Source of the DNA: Treponemataceae bacterium
Lineage (GTDB): Bacteria > Spirochaetota > Spirochaetia > Treponematales > Rectinemataceae
Length of the DNA: 64,000 bases
NCBI GenBank assembly: GCA_963677895.2
Contig: CAXXGJ010000006.1
Span: forward strand, 192,001 to 256,000
Direction: 5' to 3'
Shown here: positions 1 through 64,000 of the stretch, in pieces
Numbering within the stretch: position 1 is the first letter of the stretch
How the letters are laid out: each line of letters begins with the position of its first letter
The notes under the pieces: generated by a model
Told to the model about the DNA's origin: nothing
Database searches by the model: none
What the model saw: the letters and a program-made list of their open reading frames with translations, nothing else
Position numbers and translations under genes: made by a program

Positions 1-2076
1 GCCCTGTTTTCCGGTTTTTCCGTCGCCTGACGAAGCCCCGGGTTTCTGATCCTTGGCCGCCCTGCCCGCATCCGCGGCGTTGCTTGCCTCGGCTCCCTTT
101 TTCTCGAGCCAGTTCTTCACCTTTTCGCTGAATCCTTCGGCGGAAGCCGGAGCAGCGCCGCGAACGGTGGTCTTCCCGGCGCTCTTCATGGCGATGGAAC
201 CGCCCTGAACGGGCCTGCCCGCGGGAGCCTTGGCCGCCGCCAGCTTGTGATTCTTAAGCATATTGTTGATGACCATCTGCTGGAGAATCGTCAGGACGTT
301 GCTTACGATCCAGTAGAGAAGCAGACCGGACGGAACGTCATAGAGCACGAAGAAGAACATGATAGGCATTCCGTACATCATAAGTTTCATCTGGCTGGCG
401 CTCTGGCCGGGGCTTTGCGTGCTCTGGGTGAACTTGCCATACAAAAGCTGGCTTGCCAAATAAATGATGGGCAATGCCCTCAAATCGCTCCAACCGACGA
501 GCGGAAGCTTGAAAGTACCGAAATTCCAGATGGATTCGGGGAGGGAAAGATCGCCGATCCAGCCCGCGATGAAGCTCGCGCCCCTGAGGTCGAAGTGATT
601 GTTGAACAGGTTGTACATGGCGATGAAAAGCGGGAACTGTATGAGCATGGGGAGGCAGCCGGACATCGGATTGTAATTTTCCGACTTGTAGAACTCGGCC
701 ATTTCCTGGTTCAGCTTCTGGGGATTGGACTTGTACTTGGCCTGCAGCTCCTGAATCTTGGGCTGGAGTTCCTGCATCCTGGCGGTGGAGATGGAACTCT
801 TCTTCGTGAGCGGGAAGAAGAGAGCCTTTATGATGATGGTCACTATGATTATGGCCACGCCGTAATTCGGGATGAGCTTATAGGAAATATTCAGGAGAAA
901 CTTGAGGATGGTCTCGAGCCAGCCCAGGAGGTTCGAACGCTCGGTCGCGTCCTCCAGGCGCATTCCCTGCAGCCCGAAGGCGTTCTTGTCGGAATACTCG
1001 TACTTGGCGAGCTCGCCGGCCGTTCTCGGTCCGAAGTAGAAATAATACTTGTCGGTCTGGCTGGATGAATTGATGACAGGCCTGGAGAGATACATCGTAT
1101 TCGTCTGCTTGATCGTCTGGTCCTGGGCTTGGAGGTAGCTGAAGGTAGCGAAGGGCGCTTCGGGTATCGCGATGAACGCGAAGTATTTCCCGGCGAGGGC
1201 GCCCCAGGTCGGCTGTTCTTTGATGACCTGGAAATTGCCCGCCTTCGCCGTCTCGAGCTTCTTCTTGCCGTTGACCTCGAGGATGTATTTCCTGTAGTCG
1301 GCGTTCTTCGGAAGATGATCGAAGCGGGGACCGATCTGCGGTCCGATGGAAAGCGTATAGGCGGTGCCGTTCGTATTCAGGGGAATCTGCGCGCCGTTGG
1401 CGCCCTCGAGGGTAACCGCCATGGCGAAGAGATACTCGCCGTCGCGGAAGGTGAAAGCTTTCCTATAAGTAAAGGGGATCAGCTCGCCCGTTCCGTTGGC
1501 CTTCGCGTAGAAGGTTCTGGAGAACTGTATCGTCTTCCTCTCCCCGTCGAGCCAGGTGACGTTCATCAATTCCTTGACAGGAAAGGCGTCCTGGGCTCCG
1601 AAGGCAAGCGAAACGCCGCTGGAGCCTTTTTCGCCCGGCACGATCAGGTCCACATAGCCGTCTTTGTCTTTGTGCGCTTTAAGCTTGAGGGAGACGATGT
1701 CGCCGCCGGCGTTGCTCAAAACCGCCTTGAGAAGATCGGTTTCGATCGTGTAGGTGGATTCGGCCTGGGGTACGGGAATCGCGGCCAGGCTCGCGTCCGC
1801 GCCCGCCGAAAGGGCTGGCGCTTCCGCCGCCACGACCGGCGCGGACTGCGTCGTCACCACGGTGGCCGCCGGCGTGAGCACCTGCCCGGCCTGCGTCGTC
1901 ACGACTTGCTGGTTCGTGGTCTGCTGAGTCTGGGCTTGCTGGGGAGCGGGCGGGAAAATGGCGTTCTGGACAATAAAGCCAACGCCCACGATCAGGGTCG
2001 ACAGCACTACCGCAATGATGGTGCGCCTGCTCTCTTCTTTGGTCTGGGATCCGTCGTTCAGATTGAATATGCTCAT
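1..2076 (-). CDS. yidC: Membrane protein insertase YidC (3' end runs off the window)
   Basis: ATG at 2076 overlaps the yidD stop. Open frame [26 protein letters not shown]...[18 protein letters not shown] continues to position 1. Follows rpmH-rnpA-yidD. Confidence 0.93.
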
Positions 2077-2303
2077 GGTATTGGGTCAAAACCTCCCGGG
2101 TTTCTGGGATGACATCGTAAAATCCTCTTGACGGCAAGGTATCCGCCCTTGAAAGGTCCATACTTGGCGATTGCCTGGTAAGAATAGGCGGAACAGGTGG
2201 GATAAAACCTGCAGGACGGAGGAAAGAGAGGGGAAATGAGTATCTGGTAGAGCTTGATGAGGACGAGGAATGGAAATGAAAGTATCTTTCTCAGCACATT
2301 CAT
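2073..2303 (-). CDS. yidD: Membrane protein insertion efficiency factor YidD
   Basis: [22 protein letters not shown]...RILRCHP..GGFDP signature. Confidence 0.95.
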
Positions 2304-2650
2304 CGCACTAACCCCGCCTTACGAAGAAGCAGGAGCATCAGGCCGGAACACTCCGCGAAACTGTCGTATTCTGGGTACAGCACGAAGGCCACATCGCTGC
2401 CGGGGGCAATTCTCTGCTTGTTGATACGCCACACTTCACGGGCAATCCGTTTTGCCCTGTTGCGTTGTACCGCCCCTTCAAACGAACGTACGGCGACAAA
2501 AACCGCCCGGCTCCTGCCAAGGGAATTTCGCGCGACGCGAAGAACCATCCCTTTGCAGGAATACCGGGCGCCTGTGCGGAAAATCCGGTCAATTTCCGAT
2601 TTGGTCCGAACTTTCTCGGACTTCGGAAAATCCTGTCTCGTTTTTTCCAT
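2300..2650 (-). CDS. rnpA: Ribonuclease P protein component
   Basis: AVQRNRAKR (RNR motif); lies between rpmH and yidD; start uncertain (2650 or 2668). Confidence 0.9.
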
Positions 2651-2672
2651 ATCCCCATCCGGGGACATTCCG

Positions 2673-2828
2673 TCAATACTTCTTGTTCTCGTCGGCGACG
2701 CTGAGCTTGATCCGTCCCTTCGCTCTTCTTCTCTTGAGAACAAGGCGACCGCCCTTCGTGCTCATGCGGGCGCGAAAGCCAAATTTCCTGTTTCTCTTGG
2801 TTCTGCTGGGTTGATAGGTGCGCTTCAT
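2673..2828 (-). CDS. rpmH: 50S ribosomal protein L34 (not in the ORF track)
   Basis: Translated by hand: [51 protein letters not shown]. Confidence 0.97.
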
Positions 2829-2928
2829 GGCAACTTGCTCCTTATCCTATAGGCGACAGCGCGCGAACGCCGGTCGATTTCTGTTTCAGCCCCTTCGGGT
2901 CTACGGGCACACGTGAGGCAGGTTCGTG

Positions 2929-2958
2929 AGTATAAAACGATGGACCCGGCTTCGTCAA
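2929..2958 (-). promoter_or_regulatory. Putative sigma70 promoter of the rpmH operon
   Basis: TTGACG-N18-TATACT on the - strand. Confidence 0.5.
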
Positions 2959-3016
2959 TTGGCCATGATGCGGCATCCCCCTCCGCGCGCAACGCGCAAC
3001 GGACGCGGCTATAGCC

Positions 3017-3520
3017 CTATTTGTTGATGTTTTTCCTTATTCGGGCAAACATGGCCACCATATCTTGTGGAAGCTTTGTCTCATGGCCGGCTTTTTCGTC
3101 CATGGCTTTTTCGGCTTCCTTTTCTACTTCCTTTTCGGCCGCCGTTTCCGGGGCGGATTCGGGAGGACGGAGGCCCGAAACCCGTCCGGGCATCGAGGCC
3201 GAGGCGCTCGCCGACACCCCGCTCTCGCCAAGCCTGAAGGCGATGCCGCGAATCTTCAGGTCGGGATAGCGCCGCTGTATTTCCTCGAGGATCCTGTCCT
3301 GCTGGAGCTGGAGCAGCTGCATCCACCCCTGATGCTCGGTCTCCACGATCAGAATGCCGTGCCTGATGTCGGCCGGCTTGGAATGCTCGCCCAGCCTGGA
3401 GCCGGCTATGAGCTTCCAGGAATTCCCGAAACCTGAATACAGTTCCCCCTTTTTGACCATATCCTGGTCGAAGAACGAAGAGAGAAGTTCAGAGACTGTC
3501 TTGATTCTGGAATCGGCCAT
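3017..3520 (-). CDS. dciA: DUF721/DciA-family helicase-loading protein
   Basis: W..IAG..LGEHSKP....GILIV......W...L pattern; downstream of recF; disordered C-terminal tail. Confidence 0.75.
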   Translation of the reverse strand: MADSRIKTVSELLSSFFDQDMVKKGELYSGFGNSWKLIAGSRLGEHSKPADIRHGILIVETEHQGWMQLLQLQQDRILEEIQRRYPDLKIRGIAFRLGESGVSASASASMPGRVSGLRPPESAPETAAEKEVEKEAEKAMDEKAGHETKLPQDMVAMFARIRKNINK

Positions 3521-4634
3521 GGCTCACCTTATACACGATCGTATCCCCGTTCCCGTACTCCGTCCACGGTTCCTCGGGCAGAAAGGTGAAGAAAGCCTGA
3601 GCGCCTTGTCCCGGACCGGGCAGAAGATCCAGGAATCTCCGGCGCCTTCCCACGTCCAATTCCAGGAGCACGTCGTCCAGAAGAAGAACGGGCCACCGGG
3701 AAGCTTGGCTGGCGCGCGCCGCTTGGTCGGCGCAGGCTGCCTGGCCGGCGTAGGCCCGCGCCTCTATGACGCGCAATATGAGGGAAACGAGCCTCAGCTG
3801 GCCGGTGGAAGCCCTGTCCGTGAACACTTCGCCATCGCAGGAGAAGTTCCAGCGGTCCCGGTGGGGCCCCGTCCTCGTTGTGCCGAAGAGCACCTCGCTC
3901 TCCCTTCTCGCCGCCAGGAGTTCGACCGCGGAATCCAGGGAAGAATCCTGGGGCCAATTGGACGCGTAGGTCAGATCGACCTTCCGGCCAAGCAGCGCCA
4001 CCGATTCATAGAGACCGGGAAACTCCTCCTGGAAACGAAGGTGCAGGGCTCGCCTCGCCTTCATGAGTTCCAGACCGTAGGAAACGAAGAGGGGATCCAT
4101 GGCCTCGAGCAGGTCGTAGGCGCTTTCCTTCAGGGCGGCGTTCCTCTGCTTGAGAATTCTCTTGTACGATCGCAGAACATCGATGTAGGAAAGCGAAAGC
4201 ATGCCGGCGCATTGGTCGAAAAAAAAGCGCCGCCTTTCGGGATCGCCGGCGGCGAAGCTGAAGTCCTCGTGGCAGAAAACCACGGCGGGATTGTGGAATA
4301 CGAGCTCCTTCCTGTCCCTGAGCGGTTTGCCGTTCAGCCGGATGTCCTTCACGGAACCCTCCACGCGGACGGAAATCTCCTCATCCAAGGCCGAATCCCC
4401 GCCTGAAGCCGACCAGAGCCCTGTCAGGCCGAAGCCGGAAGCGCCGGCGGCTGGTATCTGCGCGTCCACGAGACCGCGAAAAGACGCCCCATAGCAGAGA
4501 AAATAAAGAGCTTCCAGGAAATTGGTCTTTCCCTGTCCGTTTTCCCCTATGAGGAATATTTTTTCGGCGTCAACGTCGATTTCCCCGTCTTCGAGATTAC
4601 GGAACGAAGCGAAGCGGGCGCGCTTGAAAGGCAT
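3489..4634 (-). CDS. recF: DNA replication/repair protein RecF
   Basis: GENGQGKTN Walker A, GPHRD, STGQ, LLLDDVLLELD. Confidence 0.95.
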   Translation of the reverse strand: MPFKRARFASFRNLEDGEIDVDAEKIFLIGENGQGKTNFLEALYFLCYGASFRGLVDAQIPAAGASGFGLTGLWSASGGDSALDEEISVRVEGSVKDIRLNGKPLRDRKELVFHNPAVVFCHEDFSFAAGDPERRRFFFDQCAGMLSLSYIDVLRSYKRILKQRNAALKESAYDLLEAMDPLFVSYGLELMKARRALHLRFQEEFPGLYESVALLGRKVDLTYASNWPQDSSLDSAVELLAARRESEVLFGTTRTGPHRDRWNFSCDGEVFTDRASTGQLRLVSLILRVIEARAYAGQAACADQAARASQASRWPVLLLDDVLLELDVGRRRRFLDLLPGPGQGAQAFFTFLPEEPWTEYGNGDTIVYKVSHGRFQNQDSL

Positions 4635-5740
4635 CAGTCAATCTGCATCGGCATTACAATATGGAAATAGTCCCCCCTCGGTTCGGGCCTGAGCGTGATG
4701 GCGCGCGAGGGGTCGCTGAATTCCACGACGAAATTCTCGGAATCGAGGACGCGCAGCGGCTCCTCGACGTACCTGTAGTTCAACGCGATGGTCGTATCCT
4801 CGCCCTCGTACTCGCAGGGAATTTCCTCGCGCGCGGCGCCTATCTCGCTTTCCTCGGAAGAAAGGATGAGTCCCTCCCCCGACAGGGAGAAGAAGGTCCT
4901 GTTGGATTTCTGTTCCACGAAAATAGAGACGCGCTTGAGGGCTTCCATCAGGTCGGCCTTCTTCACGGAGAAAGAGAATTTCTGGCTCTGCGGTATGACC
5001 TTCTGGTAGTTGGGGAACTGTCCCTCGATAAGAACGCTCGAAATCTGGTAGCTGTTGAAGCGGAAGAAAATGCTCTTGTCGGTGATGGCCATGGAAATCA
5101 TGCCTTCGTCGGAAAGCCGCTTGTTTATGATGCCGAGAACCTTCGTCGGGATGATGACGGGCCTGAAATCAGGAATATTGGCTTCGAACTCGTTCTTGAC
5201 GAAGGCAAGGCGGCGTCCGTCCGTGGAGACCATGACGATCGCGCCCTCGGGAGTCTTTTCCATGAACACGCCGTTCATGAAATAGCGTGTTTCGTCGGTG
5301 GAGACCGAAAAAATGGTCTGCGTAATCATCCGCTTGAACTCGCGGGCGGGGATATCGAAGAAAAGCTCAGGTTCGGCCCTGGGCAGTTCGGGGAATTTTT
5401 CGCCCGACAGCGTCTTCAGCTGGAAACGGACCTTTCTCGCCACCGGCTTGAGCACGACCCTTCCGTCATCCTGTTCGACGGTGAGATCGCCGTCGGGAAG
5501 CGAGGAGAGAATTCCGGTAAGCTTATCGCAAAATACCGTAAGGGAACCCGGAACCACATCGCCGACCGGTATGGAAGTCTCGAAACTTACCTTCACGTCG
5601 GTGGCCCTGATCAGCAATTTCGAATCAGAAGCTTCAAGAAACACATTGGACATTATGGACAAAGCGTTTTTCGATGCTATCACTTCCTGGGCAAAGGCAA
5701 TTTCACGAAAAAGGCTGGTCTTATCGCAGGTAAATTTCAT
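4634..5740 (-). CDS. dnaN: DNA polymerase III beta clamp
   Basis: STDGRRL, LIEGQFPNY, terminal IVMPMQ. Confidence 0.97.
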   Translation of the reverse strand: MKFTCDKTSLFREIAFAQEVIASKNALSIMSNVFLEASDSKLLIRATDVKVSFETSIPVGDVVPGSLTVFCDKLTGILSSLPDGDLTVEQDDGRVVLKPVARKVRFQLKTLSGEKFPELPRAEPELFFDIPAREFKRMITQTIFSVSTDETRYFMNGVFMEKTPEGAIVMVSTDGRRLAFVKNEFEANIPDFRPVIIPTKVLGIINKRLSDEGMISMAITDKSIFFRFNSYQISSVLIEGQFPNYQKVIPQSQKFSFSVKKADLMEALKRVSIFVEQKSNRTFFSLSGEGLILSSEESEIGAAREEIPCEYEGEDTTIALNYRYVEEPLRVLDSENFVVEFSDPSRAITLRPEPRGDYFHIVMPMQID

Positions 5741-5756
5741 CGGATCCCCCTGAGAT

Positions 5757-6005
5757 GATATATATAGGTTTTATTCTACCAGAACTTCGTTCATTTTGAA
5801 ACAGTTCTACCTCTCTTTTTTCTTTTCCCTCTCTCTATTGATTCTTTATATAGCTTTATAAAAGAGTAATAATAGTAATAAGGAACCAAGATATGTGGAT
5901 AACTCATTTAATTGCATAGCGGCAATAAGAATATATACTGTGCAAAACCTGTTGACAGGGCGTTGTCTTTATCCACAGTATCCACCGCTTCCCTGGTTAT
6001 CCACA
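5757..6005. promoter_or_regulatory. oriC (dnaA-dnaN part): DnaA boxes, DnaA-trio-like tract, AT-rich unwinding region
   Basis: TGTGGATAA 5894-5902; TTATCCACA 5969-5977 and 5997-6005; TAA-TAA-TAG-TAA-TAA 5867-5881; AT-rich 5757-5890. Confidence 0.85.
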
Positions 6006-6041
6006 ACCCGAAGGCGGTTCTGCACCGTTTATAAAGGACTT

Positions 6042-7553
6042 TTACTTGGACTCGCTTTCCCTGGCTTCCCTCAGGAGTTTTTGGATGGAAGCGTCGAAAG
6101 AAGGGTCGAATTTCACCATCTGCTCGATCTTCTGGCAGGAATGCATCACCGTCGTATGGTCCCTGCCGCCGAACTCCACCCCGATCTCCGTCGTGGAGTA
6201 CTCCGTCACTTCCCTGATGACGAACATGGCCACCTGGCGTGCGAGGGCGATATTCTTGCTGCGTTTCTTGCCTTTCAGGTCGGAAAGCGAAAGTTTGAAG
6301 AAATCCGCCACCATTCTAATGATGGAATCGACGGTTATGGCGGAATGCCGGTTGGTGTTGAACATTTCCTTGAGGAGATTCCTGGCGATGTCGACGGTGA
6401 GGTCCTTGTGGACGAGGTCGGCATATGCCGTCAGCTTCACCAGGCAGCCTTCGAGATCGCGCACGTTCGAAGAGACGTTGTTGGCGATGAGATCTATGAC
6501 CTCGTCGGCCACGTTGACGCTTTTTCCCGACTGGATGAGTTTCTGTTTGAGTATGGCCACCCGCGTTTCGTACATGGGCGGCTGCACGTCGACGATAAGC
6601 CCCTTGTCGAAGCGGCTTTTCAGCCGGTCCGAAAAGTCCTTCAGTTCCTTTACGTGACGGTCCAGCGTGAAGACCATCTGCCGCTCGGAATCGTAGAGGG
6701 CGTTGAAGGTATGGAAGAGTTCCTCCTGGACGCCGGGCTTGTTCTGGAAAAAATGTATGTCGTCGATGAGGAGGACGTCGGCGTTGCGGTATTTATTCTT
6801 GAACTCGTGGGTGGAGCGGTCGTGAATCATCTGGATGAATTCGTTGGTGAATTCCTCTGCGGTTATGCAGATCACCCTCTTTTCAGGGACGTTCTTGAAA
6901 ACGTAATTGCCGATGGCATGCATGAGGTGGGTCTTGCCCAAGCCGACGCCGCCGTAGATGAGGAGGGGATTGTAGACCCTGGCGGGGCTCTTGGCCACGG
7001 CTTCCGAGGCGTTGAAGGTAAAGCGGTTGTTGTCGCCGACGATGAAATTCTCGAACTTGTAATCCTGGCGCAGGGAAGGGTGGATTCTGGGCGTATTGTC
7101 GACAGCGATGCCCTGGTCCCTTTGCTGTTTTCTGCCGGAGACGTCGTAATAAAGGGAAGTCTTGGGCATCGCGGACCGCTCCGGCTCCGAAAGCGCCGGT
7201 TTTTCGGCGGGGGAAGAGAGGATTTCCGCGGGCGCGGACTCGGCAGCGGTCGAGGATACAGCCGTGGCCGCGGCTTCGACCGAGCGCGCCCTCGAGTCCA
7301 TAGCCCTTTCGGCGCTTACCTCGAGCCTCAGGTCCAGGGCGGTGAGCTCCCTGATGATATTCTGCATGAACGAATGGTATTTTCTATTGAACTGGTCGCG
7401 GAGGAAGGAGTTGGGGGCGTTGACGGCCAGGGTTCCTTCGGCGAGCGCTTTATAGGAGAGCCGGAACCACATAAGGTACTCTTGTTCCGGTATGTCTTTG
7501 CGCGCGATTTCCAGCGCCTCGCTCCATATAGCGGAGCCATCGAAGTCTGCCAT
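6042..7553 (-). CDS. dnaA: Chromosomal replication initiator DnaA
   Basis: YNPLLIYGGVGLGKTHL, LLIDDI, FGGRDHTTVMH. Confidence 0.98.
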   Translation of the reverse strand: MADFDGSAIWSEALEIARKDIPEQEYLMWFRLSYKALAEGTLAVNAPNSFLRDQFNRKYHSFMQNIIRELTALDLRLEVSAERAMDSRARSVEAAATAVSSTAAESAPAEILSSPAEKPALSEPERSAMPKTSLYYDVSGRKQQRDQGIAVDNTPRIHPSLRQDYKFENFIVGDNNRFTFNASEAVAKSPARVYNPLLIYGGVGLGKTHLMHAIGNYVFKNVPEKRVICITAEEFTNEFIQMIHDRSTHEFKNKYRNADVLLIDDIHFFQNKPGVQEELFHTFNALYDSERQMVFTLDRHVKELKDFSDRLKSRFDKGLIVDVQPPMYETRVAILKQKLIQSGKSVNVADEVIDLIANNVSSNVRDLEGCLVKLTAYADLVHKDLTVDIARNLLKEMFNTNRHSAITVDSIIRMVADFFKLSLSDLKGKKRSKNIALARQVAMFVIREVTEYSTTEIGVEFGGRDHTTVMHSCQKIEQMVKFDPSFDASIQKLLREARESESK

Positions 7554-7586
7554 TCTTTCCTCTGTGATTATTTTTTATTAAACAGG

Positions 7587-7858
7587 GTATCCACAAGTTT
7601 TCCACAAGTAGCGTATATATCTTTATAATCAGCTTGGAGATTTCCGCAATAGGGAAAGTCATCAAAAGCATGAAAAAAACGCTTTTATTGTATAGTAAAC
7701 AGAGTATTAAATTAGCATAAAATATTTCAATATAACAAGATAATGGTCGTCGCGCATCGTTGTTGGCTGAAATTTCATAAAAGAGCGAAATTTTAAAAAA
7801 TGAGCGTTTTTCTCCGATACGCACATCTTCTGAACGAGTTATCCACAGTTTGTGCACA
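7587..7858. promoter_or_regulatory. DnaA-box cluster in the dnaA/gyrB divergent intergenic region
   Basis: GTATCCACA 7587-7595, TTTTCCACA 7598-7606, TTATCCACA 7839-7847; AT-rich spacer. Confidence 0.75.
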
Positions 7859-8000
7859 ATCTCGCGCCGGCGATCTTTGGGCGGGGGAAAAGAGGCCGCG
7901 ATCGCTTTACTATTATTGTTTCAATCGATATAATGACCCTGTTCAGGGGCGAATGGTTTTTCCTTGGGTTAAAGGCAAAACCCTCTGTATACAACAATAA

Positions 8001-9932
<1,932 letters not shown>

Positions 9933-9944
9933 GAAAGCGATAAA

Positions 9945-12524
9945 ATGGCAGAAACTGGAAGATTGATATCCGTCCCGATCGAAGACGAAATGAAGACCGA
10001 CTATCTCACCTACGCGATGTCGGTCATCGTGGCCAGGGCTCTCCCCGATGTCCGCGACGGACTCAAACCCGTCCACAGACGCATTCTCTACGCGATGGAA
10101 GAGCTGGGGCTGCGCTATAACGCGGCGACGAAAAAATGCGCCCGCATCACCGGCGACGCCATGGGAAAATACCATCCGCACGGCGACTTTTCCCTCTATG
10201 ACGCCCTTGTCCGCATGGCCCAGGATTTTTCCCTGCGTTATCCCCTGGTCTACGGCCAGGGCAACTTCGGCTCCATCGACGGCGATCCGCCCGCGGCCAG
10301 CCGCTATACCGAGGCCAAGCTCTCCCGCCTGGGCGAGGAGATGCTGGCCGACCTGGACAAGGACACCGTCGTCTTCGGCCCCAACTACGATGAGTCGCTG
10401 ACGGAACCGCTGGTCCTGCCCTCGGCCTTTCCCAACCTTCTCGTCAACGGATCCTCCGGCATCGCCGTCGGCATGGCCACCAACATGGCGCCCCACAACC
10501 TTCTGGAGGTGGGCGAAGCCATCGCCGCCTATATAGAAAACCCCGACATTGACCTCGAAGGCCTGATGAGGCATATCAAAGGCCCCGACTTCCCCACGGG
10601 CGGCATCATCTTCGGCAGGGAAGGCATCAGGGACGCCTACACGACGGGACGCGGAAAGATCATCGTCCGCGGCAAGTTCATCATCGAAACCATGAAAAAC
10701 GGCAGGGAGCAGATCGTCTTCACCGAAATTCCCTATGCCGTCAACAAGACTACCCTCATCACGCGCATCGCCGATCTCGTGAGGGACAAGATCCTCGACG
10801 GGGTCTCCGACCTCAGGGACGAGAGCGACAGGGATGGCCTGCGCATGGTGCTCGAACTCAAGAAAGGCGCCATCCCCAAGCTCGTCCTCAACAGGCTTTT
10901 TACCCATACGGCACTGCAGTCCACCTTCGGCGTCATCAATCTCGCTCTCGTGGATGGAAGGCCTAAGTGCTTATCCTTAAAGGAATTAATAGCGCTATTC
11001 GTCAAGCATCGCGTGGACGTGGTCACCCGCAGGTCGCGCTTCGAGCTGAGAAAGGCCGAAGAAAGAGCCCATCTCCTGCGCGGCATGGTCATCGCCCTGC
11101 GGAACATCGACGAGGTCGTGGCCATCATCAAGGCCAGCAAGAACGTGGAAGTGGCCAGGCTGGCGCTCCAACAGCGTTTCGAGCTCAGCGAGGTCCAGGC
11201 CCAGGCCATCGTCGACATGAGGCTTGGAAGACTCACGAGCCTCGAGACGGAAAAGATTCTCGCCGAATTGGCCGAAATCGAGGCGAAAATCGCCTATCTC
11301 CAGGAGCTTCTCGCCAGCGATGTCCTGATACTGAATGTCGTCAAACAGGAAACCATCGATATCGCGAAGAAATACGGCGACAAACGCCGTACCGAGATCG
11401 TCGCCTCCAATGTGGAAGCCATCAATATCGAAGACCTCATCAAACCCGAGGAAATGGCCATCCTGATTTCCAACAAAGGTTTTATAAAGAGGGTTTCCGT
11501 ACACCTTTACAGGTCCCAGGGCAGAGGCGGGAAAGGCTCCAATTCCACGACGCTGCTGGAAGAGGATTTTATAGAACAACTCTTTGTGGCCAATACACAT
11601 AGTTATCTTCTCTTCGTCACCAGCGCCGGAAAGGCTTATTGGCTGAAGGTGCACGAAATTCCCGAATCGAGCAGGCAGGCGCGCGGCGCTCACGTGAAGA
11701 GCCTGCTGGCTATCTCCCCCAACGAGGAGATAACGACCATCATCGACTTCAAGGAATTCTCGGACGATCAGTTCATCCTCATGGGTACGCTCAGGGGCGT
11801 GGTCAAAAAGGTAGCCCTGAAGGACTTCATAAACGCCAAAACGCGCGGAATCATCGCCATTTACCTCGACGACGGCGACAAGCTCGTGTCGGCCTGCCTC
11901 ACGAAGGGTTCGGACGAAGCCGTCCTCATCACGAGAAACGGCCAGGCCCTGAGAATCCACGAAGAGCAGGTGAGGGTGATGGGACGCGCTTCCCGAGGCG
12001 TTCGCGGCATCATGCTCGCCGACAGCGACGAGCTGACTGCCATGCTTCGCGTCAACGACGAAGAGCTTATGCTTCTTTCCACCACCAACGGCTACGGGAA
12101 GCGCGTGGCTTACGACAACTTCTCCAGCCATGGGCGCGGAACGAGAGGCCAGATGATCTACGTGCCGGACGATGTTTCGGGCGAAGTGGTCGGCGCCGTC
12201 TCCATTTCCGAGCGAGACGAGGCCATGATCATCACTTCGATGGGTAAAACCATCAAAATCGAGGCGGAAACGGTCCGAATCCTGGGCAAGGGAGCGCGAG
12301 GCGTGCGAATCGTCAACATCAACGCCCCGGATTACGTCATCGGGCTCGATAAGGTCGTGATGGATGAAAGCGAAAAAATCGCTCTTGCCGATACGCTGAC
12401 GGATGCCCTGGCAGATACGCCGACTGGCGGCGTGGGCGATATCGGGATCGAAGTCCTCAACGACGATGAAGAATCCGAGGGTTCTGTCCGGCCAACCGAA
12501 GAATCGGAGAATGATGAAAACTGA
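9945..12524 (+). CDS. gyrA: DNA gyrase subunit A
   Basis: [22 protein letters not shown], GyrA-box QGRGGKG, acidic tail. Confidence 0.98.
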
Positions 12525-12551
12525 TCTTGATATGATCGCGGCATAAAGCAG

Positions 12552-12578
12552 GCTCCCGGGAAACCGGGAGCTTTTTTT
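12552..12578 (+). terminator. Rho-independent terminator after gyrA
   Basis: GCTCCCGG-GAAA-CCGGGAGC followed by T7. Confidence 0.85.
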
Positions 12579-12579
12579 A

Positions 12580-12595
12580 TGTTTCACGTGAAACA
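12580..12595. promoter_or_regulatory. parS: parS site 1
   Basis: Exact canonical TGTTTCACGTGAAACA. Confidence 0.92.
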
Positions 12596-12659
12596 TTATA
12601 GCGATGGTCCGTTAGGATTTTTGTCGTAAGTCCATGAAGCATCTTGCCGCTAAGCCGAA

Positions 12660-12675
12660 TGTTTCACGTGAAACA
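12660..12675. promoter_or_regulatory. parS: parS site 2
   Basis: Exact TGTTTCACGTGAAACA inside a 26-bp palindrome (12655-12680). Confidence 0.92.
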
Positions 12676-12734
12676 TTCGGAGGTGAAGCCGTCTGCCGCC
12701 GACAGTTTCGATAAAGCCGATCAGACGGCTGGAC

Positions 12735-13835
12735 TCAGAATTTTCTGGAGAGCGAGTATTCTATGAATTCCTTGAGGATCCCAAGCTTTTCGGCGTCGAG
12801 GCCGGCGGTATGGCGGGAAAGCTCGTCAAGGCACTGTTGGGCCTTTTGCGCATAGGCGGCGGAGAGCGCCCTTACCTGGGCATCGATCCCATGGGCTCTC
12901 ACAAGGCCGCGCACATGATCGACATCCTGCCTGGTGATATCCTGGTTGCCGAAGATCGCGTAGAACCCTGGCTTTTCCGAGTCTTCGAGAACTTGGGTGA
13001 GCAGGATCATGAAGGGGGTTTTCTTGCCTTCCCGTATATCCGATCCCACAGGCTTGCCAAGGTCTTCCTCGTCGCCGAACAGACCCAGATAATCGTCCTG
13101 AAGCTGAAAAAGAACGCCCAGATTCAGGCCGAGCGCCTCCAGCGCGGGGATCGCGTCGGCTCTTTCGGCGACGAGGGCTCCGGCGCAGAGGGGAAGGCAT
13201 ATCGTATAGCGGGCCGTCTTGTAGGTGTAAACCTCGATAGTTTGCTCGAGGGCGGGGATTTCCTGGCGGGAGCCGAGGCGCACGTCCTTTATCTGCGCTA
13301 GGCAGACGTCGACAAGTTCGCGCGAAAAGAGCTTTCCAATTTCATGACCAAAACTTGTAATTAGTTGCCAGGCAATGAAATAATAGATATCTCCAGCGCA
13401 TATTCCGATAGCTTCGCCAAGCTCGGCGGCGCTATGGTCGAGGTTGGCTGGGTCGGCGCCGCCGACATGCGCCGCTTCAATCCTTTCGAAAGTCTTGTGC
13501 ATGGTGGGTTGGCCGCGCCGCATCTCATCCTTGTCCATTATATCGTCGTGGACGAGGAGGCCGGCCTGGAAGAATTCAAGAGCAGCGGCGAGCCTCAGGG
13601 CTTTCTCGCGGCGCAGGGTGCTCTCCGTCTCGCCGGCCGAAAAGAGTTCGGAGCTCAGGCAGGCCAGAATGCCCCTCAGCATTTTCCCCGAGAGGATATA
13701 GTCTTTCATGACGGAGAATATCCGTCCCGAATCGCCGGAAAAGCCCGCGCAAGCGGTGCCGCTCGCGAATAGCTGCGCTTCTATGGCTTCGGCGATGTCC
13801 CTTCGCGCCGCGGATGAATACTCGGAGAGTGTCAT
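12735..13835 (-). CDS. Polyprenyl diphosphate synthase (IspA/GGPPS family)
   Basis: LVHDDIMDKDEMRRG, YKTARY, FQLQDDYL, SDIREGK; start moved to MTLSEY. Confidence 0.9.
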   Translation of the reverse strand: MTLSEYSSAARRDIAEAIEAQLFASGTACAGFSGDSGRIFSVMKDYILSGKMLRGILACLSSELFSAGETESTLRREKALRLAAALEFFQAGLLVHDDIMDKDEMRRGQPTMHKTFERIEAAHVGGADPANLDHSAAELGEAIGICAGDIYYFIAWQLITSFGHEIGKLFSRELVDVCLAQIKDVRLGSRQEIPALEQTIEVYTYKTARYTICLPLCAGALVAERADAIPALEALGLNLGVLFQLQDDYLGLFGDEEDLGKPVGSDIREGKKTPFMILLTQVLEDSEKPGFYAIFGNQDITRQDVDHVRGLVRAHGIDAQVRALSAAYAQKAQQCLDELSRHTAGLDAEKLGILKEFIEYSLSRKF

Positions 13836-13958
13836 TGTGCCCCTTTCGTCGTATGTTCTCTCTTTTATAACACGAGTTTCTGGGAGGGGACAGGGTTGGC
13901 CGACTTTTTCTCCCGCGGAAAAACCGGGGCGGGAGATGCGCGAGCCGATTAAAAGCAT

Positions 13959-13990
13959 AAAAAAGACCTTCAGGCGGGCCTGAAGGTCTT
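13959..13990 (-). terminator. Terminator after the sigma factor gene
   Basis: AAGACCTTCAGGC-GG-GCCTGAAGGTCTT hairpin with an adjacent A-tract. Confidence 0.8.
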
Positions 13991-14040
13991 CTGGACTTCG
14001 CTTTCAGCGCGGCGCCAGGATAGACGCCGATTTTCAGCTT

Positions 14041-14913
14041 TCAGGCCACGTAGGCTTCGAGCTTCTCCATCACTTCGGGAACGGAAATCTTCTTGAGCGC
14101 GGCTTTTTCGATCTGGCGGATCCTCTCCTTGGTGAGGTGCATCCTGTCGCCGATTTCCTTGAGGCTCATCGGACGTCTTCCGTTGATGCCGAAGCGATAT
14201 TCTATGACCTGGCGTTCCTTGATGCTCAGCGTTTCGAGCACCGTGTTCAGGTCATCCTTTAGATTCAACGCGTAAGCGTAGTTTTCAGGAGACTGGTAAA
14301 GCGTGTTCTCCACGAAGTCGCCCACGACGCTGGCGTTTCTCTCGTCGTAAACCGGGCTGTCGAGGGAGACGAGATCCCTGGATACGGCGATGATGTCGGC
14401 CACGTGCTCGGGGTCCATGTTGAGGTAGGCGGCGACTTCCCTGATCTCGGCGTCTTCCGAAATGCCCTCGAAGCCTTTGCGCGCTTTTTCGATCTGCACG
14501 AGTTCGTTGGCGCGGTTGAGGGGGAGGCGGATCATCCTGCTCTTCTCGCAGATGGCTTTGAGAATAGCCTGGCGGATCCACCAGACGGCGTAGGAGATGA
14601 AGTGGAAACCCTTCGAGACATCGTAGCGTTCAATCGCGTTCATCAGGCCAATATTTCCTTCGGAGATGAGATCCGAGAGGGGCATGCCCTGATTCTGGTA
14701 CTTTTTGGCGACATTGACGACGAATCGAAGATTGGATTTAACCAGCATGTCCTTGGCGAACTTGTCGCCGGCCGCTGCCTTCAGCGCATATTCATTTTCC
14801 TTCTCTCTCGAGAGGAGGGGGATCTTATTGATTTCTTTGAGATAGATAGAGAGGACGTTTTCGTCGGAATCGCTGGAACTGAACATCATGTTGGAACCAC
14901 TTCTTTTGCTCAT
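14041..14913 (-). CDS. Alternative sigma70-family factor (RpoS/SigA-like, no region 1.1)
   Basis: YLKEI..IPLLS, NLRFVV, DLISEGNIGL, F.SYAVWWIRQAI, LTKERIRQIE. Confidence 0.92.
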   Translation of the reverse strand: MSKRSGSNMMFSSSDSDENVLSIYLKEINKIPLLSREKENEYALKAAAGDKFAKDMLVKSNLRFVVNVAKKYQNQGMPLSDLISEGNIGLMNAIERYDVSKGFHFISYAVWWIRQAILKAICEKSRMIRLPLNRANELVQIEKARKGFEGISEDAEIREVAAYLNMDPEHVADIIAVSRDLVSLDSPVYDERNASVVGDFVENTLYQSPENYAYALNLKDDLNTVLETLSIKERQVIEYRFGINGRRPMSLKEIGDRMHLTKERIRQIEKAALKKISVPEVMEKLEAYVA

Positions 14914-14941
14914 TGTCTTCTCTCCTTGATACTAAGTATAT

Positions 14942-14957
14942 TGCAACATTCGTGCCA
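14942..14957 (-). promoter_or_regulatory. Sigma54 (-24/-12) promoter of the sigma factor gene
   Basis: TGGCACG-AATG-TTGCA, consensus sequence and spacing, about 30 bp upstream of the ATG. Confidence 0.85.
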
Positions 14958-15194
14958 AAAACCTACGTCAAAGAGCGAAACTTGATACAAATTAATATCT
15001 TATTACTGTGTATATATTTATGTATATGGTGTCGACGGAGCGGCCAGGGCCGTATAAAAGAATTCCGGAGCACTACGCGTCGGATTTACGTCAGATCGTG
15101 TCAAAATGACATGCTGCTCTTTGCGGAGGCTAAAACTGTGTGGTTTTGAAACGGTTCTACAATAAAAGCCAGGGATCCGTATCGCTTTTCGGCT

Positions 15195-15869
15195 TTAGAG
15201 TTCACCGAGGCCGTGGACGCGGCCGCAGCAGCGGCCAAAAGGAAGACCCGAACCGCAGATGCAGCGCTGCGAGGGGTCGGCTCGCTGTATCTGGTCCCTG
15301 CCGAAGCTTGCCTTGATAGTCCTGTGTTGTCCTTCGCCGAGCCCGAAGCTGGGAAAGCTAGGTTTGAAATGACGAAAGAAAACCAGTTTCTCGCAGCAGT
15401 CATGATCTTCGAGGAGAGAGCCAGCCTTAATATTCTTCCAGGCGTCGATGACAATCCGCAGAACCGTCTCGCGTTCCTGGAAGGAATCGAAGCGGCTTCG
15501 CGGCTTTTTTGACAGATAAGACGCCATCTGGATATTCGTGAAAGCGTAAAAATCGTCGAGTTCGGCGGTAGGCTGCTTTTGCATGCCGTACCCGTTGATG
15601 TTTCGGAGATAGACGCGGCGCGCGTAGCCTCTCCGCCTCAGCTTTTGGGCCGAGGAAAGGCTTTTTATCGCGAGTTCGCGTTTATCGAGCCTGAAAAGGG
15701 CTACCGAAAGCCAATAAAGCGCGCGGGACAGTTCCTCGGAACAGGAGGGCGGCGTGGCCTCGACCGCCAGGCGCAACGTCTCTATCGCTTTATCTGGTCT
15801 GTGGAGGGCCAGTTCCCTAAGGCCTTTGCGAAGCAACTGCGCCTCATTTTGTCTTTCTTGTTTATCCAT
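15195..15869 (-). CDS. TPR-like protein with C-terminal SEC-C motif
   Basis: N-terminal helical TPR-like segment; C-terminal CICGSGLPFGRCCG. Confidence 0.7.
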   Translation of the reverse strand: MDKQERQNEAQLLRKGLRELALHRPDKAIETLRLAVEATPPSCSEELSRALYWLSVALFRLDKRELAIKSLSSAQKLRRRGYARRVYLRNINGYGMQKQPTAELDDFYAFTNIQMASYLSKKPRSRFDSFQERETVLRIVIDAWKNIKAGSLLEDHDCCEKLVFFRHFKPSFPSFGLGEGQHRTIKASFGRDQIQRADPSQRCICGSGLPFGRCCGRVHGLGEL

Positions 15870-15917
15870 ATATATGCTGCTGATAAAAATATACAAAGGG
15901 ATTCGCGCGTCGGCAAG

Positions 15918-18146
<2,229 letters not shown>

Positions 18147-18156
18147 GTGAGGGAAA

Positions 18157-19401
18157 TCAGATTTTCTTGAAGATGACGACGGCGTTCTGTCCCCCGAAAC
18201 CCATGGAATTCTTGATGAAAGCCCTTACCGGCATGTGGATGCCGACGTTCGGCACATAATCGAGATCGCATTCGGGATCGGGATTGTCATAGTTGATGGT
18301 CGCGTGGACGAAATCCTCGTTCATTCCCAGGATGGAGGCGATGGACTCTATGGCGCCGGCGGCGCCGATGCAGTGGCCGGTCATGGATTTGAGGCTGGAG
18401 ATCTTGAGCTTGCGGGCGTGGTCGCCGAAGGCGGCCTTTATCGCCTTGGTCTCTATCGGGTCGTTGAGCGGGGTGGCGGTGCCGTGCGCGCTCACGTAAT
18501 CGATATCCTCGGGCCGCATATCGGCGTCGGCGAGGGCGAGGCGGATGGCGCGCGCCACTCCCTTGCCTTCCGGGTCGGGGGCGGTGACATGGTGGGCGTC
18601 GCAGGTCTGGCCGAAACCGACTACCTCGGCGTAGATCTTCGCGCCGCGCGCCTTGGCGTGCTCGTATTCCTCGAGGAGGAGGACGCCGGCGCCCTCGGCC
18701 ATGACGAAACCGTCCCTGTCGCGATCGAAGGGGCGGGAGGCTTTCTGCGGATCGTCGTTGCGCGTGGAGAGGGCCTGGATGTTGATGAAGGAGGCCATGC
18801 ACATGCGCACGATGCTCGCCTCGGAGCCGCCCGAGAAGATCATGTCGGCGTAATTGTCGCGGATGAGGCGCATGGCCTGGCCGATGGCGTCAGTGGCGGC
18901 CGCGCAGGCGGTGACGATGCACTGACAGGGGCCGGTGATATTGAGCGTGAGGGCTATCTGGGCCGGACCGAAGTTGGCGAGGCCCTTGGCGACCGTGAGG
19001 GGGGGGACGCGGCCCGGCCCTCGCTCGGTCAGTCGGACCGCCGCTTCCTCTATGCTCGCCGAGCCGCCTTGGCCGGTGCCTATACAGACGCCCGTTCGTT
19101 CGGCGTCGAGCGCTTCCTTCGAAAGGCCGGCGTCCTGGAGGGCCTCGAGGGCAGCATAGACGGCGAACTGGGCGAAACGATCCATTTTTTTCGCTTCTTT
19201 GGCGTCCAGGCGCAGGGAGGCGTCAAAATTCTTGACTTCGCCGGCGATCTTCACGGCGAGGTCCGAGGATTCGATCATCGTTATGGGGCCGATGCCGGAG
19301 CGTCCTGCCTTCACCGAAGCCCAGAACGATGGAACATCGTTGCCGATGGGGCTTACGACGCCCAGACCTGTCACTACGACTCTTCTTTGATTCATGGTCA
19401 C
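18157..19401 (-). CDS. fabF: 3-oxoacyl-ACP synthase II
   Basis: TACAA, AHGTATP, KSMTGH, GFGGQN. Confidence 0.95.
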   Translation of the reverse strand: MTMNQRRVVVTGLGVVSPIGNDVPSFWASVKAGRSGIGPITMIESSDLAVKIAGEVKNFDASLRLDAKEAKKMDRFAQFAVYAALEALQDAGLSKEALDAERTGVCIGTGQGGSASIEEAAVRLTERGPGRVPPLTVAKGLANFGPAQIALTLNITGPCQCIVTACAAATDAIGQAMRLIRDNYADMIFSGGSEASIVRMCMASFINIQALSTRNDDPQKASRPFDRDRDGFVMAEGAGVLLLEEYEHAKARGAKIYAEVVGFGQTCDAHHVTAPDPEGKGVARAIRLALADADMRPEDIDYVSAHGTATPLNDPIETKAIKAAFGDHARKLKISSLKSMTGHCIGAAGAIESIASILGMNEDFVHATINYDNPDPECDLDYVPNVGIHMPVRAFIKNSMGFGGQNAVVIFKKI

Positions 19402-20135
19402 ATCCCCATTCCGCCGTCGACCTGGAGGACGACGCCGGTTACGTATGATGAAAGCGGTGAACAGAGGAAAAGGGCGGCGTTCGCCGCTTCTTCCGCGCTG
19501 CCGACTCTCCCCAGAGGAATGGATTCTTTCAGTTTCTGCTTGAAATCCTCGGGTATCTTATCAGTCATCGAGGTTTCTATAAAGCCCGGAGCGATAGCGT
19601 TGACCCGCAGGTTCCTCGAGGCGACTTCCCGGGCGAGGCTTTTCGTGAAGCCTATGATGCCCGCCTTGGACGCTGAATAATTGGTCTGGCCGCCGTTGCC
19701 CGTGATGCCGACGACGCTGGATACGTTGAGGATGCAGCCGTCGCGCTGTTTCAGCATGGTTCGGAGGACTGCCCTGCAGAGGAGGAAGGCGCTCTTCAGG
19801 TTGGTGTCGAGCACGGCGTCCCAGTCCTCGGTTTTCATGCGCATGAGAAGACCGTCGCGGGTTATGCCCGCGTTGTTCACGAGAATGTCGATCCTGCCTT
19901 CCTTGGCGAGGACGGTCGAGACGGCGGCTTCTATCGATGCCTCGTTCGAGACATCGCAGGAGAGCCAGTAATCCCCGAGGACAGCGGCTTCTCCTTCGTT
20001 GGCCTGAGCGGGCGCGCTTCGGGAGAAAACGTAGACTTTAGCCCCCTCGGTCCGGAACCTGGCGGCTATGGCGGCGCCGATGCCGCGCGAGGCGCCAGTG
20101 ACGACGCAGATTTTATCGGAAAGCAGTTTATCCAT
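19398..20135 (-). CDS. fabG: 3-oxoacyl-ACP reductase
   Basis: TGASRGIG, NNAGITRD, YSASK. Confidence 0.95.
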   Translation of the reverse strand: MDKLLSDKICVVTGASRGIGAAIAARFRTEGAKVYVFSRSAPAQANEGEAAVLGDYWLSCDVSNEASIEAAVSTVLAKEGRIDILVNNAGITRDGLLMRMKTEDWDAVLDTNLKSAFLLCRAVLRTMLKQRDGCILNVSSVVGITGNGGQTNYSASKAGIIGFTKSLAREVASRNLRVNAIAPGFIETSMTDKIPEDFKQKLKESIPLGRVGSAEEAANAALFLCSPLSSYVTGVVLQVDGGMGM

Positions 20136-20153
20136 TGAAGCATCCTCCGGAGG

Positions 20154-21074
20154 CTAGAGCGATTGTGATGAAATGGCGTCGAGGGTTCCGCCGGCAAGGC
20201 AGGGTACCTTCGATCCGAACGCTTTCCAGAGCCCCGCGAGCACCGTGCCGGGGCCGGTTTCGAAGCAGCGCTCGAAGCCGTCGGCGGCGATGGCGCTTTC
20301 CTCGCTGATCCATCGCACGGGGCTTACGATCTGCGCCGAGGCGAATTGCTTGGCCTGGGCGCCCGAAGCGATTTTCGTTCCCGTGACGTTGGAATAAATC
20401 GCGGCTTTGGGATCGTGAAAAACGACATCCTTTAAAATCTCCGCGAAAGCCTCGGACGCTGAAGCCATGATGGGCGAATGGAAGGCGCCCGAGACCTTGA
20501 GGCGCACGACGCGCTTGGCGCCGGCCGCCTTGAGCTTTTCCTCGGCTTGAGCCACGTCGGCCTCCGTTCCCGAAATGACGCATTGGACGGGGCTGTTGTA
20601 ATTGGCCACCCAGACGTTTTTCAGCCCGGCTTCGGCGATCGTCTGCTCGATTTTTTCGGGAGCCAGAAAGAGCACGGCGCTCATGGTCGATCCGCCCGAT
20701 TTCCGTCCGGCCTCGTCCATGAGACGGCCGCGCTCGGCCACGAGCCGGAACATGTCGAAGAATGAGAGTATTCCGGCTTCAGCCAGGGCGGGCCATTCGC
20801 CTACGGAGAATCCGGCGAACCCTGTGGCTACGATGCCGTGTTCGCGGGCGCAGAGGGCGGCGGTCGATCCCGCCAGGGCGAGGGCTATCTGGGTATTCTG
20901 TGTTTGTTTCAGGGCTTCCTCGTCGCTTTCGAAGAGGAGTTTCTTCATATCTATCCTGGAAGCTTCCGATGCCAGTTCGAAGAGCTGGCGGACAGCCTTG
21001 CTCGTTTCGTGGAAATCTTTGGCCATTCCGGGGTATTGGGCGCCTTGTCCGGGAAAAAGAAAGCAGGTTTTCAA
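20154..21074 (-). CDS. fabD: Malonyl-CoA:ACP transacylase
   Basis: FPGQGAQ, GFSVGE, SGAFHS; TTG start with a GGAGGA RBS. Confidence 0.92.
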   Translation of the reverse strand: MKTCFLFPGQGAQYPGMAKDFHETSKAVRQLFELASEASRIDMKKLLFESDEEALKQTQNTQIALALAGSTAALCAREHGIVATGFAGFSVGEWPALAEAGILSFFDMFRLVAERGRLMDEAGRKSGGSTMSAVLFLAPEKIEQTIAEAGLKNVWVANYNSPVQCVISGTEADVAQAEEKLKAAGAKRVVRLKVSGAFHSPIMASASEAFAEILKDVVFHDPKAAIYSNVTGTKIASGAQAKQFASAQIVSPVRWISEESAIAADGFERCFETGPGTVLAGLWKAFGSKVPCLAGGTLDAISSQSL

Positions 21075-21230
21075 GGGTTTTCCTCCTGGGGATTTCTCAA
21101 ACTGCCAAGCTAGGCTCATACGCATAGTATAATTTACAAAAACCCGAAAAATGTAAAGAGCCGCCATGGAGGCGAAAAAATGCCGCTTTTCCCGCTGGCG
21201 AGGGCTTTCTCGCGCGGCTATACTCATCCT

Positions 21231-21545
21231 ATGCCTACCGATTCGACAATGATGATCGTGGAATGCATCCAATCCATACCAGCCGGCCGGGTGCTCTCCT
21301 ATGGGGGGATCGCGGAGATGTCGGGCAACCCGCTGGGGGCCTCAGGCGCTCGCCAGGTGGCCAGGATTCTCCATTCCATGTCGCGAAAATACGGCTTGCC
21401 CTGGTGGCGCGTCGTAAAAAAGGACGGTTCCATAGCCTTGGGCGCCGGCGAGGGAAAGGATCTTCAGCGTCAGCTCCTGGAAGCCGAAGGCATCGAATTC
21501 TCGGCGTCGGGAAAAATCGACATGACAAAATTCGGTTTCCGCTGA
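21231..21545 (+). CDS. Alkyltransferase-like (ATL/YbaZ, MGMT-family) protein
   Basis: IPAGRVLSYGGIA, ARQVARIL, PWWRVV (Trp in place of the catalytic Cys). Confidence 0.85.
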   Translation: MPTDSTMMIVECIQSIPAGRVLSYGGIAEMSGNPLGASGARQVARILHSMSRKYGLPWWRVVKKDGSIALGAGEGKDLQRQLLEAEGIEFSASGKIDMTKFGFR

Positions 21546-21565
21546 TTCAAAAGCGGCTCGTCGCC

Positions 21566-22465
21566 TTATCCCAGGAGAAACTGCGATCCGAGGATCCGCA
21601 GGCCTCTCGCGGCCATAAGCTCTGTGAACTCAGGTCTCAGAAAAAGGCCGCGCACGAGCAGGTGTTCGACGCCTTTTTTGTCGTAGTGGACGCGTATCCT
21701 GTCGAGAATGCGAAATTCCAGGCCTAGTTCGCGAAAATCCTTGGTCACGTAGAGGAAGCGCACTATGCCCAAGGACCTTCCCTCTACCTGAACGACGGCG
21801 CCCGCCGCGGCCGCTATCGGACTTCCCCCGGCCTCGGTGATGTAATAGATGAAGCTGTTGGCGCGGCGGGCTTCCATGAAGTCCAGCACTTCGCTTTTTT
21901 CCAGCAAGGCTGCCGCGGCGGGCAGCCAGTCGAGGGAATCGGTTCGGGCTTCCTCGACGAGGGCGGCCATGTCCAGGGGACTTTCTTCCATCGCGCAGTG
22001 TTCTACGGAAAACTCTTCGTCGAGGAGTTCCTCGTATTCCTCCGGTTCCGGCCCGAGGCGGGAAAGGCCCAAGGCCTCCCTCATGTCGTCCATCCAGGAT
22101 TCGATAAAACGCCTGAGGACGGCGTTCTTGTATTCCCTGAACTGCAGATCTTCCTGAGGATATTCGGAGAGCACCTGCCTGAAAGCCTTGAACACCCCTT
22201 TGCCGTGGGACAGCGCCTTGAGGAGAGCCCGTTTGAGTTCGAGATTCTTGAGGCGGCCGCAGAAGTTTTCCATCAAACGGAATCCATCGGCGGGAGTCCA
22301 TGCCGGCGGCGGGGCCAGATTCGCGGGGAGCTCGCCTTCAGGCCTGGTCACGAGTTCGCCCGTGCGCAGGTCGATGAGGCGGGACTTGGTCTGGTCTTCC
22401 ATCGCGAAAATGATGCGTTCCAGGATGGTCTCGGTCAATTCAAAGGTGGGTTCGCCGTTCAGCAT
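21566..22465 (-). CDS. UPF0158-family protein with C-terminal GNAT-like domain
   Basis: GFRLMENF...KGVFKAFRQVL N-domain; C-terminal LYVTKDFRELGL; GGAGG RBS. Confidence 0.65.
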   Translation of the reverse strand: MLNGEPTFELTETILERIIFAMEDQTKSRLIDLRTGELVTRPEGELPANLAPPPAWTPADGFRLMENFCGRLKNLELKRALLKALSHGKGVFKAFRQVLSEYPQEDLQFREYKNAVLRRFIESWMDDMREALGLSRLGPEPEEYEELLDEEFSVEHCAMEESPLDMAALVEEARTDSLDWLPAAAALLEKSEVLDFMEARRANSFIYYITEAGGSPIAAAAGAVVQVEGRSLGIVRFLYVTKDFRELGLEFRILDRIRVHYDKKGVEHLLVRGLFLRPEFTELMAARGLRILGSQFLLG

Positions 22466-22549
22466 GCCTCCATTGTACACCATGACGGGCTTTCGTGGTG
22501 TACGGAATTGTGGACAGAGGCGAATCGGCCCTGTATACTGGACAAAACA

Positions 22550-23467
22550 ATGAAAGCGAACCTCCACCTTCACTCAAAATTCTCCGACGGCAGCCTCTGG
22601 CCCGAGGAAATCGCCCTCGGGGCGGCGCGCGAAGGCCTGGAGGCGGCCGCCCTCACCGACCACGACACGATGGGCGGAACCGAGCGCTTCGTGAACGCAT
22701 GCGCCCGCCTGGGCGTTCTGGGCATAACCGCCTGCGAAATCGATGTGTCTGAGCCGGAAATAGAGTATAAAAGCGAAATCCTCGGCTATTTCCCCGGCAA
22801 GGCATCCTCTGAATGTCCCGCGACCTTCTCGATGCTGGCCACCGTCCTGGGGGAAAGGAAGAAGCGGCTTGAGTATTATCTTTATTGGGCGAGGACGATC
22901 TTCAGGCGCGAAGACCTGACGATGGACGATCTTCTCGGCGACAAGCTGGCCGGCATGGACAGGGACAAGCTGGAGGGGCTGGATTCCGTTTCCTGGAGCA
23001 AGGTGGATCTCTTTCTGTATCTCAAGGCGCGCCGGCTCATTCCCGCCTACGCGACGTACAAGGGTTTCAAGAAAGAGTGGTTCGTGCCCGGCAAGTTCCC
23101 CAAGTACAAGCTTTCCAAGCCCGGCGTCAGGGAATGCGTGCGCTCCATCCACGAGGATGGCGGTTTCGCCATAGTTCCTCATTTCGGACATTTCTGGAAC
23201 GACGATATCGATGCCATGGAGCGCCGCCGCGACAAGATTTCGTCGCAGCTGGGTTTTTTCCGGAACTGCGGCGTGGACGGCATCGAGCTGTACTGGTATT
23301 CGGGCCGGAAGAAGACCGACGAGATCAATGAACTGATGAAGGAGATGGCCGGCCCTCTCGGTTTCTTCTTCACCTACGGTTCGGACTGCCATGGACCGGG
23401 CACGGACAAGTATACTATGGACAAATTTTCCGGCGATTTCGCCGGTTTCCCGAAGAGTTCCCGATAA
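22550..23467 (+). CDS. PHP-domain phosphoesterase
   Basis: LHLHSKFSDG, LTDHDT, GSDCHG. Confidence 0.88.
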   Translation: MKANLHLHSKFSDGSLWPEEIALGAAREGLEAAALTDHDTMGGTERFVNACARLGVLGITACEIDVSEPEIEYKSEILGYFPGKASSECPATFSMLATVLGERKKRLEYYLYWARTIFRREDLTMDDLLGDKLAGMDRDKLEGLDSVSWSKVDLFLYLKARRLIPAYATYKGFKKEWFVPGKFPKYKLSKPGVRECVRSIHEDGGFAIVPHFGHFWNDDIDAMERRRDKISSQLGFFRNCGVDGIELYWYSGRKKTDEINELMKEMAGPLGFFFTYGSDCHGPGTDKYTMDKFSGDFAGFPKSSR

Positions 23468-23486
23468 AAGACGACAGGAGTTTTTC

Positions 23487-24338
23487 ATGGCACATTGCAT
23501 CGTCCCCGCGGCCGAAGACATTCTCGACAAGGAATTCAAGGTGCTGGACAAGGGCTTCGTCAGGCTCGTCGACTATCTCGGCGGCGACGACCGCATCGTC
23601 CAGGCAGCACGGGTTTCCTACGGAAAGGGGACGAAGAGTTACCGCGAGGACGCCGGCCTCATCGATTATCTGCTCCGCCATGAACATACCTCTCCCTTCG
23701 AGCAGGTCGTGCTCACCTTCCACGTGAAGCTGCCCATCTTTGTGGCGCGCCAGTGGATCCGACACAGGACGGCCAGGGTGAACGAGGTGTCGGGCCGCTA
23801 TTCGGTCATGAAAGACGATTTCTATGTCCCGGCCCCCGGCGATCTCGCCTCGCAGAGCGACGACAACAAGCAAGGGCGGTCGGAGGAGCCGATGGCGGCG
23901 GACCAGGCGGCGAGGGTGCGCGAAATTCTGGAACGCGGGCAGAAGGAAGCGTACGGGGACTATTCAGGCCTGGTGGAGGAAGGGCTCGCGCGGGAAATCG
24001 CGCGCATCAACCTGCCCTTGTCGCTGTACACCGAATGGTACTGGCAGATCGATCTGCACAATCTTTTCAGATTCCTCATGCTCAGGCTGGATTCCCACGC
24101 GCAGAAGGAGATCAGGCTCTACGCGCAGGCCATGCTGGAAATGACGCGCGCCGTGGCGCCGAAGGCCACCGAAAGCTTCGAGCGCAACACCTTGAGCGCG
24201 GTCCGCTTTACCGGCGCCGAAATGGAAGAACTGAAACGAAGGCTGACGGCCGATGCGGACGGCGTTTCCATGCCGCTCCTCAAGGGCAAGGATCTCGAAC
24301 GCCTGGAGGAAAAGCTCCGCACGGGGAAGCAGCTCTAG
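23487..24338 (+). CDS. thyX: FAD-dependent thymidylate synthase
   Basis: AARVSY, HTSPFE, RHRTARVNEVSGRY, HAQKEIR. Confidence 0.96.
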   Translation: MAHCIVPAAEDILDKEFKVLDKGFVRLVDYLGGDDRIVQAARVSYGKGTKSYREDAGLIDYLLRHEHTSPFEQVVLTFHVKLPIFVARQWIRHRTARVNEVSGRYSVMKDDFYVPAPGDLASQSDDNKQGRSEEPMAADQAARVREILERGQKEAYGDYSGLVEEGLAREIARINLPLSLYTEWYWQIDLHNLFRFLMLRLDSHAQKEIRLYAQAMLEMTRAVAPKATESFERNTLSAVRFTGAEMEELKRRLTADADGVSMPLLKGKDLERLEEKLRTGKQL

Positions 24339-24380
24339 GCCGGGAAGGCTGTCCTGGGGCGGAGACGTCGGTTTTTATTC

Positions 24381-25487
24381 CTATAAACGCACATTTTTAT
24401 CCTCACCCATTCCGTAGAGGCGGGAAACGTCGATCGATTCGCCCTCCGGGGAGAGGAGCCTGCCTTCGAAACGGCCGAAGGGACCCGCGTAGTCGATCTC
24501 GGCGATGCCGAGCTTCACCTGGATATCGTGGGAAACCTCGGGATGGAAAATGAGATCCACCAAGCCTTCCGTGTCCTGGATGTTCCAGGGCGATTCGCGG
24601 CCATAGGGGCGCGTGATCTTGACCGGAGGAAGGGGGTAGATGGCTCTGTCGATCCAGAGGCGGTTTTCGTTGTAGCGGACCTGATCCTTCACCTGGTTGT
24701 CGGTGAGGTTGAAGCCGATCCTGCGTCCCGATTCGTCCATGCCGAAGGCGGTTATCCAATCGTAGTGAAGCCGGTAGGGATAGTAGCCTTTATGGTCGTC
24801 CAGGATGCCGGAGGATTGGCTGGGGTCGAAGGGGTATTCGCGTCCGGCGACCTTGATGGCTCCCGAGCAGGGCATGAGGATCTTCGCCGAATACATGGCG
24901 CGGCCGACGCCGAGGGGAAGGCAGACGAAGTATGGCGCGCAGGCTTCCTTCGTGAGGTCGAAGCTAAGGTCGATGTCGAAACTTTCCTTCAGCGTCTTCC
25001 GGTTGGCGGCCGGGCTTTTTTTAAAACGCGACGCTGGGGGATGGGAAGAGGCGCGGAGGCCCAGAAAATTCATTTCGGGGTCGAGGCGGATGGAGAGGTT
25101 GTCGCCTCCGGCCGTCGCGTGGCTTTCCGTAAACTCGAAATTGTGGGGAAAGGAAAACCGGCTTCCGGGAAAAATGTGGCGAAAGCCGTATTTTTTCTTT
25201 TCTTTTCTGTTCCACAGGTCTATCGATGCCATGGTGAGGAATTTGGCGTCGTAGAGGACGGCGAGGAGGAACCAGTCGTCATTGCCGGCCTCGATGGCCT
25301 GCCACTCCTTGAGCCGGAGCCGCTTCAGGAAACGGGGTATGAGGTAGTGGTAGGGTTTTCGGGCGTTGATGAGGTCGGTGATTCCGGGGAAGCCCTCCCA
25401 GGAGCCGTAGACGATGGAGCCGTCGCGGACGAGGGCGACGGGGGCGACGGGGGCGTTGGGAGGCTTTTGTGGTTGAGGGTCAGACAA
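24381..25487 (-). CDS. DUF2804-family protein
   Basis: RLKEW, DDHKGYYPY, GFNL, EN.LW, YAGPFG pattern. Confidence 0.7.
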   Translation of the reverse strand: MSDPQPQKPPNAPVAPVALVRDGSIVYGSWEGFPGITDLINARKPYHYLIPRFLKRLRLKEWQAIEAGNDDWFLLAVLYDAKFLTMASIDLWNRKEKKKYGFRHIFPGSRFSFPHNFEFTESHATAGGDNLSIRLDPEMNFLGLRASSHPPASRFKKSPAANRKTLKESFDIDLSFDLTKEACAPYFVCLPLGVGRAMYSAKILMPCSGAIKVAGREYPFDPSQSSGILDDHKGYYPYRLHYDWITAFGMDESGRRIGFNLTDNQVKDQVRYNENRLWIDRAIYPLPPVKITRPYGRESPWNIQDTEGLVDLIFHPEVSHDIQVKLGIAEIDYAGPFGRFEGRLLSPEGESIDVSRLYGMGEDKNVRL

Positions 25488-26364
25488 GGCCGTTCTCGTA
25501 GAGCTTGTAGAGGGCCTGGGTGCCTAGCTCGCCCATTCCCTCGGCCGAGACTTTCGTGAACAGTTTTTCGGCGAGGTTGAGGAGGGGCAGGTTGAGTTTC
25601 ATCTGCCTGGCCGCGTCAGCGGCGATTCGCAGGTCCTTGAGGAAGTGTTTTACGTAGAAGCCGGGTTTGAAGTCACCGTCGAGCATGCGCGGCACCATGT
25701 TGTTGAGCTGCCAGCTGCCCGCGGAGCCGCTTCCGATGGAGAGGAGGACGGTCCGGGGGTCGAGGCCGGCCGCCTTCGCGTAGGTGATGGATTCGATGGC
25801 GCCCATGAGGCTGGCCGCTATGGATATCTGGTTGGCCATCTTGGTGTGCTGGCCGGCGCCGGGGCCGCCCTGTCGAACGACCGTTTTGCCCATGATGTCG
25901 AAAAGGGGCTTGACGGCGGCGAAGCTGTCTTCGTCGCCGCCTGCCATGATGGTGAGCGTCGCTTTTTTCGCGCCGATGTCGCCGCCCGAGACGGGGGCGT
26001 CGAGGGCGGCGAGGCCCTTGGCCTTGGCCGCGTCGTAAATTCGCACAGCCAGGTCGGGGCGCGAAGTGGTCATGTCGATGAGGATCGCTCCCGGTTTGGC
26101 GTTGGTGATGAGGCCGGAATCGCCGAAATATACTTCTTCCACGTCGGAAGGATAACCGACCATGGTGATGACGACATCGCATGCCTTGGCGAGGGCTGAA
26201 GGCGTCTCCATCCAGACGGCGCCGGCTTCTATGAGGTTTTTAGCCTTCTCGGCGGTTCTCGTATAGACAATCACCTTGCGGCCGGCGGAAAGCAGATGTC
26301 CGGCCATGGCGTTTCCCATGACGCCCAGGCCGATAAAGCCGATTGTTTTCGTTTCAGTAGGCAT
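25480..26364 (-). CDS. NAD(P)-dependent oxidoreductase, 3-hydroxyisobutyrate dehydrogenase family
   Basis: GFIGLGVMG, DAPVSGGD, GQHTKMANQ. Confidence 0.92.
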   Translation of the reverse strand: MPTETKTIGFIGLGVMGNAMAGHLLSAGRKVIVYTRTAEKAKNLIEAGAVWMETPSALAKACDVVITMVGYPSDVEEVYFGDSGLITNAKPGAILIDMTTSRPDLAVRIYDAAKAKGLAALDAPVSGGDIGAKKATLTIMAGGDEDSFAAVKPLFDIMGKTVVRQGGPGAGQHTKMANQISIAASLMGAIESITYAKAAGLDPRTVLLSIGSGSAGSWQLNNMVPRMLDGDFKPGFYVKHFLKDLRIAADAARQMKLNLPLLNLAEKLFTKVSAEGMGELGTQALYKLYENGLV

Positions 26365-26512
26365 TTCATTCCTCCGGGAATTTTTGTGTACCTCTACTGT
26401 AGCCCTGCCCGCGGAAATGCGCAACCTTCGTATTTTTATGAAAAGTATTTTTTCATATTGTTGTGAAATGAAAAATCTTACCATATACTTGGCGCACAGG
26501 GGGCTGGCAAAG

Positions 26513-27751
26513 ATGATGTTGGACTCGGAAAATATTAATATTCGCCTCGAAGGGTACGCGGCGAGGCCTGACCATTATCTGATCGGCATCATGTCGGGGA
26601 CGTCGCTCGACGGCGTCGACGCGGTGCTCACGAAAATTTCCACGTTGGCCGACGGTTCCATCGCGGAAGCCCGGCTCGTCCACCAGGCCTCGATTCCCTA
26701 TTCGAGCGCTCTGAAGTCCTTGCTGCTCGCGCTCTGTTCGCCGGAGACGGCTCGGATCGACGATCTTGTCTATGCCCATTTTGGGCTCTCGGAATGGTAC
26801 GCGGCCGCGGTCCGGAAACTGCTCGACGCGAGCGGTTTTCCCGCCGAAAAAGTGGACGCGCTTTGCCTTCACGGCCAGACCGTCTGGCACGCGCCCGCCT
26901 TCAGACCCTTTCCCGCGCCTGACGGCGGCTTCGTACCCGTAAAAGGCACGCTCCAGATAGGTTCGGGCTCGCTGCTCCGGGAACGCGCTGGCATCCCCGT
27001 GATTTTCGACTTCCGTTCGAGAGACATGGCAGCGGGCGGGGAAGGCGCGCCGCTCGCGCCTTACGTGGACGCCCTCCTCTTCGGGAGCACGAAGCGAGGC
27101 CGGATCATCCAGAATATCGGCGGCATCGGCAACGCGACGGTGATACCGGCCGGGTCGAATCGCGAGGGAATCTTCGCCTTCGACACCGGCCCTGGCAACA
27201 TGATCATCGACGAGCTTATCCGAAGAAAGACCGGCGGCGCGGAACATTACGACGAAGGCGGCCGCCGCGGGCGCGCCGGCAAGGTCGACGCTGCCCTCGT
27301 CGCGGCCCTCATGGCCGATGACTATTATACCAAGGCCCCGCCCAAAAGCACGGGCCGCGAAATGTACAACTCGGCCTTCGTCGACCGCCTCATTGACGAG
27401 GCGCGAAGGCGAAGCCTCTCTTTCGAGGATATCGTCGCCACGGCCACGGCCTTCACGGCCGAGAGCATCGCCCGATCCTACCGCGATTTCATCTATGCGA
27501 GGACGAAGATCGACGACGTCGTCGTCGGCGGAGGCGGGGCGCTCAACGGCTTCCTCATGGACCTGCTGCGCGCTCGTCTGCCCGCCGGCGTCACCCTCAT
27601 GTCGACCGCGGATCTGGGCATCCCGGAGCAGGCGAGGGAGGCCATCGCTTTCGCCGTGCTCGGCCACGAGGCGCTCATGGGCAGGGCGGGCAACCTCCCG
27701 GCCGTGACGGGCGCGGCCCGGGATGTTATACTGGGCAACATCACGTTGTGA
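26513..27751 (+). CDS. anmK: Anhydro-N-acetylmuramic acid kinase
   Basis: GIMSGTSLDGVD, HGQTVWH, DMAAGGEGAPL, NIGGIGN, FDTGPGN. Confidence 0.95.
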   Translation: MMLDSENINIRLEGYAARPDHYLIGIMSGTSLDGVDAVLTKISTLADGSIAEARLVHQASIPYSSALKSLLLALCSPETARIDDLVYAHFGLSEWYAAAVRKLLDASGFPAEKVDALCLHGQTVWHAPAFRPFPAPDGGFVPVKGTLQIGSGSLLRERAGIPVIFDFRSRDMAAGGEGAPLAPYVDALLFGSTKRGRIIQNIGGIGNATVIPAGSNREGIFAFDTGPGNMIIDELIRRKTGGAEHYDEGGRRGRAGKVDAALVAALMADDYYTKAPPKSTGREMYNSAFVDRLIDEARRRSLSFEDIVATATAFTAESIARSYRDFIYARTKIDDVVVGGGGALNGFLMDLLRARLPAGVTLMSTADLGIPEQAREAIAFAVLGHEALMGRAGNLPAVTGAARDVILGNITL

Positions 27752-27822
27752 TAAGGCATGAACGCGAAGCGTTCACGCCGGACGCGGCTCCAGGCCGCGC
27801 CTACCAGCCAGACGGAGGAATC

Positions 27823-28323
27823 ATGCCGAATTCGATAGTGCAGTTCATCACCAGCAAGGGCGACATCAAGATGGAAGTGCTGGAAGACAAAACGCCGATA
27901 ACCGCGGCCAATTTTCTGAATTATGTGAAGTCGGGCTTCTACGACGGGACTATTTTCCACAGGGTAATTCCCGGTTTCGTCGCCCAGGGCGGCGGTTTCG
28001 TGCCCGGAATGGATCAGAAGAACACGAAGGACCCGATCGTGAACGAAGCGGCGAAAGGGCCTTCCAATTCCCGCGGAACCCTATCCATGGCCCGAACCTC
28101 CGATCCCAACAGCGCGACGAGCCAGTTCTTCATCAATTTCGTGGATAACAAAAGCCTTGATTATCGCGGCCCCGGACCCGGCGCCGGCTACTGCGTATTC
28201 GCCAAGGTGACCGAAGGCATGGATGTCGTGGACGCCATGGCCCAGGTTCCCACCGGCAGGCGCCCGCCTCACGCCGACGTTCCCAAGGAAGACATCGTTC
28301 TCATCGCCGCTAAAGTCCTGTAA
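27823..28323 (+). CDS. Cyclophilin-type peptidyl-prolyl isomerase
   Basis: FHRVIPGFVAQGG, SMART, SQFFIN. Confidence 0.95.
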   Translation: MPNSIVQFITSKGDIKMEVLEDKTPITAANFLNYVKSGFYDGTIFHRVIPGFVAQGGGFVPGMDQKNTKDPIVNEAAKGPSNSRGTLSMARTSDPNSATSQFFINFVDNKSLDYRGPGPGAGYCVFAKVTEGMDVVDAMAQVPTGRRPPHADVPKEDIVLIAAKVL

Positions 28324-28415
28324 ATAAGCCGACGACGCCCCGGTAGGGCTTCCGCCGCCGTCCGGGGCTTTCGCGATCCTCACCGCGTTTGAGACAAATT
28401 TATCCGATGTTCCTA

Positions 28416-28470
28416 TTGACAAGAACAGCTCGGGCTGGCTATCATAGCCATGTTACTATTAATAGTAACA
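28416..28470 (+). promoter_or_regulatory. Sigma70 promoter plus perfect 20-bp palindromic operator
   Basis: TTGACA-N18-TATCAT, then TGTTACTATTAATAGTAACA at 28451-28470. Confidence 0.7.
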
Positions 28471-28517
28471 CAAACACAAAACCAAGCCTCCCAAGGCCGG
28501 TACACATCGAGGTATCA

Positions 28518-29501
28518 ATGTCGCGCAAAGCAATCGCCTCTTTCGCAGTCCTCGGCATCGTCATGCTCATCGTTTCCTGCGGATCCAGCGGCAAGAAAAC
28601 GGTGGGAATCGCCAAATTCGTGGCTCACCCGAGCCTTGACGCGGTCGAGCAGGGCATCATCGACGAAATCAAGGCGGCCAAGCCCGATGTCGAGCTGGAC
28701 CAGCAGAACTCCAATGCCGACATGGCCACGGCGGGACAGATCGCCCAGCGCTTCAAGGAGCGCAAGGTGGCCGTCGCGGTCGGCATCGCGACGCCTACCG
28801 CGCAGGCTTTGGTCAATCAGATAAAGGACAGGCCTGTCGTCTATTCGGTGGTCACCGACCCCGTTTCGGCGGGCTTGGTTGAAAGCATGGACAAGGGCGG
28901 GGCGAATGTCACCGGGACCTCGGACATGACGCCGGTGCGCCAGCAGCTCGATATGCTCCTGTCGATGGCGCCGGTAAAAAGGCTCGGCCATCTCTATGCC
29001 TCGGGCGAGGCCAACTCCGTGGCGATCGCCGCGATCGTAAAGGCCTATTGCGAGGAAAAGGGCATCGAATACGTCGAAGCCACGGTCACGAATTCCTCCG
29101 AAGTCAAATCCGCCCTCCTCTCCATCGCGGAACGGATCGACGGCTTGTACCTCGGCAACGACAACACGGTCTTCTCGGCGTTGAGCGCCGTCTCCGAAGT
29201 CACGCTCGCCAGGAAGATTCCCCTCATGTCAGCCGATCCCGTTTCGGCCGAGACAATTCCAGTGCTCGCCGCTCTGGGGTATGATTATTACCAAATGGGA
29301 AGAGAGACCGGAAAGATCGTCGTCCGGATCCTGAACGGTGAAAAAACCAAGGATATTCCCGGTTACCTGCCGACCGATCCCGAAGCCCTCGTCCTCGTTC
29401 TCAACCTGGACGTGGCCGCCAGCTTCGGCATAAAGCTGGATCCCGCCCTCATCGAGAGGGCCAAGGTCCTGATTTCCGGCGGTACGGTAACAAAGAAGTA
29501 A
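28518..29501 (+). CDS. ABC transporter substrate-binding lipoprotein (ABC_sub_bind, TrpX-like)
   Basis: Lipobox IVSC; HPSLD, IATPTAQ, VTDPV, NVTGTSD. Confidence 0.88.
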   Translation: MSRKAIASFAVLGIVMLIVSCGSSGKKTVGIAKFVAHPSLDAVEQGIIDEIKAAKPDVELDQQNSNADMATAGQIAQRFKERKVAVAVGIATPTAQALVNQIKDRPVVYSVVTDPVSAGLVESMDKGGANVTGTSDMTPVRQQLDMLLSMAPVKRLGHLYASGEANSVAIAAIVKAYCEEKGIEYVEATVTNSSEVKSALLSIAERIDGLYLGNDNTVFSALSAVSEVTLARKIPLMSADPVSAETIPVLAALGYDYYQMGRETGKIVVRILNGEKTKDIPGYLPTDPEALVLVLNLDVAASFGIKLDPALIERAKVLISGGTVTKK

Positions 29502-29508
29502 AGGAACC

Positions 29509-30492
29509 ATGCTAGAAGGAATTTTGGTCGAGGGTCTGGTCTACGGGATCATGGCCCTCGGCGTTTTCATCAGCTTCAGGATTCTGGATTTTGCCGATCT
29601 CACGGTGGAAGGATCTTTTCCCGCCGGCGCGGCCGCGGCCGCGGCCATAGTGACAGCGGCCGCGAGAAACGGCCTCGGAACGGGTTCGGCCGGAACTTCC
29701 GCGGCCTTGGGCGCCTCCGGGGCCTGGCTCGCGTCCCTCGCGCCCTTCGCCGCCATCCTGGCCGGTTTCGCGGCCGGCGGTCTCGCGGGGCTGGCCACTT
29801 CGCTGATACATCATAAGCTAAAGGTACCCCCGCTTCTCGCGGGCATCGTCACCATGACGGGATTCTATTCCATAAACCTGCGCGTCCTGGGCGGAAAGCC
29901 CAACCTGCCCCTCATAAGGAACAATCCGCTCCTGAATGGCGCGAGAACCTGGCTGGGTCCGGATGTTCCGCGGGATCTCGCCCTCCTCCTCGCGGCGCTT
30001 CTGGCGGCCCTCGCCATCGCCGCCCTCCTGGATCTTTTCTTCCATACGGAAACCGGAATCGCGCTGGGAGCCCTCGGCGACAACGAAGCCTCCGTGATAC
30101 AGGCAGGCGTCAATCCTTCGTCGCTCAGAACCTTGGGCATCGTGCTGGCCAACGGCCTCGCGGGGCTTTCTGGAGCATTGGCGGCCTCCTACCAGGGCTT
30201 CGCCGACGTCAACTTCGGCGCCGGCGTGGTGGCGGCGGGCCTCGCATCGGTGATGCTTGGCGAACTCATCCTGCGCTCGCAGTACATCGGGGTGCAGATT
30301 TTCCGCGTCCTCGTCGGCTCGATCCTCTTCAGGGCGCTGATGTATGCCGCCCGTTCCTGGGGGTATTTCGTGGGCATCACGCCGAACGACCTCCGCCTCC
30401 TCAACGCCCTCCTCATCGTGGGCGCGGTGGCCCTGTCCAAGTACACCGCGAAGCGCCCCCGAGCGGTTTCCGCCGGCGGAGGCCGCCCATGA
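29509..30492 (+). CDS. ABC transporter permease
   Basis: FRILDFADLTVEGSF; hydrophobic. Confidence 0.88.
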   Translation: MLEGILVEGLVYGIMALGVFISFRILDFADLTVEGSFPAGAAAAAAIVTAAARNGLGTGSAGTSAALGASGAWLASLAPFAAILAGFAAGGLAGLATSLIHHKLKVPPLLAGIVTMTGFYSINLRVLGGKPNLPLIRNNPLLNGARTWLGPDVPRDLALLLAALLAALAIAALLDLFFHTETGIALGALGDNEASVIQAGVNPSSLRTLGIVLANGLAGLSGALAASYQGFADVNFGAGVVAAGLASVMLGELILRSQYIGVQIFRVLVGSILFRALMYAARSWGYFVGITPNDLRLLNALLIVGAVALSKYTAKRPRAVSAGGGRP

Positions 30493-31280
30493 TCCGCATT
30501 GAATCGGCGCTCGTCGCCTTTCCCCAGGGCGGCGGCGAAGACCGCGTCGTCCTGCGGGACCTGTCGCTCGGCGTTCCCCGCGGACAGACCCTATCCATCA
30601 TAGGCTCCAACGGGGCGGGCAAGAGCACCCTCCTCAACGCCATCGCCGGCACCGTGCCCCTGCGTTCTGGCTCCATCGTCGTGGACGGCCGCGACTGCAC
30701 TCGCGACCCCGAATGGATACGGGCGCGCTACGTCGGCAGGGTTCGCCAGAACCCTCTCGCGGGGACGGCCGGCGAGATGACCTTGCTAGACAACCTGGCC
30801 CTGGCTTCCCGAAAAGGCCCAAGGCGGCTAAGGCTCGCCGTCACGCCCGCTCTTTCGAGAGAGCTGGGCGAACGCGTGGCGGAGCTGGGAATGGGGCTTG
30901 AAAACCGCCTGCGCGAGAACGTCTCCCGCCTCTCCGGCGGCCAACGCCAGGCTCTCACCCTGCTCATGGCTGTGCTTTCGCGCCCCTCTGTCCTTCTTTT
31001 GGACGAGCACACGGCCGCGCTGGACCCCGCCAACGCCGAAATCGTGGCCAGCCTCACGAAACGCTTCGTCGCGGAATTCGGACTCACCGCGCTCATCGTC
31101 ACGCACGATATGAAGCGGGCGCTGGACCAGGCCGAACGCGTCGTGATGATGCACGAAGGCGGCATCGTCGCCGACGTATCGGGCGAGGAGAAATCCCGAA
31201 TGAAGGTGTCGGATCTCGTGGAACTCTTTCGCGCGGCGCGAGGCAGCGAATACGCCGAGGACAGGGATCTCCTGCACTGA
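30489..31280 (+). CDS. ABC transporter ATP-binding protein
   Basis: GSNGAGKS, LSGGQRQ, LLDEHTAALD. Confidence 0.92.
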   Translation: MIRIESALVAFPQGGGEDRVVLRDLSLGVPRGQTLSIIGSNGAGKSTLLNAIAGTVPLRSGSIVVDGRDCTRDPEWIRARYVGRVRQNPLAGTAGEMTLLDNLALASRKGPRRLRLAVTPALSRELGERVAELGMGLENRLRENVSRLSGGQRQALTLLMAVLSRPSVLLLDEHTAALDPANAEIVASLTKRFVAEFGLTALIVTHDMKRALDQAERVVMMHEGGIVADVSGEEKSRMKVSDLVELFRAARGSEYAEDRDLLH

Positions 31281-31326
31281 CGATCGACGACGCGCCGGCC
31301 GCCCGAGCCGCCGCCCTTAAGCTTCT

Positions 31327-31355
31327 CGCCGGCCGCCCGCGCCGGCGTTTTTTTT
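31327..31355 (+). terminator. Rho-independent terminator
   Basis: CGCCGGC...GCCGGCG followed by T8. Confidence 0.7.
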
Positions 31356-31470
31356 CGCCTCTTGACCGGGAGAGTAAAATATTTTTTTAGGTTCAAGCTT
31401 GTGCCTGGAAAATTATGCTATATAATGCAAGGGCTATTCCGAAGAAGTTATAGCAAAATGGAGGTATCCT

Positions 31471-32982
31471 ATGAGAAAAATGGCATTCCTAGCGCTGCTG
31501 ACGGCCTTGCTCGCCCTCGCCGTCCCGCAGGTTTTCGCCGCCGGAGCCGAAAAAGTGCTCACGCTCGGCGTGGATCAGGAGGTCATCGGCCTCGATCCGA
31601 ACATCGTGACATCCTTCTCCTCGCATCGACGCGTCGACCTGCTCTACAACAAGCTCGTCAGGCATAACGAAAACCTGGAAATCGTGCCGGATCTCGCCGA
31701 GGACATCGACATTCCCGACAACGTCACCTACATCTTCAACCTCCGTAAGGGCGTCAAGTTCCATAATGGACAGGAAATGACGGCCGACGACGTCGTGTTC
31801 TCTCTGAACAGGATCCTGGACACCAAGACCGCCTCGCCCGGCCGATCCTACCTCGCCACCGTCAAGTCGATCGAAAAACTCTCGGCCTATTCGGTGAAGG
31901 TCACGCTCCAGGCCCCCCTCGCTTCCTTCCTCGAAGGCCTCGCTTCCAACAACTGCGCCATCGTGTCGAAAGCGGCGGTCGAGCAGTACGGCAACCTCCA
32001 GAAGAACGTCGTCGGAACCGGCCCTTTCATGCTGAAGGAATGGACCCCCGACAACTCCATGACTCTGGTGAAGAACCCCGACTACTTCGAGAAGGGCGTG
32101 CCCTACCTCGACAAAGTCATCTTTAGGATCATCCCCGAGCAGGCCTCCCTCCTCGCCGGCGTCAAGTCGGGAACCCTCGACATGGCCACCATCAACGACG
32201 GATCCACCATCATGCTCGCCAAGCGGGACTCGAACCTCGTCGTCATGCAGAAACCAGGCGTCAACGTCAGAACCTTCGGCTTCAACGTCACGCACAAACC
32301 CTTCGACGATGAACGCGTCCGCCAGGCCGTCTCCCTCGCGATCGACAGAAACGAAGTCGTGGCCGTGGCCGAATTCGGCATGGGCATGGCCTCGGGCCCG
32401 ATCCCCGTCTCCGCCACGCAGTGGGCCCTCCCCCTCTCCAAGATTCCCTACTCCACGCCCGACTACGCCAAGGCCAAGGCTCTTCTCGCCCAGGCCGGCT
32501 ATCCCAACGGATTCACCTTCAAGATCGTCACCGCCAACTCCTACGAGGGCGGACTCTCGGTAGCCCAGGTCATCCAGGACCAGCTCAAGAAAATCGGCGT
32601 CACCGCCGAGCTCGAAGTCGTCGAATGGGGCATCTACATCGACCGCTGGGTGAAACGCACCTTTGACGCGATGGTCGAACTCCGCGGCGGCTCCAGCGAG
32701 CCCGACCGCTTCCTCTACAGGATGATCCACTCCACCGGCGGCGTGAACAATTTCGTGTTCAAGGACGCCGAAGTGGACGCCCTCCTCGACAAAGGCCGCG
32801 CCCTCACGAAAGTGTCCGATCGCAAGCCCATCTACGACCAGCTGCAGATTGCCCTCGCCACGAAGGCACCGATCATTTTCCTGTACTGCCCCCTCGAAAC
32901 TCACGTCGTGAGCAAGAGCGTGAAGGGATTCAAGCAAGTCGGAAACGGAAGCCTCTATTACCTCACCTACGCCCAGAAATGA
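31471..32982 (+). CDS. Peptide/nickel ABC transporter substrate-binding protein (family 5)
   Basis: Signal peptide; LRKGVKFHNG, GTGPF, RVRQAVSLAIDR. Confidence 0.92.
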   Translation: MRKMAFLALLTALLALAVPQVFAAGAEKVLTLGVDQEVIGLDPNIVTSFSSHRRVDLLYNKLVRHNENLEIVPDLAEDIDIPDNVTYIFNLRKGVKFHNGQEMTADDVVFSLNRILDTKTASPGRSYLATVKSIEKLSAYSVKVTLQAPLASFLEGLASNNCAIVSKAAVEQYGNLQKNVVGTGPFMLKEWTPDNSMTLVKNPDYFEKGVPYLDKVIFRIIPEQASLLAGVKSGTLDMATINDGSTIMLAKRDSNLVVMQKPGVNVRTFGFNVTHKPFDDERVRQAVSLAIDRNEVVAVAEFGMGMASGPIPVSATQWALPLSKIPYSTPDYAKAKALLAQAGYPNGFTFKIVTANSYEGGLSVAQVIQDQLKKIGVTAELEVVEWGIYIDRWVKRTFDAMVELRGGSSEPDRFLYRMIHSTGGVNNFVFKDAEVDALLDKGRALTKVSDRKPIYDQLQIALATKAPIIFLYCPLETHVVSKSVKGFKQVGNGSLYYLTYAQK

Positions 32983-32988
32983 GCGTTA

Positions 32989-33057
32989 AAATCGCATAAC
33001 GCGACGCGTTATGCGATTTGTTTACCGGGAACCTCGCGGCATTACGCGGGGTTCCCG
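32989..33057. repeat. Two intergenic hairpins after the SBP gene
   Basis: 15-1-15 palindrome 32989-33019; second stem-loop 33026-33057. Confidence 0.75.
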
Positions 33058-33092
33058 ATTCTCTCATCTACATTCTTGCATTGGGGCTCATA

Positions 33093-34055
33093 ATGGGAAG
33101 ATATATCGTCAGGCGGCTTTTATCCCTGATACCGGTACTCCTCGGCGTATCGATCATCGTGTTCTTTCTCGTCCGTCTCATACCGGGATCGTCGCTGCAG
33201 ATGTATCTCGGAACTCAGGTGGAAACGACGCCCGAGCAGATGGTGGAACTAAAACGCATTTTCGGCGAGGACAAACCAGTGCCCGTGCTCTACGTCGAAT
33301 GGCTGGGCAGGGTCCTCAGGGGCGACTTCGGCTATTCGCTGCGCACGAGCAGGCCCATCCTGCCCGATATCCTGCAGCGGCTTCCCTTGAGCATAGAGAT
33401 AACCATTTTCGCCCTGATTCTCGCGCTCGCGATCGGCATACCCCTCGGCATACTGTCCGCGATCAAGCAGCATCCTTTCACCGATGTTCTCATCCGCGTC
33501 GCCGGCCTTCTGGGACTGTCCCTGCCGCAGTTCTGGCTCGCCTCCCTCATGGTGATAGCCTTTTCGAACTTCCGCGGATGGATTCCCATGGGCAACTACG
33601 TGAGTTTTTTCAGCGCGCCGCTTCAGAACATCAGAATGCTCTTCTTTCCGTCGCTGGCCATAGGGATAGGCCTCGCCGCCGTCATCATGCGCTACACGCG
33701 CAATTCCATGCTCGAAGTGCTGCAGATGGATTACATACGCACGGCCAAGGCGAAAGGGCTCAAGAAGAAGGTCGTCATCGTGAGGCATGCGCTCAGGAAC
33801 GCCATTCTTCCCGTCATCACCGTGGCGGGGTTCAACACCGGTTATCTCCTCGGCGGCGCCATCGTCATCGAGGAAGTGTTCGCTCTTCCCGGCATGGGAA
33901 GGCTCGCGTTATACGCCATATATCAGCGCGACTATCCGCTCATCCAGGGAATAATACTGCTCATCGCCGCCATGTTCGTTCTCGTGAACCTGGTGACCGA
34001 TCTCATCTATGCGGCGGTGGATCCGCGCATCCGGCTCGACGACGGAGCGAGGTAG
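33093..34055 (+). CDS. Peptide ABC permease (DppB/OppB-like)
   Basis: DYIRTAKAKGL, RHALRNA, RDYPLIQG. Confidence 0.92.
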   Translation: MGRYIVRRLLSLIPVLLGVSIIVFFLVRLIPGSSLQMYLGTQVETTPEQMVELKRIFGEDKPVPVLYVEWLGRVLRGDFGYSLRTSRPILPDILQRLPLSIEITIFALILALAIGIPLGILSAIKQHPFTDVLIRVAGLLGLSLPQFWLASLMVIAFSNFRGWIPMGNYVSFFSAPLQNIRMLFFPSLAIGIGLAAVIMRYTRNSMLEVLQMDYIRTAKAKGLKKKVVIVRHALRNAILPVITVAGFNTGYLLGGAIVIEEVFALPGMGRLALYAIYQRDYPLIQGIILLIAAMFVLVNLVTDLIYAAVDPRIRLDDGAR

Positions 34056-34058
34056 GAT

Positions 34059-34895
34059 ATGGCCGGAACAAGACTCGGGAAAAACGCGATCGCCCTCACC
34101 GGGCTCGCGATAATCGCCTTCTACATCGCCGTCATCGTCGTCGCGCTTTTCTGGCTGCCCTACGACCCCGTGGCCATGAGCCCGGCGCACATGCTGGAAG
34201 CGCCTTCGATCAAAACGGGACACCTCTTCGGCACCGATGAGTTCGGTCGCGATATATTGTCGCGGATTATGCAGGGATGTTCGGTTTCGCTGATCATTTC
34301 CGTCAGCGCCACGCTCATGGGCGCCGTGATCGGCACTCTCATGGGCATCTGGGCCGGATTCCTCGGCGGGAAATGGGACCAGTTCATCATGCGCATAGCC
34401 GACATCCTTTTCTCCTTCCCTTCGCTCCTCCTCGCGATATTCATCATGGGTATCCTCGGAGAAAAAACGTACAACGTCATCATAGCGATAGGAATCGTCT
34501 ACATACCGCAGTTCGCGAGGGTGAGCAGAGGCGCGATAATAACGCTGAAGAGCAGCGAATTCGTTCGCGCCGCCTTCTCCAACGGCGCCGGAAGAAGTTA
34601 TGTGCTTTTCAAGCACCTTCTTCCGAACATAATGATGCCGCTCATCGTCCAGGTTTCGCTTTCGCTCAGCGTGGCTATCCTTCTCGAATCGGCCCTGAGC
34701 TTCCTGGGCCTCGGCATCCAGCCGCCCTATCCGTCCTGGGGCAACATGCTTTCGAGCGCGCGGAAATTCATGATGCTCGCGCCATGGACGGCGATTTATC
34801 CCGGCATAGCGATCAGCTTCCTGGTGCTCGGCTTCAACCTGCTGGGCGACGGGCTGCGCGACATCCTCGATCCGCGCCTGCGGAACGTGAAGTGA
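34059..34895 (+). CDS. Peptide ABC permease (DppC/OppC-like)
   Basis: GTDEFGRD, HLLPN, LSFLGLG, GDGLRD. Confidence 0.92.
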   Translation: MAGTRLGKNAIALTGLAIIAFYIAVIVVALFWLPYDPVAMSPAHMLEAPSIKTGHLFGTDEFGRDILSRIMQGCSVSLIISVSATLMGAVIGTLMGIWAGFLGGKWDQFIMRIADILFSFPSLLLAIFIMGILGEKTYNVIIAIGIVYIPQFARVSRGAIITLKSSEFVRAAFSNGAGRSYVLFKHLLPNIMMPLIVQVSLSLSVAILLESALSFLGLGIQPPYPSWGNMLSSARKFMMLAPWTAIYPGIAISFLVLGFNLLGDGLRDILDPRLRNVK

Positions 34896-34905
34896 GGGGC
34901 GGGAT

Positions 34906-35923
<1,018 letters not shown>

Positions 35924-35934
<11 letters not shown>

Positions 35935-36946
35935 ATCACTTGATAGATCGCGCGGCAGCTCGCCGCTCCTCGAAGTGAAGAATCTCAAGGTTTATTTCCC
36001 TATTGAAAAGGGAATCCTGATGCGCCGTCGGGTCGGCTGGCTCAAAGCGGTGGACGATATCAGCTTTTCCCTGAAAAAGGGCGAATCGCTCGGCCTCGTG
36101 GGCGAGTCGGGCTGCGGCAAGTCGACGACGGCGATGGCAATCGCCCAACTTCAGAGCGCGACGGGCGGGGAAATCCTCTTCGAGGGAAAAAATCTCCGCG
36201 CATTGTCGCCCAAAGAGCTGTACGAGGCGCGAAGGAATTTCCAGATCGTCTTCCAGGATCCCTATTCGTCGCTGGATCCGAGGATGAAGGCCGCCGACAT
36301 CATCGCCGAGCCTCTGCGCATCTACGCGAAGCGGGGCGCGCTCAACCTTACCGAAGAGCAGATCAAGGTCAAGACCGCCTCCCTGATGGAAAAGGTGGGG
36401 CTTCTGCCTTCCTTCGGAAGCCGATATCCCCACGAATTCTCGGGCGGCCAGCGGCAGCGCATCGGCATCGCGCGCGCCCTCGCCCTCGAGCCCAAGCTCA
36501 TCATCGCCGACGAGCCGGTGAGCGCCCTCGATGTGTCCATCCAGTCGCAGATTCTCAATCTCCTCAAGGATTTACAGGACGAATTCGATCTCACCTTTCT
36601 TTTCATCGCGCACAATCTCGCTGTCGTGGAGTATTTCTGCTCCAGGATCGTGGTGATGTATCTGGGAACGATAGCGGAGATAGCCGATTCGGCGGTTCTC
36701 TACGAAAAGCCATTGCATCCCTACACTCGCGCGCTTTTATCGGCCGTGCCGATTCCCGATCCACCCAAGGAACGCCTGCGCAAGCGCATCATATTGAAGG
36801 GCGACGTGCCCTCGCCCACGAAGGAAAGGGCCGGCTGTCCCTTCAGGGAACGTTGTTCCGAGGCCATGGAGCGCTGCGCCGCGAGCGCGCCGCCGCTCGT
36901 GGAAGTCGAGGCCGGCCATCAGGTGGCCTGCTTCCTGTATTCATGA
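35924..36946 (+). CDS. Peptide ABC ATPase (DppF/OppF-like)
   Basis: GESGCGKS, FSGGQRQR, DEPVSALD. Confidence 0.93.
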
Positions 36947-36957
36947 GGAGGGCTACC

Positions 36958-37455
36958 ATGCCGCCGCTTATCGATGACGTAACGTTGGGCGATATAGATT
37001 CCTGCGCGCGCATCGCCTGCGAATCCGAAATTGGAAAGCGCTACGGCTTCGAGCGCGCCGCCCTCGCCGAAAAAATGCGCTCCGGCTTAGCCTCGGGCGC
37101 CATCATCGTGGCCGCCCGCGACGGCGCCGGAACGCTCGACGCCGGCGGCGCCGCCCCGCGCGGCGTTCTCGGCTTTGCCTGGATCGATCCGCGCGGGGCT
37201 TTCGGATCCGCGCCTTATCTGAAGCTCATAGCCGTCGACAAGAACAAACGGTCAGGCGGCGTCGGTTCGGCGCTTCTTGCCGAGTTCGAAAGGCGCACGC
37301 TCGCCATCGGCAAAGTCTGGACGCTTATGGTTTCGGACTTCAATCGGGGCGCCGTTGCCTTCTACGAAAAACATGGGTACTGTAAAGCAGGGGCCATTCC
37401 CGGTTTCGCCGTCGATGGCATCGTGGAGATATTGATGGTAAAGAAAAAGACATGA
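36958..37455 (+). CDS. GNAT-family acetyltransferase
   Basis: IAVDKNKRSGGVGSALL, N..A..FYEKHGY. Confidence 0.85.
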   Translation: MPPLIDDVTLGDIDSCARIACESEIGKRYGFERAALAEKMRSGLASGAIIVAARDGAGTLDAGGAAPRGVLGFAWIDPRGAFGSAPYLKLIAVDKNKRSGGVGSALLAEFERRTLAIGKVWTLMVSDFNRGAVAFYEKHGYCKAGAIPGFAVDGIVEILMVKKKT

Positions 37456-38540
37456 GTGAAGATCAGCTGGCCGGCGCTATAAACGCCATCGCCGAACGCG
37501 CTCTTTCGCGGAAACTCGCCGCGGGACTCGTCGTGAGAATCGAGCGCGGCGGCCAGCCGATTTTTGAACATGCCTACGGATACGCGCTCGTCGCGGCGAA
37601 CCGCCACGATCCCATGACGGCGGGCACGAAATTCGATCTCGCTTCCCTCACGAAACTATTCACCACGACGGCCGCCCTGCGTCTCGCGACGGGGAAAAGG
37701 ATTCCCCTCGACGCGCCGTTGCGCGATATCGAATTTACCGCCAGGATGTCGTCCGGACATCCCCTGCTCGAAAAGGCTTTTTCCACCATCACGGTCAGGA
37801 AGCTGATGACGCATTCGAGCGGCCTGCATTACTGGTATCCATTCTACGCCACGGGCGGCGGCGAATTCGCTTCCATAATGGAAAGCGTTTTGAAGCGCTT
37901 CCCGCTCGGCGGCGAGGTCGTCTATTCCGACCTGAATTACATGCTTCTCGGAAAGATCGTGGAGAACGCGAGCGGATTCCCGCTGAAGGCGGCGTTGCGC
38001 GATATCGTCTGCGGACCGTTGAAGTTGGCTGACACAGGATACAAGCTCGAGCGCGGTCCCTTCGCCGCGACGGAATTCGGCAATCTCATAGAGAAGAAAA
38101 TGGTAGAGGACCTCGGTCTCGTCTTTTCGAGCTGGCGCCCGGACGGCATCCCCCTAGTGGGCGAACCGGACGACGGGAACTGCCACTACTTTTTCAGCGG
38201 CGTGGCCGGCCACGCCGGCGTCTTCTCGACGGCGCGCGACCTCTGCGCGCTGGGCAAGGTGTATCTGGACCCGAACGGCCACAACGGATTCATCTCGCCG
38301 AGCCTTGTCGCGGAAGCCGGCCAGGATCACGGAGGGAATCGCGGTCTTGGATTCCAGCTGGGCGACCTCTATCCGGGCGGCGGCTTCGGCCACACGGGAT
38401 TCACCGGAACCTATCTCTACCTGAACCGCGAATCGCGGCTTGCGGTCGCCATCCTCGCCAACCGCCTCCATGTCGAGGCGCCGCAGAACATCAACGAGTT
38501 GAGGAAAGAGCTCGTCGGCGCGATACTCCGGGAGCTCTGA
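37452..38540 (+). CDS. Serine hydrolase, beta-lactamase/AmpC fold
   Basis: FDLASLTK (SxxK), LMTHSSGL, YSDLNY, GHTGFTG. Confidence 0.9.
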   Translation: MSEDQLAGAINAIAERALSRKLAAGLVVRIERGGQPIFEHAYGYALVAANRHDPMTAGTKFDLASLTKLFTTTAALRLATGKRIPLDAPLRDIEFTARMSSGHPLLEKAFSTITVRKLMTHSSGLHYWYPFYATGGGEFASIMESVLKRFPLGGEVVYSDLNYMLLGKIVENASGFPLKAALRDIVCGPLKLADTGYKLERGPFAATEFGNLIEKKMVEDLGLVFSSWRPDGIPLVGEPDDGNCHYFFSGVAGHAGVFSTARDLCALGKVYLDPNGHNGFISPSLVAEAGQDHGGNRGLGFQLGDLYPGGGFGHTGFTGTYLYLNRESRLAVAILANRLHVEAPQNINELRKELVGAILREL

Positions 38541-38708
38541 CGGGCCGAAGCCGACCTGAGCGCCTTTTCCCTGTCTTGACGCGCCCTCCCAATTCATGGA
38601 TTCATGTAACGCTCAAAAAAATTCCGTAAAACGGAACGGCGCTCGAGCGCCGCTATAGCCTCACAACATCGACGGCATGTCGCCGTCTCCGCGAAACAAT
38701 CAGGGAGG

Positions 38709-39983
38709 ATGAACATCGTGTACGGTATCGATTTCGGAACCTCCAATACCGTCGTCTCCATCGAATCGGGCGGAAAATCGGAAGTGGTGGATCTGGGCGG
38801 CGGCGAGAAAGTGCTGCCTTCCATCATGTTTTTCGAAAGAGACAAAACTGTCGCGATCGGGACCGAGGGAATACGCGAATATTCGGCGGCTTTGGAGCGG
38901 CACAGGCTTTCGAGGGATCTGTACCGGCACTTTCGGCTTTTCCAAGCCCTGAAGCTCGCGCTCAAGGACGAATATTTCGAAGGTTCCCACGTTTTCGGCA
39001 AATATTGGAGCGGGGAAGCCCTGACCGGCCTCTTTCTCCGCGAAGTGAGACGGAGAGCCGACGCGAGCTGCGGAAAAGCGAGAAGAGAGGTAGTCCTGGG
39101 CAGGCCGGTGCGCCTCGCCGAGACTCCCGAAAAAGACGCGCTTATCCAGAAACGCTTCGAGGACGCCTGCCGCCTCGCGGGATTCGAGGAGGTGCATTTC
39201 GTCAAGGAACCGGTCGCGGCGATGGCGAGCCTCATCGGAGACGTCAAAGGATGCACGCTCGTGTTCGATTTCGGCGGCGGCACGCTGGACATCACCGTGG
39301 CGAGACTCCTGGACGATGGCATCGAGATCCTCTCGAGCGAAGGCGCCAACCTGGGCGGCTATATCTTGGACGAAGACCTCTCGCGCGGCCGCATCATCAA
39401 GCACTTCGGCTACGGCGGTCACATCAGGACGATGACGGGAAAGAGTCTCGAGATCCCGCGCTGGATCACCAATCAGGTGGCCTCATTCTACGCGCTTCCC
39501 CTTGGCGACGTGGTCAAGACGAAGCAGACTATCCAGGATCTGATGTACGACGCCGACAGGAAATCGGAACTCAAAGGCCTCATCGAGTTCCTGGACAGAA
39601 ACCTCGCCTTCGGTCTCTTCGGGAAGATCGACGACGCCAAGATCGCGCTATCCTCGCGGGACGCGGCATCGGTCGAATTCGACGTGCCGCCCCATATCGC
39701 CCTTAGAGAGAAGATCAGCAGAAGCGATTTCGAGCAAATCATCGGAAAGAGGGTGCTCGCCGCCGAAGCTCTGGTGCTCAAGGCTGTCGCCGAGGCGGGC
39801 ATCGAGACGGAAGCCGTCAGCCATGTCATAAGGGTGGGAGGTTCCTGCAGAATCCCCGCTTTCGTGAGAATGCTCGAAAGGAATTTTCCAGGCAAAGTAC
39901 GCGAAGGCGAGGTCTACACCAGCATTTCGGCCGGTCTGTTGAGAGCGTGGCGTCTAGGGCTCAGCTGCGATCGGCAAGGCTAG
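38709..39983 (+). CDS. Hsp70-family protein (YegD-like)
   Basis: GIDFGTSN, EPVAA, DFGGGTLD, VGGSCRIP; no substrate-binding domain. Confidence 0.88.
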   Translation: MNIVYGIDFGTSNTVVSIESGGKSEVVDLGGGEKVLPSIMFFERDKTVAIGTEGIREYSAALERHRLSRDLYRHFRLFQALKLALKDEYFEGSHVFGKYWSGEALTGLFLREVRRRADASCGKARREVVLGRPVRLAETPEKDALIQKRFEDACRLAGFEEVHFVKEPVAAMASLIGDVKGCTLVFDFGGGTLDITVARLLDDGIEILSSEGANLGGYILDEDLSRGRIIKHFGYGGHIRTMTGKSLEIPRWITNQVASFYALPLGDVVKTKQTIQDLMYDADRKSELKGLIEFLDRNLAFGLFGKIDDAKIALSSRDAASVEFDVPPHIALREKISRSDFEQIIGKRVLAAEALVLKAVAEAGIETEAVSHVIRVGGSCRIPAFVRMLERNFPGKVREGEVYTSISAGLLRAWRLGLSCDRQG

Positions 39984-39991
39984 AATCCGTT

Positions 39992-40492
39992 CTAGAATTT
40001 GTAGCCGAATCTTCTGAGCATCGCCTTGCGGTCCGCCTTGTCGGAATCGCCTTCAACCCCGAGCGGGGAAGACCCATCTATCACGCCGAGAATGCCGGCT
40101 CCCTGTTCTGTCCTCGCGCGCACAACCTGCAGCGCGTTGGCGGTGGCGCAGAAAATCCCGCAGACTTCGGGACAGGCCTTTATGCGATCCAGGACATTGA
40201 TGGGATACGTACCGGGGCCCAGGACGAGATAAAAGCTGTGCCCGGCGCCCACCGCCAGGGCGCAATCCACCGCGCTTTTCACCAAGGCCGGATCGGTACC
40301 CTCGGATCGCACGAGGCAGACGCCCGACGCTTCGTTGAAGGCCAGTCCATACTTGGCGCCGGGCGCTGAATTGGCCATTATTTCGGCTATATCCTCCACG
40401 GTCTTGATGAAATGCGACTGTCCGACGACGATATTGCAGTCGGCGGGTATCTGAAGTTGAACGATATCGAGTTCCACGGCTTTCTCCTTCAT
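39992..40492 (-). CDS. Adenosine-specific kinase family (DUF355)
   Basis: GQSHFIKTVED, AFNEASG, GAGHSF, CATAN. Confidence 0.85.
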   Translation of the reverse strand: MKEKAVELDIVQLQIPADCNIVVGQSHFIKTVEDIAEIMANSAPGAKYGLAFNEASGVCLVRSEGTDPALVKSAVDCALAVGAGHSFYLVLGPGTYPINVLDRIKACPEVCGIFCATANALQVVRARTEQGAGILGVIDGSSPLGVEGDSDKADRKAMLRRFGYKF

Positions 40493-41289
40493 TCTTCCTG
40501 GACTTCTTTATGAACGGGCCGGCCCACGGGGGCGGCGTACATGGCGAACATATCCTCGCCGTCCAGTCCGAGATACGCGTCGAGCTTTTTCTGGTCGTAG
40601 GCGCCCACGGCGCAGGTTCCTAAGCCCAAGGCTTCGCATGCGAGATAGAGATTCTGGCAGGAATGGCCGGCGTCCAGGGCCACGAGCTTGTCGGCCGCCT
40701 TGCCGTAGCGCCATTCGCTCCTGTAGGGAACGGCCGCCCAGAGAATGACGCAGGATGAATTCCGCAGCTGGTCCATGAGGGCTTCGTTGAGCGATTCTGA
40801 ATCGTCGCCCTCCCTTTCGAGCACAAGGGAATGTTCCAGCGGGAGATAGCGGTAAAGCCCGGGCTTGAGTCCATCGATCCTGCGAGCGGAAACATAGAGA
40901 TCCAGGGGGTGCCTGGCGCCGCCCGATGGCGTCGTCCTGAAGGAAAATTTTCCCCTGTTCTCGCGCACGCCTTCGCAGGACCATAGAAGATAGGAAAGCT
41001 CCGCGAGTGAAAGCGGCGCTGTTTCGAAAACGCGCCTCGATTTGCGGCTTTTCAGCAAGCGATGGAGGGTTGGCGCCGCCATTATTGGCGCCGCCTGTTT
41101 TCCATCGACGCTTTCCCGTTCCGCGTAGACTTCCTCCACGGGAGGAAGCGTCACGACGCTGTCGTCGGATTCGGGAGGAGTCTCCTGGAGGGGAGCGGGC
41201 AGTCCTTTCGACTGGTCGGAAACCGTTTCCTTGACGAGCTGCCAGTTGGATTTCAGGAAATGTCTTCCCTGAAGGTATCGGTCATCCAT
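40489..41289 (-). CDS. SagB/ThcOx-like nitroreductase-fold protein
   Basis: RKSRR, RTTPSGGARHP, DAGHSCQNLYL. Confidence 0.85.
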   Translation of the reverse strand: MDDRYLQGRHFLKSNWQLVKETVSDQSKGLPAPLQETPPESDDSVVTLPPVEEVYAERESVDGKQAAPIMAAPTLHRLLKSRKSRRVFETAPLSLAELSYLLWSCEGVRENRGKFSFRTTPSGGARHPLDLYVSARRIDGLKPGLYRYLPLEHSLVLEREGDDSESLNEALMDQLRNSSCVILWAAVPYRSEWRYGKAADKLVALDAGHSCQNLYLACEALGLGTCAVGAYDQKKLDAYLGLDGEDMFAMYAAPVGRPVHKEVQEE

Positions 41290-41791
41290 TGTTCTTTCCT
41301 TGAAACAGAATCGTTTCTATGTAGTCCACCGCGTCGGCCACAATCCTGTTGCACACCTTGTCGCTCAGGCCGCCCGCCTTCACCGCCGCTTGGCCTTCGT
41401 CGGTCCATAGGTCGGCGCCGCCGAGAAGGACGCGGCACTGGGTCGATCCATACCTCGTTTCCATCTCCGCCACGAATTTCGCGACCGCCCCGTAGGTATT
41501 CATCTTTCCGTCCTGGTCCGATCCTTCTTCGCTTCCCATGGCGAGCGAGAGGGCAAGGACGCCGCCGCTGATCGCCCCGCAGGTGAGTCCCATCCTGCCC
41601 ATGCCGCCGCCCAAGCCCGTCGAGATCTTGTGCGCGAGGCGCTCATCCATGCCGAAATCGGCGGCGAATACGGTAAACACCGCCTGAGAACAAGAAGAAC
41701 CGCCGCCATGCAATGCCACCGCCCGTTCCGCTCTGGTCATATGTTTCCTCGCTGATGTATCGACTTCAGCCACTGTTATACTACCATCCAT
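41282..41791 (-). CDS. C-GCAxxG-C-C family redox protein
   Basis: SCSQAV, GGGMG..TCGAISGG, TQC, VC; start may be 41740. Confidence 0.8.
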   Translation of the reverse strand: MDGSITVAEVDTSARKHMTRAERAVALHGGGSSCSQAVFTVFAADFGMDERLAHKISTGLGGGMGRMGLTCGAISGGVLALSLAMGSEEGSDQDGKMNTYGAVAKFVAEMETRYGSTQCRVLLGGADLWTDEGQAAVKAGGLSDKVCNRIVADAVDYIETILFQGKNNG

Positions 41792-41853
41792 GAGGCTCAG
41801 GCAATCGCGGCGCCATTCCGGCCTTATCGATACGAACGCGCCGTCGTCTCAGC

Positions 41854-43344
41854 CTATCGATACGAACGCGCCGCTTTCACCGCCTTCTCCCAGCCCGACA
41901 CGAGGCGGCTCCTCGTCCCACCGTCCATCTCCGGCCTGAATTCCCGGCGCTTTCTCCAATTCTTCTTCACGTCGTCCAGCCCCGACCAGTAACCCGCGGC
42001 GAGACCGGCCATGTAGGCGGCGCCCAGGGCGGTGGTCTCGGTGACTTCGGGCAGGACGACATTCCGCTCGGTGATATCGGCCTGGAACTGCATCAGGAAG
42101 GAGTTGGCCGAAGCGCCGCCGTCGGCTTTTATGCTCGCAAGCCTGCGGCCTGAATCCTTTTCCATGGCGTCGAGAAGATCGCGCGACTCATAGGCGATCG
42201 CTTCCAGGGCCGCGCGCACGAAATGCGCCCTCGTCGTGCCCCTTGTGATGCCCACAACGGTTCCGCGTACCTCCGAATCCCAATAAGGCGCTCCCAGGCC
42301 GACGAACGCGGGGACCAGGTAGACTCCGCCCGTGTCCGGCACGGAGCGGGCGAGTTCTTCGCTCTCGCTCGACTGGGCCAGAAGGCCCATCTGGTCGCGT
42401 AACCACTGGATGACGGCGCCCGCGATGAAAACCGAGCCCTCGAGGGCGTAGGTGTAGCCCTTGCCGAGATCCCAGGCCACGGTCGTGAGGAGGTTGTGCT
42501 CCGAAACGACAGGGAAGGGGCCCGCGTTCATAAGGGTGAAACAGCCAGTGCCGTAAGTGTTCTTGGCCTCCCCGGGCTCGAAGCAGGCGTGGCCGAAAAG
42601 GGCAGCCTGCTGATCGCCCGCGACGCCCGTAACGGGAATCGCGGTTCCGAAAAGCTCAGCGCGCGCGGTCCCGAAGAACCCCGAACTGGGCAGCACCTCA
42701 GGTAGAATGGAGCGCGGCACGCCGAGCAGTTTCAGGAGATCGTCATCCCATGTCCGTTTTCTAATATCGAAGAGGAGCGTACGGCTCGCGTTGGTGGGGT
42801 CGGTGGCGTGGCGTCCGGTAAGGCGGTAGATAAGCCAGGAATCTATGGTGCCGAACATGAGTTCGCCGCGCTCGGCACGCACGCGCAGGTCGGGACGCTC
42901 CCTGAACAGCCAAGTGAGCTTGGTGCCCGAAAAATAGGCGTCCAGCACGAGGCCGGTCTTTTCGCGTATTTCCGGCTCGGCCCCTGCCGCCCGCAGCTCG
43001 TCGCATATGCCCGACGAACGCCTGCACTGCCAGACAATGGCGTTGTACACGGGTTTGCCGGTATCGCGCTCCCAGAGCACCGTCGTCTCGCGCTGGTTCG
43101 TGATGCCTATGGCGAGTATCTGGTCGCTTTCGATCTGGGCCGCCGCGATGGCGCCGCGCGCCGCCTCGAGCTGGGTCGTCCAGATTTCCTCGGGGTCGTG
43201 CTCGACCCAACCCGGCTTGGGAAATATCTGATTGAAGGGAATCTGCTTGACGCCGATGATGATGCCGTCATGGTTGAATAAAATCGCCCTCGAAGAGGTC
43301 GTGCCCTGATCCAGGGCAAGAATATACTGTTCTTTTGTCGACAT
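41854..43344 (-). CDS. glpK: Glycerol kinase
   Basis: ALDQGTTSSR, GITNQRET, GDQQAALFG, KNTYGTG; real start MSTKEQ. Confidence 0.97.
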   Translation of the reverse strand: MSTKEQYILALDQGTTSSRAILFNHDGIIIGVKQIPFNQIFPKPGWVEHDPEEIWTTQLEAARGAIAAAQIESDQILAIGITNQRETTVLWERDTGKPVYNAIVWQCRRSSGICDELRAAGAEPEIREKTGLVLDAYFSGTKLTWLFRERPDLRVRAERGELMFGTIDSWLIYRLTGRHATDPTNASRTLLFDIRKRTWDDDLLKLLGVPRSILPEVLPSSGFFGTARAELFGTAIPVTGVAGDQQAALFGHACFEPGEAKNTYGTGCFTLMNAGPFPVVSEHNLLTTVAWDLGKGYTYALEGSVFIAGAVIQWLRDQMGLLAQSSESEELARSVPDTGGVYLVPAFVGLGAPYWDSEVRGTVVGITRGTTRAHFVRAALEAIAYESRDLLDAMEKDSGRRLASIKADGGASANSFLMQFQADITERNVVLPEVTETTALGAAYMAGLAAGYWSGLDDVKKNWRKRREFRPEMDGGTRSRLVSGWEKAVKAARSYR

Positions 43345-43449
43345 GGATGTAGTATACTCCGGAAACGAAGAACGTGAAACGCCGAAAACGGCAGCGCGGC
43401 GGCCTTGAAAGTGGTATGGCCGCATGCCGGTTTCATCCTGGGGGAAGCC

Positions 43450-43935
43450 ATGGAAAAGAACGAATTCAATGCTCTCGTGAACGCTTTCGAGCACGCGTAC
43501 GACGCCTTGTCGGCCGAGCTGAACCCGCTCGGTCCCGATGAATTGAACTTCGTGCCGCCTATCCTCGACGCCTGGTCCATCAACGAACACCTCGTCCATC
43601 TCCTGGACGCCGACAGTAACCTCGTGATGCGACTGAGGGGCGCGGTGGCGGAACCTGGAAGGAGCGTGCCCGTCTGGAACCAGGAGGCCTGGCGCGCGAA
43701 GAACAATTATTCCGCGAGCGACGGCGTTTTCTGCCTCGATCTTGCCGTTTCCCTCAGGAAATTCCTGGCCGAATCGCTCCGGACCCTCGACGACGCGACC
43801 CGCGAAGCAGCCTGCGTCATGCATCCCGAACGGGGCAAGCTCAGCCTTGCCGATGTCCTGACCATCTATACGGGACATGCCGATTTTCACTTCAAGTATC
43901 TGAAAAGGAATCTTGAGGCGTTTAAAAATAAATAG
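43450..43935 (+). CDS. DinB-family protein
   Basis: WSINEHLVHLLD ... H...H pattern. Confidence 0.75.
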   Translation: MEKNEFNALVNAFEHAYDALSAELNPLGPDELNFVPPILDAWSINEHLVHLLDADSNLVMRLRGAVAEPGRSVPVWNQEAWRAKNNYSASDGVFCLDLAVSLRKFLAESLRTLDDATREAACVMHPERGKLSLADVLTIYTGHADFHFKYLKRNLEAFKNK

Positions 43936-43950
43936 CTCAGAGGAAGTACG

Positions 43951-44652
43951 ATGGATCTGATGGAAAGCCTTACGACGATACGAATCGGCCCGATGGACGC
44001 CGCCATCCGCCTCATCCTGGCCATGTTGGCGGGAGGGCTGGTGGGAATGGAGCGCGAGATGCGCCGCCAGACCGCCGGCCTGCGCACCCATATTCTCATA
44101 TCGCTCGGCTCCTGCCTCCTGATGATGCTCTCCATCTGGATGCCCCAGTCCGTCGGCCTCGACAAGGGCGATCCGGGGCGCATCGCCGCCCAGGTGGTGT
44201 CGGGCATAGGTTTCCTTGGCGCCGGCGCCTTCATAAAAATCGGCAACAACGTGAAGGGCATGACGACAGCGGCCAGTCTCTGGGTCGTGGCGGCCATCGG
44301 CCTGACCATAGGCGGCGGCATGTGGATCGCCGGCCTCATCACCCTTGTCCTGGTCCTGATCGCCCTCGCCGCCCTGGAGCCCGTCGAGCGCAAGCTTTTC
44401 CCCGCCGAGCGTTTCAAATACATCGGCATCTGGTTCGCGGAAAATACGGCCGACCGAGGCAAAGTCCTCGACGTCCTCGCCGAGCACGGCATACGCGTCC
44501 AATCCGTCGACGCGAGCCAGGATGTGGCCAGGCAATCCACCAAGTTCTCCGTGCTGGCCAAGATCCCCGTCGATGTGGACATAGAGCGTCTCTTCAGGGA
44601 CCTTCGCCATATCGGCAACGTCGAAAAGGTGAAAATCGAGGAAAACGCCTAA
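43951..44652 (+). CDS. MgtC/SapB-family membrane protein
   Basis: GMERE..AGLRTH, RIAAQVVSGIGFLGAG, TTAASLW. Confidence 0.92.
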   Translation: MDLMESLTTIRIGPMDAAIRLILAMLAGGLVGMEREMRRQTAGLRTHILISLGSCLLMMLSIWMPQSVGLDKGDPGRIAAQVVSGIGFLGAGAFIKIGNNVKGMTTAASLWVVAAIGLTIGGGMWIAGLITLVLVLIALAALEPVERKLFPAERFKYIGIWFAENTADRGKVLDVLAEHGIRVQSVDASQDVARQSTKFSVLAKIPVDVDIERLFRDLRHIGNVEKVKIEENA

Positions 44653-44709
44653 CCGAGTCTGACGGCCACGGACCAAGCTCGAACTTATTGGGTTTGTTCA
44701 GGTGAAGAC

Positions 44710-45408
44710 TCAGCGGGCCAGCCAGCTCCTGACGTCGTTCAAGTTCCCAAATACCCGCGCGGCCTTGCACAGTGCTTCTTCATCCGGCTGTATCAAATCG
44801 GGAACCATCACCGGTATCGTCCCCGCCGCGTAGGCCGCGGCTATTCCTGTGCGCGAATCCTCCAGCACCAGGCAGGAGCCGGGGGTCACACCGAGCCCTG
44901 CGGCTGCCTTCAGATATATCTCGGGATCGGGTTTTGTCTTCTCAACCTCATCCCCGCAAATGGTAAAGTTGAAGCGCTCAAAAAGGCCCGCCTTGCGCAG
45001 AAGCGGCATGACGCGGGGCCTTGTGGTTGACGTCGCCACGGCCATCGGAATCTTTTCAGCCTTGAAAAAGCCAATAATATCAAGGAGGCCGTGTTTGAGC
45101 GGAACTTCATTCTCACGGAAATAATCGGCTTCCAGGGCGAGCCTGGTAGCCCTGATGGCGTCGTAAGGGAATTCCGGCCCATGCGTTTCCATCATGAACA
45201 GCCTGCCGGAGGCGCTCGACTGTCCGACGAGGCTCTTGAGCACTTCGGGGCCGATGTCCCAACCGTGCGCGGCTCCCGCCTTTGTCCAAAGCTCATGGGC
45301 GACCCTTTCGGTATCGAACATGAGCCCATCCATATCGAATGCGACCGCCTCGATCGCGAAACCATCCACGCATAGCATTCCCGTACTCCTCAAAACTGGT
45401 TGTGCCAT
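44710..45408 (-). CDS. HAD-family phosphatase
   Basis: FDMDGLMFDTE, KPDPEIY, EDSRTG. Confidence 0.9.
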   Translation of the reverse strand: MAQPVLRSTGMLCVDGFAIEAVAFDMDGLMFDTERVAHELWTKAGAAHGWDIGPEVLKSLVGQSSASGRLFMMETHGPEFPYDAIRATRLALEADYFRENEVPLKHGLLDIIGFFKAEKIPMAVATSTTRPRVMPLLRKAGLFERFNFTICGDEVEKTKPDPEIYLKAAAGLGVTPGSCLVLEDSRTGIAAAYAAGTIPVMVPDLIQPDEEALCKAARVFGNLNDVRSWLAR

Positions 45409-45522
45409 AATGTACTATTCCATGTAAGCATGAAAAGCGCTTAACCCTTCAGCCAGAGTTCTTTGGCTAAAATCTCGCGATCGGCAGTCAAATGCGCTGC
45501 AAAACCAGCCTGTGCCATTCCG

Positions 45523-45551
45523 TTGACTTTTTTCTGCCCAGCTTGTATATT
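45523..45551 (+). promoter_or_regulatory. Sigma70 promoter of the tRNA
   Basis: TTGACT-N17-TATATT. Confidence 0.65.
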
Positions 45552-45605
45552 TTTTGCCGCGCCCGGAGGGTGAATAGTCCCTCGTGGCGTTCCGCTTGGT
45601 TGCGC

Positions 45606-45679
45606 GGGCCCATAGCTCAGTTGGTTAGAGCCGCGGACTCATAATCCGTTGGTCCCTGGTTCAAGTCCAGGTGGGCCCA
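45606..45679 (+). tRNA. tRNA with CAT anticodon, most likely tRNA-Ile2 (lysidine); CCA not encoded
   Basis: Cloverleaf GGGCCCA/TGGGCCC, anticodon loop CTCATAA, T-loop TTCAAGT. C4:G69 and C5:G68 pairs as in Ile2; lacks initiator features. Confidence 0.9.
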
Positions 45680-45792
45680 TACCCTAAGACACTTTAGGGA
45701 AATGAATTACGATCAGCTACCAGAAAACTGGCGCTGAATCCTTATCCAATTGTGAGATGGAATTGTGAGAAATTCCGTCTTGGGAGGGTTCA

Positions 45793-47133
45793 ATGCGTCA
45801 GAAGCTGTTCTCGCTACAACTTCGAAATGGTACTTACTATGCTCAGTTGTTTAACCCCATTACACGGAAGTACTCTTCACCAAGATCAACCAGAACTTCT
45901 GATTATGGCGAAGCTAATGGCATAGCCTTAGATTGGCTTAAGAACGGCCTTCCTAATGCACGAAGAGGGCGCTATTCCGAAACCAGCAACTTTGACAGAA
46001 AACGACGAGAAATAGCCGATCTTCTATCGGTAGATGCTGCTATAGCTACCATTAAATCCGATCACTTCAGTCTTGATGATGGCCAGAGAATAGTTGAGGC
46101 TTTGAAAGAACGCGGTATCATCGAATCTGTGGTCCTTACGAGTTCATCCAGCCAGAAGCTGCTTATCCAGTACCTCAAGGATTTCTGGACTTACGAGACA
46201 TCTCCTTACGTTCATGAGAAGCATCTGTATGGGCAGCGTATTGGGAAGCGGCACGTCCTTGAATCCTTGCATCGCGTTCAATACTGGGAGAAGGCTTTTT
46301 CTTCAACCACTCTACTTAGTGAAGTATCAATTCATGACCTTAGAGACTTTACTCTCAAATTAGCCGAAGAAGGCCGGGCAGCAAATACCATCAATCAGAT
46401 CATGTTTGCCGGAACGACAGCGCTGAAATGGGCTGCTTCCCATGGGCAACTGACTGTTGATCCAACAAAAGGCTTAATGCAGTTCTCTGGACAGGCGATA
46501 AAGCGTGGGATTCTCACTGAAAAGGAAGCATCAAGTCTATTCCGTATAGCCTGGAAAGATGAACGGGCTAGGATAGGTAACCTTGTAGCGATGACGACTG
46601 GTTTGCGATCTGGTGAAGTACTAGCATTACAAATCGAGGATATTGGAGCAGATAGGCTTTTCATTCGTCATTCCTGGAGTGCGGCCGATGAGTTAAAGGG
46701 AACCAAGACAAACCGTGAACGGATAGTCCCCTTATTGCCGCAAGTTCGAACGGAATTGATAGCCTTAGCGAAAAAGAACCCACACCGAGGTCCGGAACAA
46801 AAGTTCATCTTCTATGGGCTGCTTCCTGGAAAGCCGATGGTTCCTAATATTCTCCTTGAGGGTTTATGTAGTGCCCTGATAGATATCGGGATGACGGAAG
46901 AAGCTCGGCAAGAACGTCACATCTGTTTCCACTCATGGCGACATTATTTCACAGCACATATGAATTCCATAGCAGATTCTAAAAAGGTTCAGAAGGCAAC
47001 AGGACATACAACGGATTCGGTGTTCGACGGTTATGCCGATCATGAGATAGCTTCTGATATGAAGGTGCTTTCAAAGACAGCAAAGAGTGTCTTCAAGAAA
47101 GTACTAGACTTTAAAATTGCAGTTGATCAATGA
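45793..47133 (+). CDS. Tyrosine recombinase/integrase
   Basis: TGLRSGE (R), TKT (K), HSWRH, GH, DGYA (Y): full catalytic set. Confidence 0.93.
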   Translation: MRQKLFSLQLRNGTYYAQLFNPITRKYSSPRSTRTSDYGEANGIALDWLKNGLPNARRGRYSETSNFDRKRREIADLLSVDAAIATIKSDHFSLDDGQRIVEALKERGIIESVVLTSSSSQKLLIQYLKDFWTYETSPYVHEKHLYGQRIGKRHVLESLHRVQYWEKAFSSTTLLSEVSIHDLRDFTLKLAEEGRAANTINQIMFAGTTALKWAASHGQLTVDPTKGLMQFSGQAIKRGILTEKEASSLFRIAWKDERARIGNLVAMTTGLRSGEVLALQIEDIGADRLFIRHSWSAADELKGTKTNRERIVPLLPQVRTELIALAKKNPHRGPEQKFIFYGLLPGKPMVPNILLEGLCSALIDIGMTEEARQERHICFHSWRHYFTAHMNSIADSKKVQKATGHTTDSVFDGYADHEIASDMKVLSKTAKSVFKKVLDFKIAVDQ

Positions 47134-47149
47134 CCTTTTGGTCGGCTGA

Positions 47150-47791
47150 TCATGAACCAGGGGAGCTTTGATTAGTAGACTTCCCTAATAATTTGTTTCG
47201 GTGCTTAGAGCGTTCTTGGCGTTTCTTTTCTTCATCACTAGCATTTTTCAGCCTCGATTTTGTAGCGCTATACGACTCAGGTGAAATATCCCGATTATTA
47301 ATGAGGAAACATGAGATGATAGCCGTACGAGCTGGTGGAATTTCTAGCTTCCCTTCTTTTTGTACCTCCTCTAGCCATAGGCATAGCTCTTTTAAAGTAC
47401 CATTGAATTTAAGTTTTCCAATATCGCTGTTTCTTGCAACCTTCTGAAAGACACTGCTCGCATTATTAAATTCAATGCTTACTGCCTCGCGGATTTCTTC
47501 TATAAAACTCGTTTGGGAAACAGCATAGTCCCTTAAGGAAGGCGGTTGATGCAGAGCTTTAGATAGTTTTTGAATAGTATATAAAATAGGTCGGATCTCT
47601 TCAGGTTCCTCCTCTATTATTGGATCAATACTAGGCTCGTTGTGCTGCAGTTCAAAAGGAGAAATTTGCCTCAGTTGGCCTTCAAGATATGCTAATCTTT
47701 CTTTTATTATATCCAAAGCCGTAGTGATCTGTAGTTTTTTGCTAAGAACATCCTTAAGCACAATATCAAGATCCATCATTTTCTTAAACAC
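47150..47791 (-). CDS. Hypothetical protein, C-terminus weakly RteC-like
   Basis: 213-aa ORF in AT-rich DNA; KLKFNGTLKELCLWLEEVQKEGKL. Confidence 0.55.
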   Translation of the reverse strand: MFKKMMDLDIVLKDVLSKKLQITTALDIIKERLAYLEGQLRQISPFELQHNEPSIDPIIEEEPEEIRPILYTIQKLSKALHQPPSLRDYAVSQTSFIEEIREAVSIEFNNASSVFQKVARNSDIGKLKFNGTLKELCLWLEEVQKEGKLEIPPARTAIISCFLINNRDISPESYSATKSRLKNASDEEKKRQERSKHRNKLLGKSTNQSSPGS

Positions 47792-47956
47792 CTCATTAAT
47801 CTCTTATCCCATAAGATATTGTATCTAAATATTAATGTTTATAAAGCCTTTGGCATTAATTGTTAATGTCCAAAGTTAACACGGATTTTACTCTAATGGT
47901 TTTATCAAAGCAATCATTTCAGCATACTTCCACTTGAGAAAAGCAAGGAGGTATCG

Positions 47957-48148
47957 ATGGCTGAGGAGTTGAAGGAAGGATTGTTCTCTGTACGACGAGC
48001 AGCTACCTATCTGGGAATCTCAGCGCAGACGTTATATAGGCGTCATCCCGAGATTCCTAGAATTCGGATAGGATCACTGATTCGTTTCCAGCGTACAGAC
48101 CTGGATCAATACATCGACAAGAATCGTTTTGTAAAAGCGGAACTCTAA
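47957..48148 (+). CDS. Excisionase-like HTH_17 protein
   Basis: AAGGAGG RBS; SVRRAATYLGISAQTLYR...RIGSLIRF. Confidence 0.85.
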   Translation: MAEELKEGLFSVRRAATYLGISAQTLYRRHPEIPRIRIGSLIRFQRTDLDQYIDKNRFVKAEL

Positions 48149-48167
48149 AAGGAAAGGAGCACATCAT

Positions 48168-48368
48168 ATGACAACTGAGGAGAGCTTGATGGCAAATAAG
48201 AATCTCGAGGTAGCCCTTGCGGAGGCACCTCAATATGGCTGGTTGAGCATAACGATCAAGTTTAGGGCAGGGAAAATCTGCCAGATAGAACGGCACAAAT
48301 TAGTTCAGACATTACCAAGTAAGGAAGTTCCTTACGGTATAAAACAGATTTCAAGGAGTATCAAATGA
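48168..48368 (+). CDS. Small DUF2292/YezD-like protein
   Basis: YGWLSITIKFRAGKICQIER pattern; AAGGAG RBS. Confidence 0.55.
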   Translation: MTTEESLMANKNLEVALAEAPQYGWLSITIKFRAGKICQIERHKLVQTLPSKEVPYGIKQISRSIK

Positions 48369-49138
48369 ACAGAGCTAATCTAGTTAATCATGAGTCACTT
48401 AACGAGGATCATGCAAAAAAAAACAGAAGACGTTCTATTGATTTAGAAGCACTGTTATACGGCAATCTTCCATCAAAAAAGATCACCCAAGTTTGGACGG
48501 AGGATGGAAGAATCGATTTTATTACCTTTCATAGGGTTCTATTAAAATCCCTCATTAGCCAAAACAAAAGAGTAATTTTCATAACAGGTGATGCAGATTT
48601 GCCAAAACTTCCCTGTATTATTTCTTCGCAAGGTGAAAAATGTATAAGCCCATTGCTAAAAATTTATAAAGTCAGCTTCTTTGAAGAAATCGAAGAGATT
48701 CTTAAGGAAGAGGAAAAATCTCCAGCTGCAATAATCATTGATGGAATCAGTAAAGTTATGTGTCATAGCCAGAGGGGAAAAGGCCATGATGATGCTGATT
48801 TAGTAGAAATTGATAAGGCAGAACTGAATGCTGAAAAGAAAATCATGAAACTCTTGCAACAAAGAACCAAGGATTTTGATTTTCCGGTTTTATTTACTTC
48901 ATATAGTAACCAGGTCTATAGGTCTGGAGGTTACTCATTAGGGTTTTGCCCTGATAAAGAACCCGTACTTTTTTATGGATCGGATATATCCATTGAACTC
49001 ATTCCAGACTCATTGGTGGATGGTTTTCATTACATACAAGCTTTTGAGTATAGACTTTCCAGGAAAACAAAAAAAGAATTGATATTCGCTTGGCCGATAC
49101 GATCCTATTGGAGCCAAGGGTCACTAATCGACCTATAA
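48365..49138 (+). CDS. RecA-fold protein with degenerate Walker A
   Basis: Colinear with the RecA core (SIDLEALLYGNLP, VIFI, IIIDGI, LF..NQ, FYGS) but no GKT. Confidence 0.6.
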   Translation: MNRANLVNHESLNEDHAKKNRRRSIDLEALLYGNLPSKKITQVWTEDGRIDFITFHRVLLKSLISQNKRVIFITGDADLPKLPCIISSQGEKCISPLLKIYKVSFFEEIEEILKEEEKSPAAIIIDGISKVMCHSQRGKGHDDADLVEIDKAELNAEKKIMKLLQQRTKDFDFPVLFTSYSNQVYRSGGYSLGFCPDKEPVLFYGSDISIELIPDSLVDGFHYIQAFEYRLSRKTKKELIFAWPIRSYWSQGSLIDL

Positions 49139-49280
49139 CAAGCCCTATCCTAAAAGAAAAATGACTATCAACAGAGGAGATAGAGTTGAAGGACCATATA
49201 TGAATTAGCCTTGATAAATATTAAGCCCTATAACGAGCCCCATCTTAATAGAAAACTGATCATAGGTTTAGGAGATAGCA

Positions 49281-50321
49281 GTGATAGACAGTATTGGAAT
49301 TCATACGAAGATAAGTCTCGATGAAGTTGAGTCTTTTATTTATCACCTGCAAGAAGTTAAGAGAAGCCCACGTAAGATAATCGGAAAGATTAATGGTATT
49401 CCGATAAAGGTATTACAAAGTGGAGATATCTACTCAAACTTCAGTCTCCCTAAATACTTCCTAAGATTAACTGGTAAGGTATTAAACGTTACACTGATGC
49501 AAGAGTGTATTGAGAACATCTTGGATGATATACCCGCTTTTCATGATGGAAACCTGTATAGGATAGATATAGCTGATACATTTACGATGTCACAGCCGAT
49601 ACCAAATTATCTGGAGGTTCTTGGGCCAAAAAATAATTGTAGAAGAGTGGAAGATATCTTTGGGTCAAAACCATATAGATATGACTATGATCACCAGACT
49701 AAACACTATAGGTATAAAATACGATCTCTGGTTTTCTATGATAAAAACGCTGAAGAGTTAAGCCAACGTAAGGGGATGAAGCCTGAAAAATTCATTCACA
49801 ATCTATCTACCAACGAACTACGATACGAACTTCAATTCAAGGAAGGTGTCGCAAAACAATTATACAGTGATATAGAATATCAATTTACGCTAATGGATCT
49901 ATTACATCCTAGTCTGTTAAAATTGCTCGCTGATTATTGGAAGAATGAATTTGATGATATCTTGTTAATTCCTCAAAGCTGCTTTTGTCCAGTATTTGAT
50001 ACAACGATAGGTTTTCAAAATGCATTGGCAAGCTATGGCTATCAATGTGCTGGGCCAAATAATGTTGAGGCTTTAATAAAGAAAGCAACGAAAGAACGTA
50101 AGATAAGCAGTCAAAGTGGTTCTCGATTAAGAAGAAAATTACGTAAGAATTATAGGCAGTATTCTAAAGGGATACAATCAGATCCAATTTCTGAGCTGCA
50201 AAACGCTGTGAATACGTCATATAAGAAGTTCCTTACGCACATAGAGTCACTCCAAACCATACAGGCTGTTCAGCAGAATGAACTCAATAACCTAATTGAA
50301 GGAGATAACGATGAAAAATGA
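49281..50321 (+). CDS. Phage/plasmid replication initiator, gene II/X (Rep_trans-like) family
   Basis: MIDSI, SLPKY, YRIDIA, LVFYDK, LRYELQF; AGGAG RBS with GTG start. Confidence 0.75.
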   Translation: MIDSIGIHTKISLDEVESFIYHLQEVKRSPRKIIGKINGIPIKVLQSGDIYSNFSLPKYFLRLTGKVLNVTLMQECIENILDDIPAFHDGNLYRIDIADTFTMSQPIPNYLEVLGPKNNCRRVEDIFGSKPYRYDYDHQTKHYRYKIRSLVFYDKNAEELSQRKGMKPEKFIHNLSTNELRYELQFKEGVAKQLYSDIEYQFTLMDLLHPSLLKLLADYWKNEFDDILLIPQSCFCPVFDTTIGFQNALASYGYQCAGPNNVEALIKKATKERKISSQSGSRLRRKLRKNYRQYSKGIQSDPISELQNAVNTSYKKFLTHIESLQTIQAVQQNELNNLIEGDNDEK

Positions 50322-51330
50322 AGCAGATTCTCTACAAAAACGATGCAAACTTTTTCAGAAAGTAGAAGAAACAGGTAACGTGGCTGAAGCCTGTCGGACT
50401 CTGGGCGTCAATAAATCATCCTACTACAATTTTAAAAGCCTATATGAGAAATATGGAGTTGAGGGGCTTAAGGGGAATAACAAAGAGGACTTGAAACATC
50501 TGTCATCAGAAAAGGCTAGAAAACGAAAGATGGACAAAATAGCTGAGTACGTTATTCAATATCCTGAAGTCGGTTGTCATAGGATTAGAAATTTTCTTCT
50601 TGAAGAGAAAGTTTCAATGTCTGCAAATGCTATTCAAAATGCACTTAAATACAGGGGATTAGGCTCAACTATTGATAGGATTCATGCCCTTGAGGAAAAG
50701 TTATACAAGGAAGATACAAACCCTACTGAGGAGCAGCGTGAACTTATAGAAGGAAAAGACCCATGTATGAAGGAGCGGGGATTAGTGTGTAAAGCCCCAG
50801 GCGAAGTTTTAGTTCAATGTATTTCTAGCTTGCATACACCTTCAACTCAGAAAGTATTATTCGCTCATTATGTAATTGATCGGTATGGATGCCTGGCCTT
50901 CCTAATATTCGACCGTTCGGAGTCAATTGATGTTTCTATCCGGCTGCTAAACGATAGTGTAATTCCTTACTACGATGAAATGGGAATCAAGATTCAAGAG
51001 ATTTTGCTTGAAGCCGAAGAAGAGCCTGATGCAGAAAACTTGTCAAGATATAGTAGTTTCGTGAAGAACTATGGAATAGCGCTTAGGTTCATAGAAAGCA
51101 CAGATGAAAACGCAGATGGGTTTGCCCAGCGTTTTGAGACCTGCTTTTGTGATAAGCTACTATCTGATCCAAAGACAAAGTTGTATCTAGAAGAGATTGA
51201 AGTCTTAAACGAGAAGTGCCAGATCTGGTTGAATCGGTATAATTCTAGTTCATATCATGGCTATAGGAATTTTGGGAACTCTCCATATGATGTAATCAAA
51301 GAATATCGAGCTGGCAGGCAACCAATCTAA
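50311..51330 (+). CDS. IS481-family transposase-derived protein with inactivated DDE triad
   Basis: GNVAEACRTLGV HTH, LLNDSVIPYY, W..RYN, G.SP; triad positions read C/E/Q. Confidence 0.75.
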   Translation: MKNEADSLQKRCKLFQKVEETGNVAEACRTLGVNKSSYYNFKSLYEKYGVEGLKGNNKEDLKHLSSEKARKRKMDKIAEYVIQYPEVGCHRIRNFLLEEKVSMSANAIQNALKYRGLGSTIDRIHALEEKLYKEDTNPTEEQRELIEGKDPCMKERGLVCKAPGEVLVQCISSLHTPSTQKVLFAHYVIDRYGCLAFLIFDRSESIDVSIRLLNDSVIPYYDEMGIKIQEILLEAEEEPDAENLSRYSSFVKNYGIALRFIESTDENADGFAQRFETCFCDKLLSDPKTKLYLEEIEVLNEKCQIWLNRYNSSSYHGYRNFGNSPYDVIKEYRAGRQPI

Positions 51331-51429
51331 ATGGACAGAGTTTTTGGTACTTCCCTATTGGATGAGGAGATTTATGCCACCAGAATACTTAATGGACTCC
51401 AAAAAAGGGGACCGAATAGAAAGGATTAA

Positions 51430-51581
51430 CTCCTTACGGCAAGAAGAAGGGGCCTTACATACGGGATAAAGCGGGCTGGGAAGGGCTCGATCCAAGAGCT
51501 TGAAAAAAGGCTCCTTACGGTTTTCCCGTTACGCTCGAACTGCAGCTTCTATAAAAATGAAAAGCACCTCCTTACGGTTTT
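51430..51581 (+). repeat. Three direct repeats CTCCTTACGG
   Basis: 51430-51439, 51511-51520, 51568-51577; copies 2 and 3 extend to CTCCTTACGGTTTT. Confidence 0.9.
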
Positions 51582-51751
51582 GTGCTTAAGTACAAAAGTG
51601 TACTTCCATATGACTTGAACCAGATCTAAAAGACAGTAAGAATTCCTCTTATGGCATGGCTCTGAAAGGCTTCTTCTTGCCTGGTTTTTGCTTGTTTCCA
51701 CCCTTCAACCGAAGTAGAATGACAAAAAGATGAAAAAAGGGAGAAGTTGAC

Positions 51752-54661
51752 GTGCCAGATGAGCTCAATCCATCCCAATGTCGTGCTGTTGAATCGACCG
51801 AAACTCCCCTCTTGGTTATCGCTGGGCCAGGTGCAGGAAAAACCAAGACTTTAGTTGAGCGAATAGTAGCCTTGGTCACAAAGAAGCAGGTGCCATCTGA
51901 GAGCATCTTTGTTGCGACGTTTACCGAGAAAGCAGCCAAAGAACTTGTAACTAGGGTTTCGAACAGGGCGATAGAGCTCGGTGTGGATATCAACCTCAGC
52001 GAAATGTATATTGGGACCCTTCATTCCATTTTCCTTAGAATTATCGAAGAATACCGGCCCTATACCTTGTTGATGAGGAACTATCGTGTTCTTGATGACT
52101 TCGAACAGCAATACCTTATCCACCGTTCCTTAGCAGCCTTTCAAGCAGTGAGCGATTATAACACCCTCATAAAGCCCATGCTAAACCGCTGGGAACAAGC
52201 AAAAGAGGTAGCGGGGCTCGTCAATAAAGCTGCGGAAGAAGATCTTGAACTTGACCGGCTTTCAGCATCTCCTTCTGCCGAACTGAAAGCGCTGGGGGCG
52301 ATCACCCAAGTATATCGTTCCAAGCTGCAGGAAGAAAACGCCTTAGATTTTTCGACAATCCAATCGACGATGCTCAAACTCATCACTGAACAGCCAAAGG
52401 TTCTTTGCGACCTTCAAACGAAGATTAGATACTTCATGATAGACGAATACCAGGATACGAATACGATCCAGGAAAAGATTCTCCTTATGCTAGCCGCTCC
52501 TGATAACCGCATCTGCGTTGTTGGTGACGACGACCAGAGCCTGTATCGGTTTCGCGGGGCGACCGTAAGGAATATCCTGGAATTCAGAAAGAATTTCGCC
52601 TCAGGAGAATGCGAGAAAGTTGAGCTTGTCACCAACTACCGATCACACCCCAAGATCATTGATTTCTACAACGAATGGATGGGATCTATTCCGTCGAAGG
52701 GTTCATGGACGGGAGAAACTGGAGAGAGTTTTCGCTATCCCAAATTGATACGACCGCGAGACACGACGTTCTCGGACTATGAATCTGTCGTAAAAGTTGC
52801 GGGGCTGGAGAGCCAAGAATCTTGGAATGAAGAGGTCCTTACGTTCTTGCGATCCTTGAGAGACAAGGGGATTCTTAAGGATAACAACCAAGTTGCATTT
52901 CTATTCCGATCAGTCAAGAACAGCAAGGCGATTGCGCTAGCGACTTTTCTTGAAGAAAATGGCGTCCCAGTCTTCTCTCCAAGATCCGCACTCTTTTTCC
53001 AGCGAGAAGAGATTCGACTGCTCATCGGAGCATATGTCTTTCTCTTTCCTCAGCTCATTGAAAAACACCTGAAATGGCAAGCTGACGCCGAACTTAAGGA
53101 ATGGGATTACTATCGAGAATGCCTTGAGCTCTTCACGAATGAATTGCGAGCGAATCCTGATCTGCATAAGGAGCTCAGGATTTGGTGTGCCAAGAAGGCG
53201 AAAGTCCATAGCTCCTTGAGCGAGAATACAAACTACTCTTTCGCCTCGCTCTTCTATGAACTCCTGGCCTTTCCCATGTTCTCACGTTATGTGGATACAG
53301 AACTGACCGGTGGGGTGTCGGACCTCCGTCCTGTCTATAATCTCTCGCTTTTCAGTCAACTCCTGGCCAAATTCGAGTTTCTTCACAATATAATCGTCCT
53401 TACACCCGAAAGCTTAACAAAAGATCTCCGCTCTCTTTTCAACCAATACCTCCGCTATCTCATTGATGGTGGTATCGCTGAGTATGAGGATTTCGATAGC
53501 TTCGCGCCTTCTGGATGTGTATCGTTCATGACCATTCATCAATCCAAAGGCTTGGAATTCCCGATCGTTTTAGTCGATTCGCTCAATAGTGTTCCAGTTA
53601 CTTCCATCGAAGCTATCGATACAGCGCTGGCGAATTTCTATCGGGAAGATGAGCCTTTTGAACCCCCGGAACGAATCAAATATTTCGACTTCTGGAGACT
53701 CTATTACACTGCGTTTTCCAGAGCACAGAATCTCCTTGTCCTTACTGGCGCTGAAAACCATTCAGGAAAGGGTATGTCTCGACTTCCATCACTCTACTTC
53801 GCACCACTTTATAACAAGCTTCCTGACTGGAGGGATGCGCGGCTCGACGAAAGTCATCTTCTCTTGGACACAGTAAAGCCAGCGAATATCAAACACGAAT
53901 ACTCATTTACATCTCATGTCTTGCTTTACGAGGATTGCCCTCTCCAATACAAGTTCTTCCGTGAACTGGAGTTCAGCCCTGTCCGGACAAACGCTATTCT
54001 ATTTGGTACTCTTGTGCATCAGACGATTGAAGATGCGCATAAGGCTGTTTTGGCTGGCAAGTCAGACATGATCACCGCAGACCAGATTCACTTTTGGCTC
54101 GAAGCGAACTACAAGAGCCTCTCCAAGTCGACAAGAACATACCTGGCGCAAGGGACTTTAGGAGCTGTTGAGGATCATGTTCTTCGCTACGTGGATCAGG
54201 CTAGCCGGGACTGGAGCGCAATCCAGGAAGCTGAACTCAGGGTTGCGCTGCTGAAAGAGAACTATATCCTTACGGGTTCAATAGACCTCATTCGCGGCAA
54301 AGAACAAAGCGTCGAGATCATCGACTTTAAAACTGAAAAGAAACCTGATATCAACAGCCCGGAAGGCCGTGAAAAACTCGACAGATATAGGCGTCAGCTT
54401 GAAATATACGCCCACATAGTTGAAGAACGATATGGTCATGAAGTGAGTCGGATGCATCTTTACTATACGGGGGCAAAAAACGAGAGTCCTTACATAAGCT
54501 ATGACTATGAACCGAGGAAGATCGACAGCACAATTACTGCCATTGGCGGTGTGGTAGGGAAGATTGAAGCGAAAAACTTCGATCATCACCATGTTGAAAA
54601 GTCAGAGCGACATTGCAGCAATTGTGACGTCAAACCCTTCTGCTGGAGGAATTTTATCTAA
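51752..54661 (+). CDS. UvrD/PcrA-like SF1 helicase fused to an AddB/Cas4-like PD-(D/E)XK nuclease
   Basis: AGPGAGKT, DEYQDT, GDDDQSLY.FRGA, TIHQSKGLEF; C-terminal EDCP, IDL..IIDFKT, QLEIY, CSNC...C. Confidence 0.9.
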   Translation: MPDELNPSQCRAVESTETPLLVIAGPGAGKTKTLVERIVALVTKKQVPSESIFVATFTEKAAKELVTRVSNRAIELGVDINLSEMYIGTLHSIFLRIIEEYRPYTLLMRNYRVLDDFEQQYLIHRSLAAFQAVSDYNTLIKPMLNRWEQAKEVAGLVNKAAEEDLELDRLSASPSAELKALGAITQVYRSKLQEENALDFSTIQSTMLKLITEQPKVLCDLQTKIRYFMIDEYQDTNTIQEKILLMLAAPDNRICVVGDDDQSLYRFRGATVRNILEFRKNFASGECEKVELVTNYRSHPKIIDFYNEWMGSIPSKGSWTGETGESFRYPKLIRPRDTTFSDYESVVKVAGLESQESWNEEVLTFLRSLRDKGILKDNNQVAFLFRSVKNSKAIALATFLEENGVPVFSPRSALFFQREEIRLLIGAYVFLFPQLIEKHLKWQADAELKEWDYYRECLELFTNELRANPDLHKELRIWCAKKAKVHSSLSENTNYSFASLFYELLAFPMFSRYVDTELTGGVSDLRPVYNLSLFSQLLAKFEFLHNIIVLTPESLTKDLRSLFNQYLRYLIDGGIAEYEDFDSFAPSGCVSFMTIHQSKGLEFPIVLVDSLNSVPVTSIEAIDTALANFYREDEPFEPPERIKYFDFWRLYYTAFSRAQNLLVLTGAENHSGKGMSRLPSLYFAPLYNKLPDWRDARLDESHLLLDTVKPANIKHEYSFTSHVLLYEDCPLQYKFFRELEFSPVRTNAILFGTLVHQTIEDAHKAVLAGKSDMITADQIHFWLEANYKSLSKSTRTYLAQGTLGAVEDHVLRYVDQASRDWSAIQEAELRVALLKENYILTGSIDLIRGKEQSVEIIDFKTEKKPDINSPEGREKLDRYRRQLEIYAHIVEERYGHEVSRMHLYYTGAKNESPYISYDYEPRKIDSTITAIGGVVGKIEAKNFDHHHVEKSERHCSNCDVKPFCWRNFI

Positions 54662-54723
54662 AATATATTGCTATTTTGTAAAAAATGTGCAAATATTGAG
54701 TATATTTCCTCTTGGAGGCTAAT

Positions 54724-56013
54724 ATGCTGCTAGAGTTTCGTGTTTCCAACTATCGATCTATCAGGGATGAGCAATGCCTCAGTCTCATGCCAGTTGCAGC
54801 TGATACAGCTCTCAAAGCAAGCAATGTTTATAAAACCAATAGTAGCTTAGTACCTGAAGTGTTGAATGGCTGTGCTGTTTATGGAGCCAATGCCAGCGGG
54901 AAATCCAACCTATTCCGAGCTATGGGATTCATGCAAGCGCTTGTTAAAGAGTCCGCGACGGCGGTGAAAGCCGGGCAAGCGCTCAATGTGCAGAGCTTCG
55001 CCTTTGACAAAACACATCCTTCTTCAGCTTCATCCTTTGAACTGACCGCTTTGATTGAGGGAGTACGCTATCAATATGGGTTCTCCCTGACAGCGAATCG
55101 AATACAAGACGAATGGCTATTGGTTTTTAAGTCCAGTAAGCCTCAGGAGTGGTTCTCCAGGAAATGGAACGAGAATACAAAGCAGCATGATTATGCTCCT
55201 TTCAGCGCCTATTTTTTGGGACAAAAGGATCTTTGGAAGCGTTCGACCAGAGAAAATGCCCTCTTCCTCTCCACTGCGGTACAGTTTAATAGTGAGCAGC
55301 TGAGACCTCTTTGGAATTGGATCGTCAATAGCTGGATCAATCTTCCTGCAATGGTACCTCTAAATATGAATATTACTCTTAACGCCATTGAACATGTGCA
55401 AGCTAAGAAGACCATTCTTGAGTTTCTGAACGCTGCTGATCTTGGGATTGCGGATATTTCAATTGTTAAGGCTCCTGGCAAGGAGGCGCTGTTTGCGATC
55501 GATGGGGCTACTGGAAATGCCTCGGTTTCTGAGAGCAAGGATACTGAAATACGAATGCCGCGATTCACCCATGTTGCCTCGCAGCAGACAGTAGCGCTGG
55601 ACTATCAAGATGAGTCTCAAGGAACTCAGCGCCTTTTTGAGTATGCTGGAATAATCCTCATGATCTTGCAGAATGGGATGACACTCGCAATTGACGAGAT
55701 TGAAAGTAGTATGCATCCCCTCCTGGTGCGGCATATTCTAAAGCTTTTCTTCTCTCCTGAGACGAATCCTCATGGTGCCCAGATCATATTCACGACACAC
55801 AGCACAACGCTCTTGGATAATGAGCTTCTCAGGCGGGACCAAATCTGGTTCACCGAGAAAGATGCAGACCTCGCTACCGCTTTGATTGCCTTCAGCGAGT
55901 TTAGTCCTCGCAAAAACGAGTCCTTTGAGAAGAACTATCTTGATGGACGATATGGCGCTATTCCTATACTCCGTACATTCCAGGCAAAGGAAGCGACGAA
56001 TGCACGAAAATAG
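54724..56013 (+). CDS. AAA_21 ABC-type ATPase (RloA/AbiLi-like)
   Basis: NYRSI, YGANASGKSN, ESQGTQR, IDEIESSMHP, FTTH, RRDQIWF, YLDGRYGAIP. Confidence 0.88.
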   Translation: MLLEFRVSNYRSIRDEQCLSLMPVAADTALKASNVYKTNSSLVPEVLNGCAVYGANASGKSNLFRAMGFMQALVKESATAVKAGQALNVQSFAFDKTHPSSASSFELTALIEGVRYQYGFSLTANRIQDEWLLVFKSSKPQEWFSRKWNENTKQHDYAPFSAYFLGQKDLWKRSTRENALFLSTAVQFNSEQLRPLWNWIVNSWINLPAMVPLNMNITLNAIEHVQAKKTILEFLNAADLGIADISIVKAPGKEALFAIDGATGNASVSESKDTEIRMPRFTHVASQQTVALDYQDESQGTQRLFEYAGIILMILQNGMTLAIDEIESSMHPLLVRHILKLFFSPETNPHGAQIIFTTHSTTLLDNELLRRDQIWFTEKDADLATALIAFSEFSPRKNESFEKNYLDGRYGAIPILRTFQAKEATNARK

Positions 56014-56692
56014 CCCCAAAAAACGTCAAATCAGACGTCTAGAACGTAAAGCCGGAAAGAGGCCGCTATATCCTCGTATACTGATGGTCTGTGAAGGAAG
56101 TAAAACGGAAAAACTCTACTTCGATGATATTCGACAGCATTGGAGAATATCTTCGGCTGATTGGGAGGTGTTGCCTTCTGAACTTGGAACGGGACCTGAA
56201 AAGGTTGTAGAGTTTGCGGAGCAGAAGGCTCGTGAGGAGAAGAAATGGGACGAAGTCTATTGCATTTTTGATCGCGATGACCATGTTTATTACCAAACGG
56301 CAATACAAAAAGCGAAAAGCCTCGACGGCAAAATACGGCCCAATGATCCAATTGCAGCCAGTTCTCGATTTATGGCGATACCCTCCATACCTTGTTTTGA
56401 GTTGTGGTATCTCATTCACTTCGTATCGATCACCCAAGAGCTTCCCAGGGATAAAGTGTACACGCAACTAAAGATTAAAGTTCCTGAATATAGTAAAGGT
56501 GCTGCAGGCATGTTCGAAAGAACATTTTCGAGACTCTCCTTCGCGTGTACAAGTGCCGAAAATGAGAGGAAGCGAAAAGAACAGTCTGGTAATGATAACC
56601 CTTCAACTGACGTAGACATTCTTGTTAAGCGTCTACAGGAAATCGGGGCGATGAAAACAAAAGCGATGACAAAACAGCGGGGCGAAGAATGA
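56000..56692 (+). CDS. RloB-family protein (AbiLii-like)
   Basis: VCEGSKTEKLYF, CIFDRD, SIPCFELWYLIHF, NPST; overlaps the ATPase stop. Confidence 0.88.
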   Translation: MHENSPKKRQIRRLERKAGKRPLYPRILMVCEGSKTEKLYFDDIRQHWRISSADWEVLPSELGTGPEKVVEFAEQKAREEKKWDEVYCIFDRDDHVYYQTAIQKAKSLDGKIRPNDPIAASSRFMAIPSIPCFELWYLIHFVSITQELPRDKVYTQLKIKVPEYSKGAAGMFERTFSRLSFACTSAENERKRKEQSGNDNPSTDVDILVKRLQEIGAMKTKAMTKQRGEE

Positions 56693-58638
56693 ACGAAGAA
56701 TCGAGAGAGGCGCGGCTTCCTTACGGTACAACCGAGAGCACGCCACAATACACATTCGACTATGAACCGATACGCGGGTACCCAGAGCTTCGTTGGACAG
56801 GGAAACGACCGTTTCGCGGTACTACATATTTCCCCGCGCAATTGAAAGAAAACCATGGCGACTCCGTCGATGGTTGGCGAAACAAGCTCTATTGGGGCGA
56901 TAATCTCCAGGTGATGAGTCATCTCCTTCGGGAATATCGTGGGAAAGTAAAGCTTATCTACATCGATCCTCCATTTGATTCCAAAGCTGACTACAAGAAG
57001 AAGATTGAACTTCGGGGCGCTAACGCCACAAGCGATGCGAGCGCTTTTGAAGAAAAGCAGTACACAGATATTTGGACGAATGATGAGTATCTGCAATTCA
57101 TGTATGAACGACTAATCCTAATGAGGGAATTGCTTGCGGAAGATGGGAGCATATTTCTTCACTGTGATGATACAAAAAATGCTTACCTTAAGTTACTTCT
57201 TGTCGAAGTGTTTTCTGAATCGAATTTTCGAAATGAAATAGTTTGGAAAAGATCAACAGCAACTGGGTTGGCAATGAAACGATGTGGGACGCTTCATGAT
57301 ACTATTTATTGGTTTTCAAAGAGTAATAACTATCAGTTTACAATGCAGTATCATAAATATGAAGAAGAATACCTAAAGCGAATTAGGAAAGACGAATCCG
57401 GACGAGACTATATCCCTATTCCAACAGGGAATCCAGGTCCAAGACCAAATCTTTATTATGAGTATAAAGGCTATCTACCCCACCCTAATGGATATAAATG
57501 GACTAGGGGAAAAATGGAAGAATTGGATCGCCAGGGGAGGCTTATATTTCCTGAGTCAAAAGAGGGACGGATACAGTATAAACAGTATCTAGATGAAATG
57601 GAGGGTGTAAAGCTACAAGACCTATGGATAGATATTCCGCCTGTAAATCCTGTTGCTAAGGAAAGACTTGGTTATCCAACACAAAAACCTGAAGCATTGA
57701 TTGAGAGAATTGTAAAAATGACGACGAAGCCTGGGGACCTTGTTTTTGATTGCTTCATGGGGTCCGGAACGGCTCAAGCAGTTTCAATGAAGCTCGGCCG
57801 TCGCTTTCTTGGTGCAGATATTAATTTAGGTGCCATACAGACAACTACTAAACGGCTACTTGGAATAGCAGATGAGCTAAAAAGCGGGATACCAGAGCTT
57901 GCTCTTGGTGATCTTGTTGAACCTGCAAAGATAATCACAGGATTTGAAGTCTTTACTGTCAATCATTACGACTTCTTTCGCAACGAACTCGAAGCTAAGG
58001 AATTGCTTATAGAAGCTCTCGAGTTACAGAAACTCCCTGGCAACATGCTTTGGGATGGAGAGAAGGAAGGATGGATGGTGAAGATCCTCGCTGTTAATCG
58101 CTTGGCTACAGCCGCCGATCTGAATCCCATCCTCGGAAACTTGGATTATAAAGCTTGGGAACGACGTTCACGAGAACATCCTGATAAACCAGTGGAACGA
58201 ATCAGGTTTGTCTGCATGGGACACGATCCGGATTTAAAGGCACAATTCTTAGATGAAATGGCTAAGATTGGTTTTAAAGTTGAGCTCGAGGTTCTCGATA
58301 TTTTGCGTGATAGGAAAGAACTTCAATTCAAGCGGGAAGCCGAAGCTAAGATTGTCCTTACGAAGAAAAAGCTTGAGATTCAGAGCTTCTACCCAATGAA
58401 CCTTTTACAGAAGCTTTCGTTCGACCGGGCGAAAGTTGGAGAGTGGCGCGAACTTGTCGATTCCGTCTTGATCGACTGGAACTATGATGGAGCAGTCTTT
58501 AGCCCCTCACTCTCGGATATTCCAGATAAGAATACCTTAGTAAGGGGTGCCTATGATGTCCCCGACGACGCTGGGACAATTAGGGTTAAAATAACCGACC
58601 TGATTGCCGAATCGTGGGAAGAGAACGTAGGAGCGTAG
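56689..58638 (+). CDS. mod: Type III R-M methyltransferase (Mod), beta-class amino-MTase
   Basis: WGDNL, IYIDPPF, YPTQKPE, DCFMGSGT. Confidence 0.9.
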   Translation: MNEESREARLPYGTTESTPQYTFDYEPIRGYPELRWTGKRPFRGTTYFPAQLKENHGDSVDGWRNKLYWGDNLQVMSHLLREYRGKVKLIYIDPPFDSKADYKKKIELRGANATSDASAFEEKQYTDIWTNDEYLQFMYERLILMRELLAEDGSIFLHCDDTKNAYLKLLLVEVFSESNFRNEIVWKRSTATGLAMKRCGTLHDTIYWFSKSNNYQFTMQYHKYEEEYLKRIRKDESGRDYIPIPTGNPGPRPNLYYEYKGYLPHPNGYKWTRGKMEELDRQGRLIFPESKEGRIQYKQYLDEMEGVKLQDLWIDIPPVNPVAKERLGYPTQKPEALIERIVKMTTKPGDLVFDCFMGSGTAQAVSMKLGRRFLGADINLGAIQTTTKRLLGIADELKSGIPELALGDLVEPAKIITGFEVFTVNHYDFFRNELEAKELLIEALELQKLPGNMLWDGEKEGWMVKILAVNRLATAADLNPILGNLDYKAWERRSREHPDKPVERIRFVCMGHDPDLKAQFLDEMAKIGFKVELEVLDILRDRKELQFKREAEAKIVLTKKKLEIQSFYPMNLLQKLSFDRAKVGEWRELVDSVLIDWNYDGAVFSPSLSDIPDKNTLVRGAYDVPDDAGTIRVKITDLIAESWEENVGA

Positions 58639-58639
58639 A

Positions 58640-61240
58640 ATGGCAAAGAAAATTGCTCTACCAGCAATAGTTACCCTCCCTTTCTTTGAGTATCTATGGA
58701 GCTTCTATCGCGCCAATCGCGGACAGATTCGATTCTCTTATAAAGATCTCACAAAAAGGCTCTTGGATTTCAATGACCCCTCCAATGCCGGAGCTTTCCT
58801 CCGAAAGCCGCAGTTCGAAGCGTTTGAGATGTATGTATTCCTAAAGGAGTACCTTGATAACCCCAAACTTGCCGAATTGCTCGATGACTGGCGTAATAAC
58901 AAAGGCAAGTTTCAGCTGAAGAATACTCCTGCGGCAGATCAGCAAGATCTCTTCGGTACTTTAGATGCAAACGTCTATGATGAAGCATTCAAAAAACTTG
59001 AGGCTGTTCGCCAGGATTATGCAAACTACATCTTTGCCTTAACGATGGGGGTAGGGAAAACCATCCTCATGGCATTGTGCATCTTCTATGAATTTCTGCT
59101 CGCTCGAAAATTCCCTTCAGATACACGTTTTTGCCATAATGCAATTGTCTTCGCTCCGGATACAACCGTGCTTCAGTCTCTCAAGGAGATACAAGAGTTC
59201 GATAAAACTAAGGTGATTCCCGCTGAATACGCTCGCGGCCTCAATGCTGAGATAAAATTCTATTTCCTCGAAGAATCTGGTGTAACGCTCAATACACTTG
59301 ATCGATCAAGCTTTAACGTTGTTATTTCCAACACACAAAAAATCATACGCAAACGCCAAAACGCGCAGAAATCAGCGTGCGACAAGCTCTTTGCTCAAGG
59401 CGACTGGGACGATGTACTAGCAGTAGACACCAATGCAGATCTGTACGATATTGGCGATGAAGAAGGGCTTTCGACCAATCAGCGTTTCCAGAAGCTTTCG
59501 CGGCTTCATCAGCTTGGTATCTATGTCGACGAAGCTCATCATGCATTTGGAAAGACTCTCAAGAAAGACATGGCAGATCATGAGTCTAAAACCAGTCTGC
59601 GCTTGACGATTGATAGCCTTGCCCGCGAACTCTTGCAAGCAGGCACTCGTGTCGTTGCCTGCTATAACTTCACCGGTACTCCTTACGTTGAGAATGAATT
59701 GATGCCGGAAGTGGTTTATGCCTTCTCATTGAAAGATGCGATTTCAGGCAGGTATCTCAAGACTGCTAAAGTCACACAGGTTCAAAATGCGCTCTCGCTA
59801 GAGTTTATTCGGAATGCTATAAAAAGCTTTGTGGCGGAACATGGCGATGCGCGATATGAAGGCATGCTCCCCAAGATGGCTATCTTCGCCGCGACCATCA
59901 ACGAACTTGAGCAAGAGCTTAAGCCTCAGGTCGAAAAAGTATTAATAGAATTGGGGCTACCCACATCAAGCATTCTCGTCAACGTTGGTGATGAAAAGCT
60001 CACAAGCCAAGACGATATCCGGGATTTTCGTTCACTCGACACTCGTGATTCCATTAAACAGTTCATTCTTTTGGTTGGGAAGGGGAAAGAAGGATGGAAC
60101 TGCCGATCCCTTTTTTCTGTAGCTCTCTTCAGACAACCGAAATCGAAGATCTTTGTCTTGCAGGCGACCATGCGCTGTCTTCGGTCGATAACTAGCGTTC
60201 AACAAGAAGGCCATGTTTTTCTCTCGAACGAGAACTACGAGATCCTAAAAGCTGAACTTGAAGCCAACTTCAGGCTCTCCGTCGATGAATTCCAGAGCAA
60301 ACCCGATGATGGGAAGAAGACAGTGATTCTCAAAGTTCACAAACCTCCGGTCTTTATCGATGTTGTAGAGTCTAAGACCCTCTATAACGTAGCAGAAAAG
60401 CATCCGCAGCCTGGGTATTCGCTAGGCCTTGATGAACTCGATACAACACAATATCGAATCACTTCGACCACTACGGATATCCGTAGCATCGAATCGGTTG
60501 AGGGAGGAACGCGCGATCTCTCGTCCTTACGCGACGATATTGAGTTTTCTGAGATAATGTTGGTTGCCGAAGTTTCCCGATATCTGAATAAGAGTCCTAT
60601 AGAAGTAGAAGAGCTCCTTTGCCAATCTGCCGAAAGAATGGAAGGCATCCTTGTTTGGGTGAATCGAGCAAACAGAATTCTCTATGACATTGTTATTCCA
60701 CGCCTTTTTAAGCACCTCTATGAAATAGAAGAGTATCAAGGCCCCAAGCATAAAGTACGAAAGTTGCTCGTAAAAGATCCGCCAAATGGTGAAGAGGGAT
60801 ATACGATGCGAGTAGATCCCGCTCTCTTCATAGAAGAATCAACGCTAGAGTATTCTACATACAAAGATAAAAGCTTCCATCTCTCTGGGTATGGCTTTGA
60901 TTCAACTCCCGAACTAGAGTTCTTCCGCCAAAACTTGCCGAACCTTCATATAAAGAAACTTTGGTTCACGGGGATGCTCACCGCAGGCCAGACAGAATTC
61001 AACGTCCATTATATCGACCCGAACTCAAACGCGCTTAGAACGTACTATCCGGACTTTCTGCTCGAGTTGGATGATGGAACGTATCTCATCGTTGAAATTA
61101 AAGGCGATCATATGATTGATGACCCGGTGACACAGGCCAAGAAAAGCTACGCGGAGCGTATGGCTGAGGCTAGTCGAATGCGATATAGACTGATTCCTGG
61201 TAGTCAGGCGGGGCATAAGATGGATATTTTTCTTGGATAA
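58640..61240 (+). CDS. res: Type III R-M restriction subunit (Res)
   Basis: MGVGKT, DEAHH, FTGTP, EGW, Q..MRCLR; C-terminal YYPDF...EIKG nuclease. Confidence 0.88.
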   Translation: MAKKIALPAIVTLPFFEYLWSFYRANRGQIRFSYKDLTKRLLDFNDPSNAGAFLRKPQFEAFEMYVFLKEYLDNPKLAELLDDWRNNKGKFQLKNTPAADQQDLFGTLDANVYDEAFKKLEAVRQDYANYIFALTMGVGKTILMALCIFYEFLLARKFPSDTRFCHNAIVFAPDTTVLQSLKEIQEFDKTKVIPAEYARGLNAEIKFYFLEESGVTLNTLDRSSFNVVISNTQKIIRKRQNAQKSACDKLFAQGDWDDVLAVDTNADLYDIGDEEGLSTNQRFQKLSRLHQLGIYVDEAHHAFGKTLKKDMADHESKTSLRLTIDSLARELLQAGTRVVACYNFTGTPYVENELMPEVVYAFSLKDAISGRYLKTAKVTQVQNALSLEFIRNAIKSFVAEHGDARYEGMLPKMAIFAATINELEQELKPQVEKVLIELGLPTSSILVNVGDEKLTSQDDIRDFRSLDTRDSIKQFILLVGKGKEGWNCRSLFSVALFRQPKSKIFVLQATMRCLRSITSVQQEGHVFLSNENYEILKAELEANFRLSVDEFQSKPDDGKKTVILKVHKPPVFIDVVESKTLYNVAEKHPQPGYSLGLDELDTTQYRITSTTTDIRSIESVEGGTRDLSSLRDDIEFSEIMLVAEVSRYLNKSPIEVEELLCQSAERMEGILVWVNRANRILYDIVIPRLFKHLYEIEEYQGPKHKVRKLLVKDPPNGEEGYTMRVDPALFIEESTLEYSTYKDKSFHLSGYGFDSTPELEFFRQNLPNLHIKKLWFTGMLTAGQTEFNVHYIDPNSNALRTYYPDFLLELDDGTYLIVEIKGDHMIDDPVTQAKKSYAERMAEASRMRYRLIPGSQAGHKMDIFLG

Positions 61241-61293
61241 GCGAATAAACTCGATTTTGTAAAAATGATTAAAAGCCAATGCTAGGAGGGAAT

Positions 61294-62511
61294 ATGAAGA
61301 GCGAAAACTCACAACGTATACTCGGTTATCTTCAACAATGCTTATCAAGTGATAAAAGACCTCTTAGCTTGTTTTTAGGCGCAGGGTGCCCGTTAGCAGT
61401 TAAAACAGGGCAAGACAAATCGGTTCCACTAATACCAGATATATCAGGAATAACACAGATAGTACGTAATGAATTATCAGAATGTTCAGAGTGTGGCCCT
61501 CTCTTGAAGGTAATAGAAGAGCACTTTATGACAGATGGGGTGGAAACAACATCTATTGAAGATATGCTTACACACATTCGTTCACTTAGGGCGGTCGCAG
61601 GTAATGCTGAAGTCCGTGGCCTTTCTGCAACAAATCTTGACAAATTGGATAACCGTATATGTCAAATAATATATAGAATTGTTGATAAAGAACTTCCAGG
61701 CATCGATACACCATACCATTATGTTGCTTCATGGGTTGATTCAGTAAGAAGAGAAAACCCAATCGAGGTGTTCACGACAAATTATGATTTACTAATGGAA
61801 CAAGCCTTTGAAGACAATAAGGTACCTTATTATGATGGATTTACCGGTGTACGCAAACCTTTTTTTGATCTTCGCGCAATGGAAGAAGACATGTTGCCAC
61901 CGCGATGGGCTCGACTGTGGAAAATACATGGGTCGATAAATTGGTATCAGGTAGATAATAAAGGAGTGTTTCGAGGAACTGCGGAAGAGAAACAGGGCTC
62001 TAAGCGTGTTATCCACCCATCGCACTTAAAATATCAAGAAAGCAGAAGATTGCCCTATTTAGCTATGATGGATCGCTTAAGAGCATTTTTTAAACATCCA
62101 ACTGCAACTTTACTTACATGTGGTTACTCATATCGGGATGAACACATTAATGAAATCATTATTCAGGGGCTTGAATACACGCAAACCGCTGTTGTCTTTG
62201 CTCTGCTATATGGAGACCTTGAGGTATATTCAAATGCGATTACTCTTGCTTTACGGAATTCAAATCTAAATTTATTGGCTAGTAATGGAGCGGTTATCGG
62301 AGGACAAAAAGTGGTCTGGCAAGAGCGAGAAGCTGAACAAGAAACGGAAGAATCAGTTGATTGGCTAGCCTGGAAAGCGGTTCCGTCTAGTCCTCAACCT
62401 GACAAGCAAAAGGCTGAGCTTTTACTTGGTGATTTTGCTATCTTTGGAAAATTTTTACATGAGCTTACTGGCACTCAAAAGCGCTTTATGGAGCAAGGGA
62501 ATGTCAACTAA
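61294..62511 (+). CDS. SIR2-like NADase (SIR2_2), Sir2-HerA defence system
   Basis: FLGAGC, FTTNYDLL.E, KIHGS..W, GYSYRDEHIN; AGGAGG RBS. Confidence 0.9.
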   Translation: MKSENSQRILGYLQQCLSSDKRPLSLFLGAGCPLAVKTGQDKSVPLIPDISGITQIVRNELSECSECGPLLKVIEEHFMTDGVETTSIEDMLTHIRSLRAVAGNAEVRGLSATNLDKLDNRICQIIYRIVDKELPGIDTPYHYVASWVDSVRRENPIEVFTTNYDLLMEQAFEDNKVPYYDGFTGVRKPFFDLRAMEEDMLPPRWARLWKIHGSINWYQVDNKGVFRGTAEEKQGSKRVIHPSHLKYQESRRLPYLAMMDRLRAFFKHPTATLLTCGYSYRDEHINEIIIQGLEYTQTAVVFALLYGDLEVYSNAITLALRNSNLNLLASNGAVIGGQKVVWQEREAEQETEESVDWLAWKAVPSSPQPDKQKAELLLGDFAIFGKFLHELTGTQKRFMEQGNVN

Positions 62512-64000
62512 TCCAACCTATTTGGGTACTGTTCAGGATGTTCAGGGTGCGACTATCAGTATTGCTCTAGATAAAGACACTATTTCTGGGCTCTCTTTTA
62601 TCGATGGTCATGGATATCGAATTGGCCAGATAGGAAGCCTAGTCCGTATATCGGTAGGTTTTATTGATTTATTTGGTATTGTATCACATGTTGGAGCAGG
62701 CGCAGTACCGGAATCAGTAGTTAATAATCAACCTTTTGGATACCGATGGCTAAAGGTGCAACTAATTGGTGAAGGGCGAAAATCAGGAGATTTTAAAAGA
62801 GGTATATCACAGTACCCAACTATAGGGGATGAAGCACATCTTGTTACTGAACAGGATCTTGTTGGTATCTATGGTAGACCAGAAAACCCATCTTATGTTC
62901 GTATTGGAGATTTGGCAAGTTCGGAATCTATACCAGCCTTAATCGATATTAATAAGCTCATCGCTCGACATAGTGCGATTGTGGGAACCACGGGATCAGG
63001 AAAATCGACTACAGTCGCAAGTATTCTTAGGTCAATATCTGATACTAGTGTTTATCCTTCTGCCCGAATTATTGTTCTAGATATTCATGGGGAATATCAT
63101 TCTGCTCTTGGGGACCGTGCGACAATTTTTCGTGTTAACGCAGATGAAGATTCAGGAGAGAAGCCACTGTATATTCCGTATTGGGCATTAACATTCGATG
63201 AGCTTATCAAAATTACACCTTTTAATGGAATAAATGATTCAGATCGTAGTGCATTGATCGAAAAGATTAAAACCCTAAAAACTGCATCACTTAATAAACA
63301 AGCAAGAAATGGAGTTACTGAGGATACGCTTACAGTAGACACACCCGTCCCATTCAGTATTCATAGACTTTGGTATGAGTTATATCGATTAGTATGTTCT
63401 ACACATACGGCACAATCAAATGGACAAAGCGATGCGACAGAGGCTATAGAGCCTAACCAAGAAGGGAAACCTATTTTGGGGGATATACTTAAAGTAACTG
63501 CACCTAAGTATAAACCCATCACTCAAGGTGGCACAAATCGAGTCTACTTAAGTTCTTCCCCTTTAAACATTCGGAGACAGGTTGTGGCGATGGAGTCTCT
63601 TCTTCGCGATTCAAGGTATGATTTTATCTTTCGTCCGGGACCTTGGTGCCCACTGCCAACACTGACCGATCTTGATACCCAACCAGAGAGAGATTTAGAT
63701 ACTCTAGTGCAATCATGGATAGGCAATAGCAAGCCAATAACAATTCTTGATTTATCCGGTGTCCCTGTTTCTATCCTTACTGACTTAATTGGTGCAGTTA
63801 TCCGGCTACTCTTTGATGCTCTTTTCTGGGCTCGCTACTTACCAGAGGGAGGAAGGGACAGACCGCTTTTATTTGTACTAGAAGAAGCGCATTCATACTT
63901 GAAGGTTGGAAGTGATGGTTCTGCATCTATCGCTGTCCGCCGAATAGTAAAAGAAGGCCGGAAATATGGATTGAGTGCGATGATTGTGAGTCAGCGCCCA
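62501..64000 (+). CDS. herA: HerA/DUF87 ATPase (partial, runs off the window; not in the ORF track)
   Basis: MSTNPTYLGTVQDVQG HAS barrel, RHSAIVGTTGSGKST, LEEAH, KEGRKYG...SQRP; overlaps SIR2 by 11 bp. Confidence 0.92.
   Translation, partial: MSTNPTYLGTVQDVQGATISIALDKDTISGLSFIDGHGYRIGQIGSLVRISVGFIDLFGIVSHVGAGAVPESVVNNQPFGYRWLKVQLIGEGRKSGDFKRGISQYPTIGDEAHLVTEQDLVGIYGRPENPSYVRIGDLASSESIPALIDINKLIARHSAIVGTTGSGKSTTVASILRSISDTSVYPSARIIVLDIHGEYHSALGDRATIFRVNADEDSGEKPLYIPYWALTFDELIKITPFNGINDSDRSALIEKIKTLKTASLNKQARNGVTEDTLTVDTPVPFSIHRLWYELYRLVCSTHTAQSNGQSDATEAIEPNQEGKPILGDILKVTAPKYKPITQGGTNRVYLSSSPLNIRRQVVAMESLLRDSRYDFIFRPGPWCPLPTLTDLDTQPERDLDTLVQSWIGNSKPITILDLSGVPVSILTDLIGAVIRLLFDALFWARYLPEGGRDRPLLFVLEEAHSYLKVGSDGSASIAVRRIVKEGRKYGLSAMIVSQRP

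Follow-up and report, generated by a model that had tools for sequence, protein, structure and literature searches.

A one-stranded octamer with a Chi-like layout in a mobile anti-phage island of a spirochaete

Chi sites are usually frequent in their hosts, and rolling-circle plasmids form linear multimers that are Chi-dependent. In KOPS and SRS (FtsK and SpoIIIE) and in the TRS octamers of Streptomyces TraB, orientation guides a DNA motor. Chi-rich phages without a recombination module include the lambdoid LLS (20 versus 3 copies) and the Pseudomonas phage MD8 (32 versus 0; PMC12315714), and phage P1, in which Chi is dense outside the open reading frames as well (10.1101/2021.07.08.451572). 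In its host, the Chi of Pseudomonas still reaches rank 43 (PMC12315714). A further account (PMC5615212) covers the high-molecular-weight (hmw) plasmid DNA found without RecBCD or AddAB and its packaging by phage.

The octamer TCCTTACG, investigated here in a window of 64 000 nucleotides, resembles the Chi of LLS, MD8 (PMC12315714) and P1 (10.1101/2021.07.08.451572) in being the most over-represented octamer, one-stranded, denser than in the host and present also in non-coding DNA. In contrast to the Chi-rich phages, its carrier is a defence island integrated at a tRNA gene, in which no virion genes were noted, and the host has AddAB rather than RecBCD; the word itself bears no relation to known Chi, is infrequent in the host and is spread rather than clustered at an end. 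In common with the rolling-circle plasmid multimers, of which linear concatemers are the phage-packaged form, the island has a Rep of rolling-circle type and a one-directional signal; unlike in those plasmids, the Rep match is weak here, no Rep was identified in a second word-bearing element (G005), and multimers are hypothetical. Like KOPS, SRS and TRS, TCCTTACG is an asymmetric octamer whose orientation would steer a DNA motor, although the skewed word of the host is GGGNAGGG and no FtsK- or TraB-like gene is common to the elements. The int-xis-replication order at a tRNA and the defence cargo recall phage-inducible chromosomal islands, but neither TerS nor a capsid gene was noted here and a RecA fold without Walker A occupies the helicase slot. 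The word is one-stranded in the island and its relatives, is not favoured by the host chromosome, and has the layout of a Chi signal.

The element and the distribution of the word

The element, an anti-phage island of about 31.4 kb (G000:C6, about 237.6-269.1 kb), is mobile and resides in a free-living spirochaete, where it is integrated at a tRNA gene with a CAT anticodon (45606..45679, plus strand; tRNA-Met by ARAGORN). Its 46-bp attL core (45634..45679, plus strand) is 98% identical to the attR repeat at G000:C6:269077-269122, outside the window. Four contig runs compared with the window, which ends short of attR, showed no excision joint. All 13 plus-strand copies of TCCTTACG are exactly where the first-pass annotation had placed them, and so is the one on the minus strand (52564-52571); the same holds for five near-copies (50964, 53397, 53739, 54487 and 63774), and TCCTTAC is absent from both strands before 46133, as had also been reported. 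Seven further plus-strand octamers lie beyond the window end, bringing the whole element to 20 plus and 1 minus (20:1, P 2e-5), which on one strand amounts to a site roughly every 1.5 kb. The heptamer TCCTTAC occurs 30 times on the plus and 4 times on the minus strand, with a mean spacing of ~1 kb. The octamer is strict, with mismatches tolerated mainly at the last base.

The proposed k-mer checks support this enrichment. In 100 dinucleotide shuffles of the window the mean was 1.69 copies (maximum 6), and none reached 14. Local Markov models of order 2 and order 3 predict 0.51 and 0.83 octamers in the element (log10 P -24 and -20), in which TCCTTACG is the top-ranked word at k=6, 7 and 8. Synonymous-codon resampling of 22 CDS, with 15 copies observed against a mean of 0.66 and none of 500 resamplings reaching 15, rules out a codon or dipeptide artefact; the copies inside genes do occupy all three reading frames, as had been stated. 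The density is 669 copies/Mb in the element against 18/Mb in the host. Non-coding DNA of the element, 2,558 of 31,400 bp, holds 5 of the 20 octamers (P 0.02, weakening to 0.07 without the one inside a 51-aa ORF), and is thus at least as dense in the word as coding DNA. A promoter scan gave chance level only. The word is not an integrase arm-type site, as its copies are scattered across 27 kb, with one 7-/8-mer copy in the right arm, and a separate ATTGTGAGA-like repeat marks both ends.

The tyrosine integrase (446 aa; 45793..47133, plus strand; PF00589, E 6e-18) contains the octamers at 46133 and 46203. It is followed by a minus-strand gene for a 213-aa protein of no known family (47150..47791), without copies, and by an Xis-like HTH_17 protein of 63 aa (47957..48148, plus strand; PF12728, E 6.5e-10; PHROG 66). 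A minus-strand near-copy, TCCTTACT (48318-48325), pairs as an inverted repeat with the plus-strand TCCTTACG at 48329 (48318..48336), within an ORF of 51 aa (48210-48365) that has no PHROG match. Next are a 257-aa RecA-fold protein without Walker A (48365..49138, plus strand; Foldseek) and a putative rolling-circle initiator, Phage_CRI/G2P-like (49281..50321, plus strand; octamer at 50230), with a weak PF05144 match (E 1.6e-5; 25.2 bits against a cut-off of 21.7). The IS481-like HTH protein (50296..51330, plus strand; near-copy at 50964) scores 72 bits against a cut-off of 224 for NF033577. Three plus-strand non-coding octamers (51431, 51512 and 51569; 51431..51576) lie next to the cargo.

All cargo in the window is on the plus strand. 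The UvrD helicase-PD-(D/E)XK nuclease (51752..54661) has octamers at 52836 and 54267 and near-copies at 53397, 53739 and 54487, and the type III-like Mod and Res (56689..61240) have octamers at 56718, 58355, 59680 and 60524. The RloA/RloB (AbiL-like) pair (54712..56692) has no copy and Sir2-HerA (61279..64000) only the near-copy at 63774, in agreement with the earlier report of zero exact copies in either. Outside the window are rmuC, a second tyrosine recombinase, sce7726/sce7725/RES, a secreted protein, XRE-HTH, ankyrin, a 252-aa protein, a type II RM and attR. The 252-aa protein is common to three elements; nothing similar was found in Pfam, PDB sequences or the atlas, and its weak SAM-methyltransferase-like fold match stays under Z 8 (best Z 7.9). 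The element has the combination of int, xis and a replication module at a tRNA att site by which PICIs and satellites are recognised. No packaging-hijack genes were recognised among the element proteins scanned, TerS being present in relatives only.

Conservation of the word in relatives

Copies on the motif strand are preserved in relatives (9/9 and 5/5), and wrong-strand 7- and 8-mer copies are not (0/3). All three non-coding octamers at 51431, 51512 and 51569 are retained in G091:C82 despite differing flanks, and the sole minus-strand octamer, at 52564 in the UvrD-nuclease gene, is not retained in G091. Relative L022 retains only the plus-strand copy of the inverted pair. There is no indication that the motif forces residue changes: the homologue has other residues at 7 of the 10 exact sites, about as many as protein identities of 66-82% would predict.

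In the G005 element, from another genus and with a different integrase and cargo, TCCTTACG occurs 10:0. The integrases are 39% identical, and the xis-side genes and most of the cargo differ; in these two differently built elements the polarity of the word goes with the xis-side backbone and with neither the integrase nor the att site. BLASTP found no homologue of the UvrD-nuclease, type III RM, IS481-like protein or Rep in the G005 element. The second tyrosine recombinase is 88% identical between the two, with 3 conserved exact copies inside, and three elements share a near-identical XRE-HTH, directly downstream of which lies a conserved non-coding copy.

Both word-bearing backbones encode a RecA-fold protein without Walker A directly after xis. 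In the window element its Foldseek match to RecA (E 2.4e-8) is based on a pLDDT-53 model, its atlas neighbours are Rad51-like, and [GA]xxxxGK[ST] is absent from its 257 aa. BLASTP finds no similarity between the two proteins; profile-profile comparison gives a probability of 89% (E 2e-6). GFGVTT replaces GKT in 3/3 of the G005-type homologues. The backbone helicase has an intact P-loop in the six motif-less relatives checked.

Settings related by cargo or by single genes are nearly free of the word. The G063 and G086 contigs, with UvrD-nuclease, Mod, Res and RloA at 59-73% identity, have 0 heptamers in 25.9 kb. There are 4 copies in 419 kb at 14 related-integrase loci and 4 in 249 kb at 25 loci with distant homologues of the second recombinase (<=55% identical); the top words near the latter are tandem clusters or borderline, and none is a convincing alternative private word. 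Relatives that share the integrase family have the appearance of phage satellites, with an int-xis-helicase order and, in two cases, a small terminase.

The host genome and the candidate reader

Outside the element the host has 63 copies of TCCTTACG against 59-69 expected (O/E about 1), with 31 of 57 on the G-rich strand and 26 versus 20 for the inferred leading strand; the remainder of the host genome is therefore neither enriched nor skewed, and the polar cis-signal proposed in the first-pass annotation is upheld as element-specific, conserved and robust to Markov and codon controls. The same skew scan recovered the host KOPS-type word GGGNAGGG at the top of its list and is thus able to detect polar host words; with GGGNAGGG leading and no skew of its own on the chromosome, TCCTTACG is not a KOPS or SRS. 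Nor is it a DNA uptake sequence or HIP1, which require abundance on both strands genome-wide. The host encodes an AddB-AddA-like pair (C18:446501-452799), in which AddA is called from a TIGR02785 match below cut-off and AddB by reading its sequence; no match to RecC was found in the host. High frequency and leading-strand skew in the host chromosome, usual for Chi but disputed as defining, are not seen for TCCTTACG. Present are a short asymmetric word that is polar in its replicon (20:1 and 10:0) and a host with a predicted AddAB.

The best explanation, which is put forward tentatively, is that TCCTTACG attenuates the host AddAB in the manner of Chi and has been accumulated because it protects a linear form of the element or helps to circularise it. 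TCCTTACG (or CGTAAGGA, on the opposite strand) would be a polar signal for a motor entering at a DNA end, most likely AddAB. The element would excise, replicate in one direction and exist for a time as a linear molecule with a single free end (a replication tail, or DNA delivered by injection from a helper phage). AddAB loading at this end would degrade the element unless a correctly oriented site were met, and because of that threat the element would maintain its sites at their density on one strand, where they would protect a concatemer or permit circularisation by host recombination. The RecA-fold protein next to xis may, speculatively, share in this end-processing or circularising step. 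That the word is shared despite differing integrases, xis-side genes and cargo suggests a reader outside the element, and by analogy its polarity and density match the layout of the Chi-rich phages. Against the Chi reading, the word is neither enriched nor skewed in the host chromosome, no prophage or other word-bearing element was found in the scans, no likeness to any characterised Chi is apparent in its sequence, and no Rep could be recognised in G005.

It is doubtful that the word is instead a self-mark read by an element-encoded protein, whether the RecA-fold protein, the second tyrosine recombinase, XRE-HTH or Xis, although this would account for the lack of enrichment in the host and in other elements. 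Xis is common to both word-bearing backbones, as is the RecA-fold protein, which in one variant would nucleate on the single strand displaced during one-way replication; the second recombinase and XRE-HTH are conserved together with conserved copies. However, a common 8-bp specificity is unlikely for two RecA-fold proteins without BLASTP similarity, the distant second-recombinase loci are nearly word-free, and G091 retains the word while the recombinase-HTH block was not found in its fragmented assembly. These protein families also usually bind inverted sites, whereas those of TCCTTACG are single and asymmetric. Private self-marking in a lineage of spirochaete defence islands, in which a catalytically dead RecA-fold protein or another element protein would read a dispersed, one-stranded octamer gradually gained by each captured cargo gene and would coat or license only element DNA in replication or transfer, is unlikely. 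A helper phage might supply the reader, as a packaging motor, primase or end-protection protein whose signal a satellite-like element adopted. The satellite-like relatives with the same integrase family fit this, although neither word-bearing element showed a TerS-like gene, and the heptamer spacing would suit priming sites, but it is quite unlikely given that no phage with dispersed copies appeared among the viral matches listed (at least 119 loci) or in the genome pair scans.

Polarity in the DNA could also be only apparent, because nearly all genes share one direction, if the word were a transcript-level or non-template-strand signal for antitermination, pausing or an endoribonuclease. Of 24 exact coding copies on the motif strand, 23 read in the sense direction of the gene they lie in, the tests separating DNA-level from transcript-level polarity, with few sites, were not significant (Fisher P 0.07-0.21), and the reverse complement of TCCTTACG resembles a Shine-Dalgarno sequence. 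This reading is nevertheless very unlikely: the only copies in the G005 integrase, one exact and one near, are antisense, possible sense-strand sites are realised in 0/6 cases in counter-oriented genes against 23/51 in co-oriented ones, and an antisense Shine-Dalgarno is not supported by any excess of start codons (6/34 with an ATG at SD distance on the opposite strand, versus a background of 0.14). The readers named in the first-pass annotation, whose interpretation as a whole is partly supported, were, apart from Xis, the island's own helicase-nuclease, the type III methylase and the IS481-like protein as a coating or silencing factor. These genes do themselves carry copies, yet such versions are largely refuted, since G005 has the word without any of them and the homologous cargo of G063 and G086, Mod and Res included, has none; the idea of a Chi-like attenuator survives, but for the host AddAB. 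A methylation-linked mutational drive, for which the fold of the 252-aa protein might be cited, would hit both strands and the host genome, and neither was observed. Together, these cargo- and methylation-based versions are highly improbable.

Further carriers and significance

Genome pair scans, which detect close copies and could miss weakly enriched elements, found no word-bearing prophage or other element in 401 genomes of the order, 69 of the family and 301 of the phylum. Matches elsewhere were tandem repeats or single pairs, and four that were examined had 2-3 close copies each. The viral matches listed came from unrelated viruses, none with more than 6 non-tandem copies. Searches of viral sequences with the integrase and with two RecA-fold alignments gave no relative, that with the second recombinase found 4 loci, all motif-free, and a plasmid search found distant recombinases only. 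In the literature, largely freely accessible papers, no mention was found of TCCTTACG or of polar words, whether in islands of this kind or in phage satellites.

If the Chi reading is true, TCCTTACG would be the first Chi candidate for the AddAB of a spirochaete, the literature search having given none, and its source would be a mobile element instead of the chromosome. It would then be shown that not phages alone but also integrative defence islands adapt their sequence to the end-resection machinery of the host, and that a Chi can exist without enrichment in the host's own chromosome. A self-mark would represent an undescribed self-marking system. On either reading the word would date the cargo, genes with copies appearing long-resident and those without appearing recent. 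Among the part of the variants shown by the four contig runs, one disrupts the near-copy at 53739.

Octamer enrichment in the defence island

The octamer pattern in the tRNA-integrated island is real and conserved. All 13 plus-strand copies and the single minus-strand copy reported in the first-pass annotation are present in the window, as are its near-copies, and the heptamer TCCTTAC is absent upstream of 46133. Dinucleotide shuffling gave a mean of 1.69 octamers in the window, and 14 were reached in 0 out of 100 shuffles.

At 45.7 kb of the window, directly after a tRNA with a CAT anticodon, GC content falls from about 0.60 to 0.37-0.46. The 3′ 46 bp of this tRNA are repeated at G000:C6:269077-269122, on the same contig, therefore the element is approximately 31.4 kb long and ends approximately 13 kb beyond the window. 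Paired ATTGTGAGA-like repeats at both ends (window 45750-45775 and G000:C6 about 268950-269075) are probably integrase arm sites; the right-end 186 bp are conserved in three other genomes (G012, G036, and G091).

The whole element carries 20 octamers on the plus strand and one on the minus strand (heptamer 30 and 4), approximately one octamer per 1.5 kb, with copies kept in coding and non-coding DNA. Enrichment survives both the Markov and the codon-aware checks suggested in the annotation: local Markov models predict 0.5-0.8 octamers across the element, and resampling of synonymous codons in 22 CDS gave a mean of 0.66 against the 15 seen, a count reached in 0 out of 500 runs. Single-base variants are not enriched at positions 1-6 and only mildly so at position 8 (13 against 4.5 expected).

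Retention and polarity in related elements

Conservation in homologous elements, another proposed check, was borne out in three comparisons. Exact octamers are kept at 4/4 sites in locus L022 (89 % identical over 5.6 kb) and at 5/5 in G091:C82 (92 % identical), which has two extra; the corresponding background values for 8-mer identity are 0.51 and 0.59, and the joint P of this retention is about 0.005. An element at the same att in another genus (G005:C2) has 10 octamers, all on the same strand. It shares with the window element a block encoding the second tyrosine recombinase (88 %), a secreted protein, an XRE-HTH protein, an ankyrin protein, and a 252-aa protein, in which 5/5 exact octamers are retained (P about 4e-4), as well as a distant Sir2-HerA. 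The remaining five octamers are in unshared genes, one antisense in the integrase. Likewise, remnants in G012 (4 plus, 0 minus in 3.4 kb) and G002 (both integrase copies kept) retain the word, and the wrong-strand copies comparable across relatives (one octamer, two heptamers) are lost in 3/3 cases. The G005 integrase (39 % identical) is in the opposite orientation. Across these elements, polarity thus follows the xis-side backbone, not att or the integrase.

Distribution and candidate readers of the octamer

Outside the element, the host genome has 63 octamers against 59-69 expected, 31 out of 57 on the G-rich strand; the word is not used by the host chromosome. Of 202 windows (30 kb each), those scoring better than 1e-10 came from the island or from repeat-rich contig C39 alone. 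This 46 kb contig (GC 0.33), which may be a contaminant, has a dispersed 24-mer repeat of at least 18 exact copies, spaced approximately 0.8-1.5 kb apart between short genes, resembling an integron attC cassette array.

In G063 and G086, homologues of the UvrD-nuclease, Mod, Res, and RloA (59-73 % identity) have no heptamers in 25.9 kb, and homologues carry the word at 0/10 exact cargo octamer sites. Copies were therefore gained after capture into the lineage or lost elsewhere, gain being the simpler. In run X3, one contig has approximately 0.83 kb of central mod sequence replaced (window 57113-57940), a pattern compatible with a swapped target-recognition region.

Four copies are present in 419 kb of related-integrase loci (n=14) and four in 249 kb of distant second-recombinase loci (n=25). 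Near such distant recombinases (L066 and L080), GACCTTA (9:2) and TTGCCCTT (7:0) are borderline one-strand dispersed words, unconvincing as alternative private words once multiple testing is considered. Among the matches listed in pair scans of overlapping order (401), family (69), and phylum (301) genome sets, multiple dispersed same-strand pairs were found only in G000, G005, and G091.

Polarity, density, retention in coding and non-coding DNA, and differing backbones are most simply explained by a shared host reader: one directional protein, common to the hosts of the different elements, would recognize the octamer. In one of its two orientations, Chi shields the tails made by rolling-circle replication. 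Tentatively, though with a sizeable chance, the octamer may be Chi for host AddAB; the host genome encodes an AddB-AddA-like pair, and no match to RecC was found in it. The closest described case is that of Chi-hoarding phages without their own recombination genes. Chi strand ratios are 20:3 in phage LLS and 32:0 in MD8 (PMC12315714), and P1 is another such phage (10.1101/2021.07.08.451572). In Bacillus, AddAB is under the control of its own Chi (PMC7326373), linear plasmid concatemers, the form packaged by phage, build up without AddAB (PMC5615212), and the choice between Chi and inhibitor is restated elsewhere (PMC8791490). The main objection to a host AddAB Chi is the lack of enrichment on the chromosome, together with the failure to find the word in any other mobile element from these hosts. 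For the same reasons a reader encoded by the element itself merits consideration, although it is less likely.

Reading by a helper phage is unlikely; the viral scan gave no matching phage among the matches listed. A transcript-level signal is slightly more doubtful still; it is only moderately supported that polarity tracks DNA rather than transcription, with sense sites realized at 0/6 possible positions in counter-oriented genes against 23/51 in co-oriented genes (P 0.07). The specific genes named in the annotation (UvrD-nuclease, type III methylase, and IS481-like protein), or methylation drive, are very improbable explanations; the G005 element has a type I RM system in place of type III.

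In layout the octamer is like Chi, but as it lacks host enrichment it is treated as a Chi-like candidate rather than filed as Chi. KOPS, DUS/HIP1, an integrase arm site, and a type III site were each rejected as its identity. A strand-skew scan over 2.6 Mb of the host recovered GGGNAGGG, the KOPS consensus, as a positive control, with TCCTTACG at only 26 against 20, ruling out KOPS. Literature searches gave no account of the octamer, nor of integrative defence islands with polar words.

Backbone genes

The closest named relatives of the integrase are from Rectinemataceae, Rectinema, and uncultured Treponema, which makes a spirochaete of Rectinemataceae type the probable host. In motif-less relatives, the gene after int-xis encodes an ATPase of the DnaB or primase-helicase type (Walker A intact in 6/6 checked), with a small terminase nearby in two; these islands are satellite-like. 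Rectinemataceae-type genomes carry a family of such islands (loci L038, L029, L031, L035, and L039) with an int-xis-helicase layout, TerS being present in two. In both motif-bearing backbones the helicase slot is occupied by a RecA-fold protein without Walker A, a correlation over n=2 backbones. The 257-aa window protein matches RecA (Foldseek E 2.4e-8 on a low-confidence model), the fold being supported also by a protein-atlas search, and is alignable only profile to profile with its 388-aa G005 counterpart. Two divergent proteins of this type adjoin xis at window 48365-49138 and L027:1556-2761, in rare families (4 and 3 homologues). The window element has a weak rolling-circle Rep match; no Rep was identified in the G005 element.

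Related spirochaete islands often carry the second tyrosine recombinase (L001:5069-6028), whose R, K, H, R, H, and Y residues are invariant. The 3′ end of its gene recurs in degenerate form after the RES gene, as if sce7726-sce7725-RES had been inserted at that point. The 252-aa protein (L001:11889-12647) has no Pfam family and 207 homologues; its confident model (pLDDT 93) suggests a weakly SAM-methyltransferase-like fold.

Follow-up and report, generated by a model that had tools for sequence, protein, structure and literature searches.

Is the open reading frame at positions 50311–51330 of this stretch an insertion sequence in decay, or a transposase gene kept for another task, and if so, for which? 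In the window (the whole 64,000-nt stretch of DNA analysed here), the first-pass annotation had read the frame as a full-length IS481-type transposase with all three DDE residues replaced, repurposed as a DNA-binding protein, with repeats 100 bp downstream as its candidate sites. The product is referred to here as P0001, and its landmarks are as follows.

50311–51330, + strand: P0001, catalytically dead IS481-derived protein of 339 aa, with two HTH domains, an RNase H-like core carrying C170/E234/Q273 and an acidic core face
50818–50820, + strand: Cys170, replacing the first catalytic Asp (alignment with P0008)
51010–51012, + strand: Glu234, replacing the second catalytic Asp (alignment with P0008)
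51127–51129, + strand: Gln273, replacing the catalytic Glu (alignment with P0008)

The frame is single and free of stops over its 339 residues, of which residues 10–318 match the IS481 model NF033577 (E of 5e-20, 72 bits, below the NCBIfam cut-off of 224). P0008, which is an intact IS481 transposase encoded by a member of this bacterial family (253 bits with the same model), aligns with P0001 from end to end (30% identity, 332 columns, E of 3e-46), and in an alignment of 143 proteins its residues D168, D232 and E271 correspond to C170, E234 and Q273. At position 234 the change is conservative, Asp to Glu, so one carboxylate of the triad is kept. The N-terminal HTH is recognized by Pfam HTH_23, HTH_28 and HTH_Tnp_1, all above cut-off. 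An AlphaFold model of P0001 (9 sequences, mean pLDDT 79) resembles the IS21 transposase IstA (Z-score of 15.9 and r.m.s.d. of 8.9, 222 aligned) and a retroviral integrase core (Z-score of 15.6 and r.m.s.d. of 2.7, 157 aligned); a PDB sequence search with the profile of the P0001 clade gave no match. The first-pass description of a full-length protein with a retained N-terminal HTH, no stops or frameshifts and all three DDE residues replaced is borne out in each part, and the checks that it called for give homology in profile and fold and, in the sequence alignment, no intact triad.

With the IS481 transposases (NF033577; subgroup of P0008, P0016 and P0021), whose family features are given in PMC10045372, P0001 thus has in common its length, its two N-terminal HTHs and the RNase H-like integrase core, being homologous in sequence and fold while scoring under the NCBIfam cut-off; it differs in the C/E/Q triad, the acidic core face, its single copy and the lack of inverted repeats and target duplication. 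One copy of the gene is present in the 3.5-Mb assembly (tblastn). Around it no inverted-repeat pair exceeded the score threshold in a search that gave clear ends at four of four active IS481 control loci, in agreement with the first-pass remark that terminal inverted repeats were not obvious. The best score near the gene with a profile of 26 IS481 ends was 8.0 (training range 8.0–31.5), which is not convincing, and TGT..ACA end pairs with a 4, 5, 6 or 15-bp duplication around it numbered zero. Copies in varied contexts, as for an IS481, were not found: the gene lies behind rep in all three alleles for which context is available. No active IS481 was found in the host genome. P0001 descends from IS481, yet is not a member of it by triad, ends, duplication or copy pattern.

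Closest to P0001 are six proteins of 339–340 aa (P0002–P0007; 54–64% identity) and an orthologue in genome G065 (81% identity), with identities spanning 53–81%; this clade has a support of 100 and a stem of 0.93 changes per column. Across it the C/E/Q triad is invariant (8/8 members), as are 24 of the 51 positions of HTH1 (7 members), whose net charge is small (−4 to +2 across members, versus +3 for P0008). The net charge of core residues 225–275 lies between −4 and −11 in the 8 members, whereas 112 non-DDE relatives outside the clade average +2 (minimum −4). In a single pairwise comparison, with the G065 orthologue, dN/dS is 0.37 (Fisher p = 2e-6; p = 0.012 for the core alone) and 0.49 for the 60 codons of HTH1, while the neighbouring genes are lower (int 0.08, rep 0.15, uvrD 0.08); the dN/dS check suggested in the first pass, here on one pair, therefore speaks against neutral evolution. 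P0001 and P0002 are 88% identical in HTH1 and 48–61% identical in the remainder, and the alleles look mosaic, which suggests recombination between elements.

These data bear on two readings of the protein. A slowly decaying IS remnant without function might be expected to show a dN/dS above that of neighbouring core genes, as is seen, and many relatives do sit on long branches; against this, the ratio is well under 1, and all seven full-length clade members are stop-free at 339–340 aa down to 53% identity. The remnant reading is largely refuted, and we give it very little credence. Alternatively, the invariant C170, E234 and Q273, the second of them still acidic, might form a site with changed chemistry, such as metal binding or strand cleavage. 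In this close set, however, 51 of 130 core positions (39%) are invariant anyway, two of the three carboxylates are gone and the formerly basic loop before the third residue is now acidic; DDE chemistry requires three carboxylates, according to PMC10045372, and such an activity is highly improbable.

Loss of the triad extends beyond this clade. Among 134 library relatives (the representatives of 280–420 aa out of 149 new proteins, 15 being excluded on length), DDE is lost in 115 and kept in 19, with all three residues changed in 15, counts that are biased by the query profile and may include misaligned rows. Conservation of the two HTHs is 0.52 and 0.46 in the 112 non-DDE relatives versus 0.46 and 0.46 in 20 DDE proteins, values possibly inflated by a search profile that favours the HTH, and that of the core is 0.38 versus 0.56. 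The IS481 subgroup of P0001 seems to have been co-opted often. Six of 12 long relatives scanned (P0082, P0092, P0137, P0146, P0147 and P0153) are IS481-like modules fused to LacI, GspC/PDZ or GH26 domains; a weak search for longer fused forms scored none. At 30 loci examined from 401 genomes of the phylum, there were, besides P0001, active IS481 copies, fragments and one DDG copy.

An intact frame, purifying selection, fixed synteny and the absence of ends together make it very probable that P0001 has been domesticated, a status that is well supported but not unique. The first-pass view of a kept, repurposed protein rather than a decaying IS is thereby sustained by the single copy, the missing ends, the fixed place behind rep, the dN/dS and the invariant replaced triad; of its phrase ‘repurposed DNA-binding protein’, the repurposing stands, and DNA binding is predicted from the retained HTH domains. 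CENP-B is a domesticated transposase. RAG1 is another, as described in PMC10045372. P0001 resembles both as a transposase kept for a new job, and differs in that it stands alone, is kept by another mobile element rather than by the host chromosome and is coupled to a rolling-circle-type Rep. No description of dead IS481 derivatives in integrative elements was found in the literature searched, which excluded most subscription papers.

The mobile element in question is 31.4 kb long, of low GC content, and bounded by a tRNA with a CAT anticodon and a 46-bp repeat. Its features in the window are listed below, with the presence of the octamer TCCTTACG, described further on, indicated for the defence genes.

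45606–45679, + strand: tRNA (CAT anticodon), the integration site; the 46-bp att repeat recurs at G000:C6:269077-269122
45793–47133, + strand: tyrosine integrase (domain match)
47957–48148, + strand: excisionase-like HTH_17 protein (family seen on the G065 orthologue)
48365–49138, + strand: RecA/RadB-fold protein without a recognizable Walker A motif (ESM Atlas feature matches of 0.91–0.94 to Rad51/RecA clusters)
49132–49301, + strand: a pair of imperfect direct repeats of 75 nt ahead of rep, almost the same in G065; a candidate origin or operator
49281–50321, + strand: Rep of the G2P/Phage_CRI type, a rolling-circle initiator family (Pfam PF05144, 25.2 bits, cut-off 21.7)
51752–54661, + strand: UvrD helicase with a C-terminal PD-(D/E)XK nuclease (domain match)
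54712–56692, + strand: AbiL-like pair (AAA_21 and RloB), no octamer
56689–61240, + strand: Type III-like methylase and restriction subunit, four octamers
61279–64000, + strand: SIR2-HerA defence pair, extending beyond the window, no octamer

The order is integrase, excisionase-like gene, RecA/RadB-fold gene (a call that rests on the ESM Atlas, the single-sequence model being too poor at pLDDT 41), G2P-type Rep, P0001, UvrD-nuclease, defence cargo and a second XerC-like recombinase. The cargo (window 51752–64000 and locus L002) comprises the UvrD-nuclease, AbiL, Type III-like restriction-modification, SIR2-HerA, a RES operon and a cytosine methylase with a HATPase partner. An integrase, att repeats, an excisionase and a Rep/relaxase-like gene, features of integrative mobilizable elements, are all present. 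Judged by PMC5704250, which describes such elements with a Rep of the RCR-initiator type, the likeness covers the tyrosine integrase, the att repeat at the 3′ end of a tRNA, the excisionase-like gene, the RCR-type Rep and the defence cargo; the present element differs in its G2P-type Rep, the dead transposase, the RecA-fold gene without Walker A and the polarized octamer, and its mobilization is putative. A near-identical element or remnant occupies the same tRNA in two genera, and related copies are present in contigs of four runs. One remnant at this tRNA (G049:C5:27243-30425) has its integrase broken by another transposase gene and keeps two octamers. Elsewhere, an intact IS481 lies 450 bp behind a helicase-like gene of another integrase element (L009:7078-12729, in G040:C308), an arrangement from which capture could follow.

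Within the element, P0001 is tightly linked to rep. Its ATG at 50311 overlaps the rep stop codon (50319–50321) by 11 nt and is preceded at 6 nt by GGAG, so that the overlap and the separate ribosome-binding site noted in the first pass are both confirmed. G065 has the identical order int–xis–RecA-like–rep–P0001–uvrD. The cluster of P0002, a 64%-identical allele, contains a Rep fragment, whose longest contig has the same length, and a Rep–P0002 fusion, so P0002 too lies behind a near-identical Rep (P0163, P0166); in the database protein P0163, the C-terminal half of Rep is fused in-frame to the P0002 allele, on one contig and possibly through an assembly slip. Context is thus available for three alleles (P0001, the G065 orthologue and P0002), P0003–P0007 being without it. 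Among 69 genomes of the family, Rep matches occur in the host (G000) and G065 only, the two with the C/E/Q gene, and the remaining matches to the clade profile are ordinary or broken IS481. Profile scans of metagenome and viral contigs yielded no context for further P0001 alleles, a scan of viral contigs for Rep returned none and a word-indexed search found no further 90% cluster of Rep. P0001 is best read as belonging to the backbone of these spirochaete integrative elements, which form a small family.

The repeats downstream of the gene belong to a more extensive pattern.

45680–64000, + strand: polarized octamer TCCTTACG at 46133, 46203, 48329, 50230, 51431, 51512, 51569, 52836, 54267, 56718, 58355, 59680 and 60524 (counts)
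52564, − strand: one further copy of TCCTTACG, with seven more on the + strand past the window end (counts)
51431–51576, + strand: cluster of three TCCTTACG, all kept in G065, where the intergenic region is 81% identical

The three CTCCTTACGG copies at 51430, 51511 and 51568, the repeats reported 100 bp downstream of the gene, are real, and represent three of the 21 element copies of TCCTTACG. Against 0.85 expected, these 21 copies lie on the + strand in all but one case (20/21, binomial p = 2e-5), and no one-letter variant exceeds 5 per strand. In the host the octamer is not enriched (63 seen, 67 expected) and its orientation is not linked to skew (30 versus 26). The 22 genes of the element hold 15 copies, compared with 0.6 under codon shuffling, which ranks TCCTTACG first of 65,536 8-mers; of the placements that the protein sequences permit, 15/34 are filled on the + strand and 1/21 on the − strand (one 66-aa ORF excluded). 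Coding copies are mostly at synonymous positions, and the density is about one per 1.5 kb. Sites occur in int, rep, uvrD, mod, res, rmuC and the XerC-like gene, and are absent from AbiL, SIR2-HerA, the RES operon and the last methylase cassette; octamer-bearing genes may be the older residents and octamer-free ones the newer cargo. In G065 all nine shared + sites are kept and the − site is absent; two further + sites occur there at synonymous positions.

Across 151 genomes of the order, no genome-wide enrichment approaches the element density (maximum 149 copies per genome), and in genomes with lopsided counts (G001, G060, G058 and G075) no cluster was seen. Two host contigs have outlier 8-mers of their own: G000:C15 contains a 13-kb sequence twice and is probably a doubled circular contig, and G000:C39 (33% GC) has several one-sided 8-mers, 34–44 times each, probably in a repeat array. 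The literature searched, most subscription papers being outside its reach, held no description of TCCTTACG.

Fourteen of 15 control loci with related integrases have 0–1 copies of TCCTTACG; the fifteenth, a G009 element at the same tRNA, has ten on the + strand and none on the − strand, five of them in genes not shared with the P0001 element and one antisense in a minus-strand integrase. No IS481-like match was found in the G009 genome (94% complete) at E up to 1, although a P0001-like gene could have been lost there. L217, a metagenome contig found via the XerC-like gene and carrying a partial element, has ten + copies and one − copy; three of these lie antisense within genes of the minus strand, and in 16.4 of its 19 kb a gene like P0001 is absent. 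TCCTTACG is the top 8-mer in both elements as well. Since some sites are antisense to the minus-strand genes that contain them, the polarity belongs to the DNA rather than to the mRNA; because the G009 and L217 elements carry the polarized octamer without a P0001-like gene, P0001 is not needed for it in cis. The proposal that the downstream repeats are candidate sites of P0001 is therefore not supported, the motif being element-wide and equally enriched and polarized where such a gene was not found; as far as the sequences indicate, P0001 is probably not the reader of TCCTTACG.

The P0001, G009 and L217 elements all share XerC-like, ankyrin and 250-aa genes. The XerC-like recombinase (L002:4069-5028, G000:C6:258069-259025) has three octamers and TCCTTACA within about 320 bp; its copies in G009 and in metagenome elements are 88% identical. 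The other three loci from the XerC-like gene scan comprise one with 3 sites and two with none. As the sole cause of the octamer, this gene was rejected: 20 loci of distant homologues have 0–2 sites, and in L219, a copy with 80% identity, none of the three sites is intact. A helper phage bearing the octamer was also sought and, among the matches listed, not found: at least 120 viral loci have the two-copy pattern, and the eight richest are tandem or clustered repeats or have four sites. No FtsK-family protein was found among the scanned element proteins, the only relative being the defence HerA. In G009 a RecA-like gene (L054:1225-2391) follows the excisionase and has Val for the Walker A Lys. 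The P0001 element has a RecA-fold gene of its own, lacking a recognizable Walker A, directly behind its excisionase-like gene, and the two have no detectable similarity. In L217 (10826–13643) a TIR-domain gene is followed by a 512-aa gene without a Pfam match, which we take to resemble a short Argonaute.

TraB recognition sequences are clustered, whereas TCCTTACG is spread through genes. Like Chi, KOPS/AIMS and TraB sites, it is an exact 8-mer, strongly over-represented, in one orientation and inside genes (KOPS/AIMS following PMC5993296). The polar octamers KOPS/AIMS are words of the host chromosome, and DNA inserted there comes to obey them, in the account of PMC5993296; TCCTTACG by comparison marks the element only. 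Host-chromosome enrichment and polarity are absent for it, and an exact, oriented and dispersed 8-mer under selection is found within the elements.

Could P0001 nevertheless read TCCTTACG, coating or looping the whole element through dispersed oriented boxes that evolved from an IS481 end sequence? The only intergenic three-site cluster lies 100 bp behind its gene and is kept in G065, the variant TCCTTACA is one-sided in the island too (five + and no − copies), and positions 19–26 of 28 IS481 ends read A[CT]CT[GT]ACA, a box that places the octamer among the top 1.6% of 8-mers. That box was chosen after the motif had been seen; once every register of the IS481 end is admitted, the octamer drops to the top 20.5%. 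The closest active relatives have ends that match the box more poorly, and the octamer occurs in five unshared places in G009, which has no IS481-like gene, and likewise in 16.4 kb of L217. We consider this unlikely. CENP-B provides the comparison for a transposase-derived protein that coats DNA through dispersed boxes. The fullest version is similarly unlikely: the element family would mark its own DNA from end to end, in one direction, with a private octamer in synonymous codons, and a dead IS481 transposase whose end-recognition box had drifted to that word would bind all copies and organize replication, segregation or transfer, serving in trans elements that lack it.

Other proposals place the action of P0001 on proteins. 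Its acidic dead core might bind the basic C-terminal part of Rep and modulate nicking or copy number, as the rep/P0001 gene overlap, the one in-frame Rep–P0002 fusion and the unusual charge of residues 225–275 would suggest; the fusion, however, is on a single contig and could be an assembly slip, and alleles with P0001 cores about 40% apart have almost the same Rep, which leaves a direct partnership distinctly unlikely. A trans-dominant inhibitor of active IS481 transposases, acting by end occupancy or mixed oligomers to shield the element or the host, would fit the fully kept scaffold, the active IS481 of the same subgroup in related genomes and the nature of the element as a defence island, but the host genome is without active IS481, the HTH1 recognition stretch is unlike that of active relatives and the tight coupling to rep would go unexplained; this we hold to be improbable.

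In the reading that we favour, with a probability of about one half, P0001 regulates the rep module by binding DNA, probably as an oligomer, and the octamer is a separate directional signal. P0001 would be a domesticated, non-catalytic IS481 transposase within the element backbone, made together with Rep by coupled translation, as the 11-nt overlap suggests. Its two HTH domains would bind the element’s own DNA, with the paired repeats upstream of rep as the first candidate site, its dead RNase H-like core may serve in oligomerization, and the protein would serve the rep module as its repressor or in copy control. Against this reading stand the small net positive charge of HTH1, a dN/dS that indicates weaker constraint than on int, rep and uvrD, and the failure to find a helper that carries the octamer. 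TCCTTACG would be a feature of a wider set of elements, a directional DNA signal like Chi, KOPS or TraB sites that has been selected into synonymous positions and may orient a motor or nuclease that travels on element DNA in transfer or replication. Its reader would be a factor other than P0001, such as a helper’s transfer motor in trans or the product of a shared-module gene.

In this family of elements, the transposase of one mobile element would have been recruited to the replication module of another, and a large group of IS481 derivatives that lack the triad is still annotated as transposases. The octamer is the more surprising result. A polarized word private to the element fills nearly half of the places that the proteins permit, and some process along the element DNA must select for TCCTTACG. 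Its reader, once found, would expose an undescribed mechanism of transfer, protection or partition, for which the word is a direct probe.
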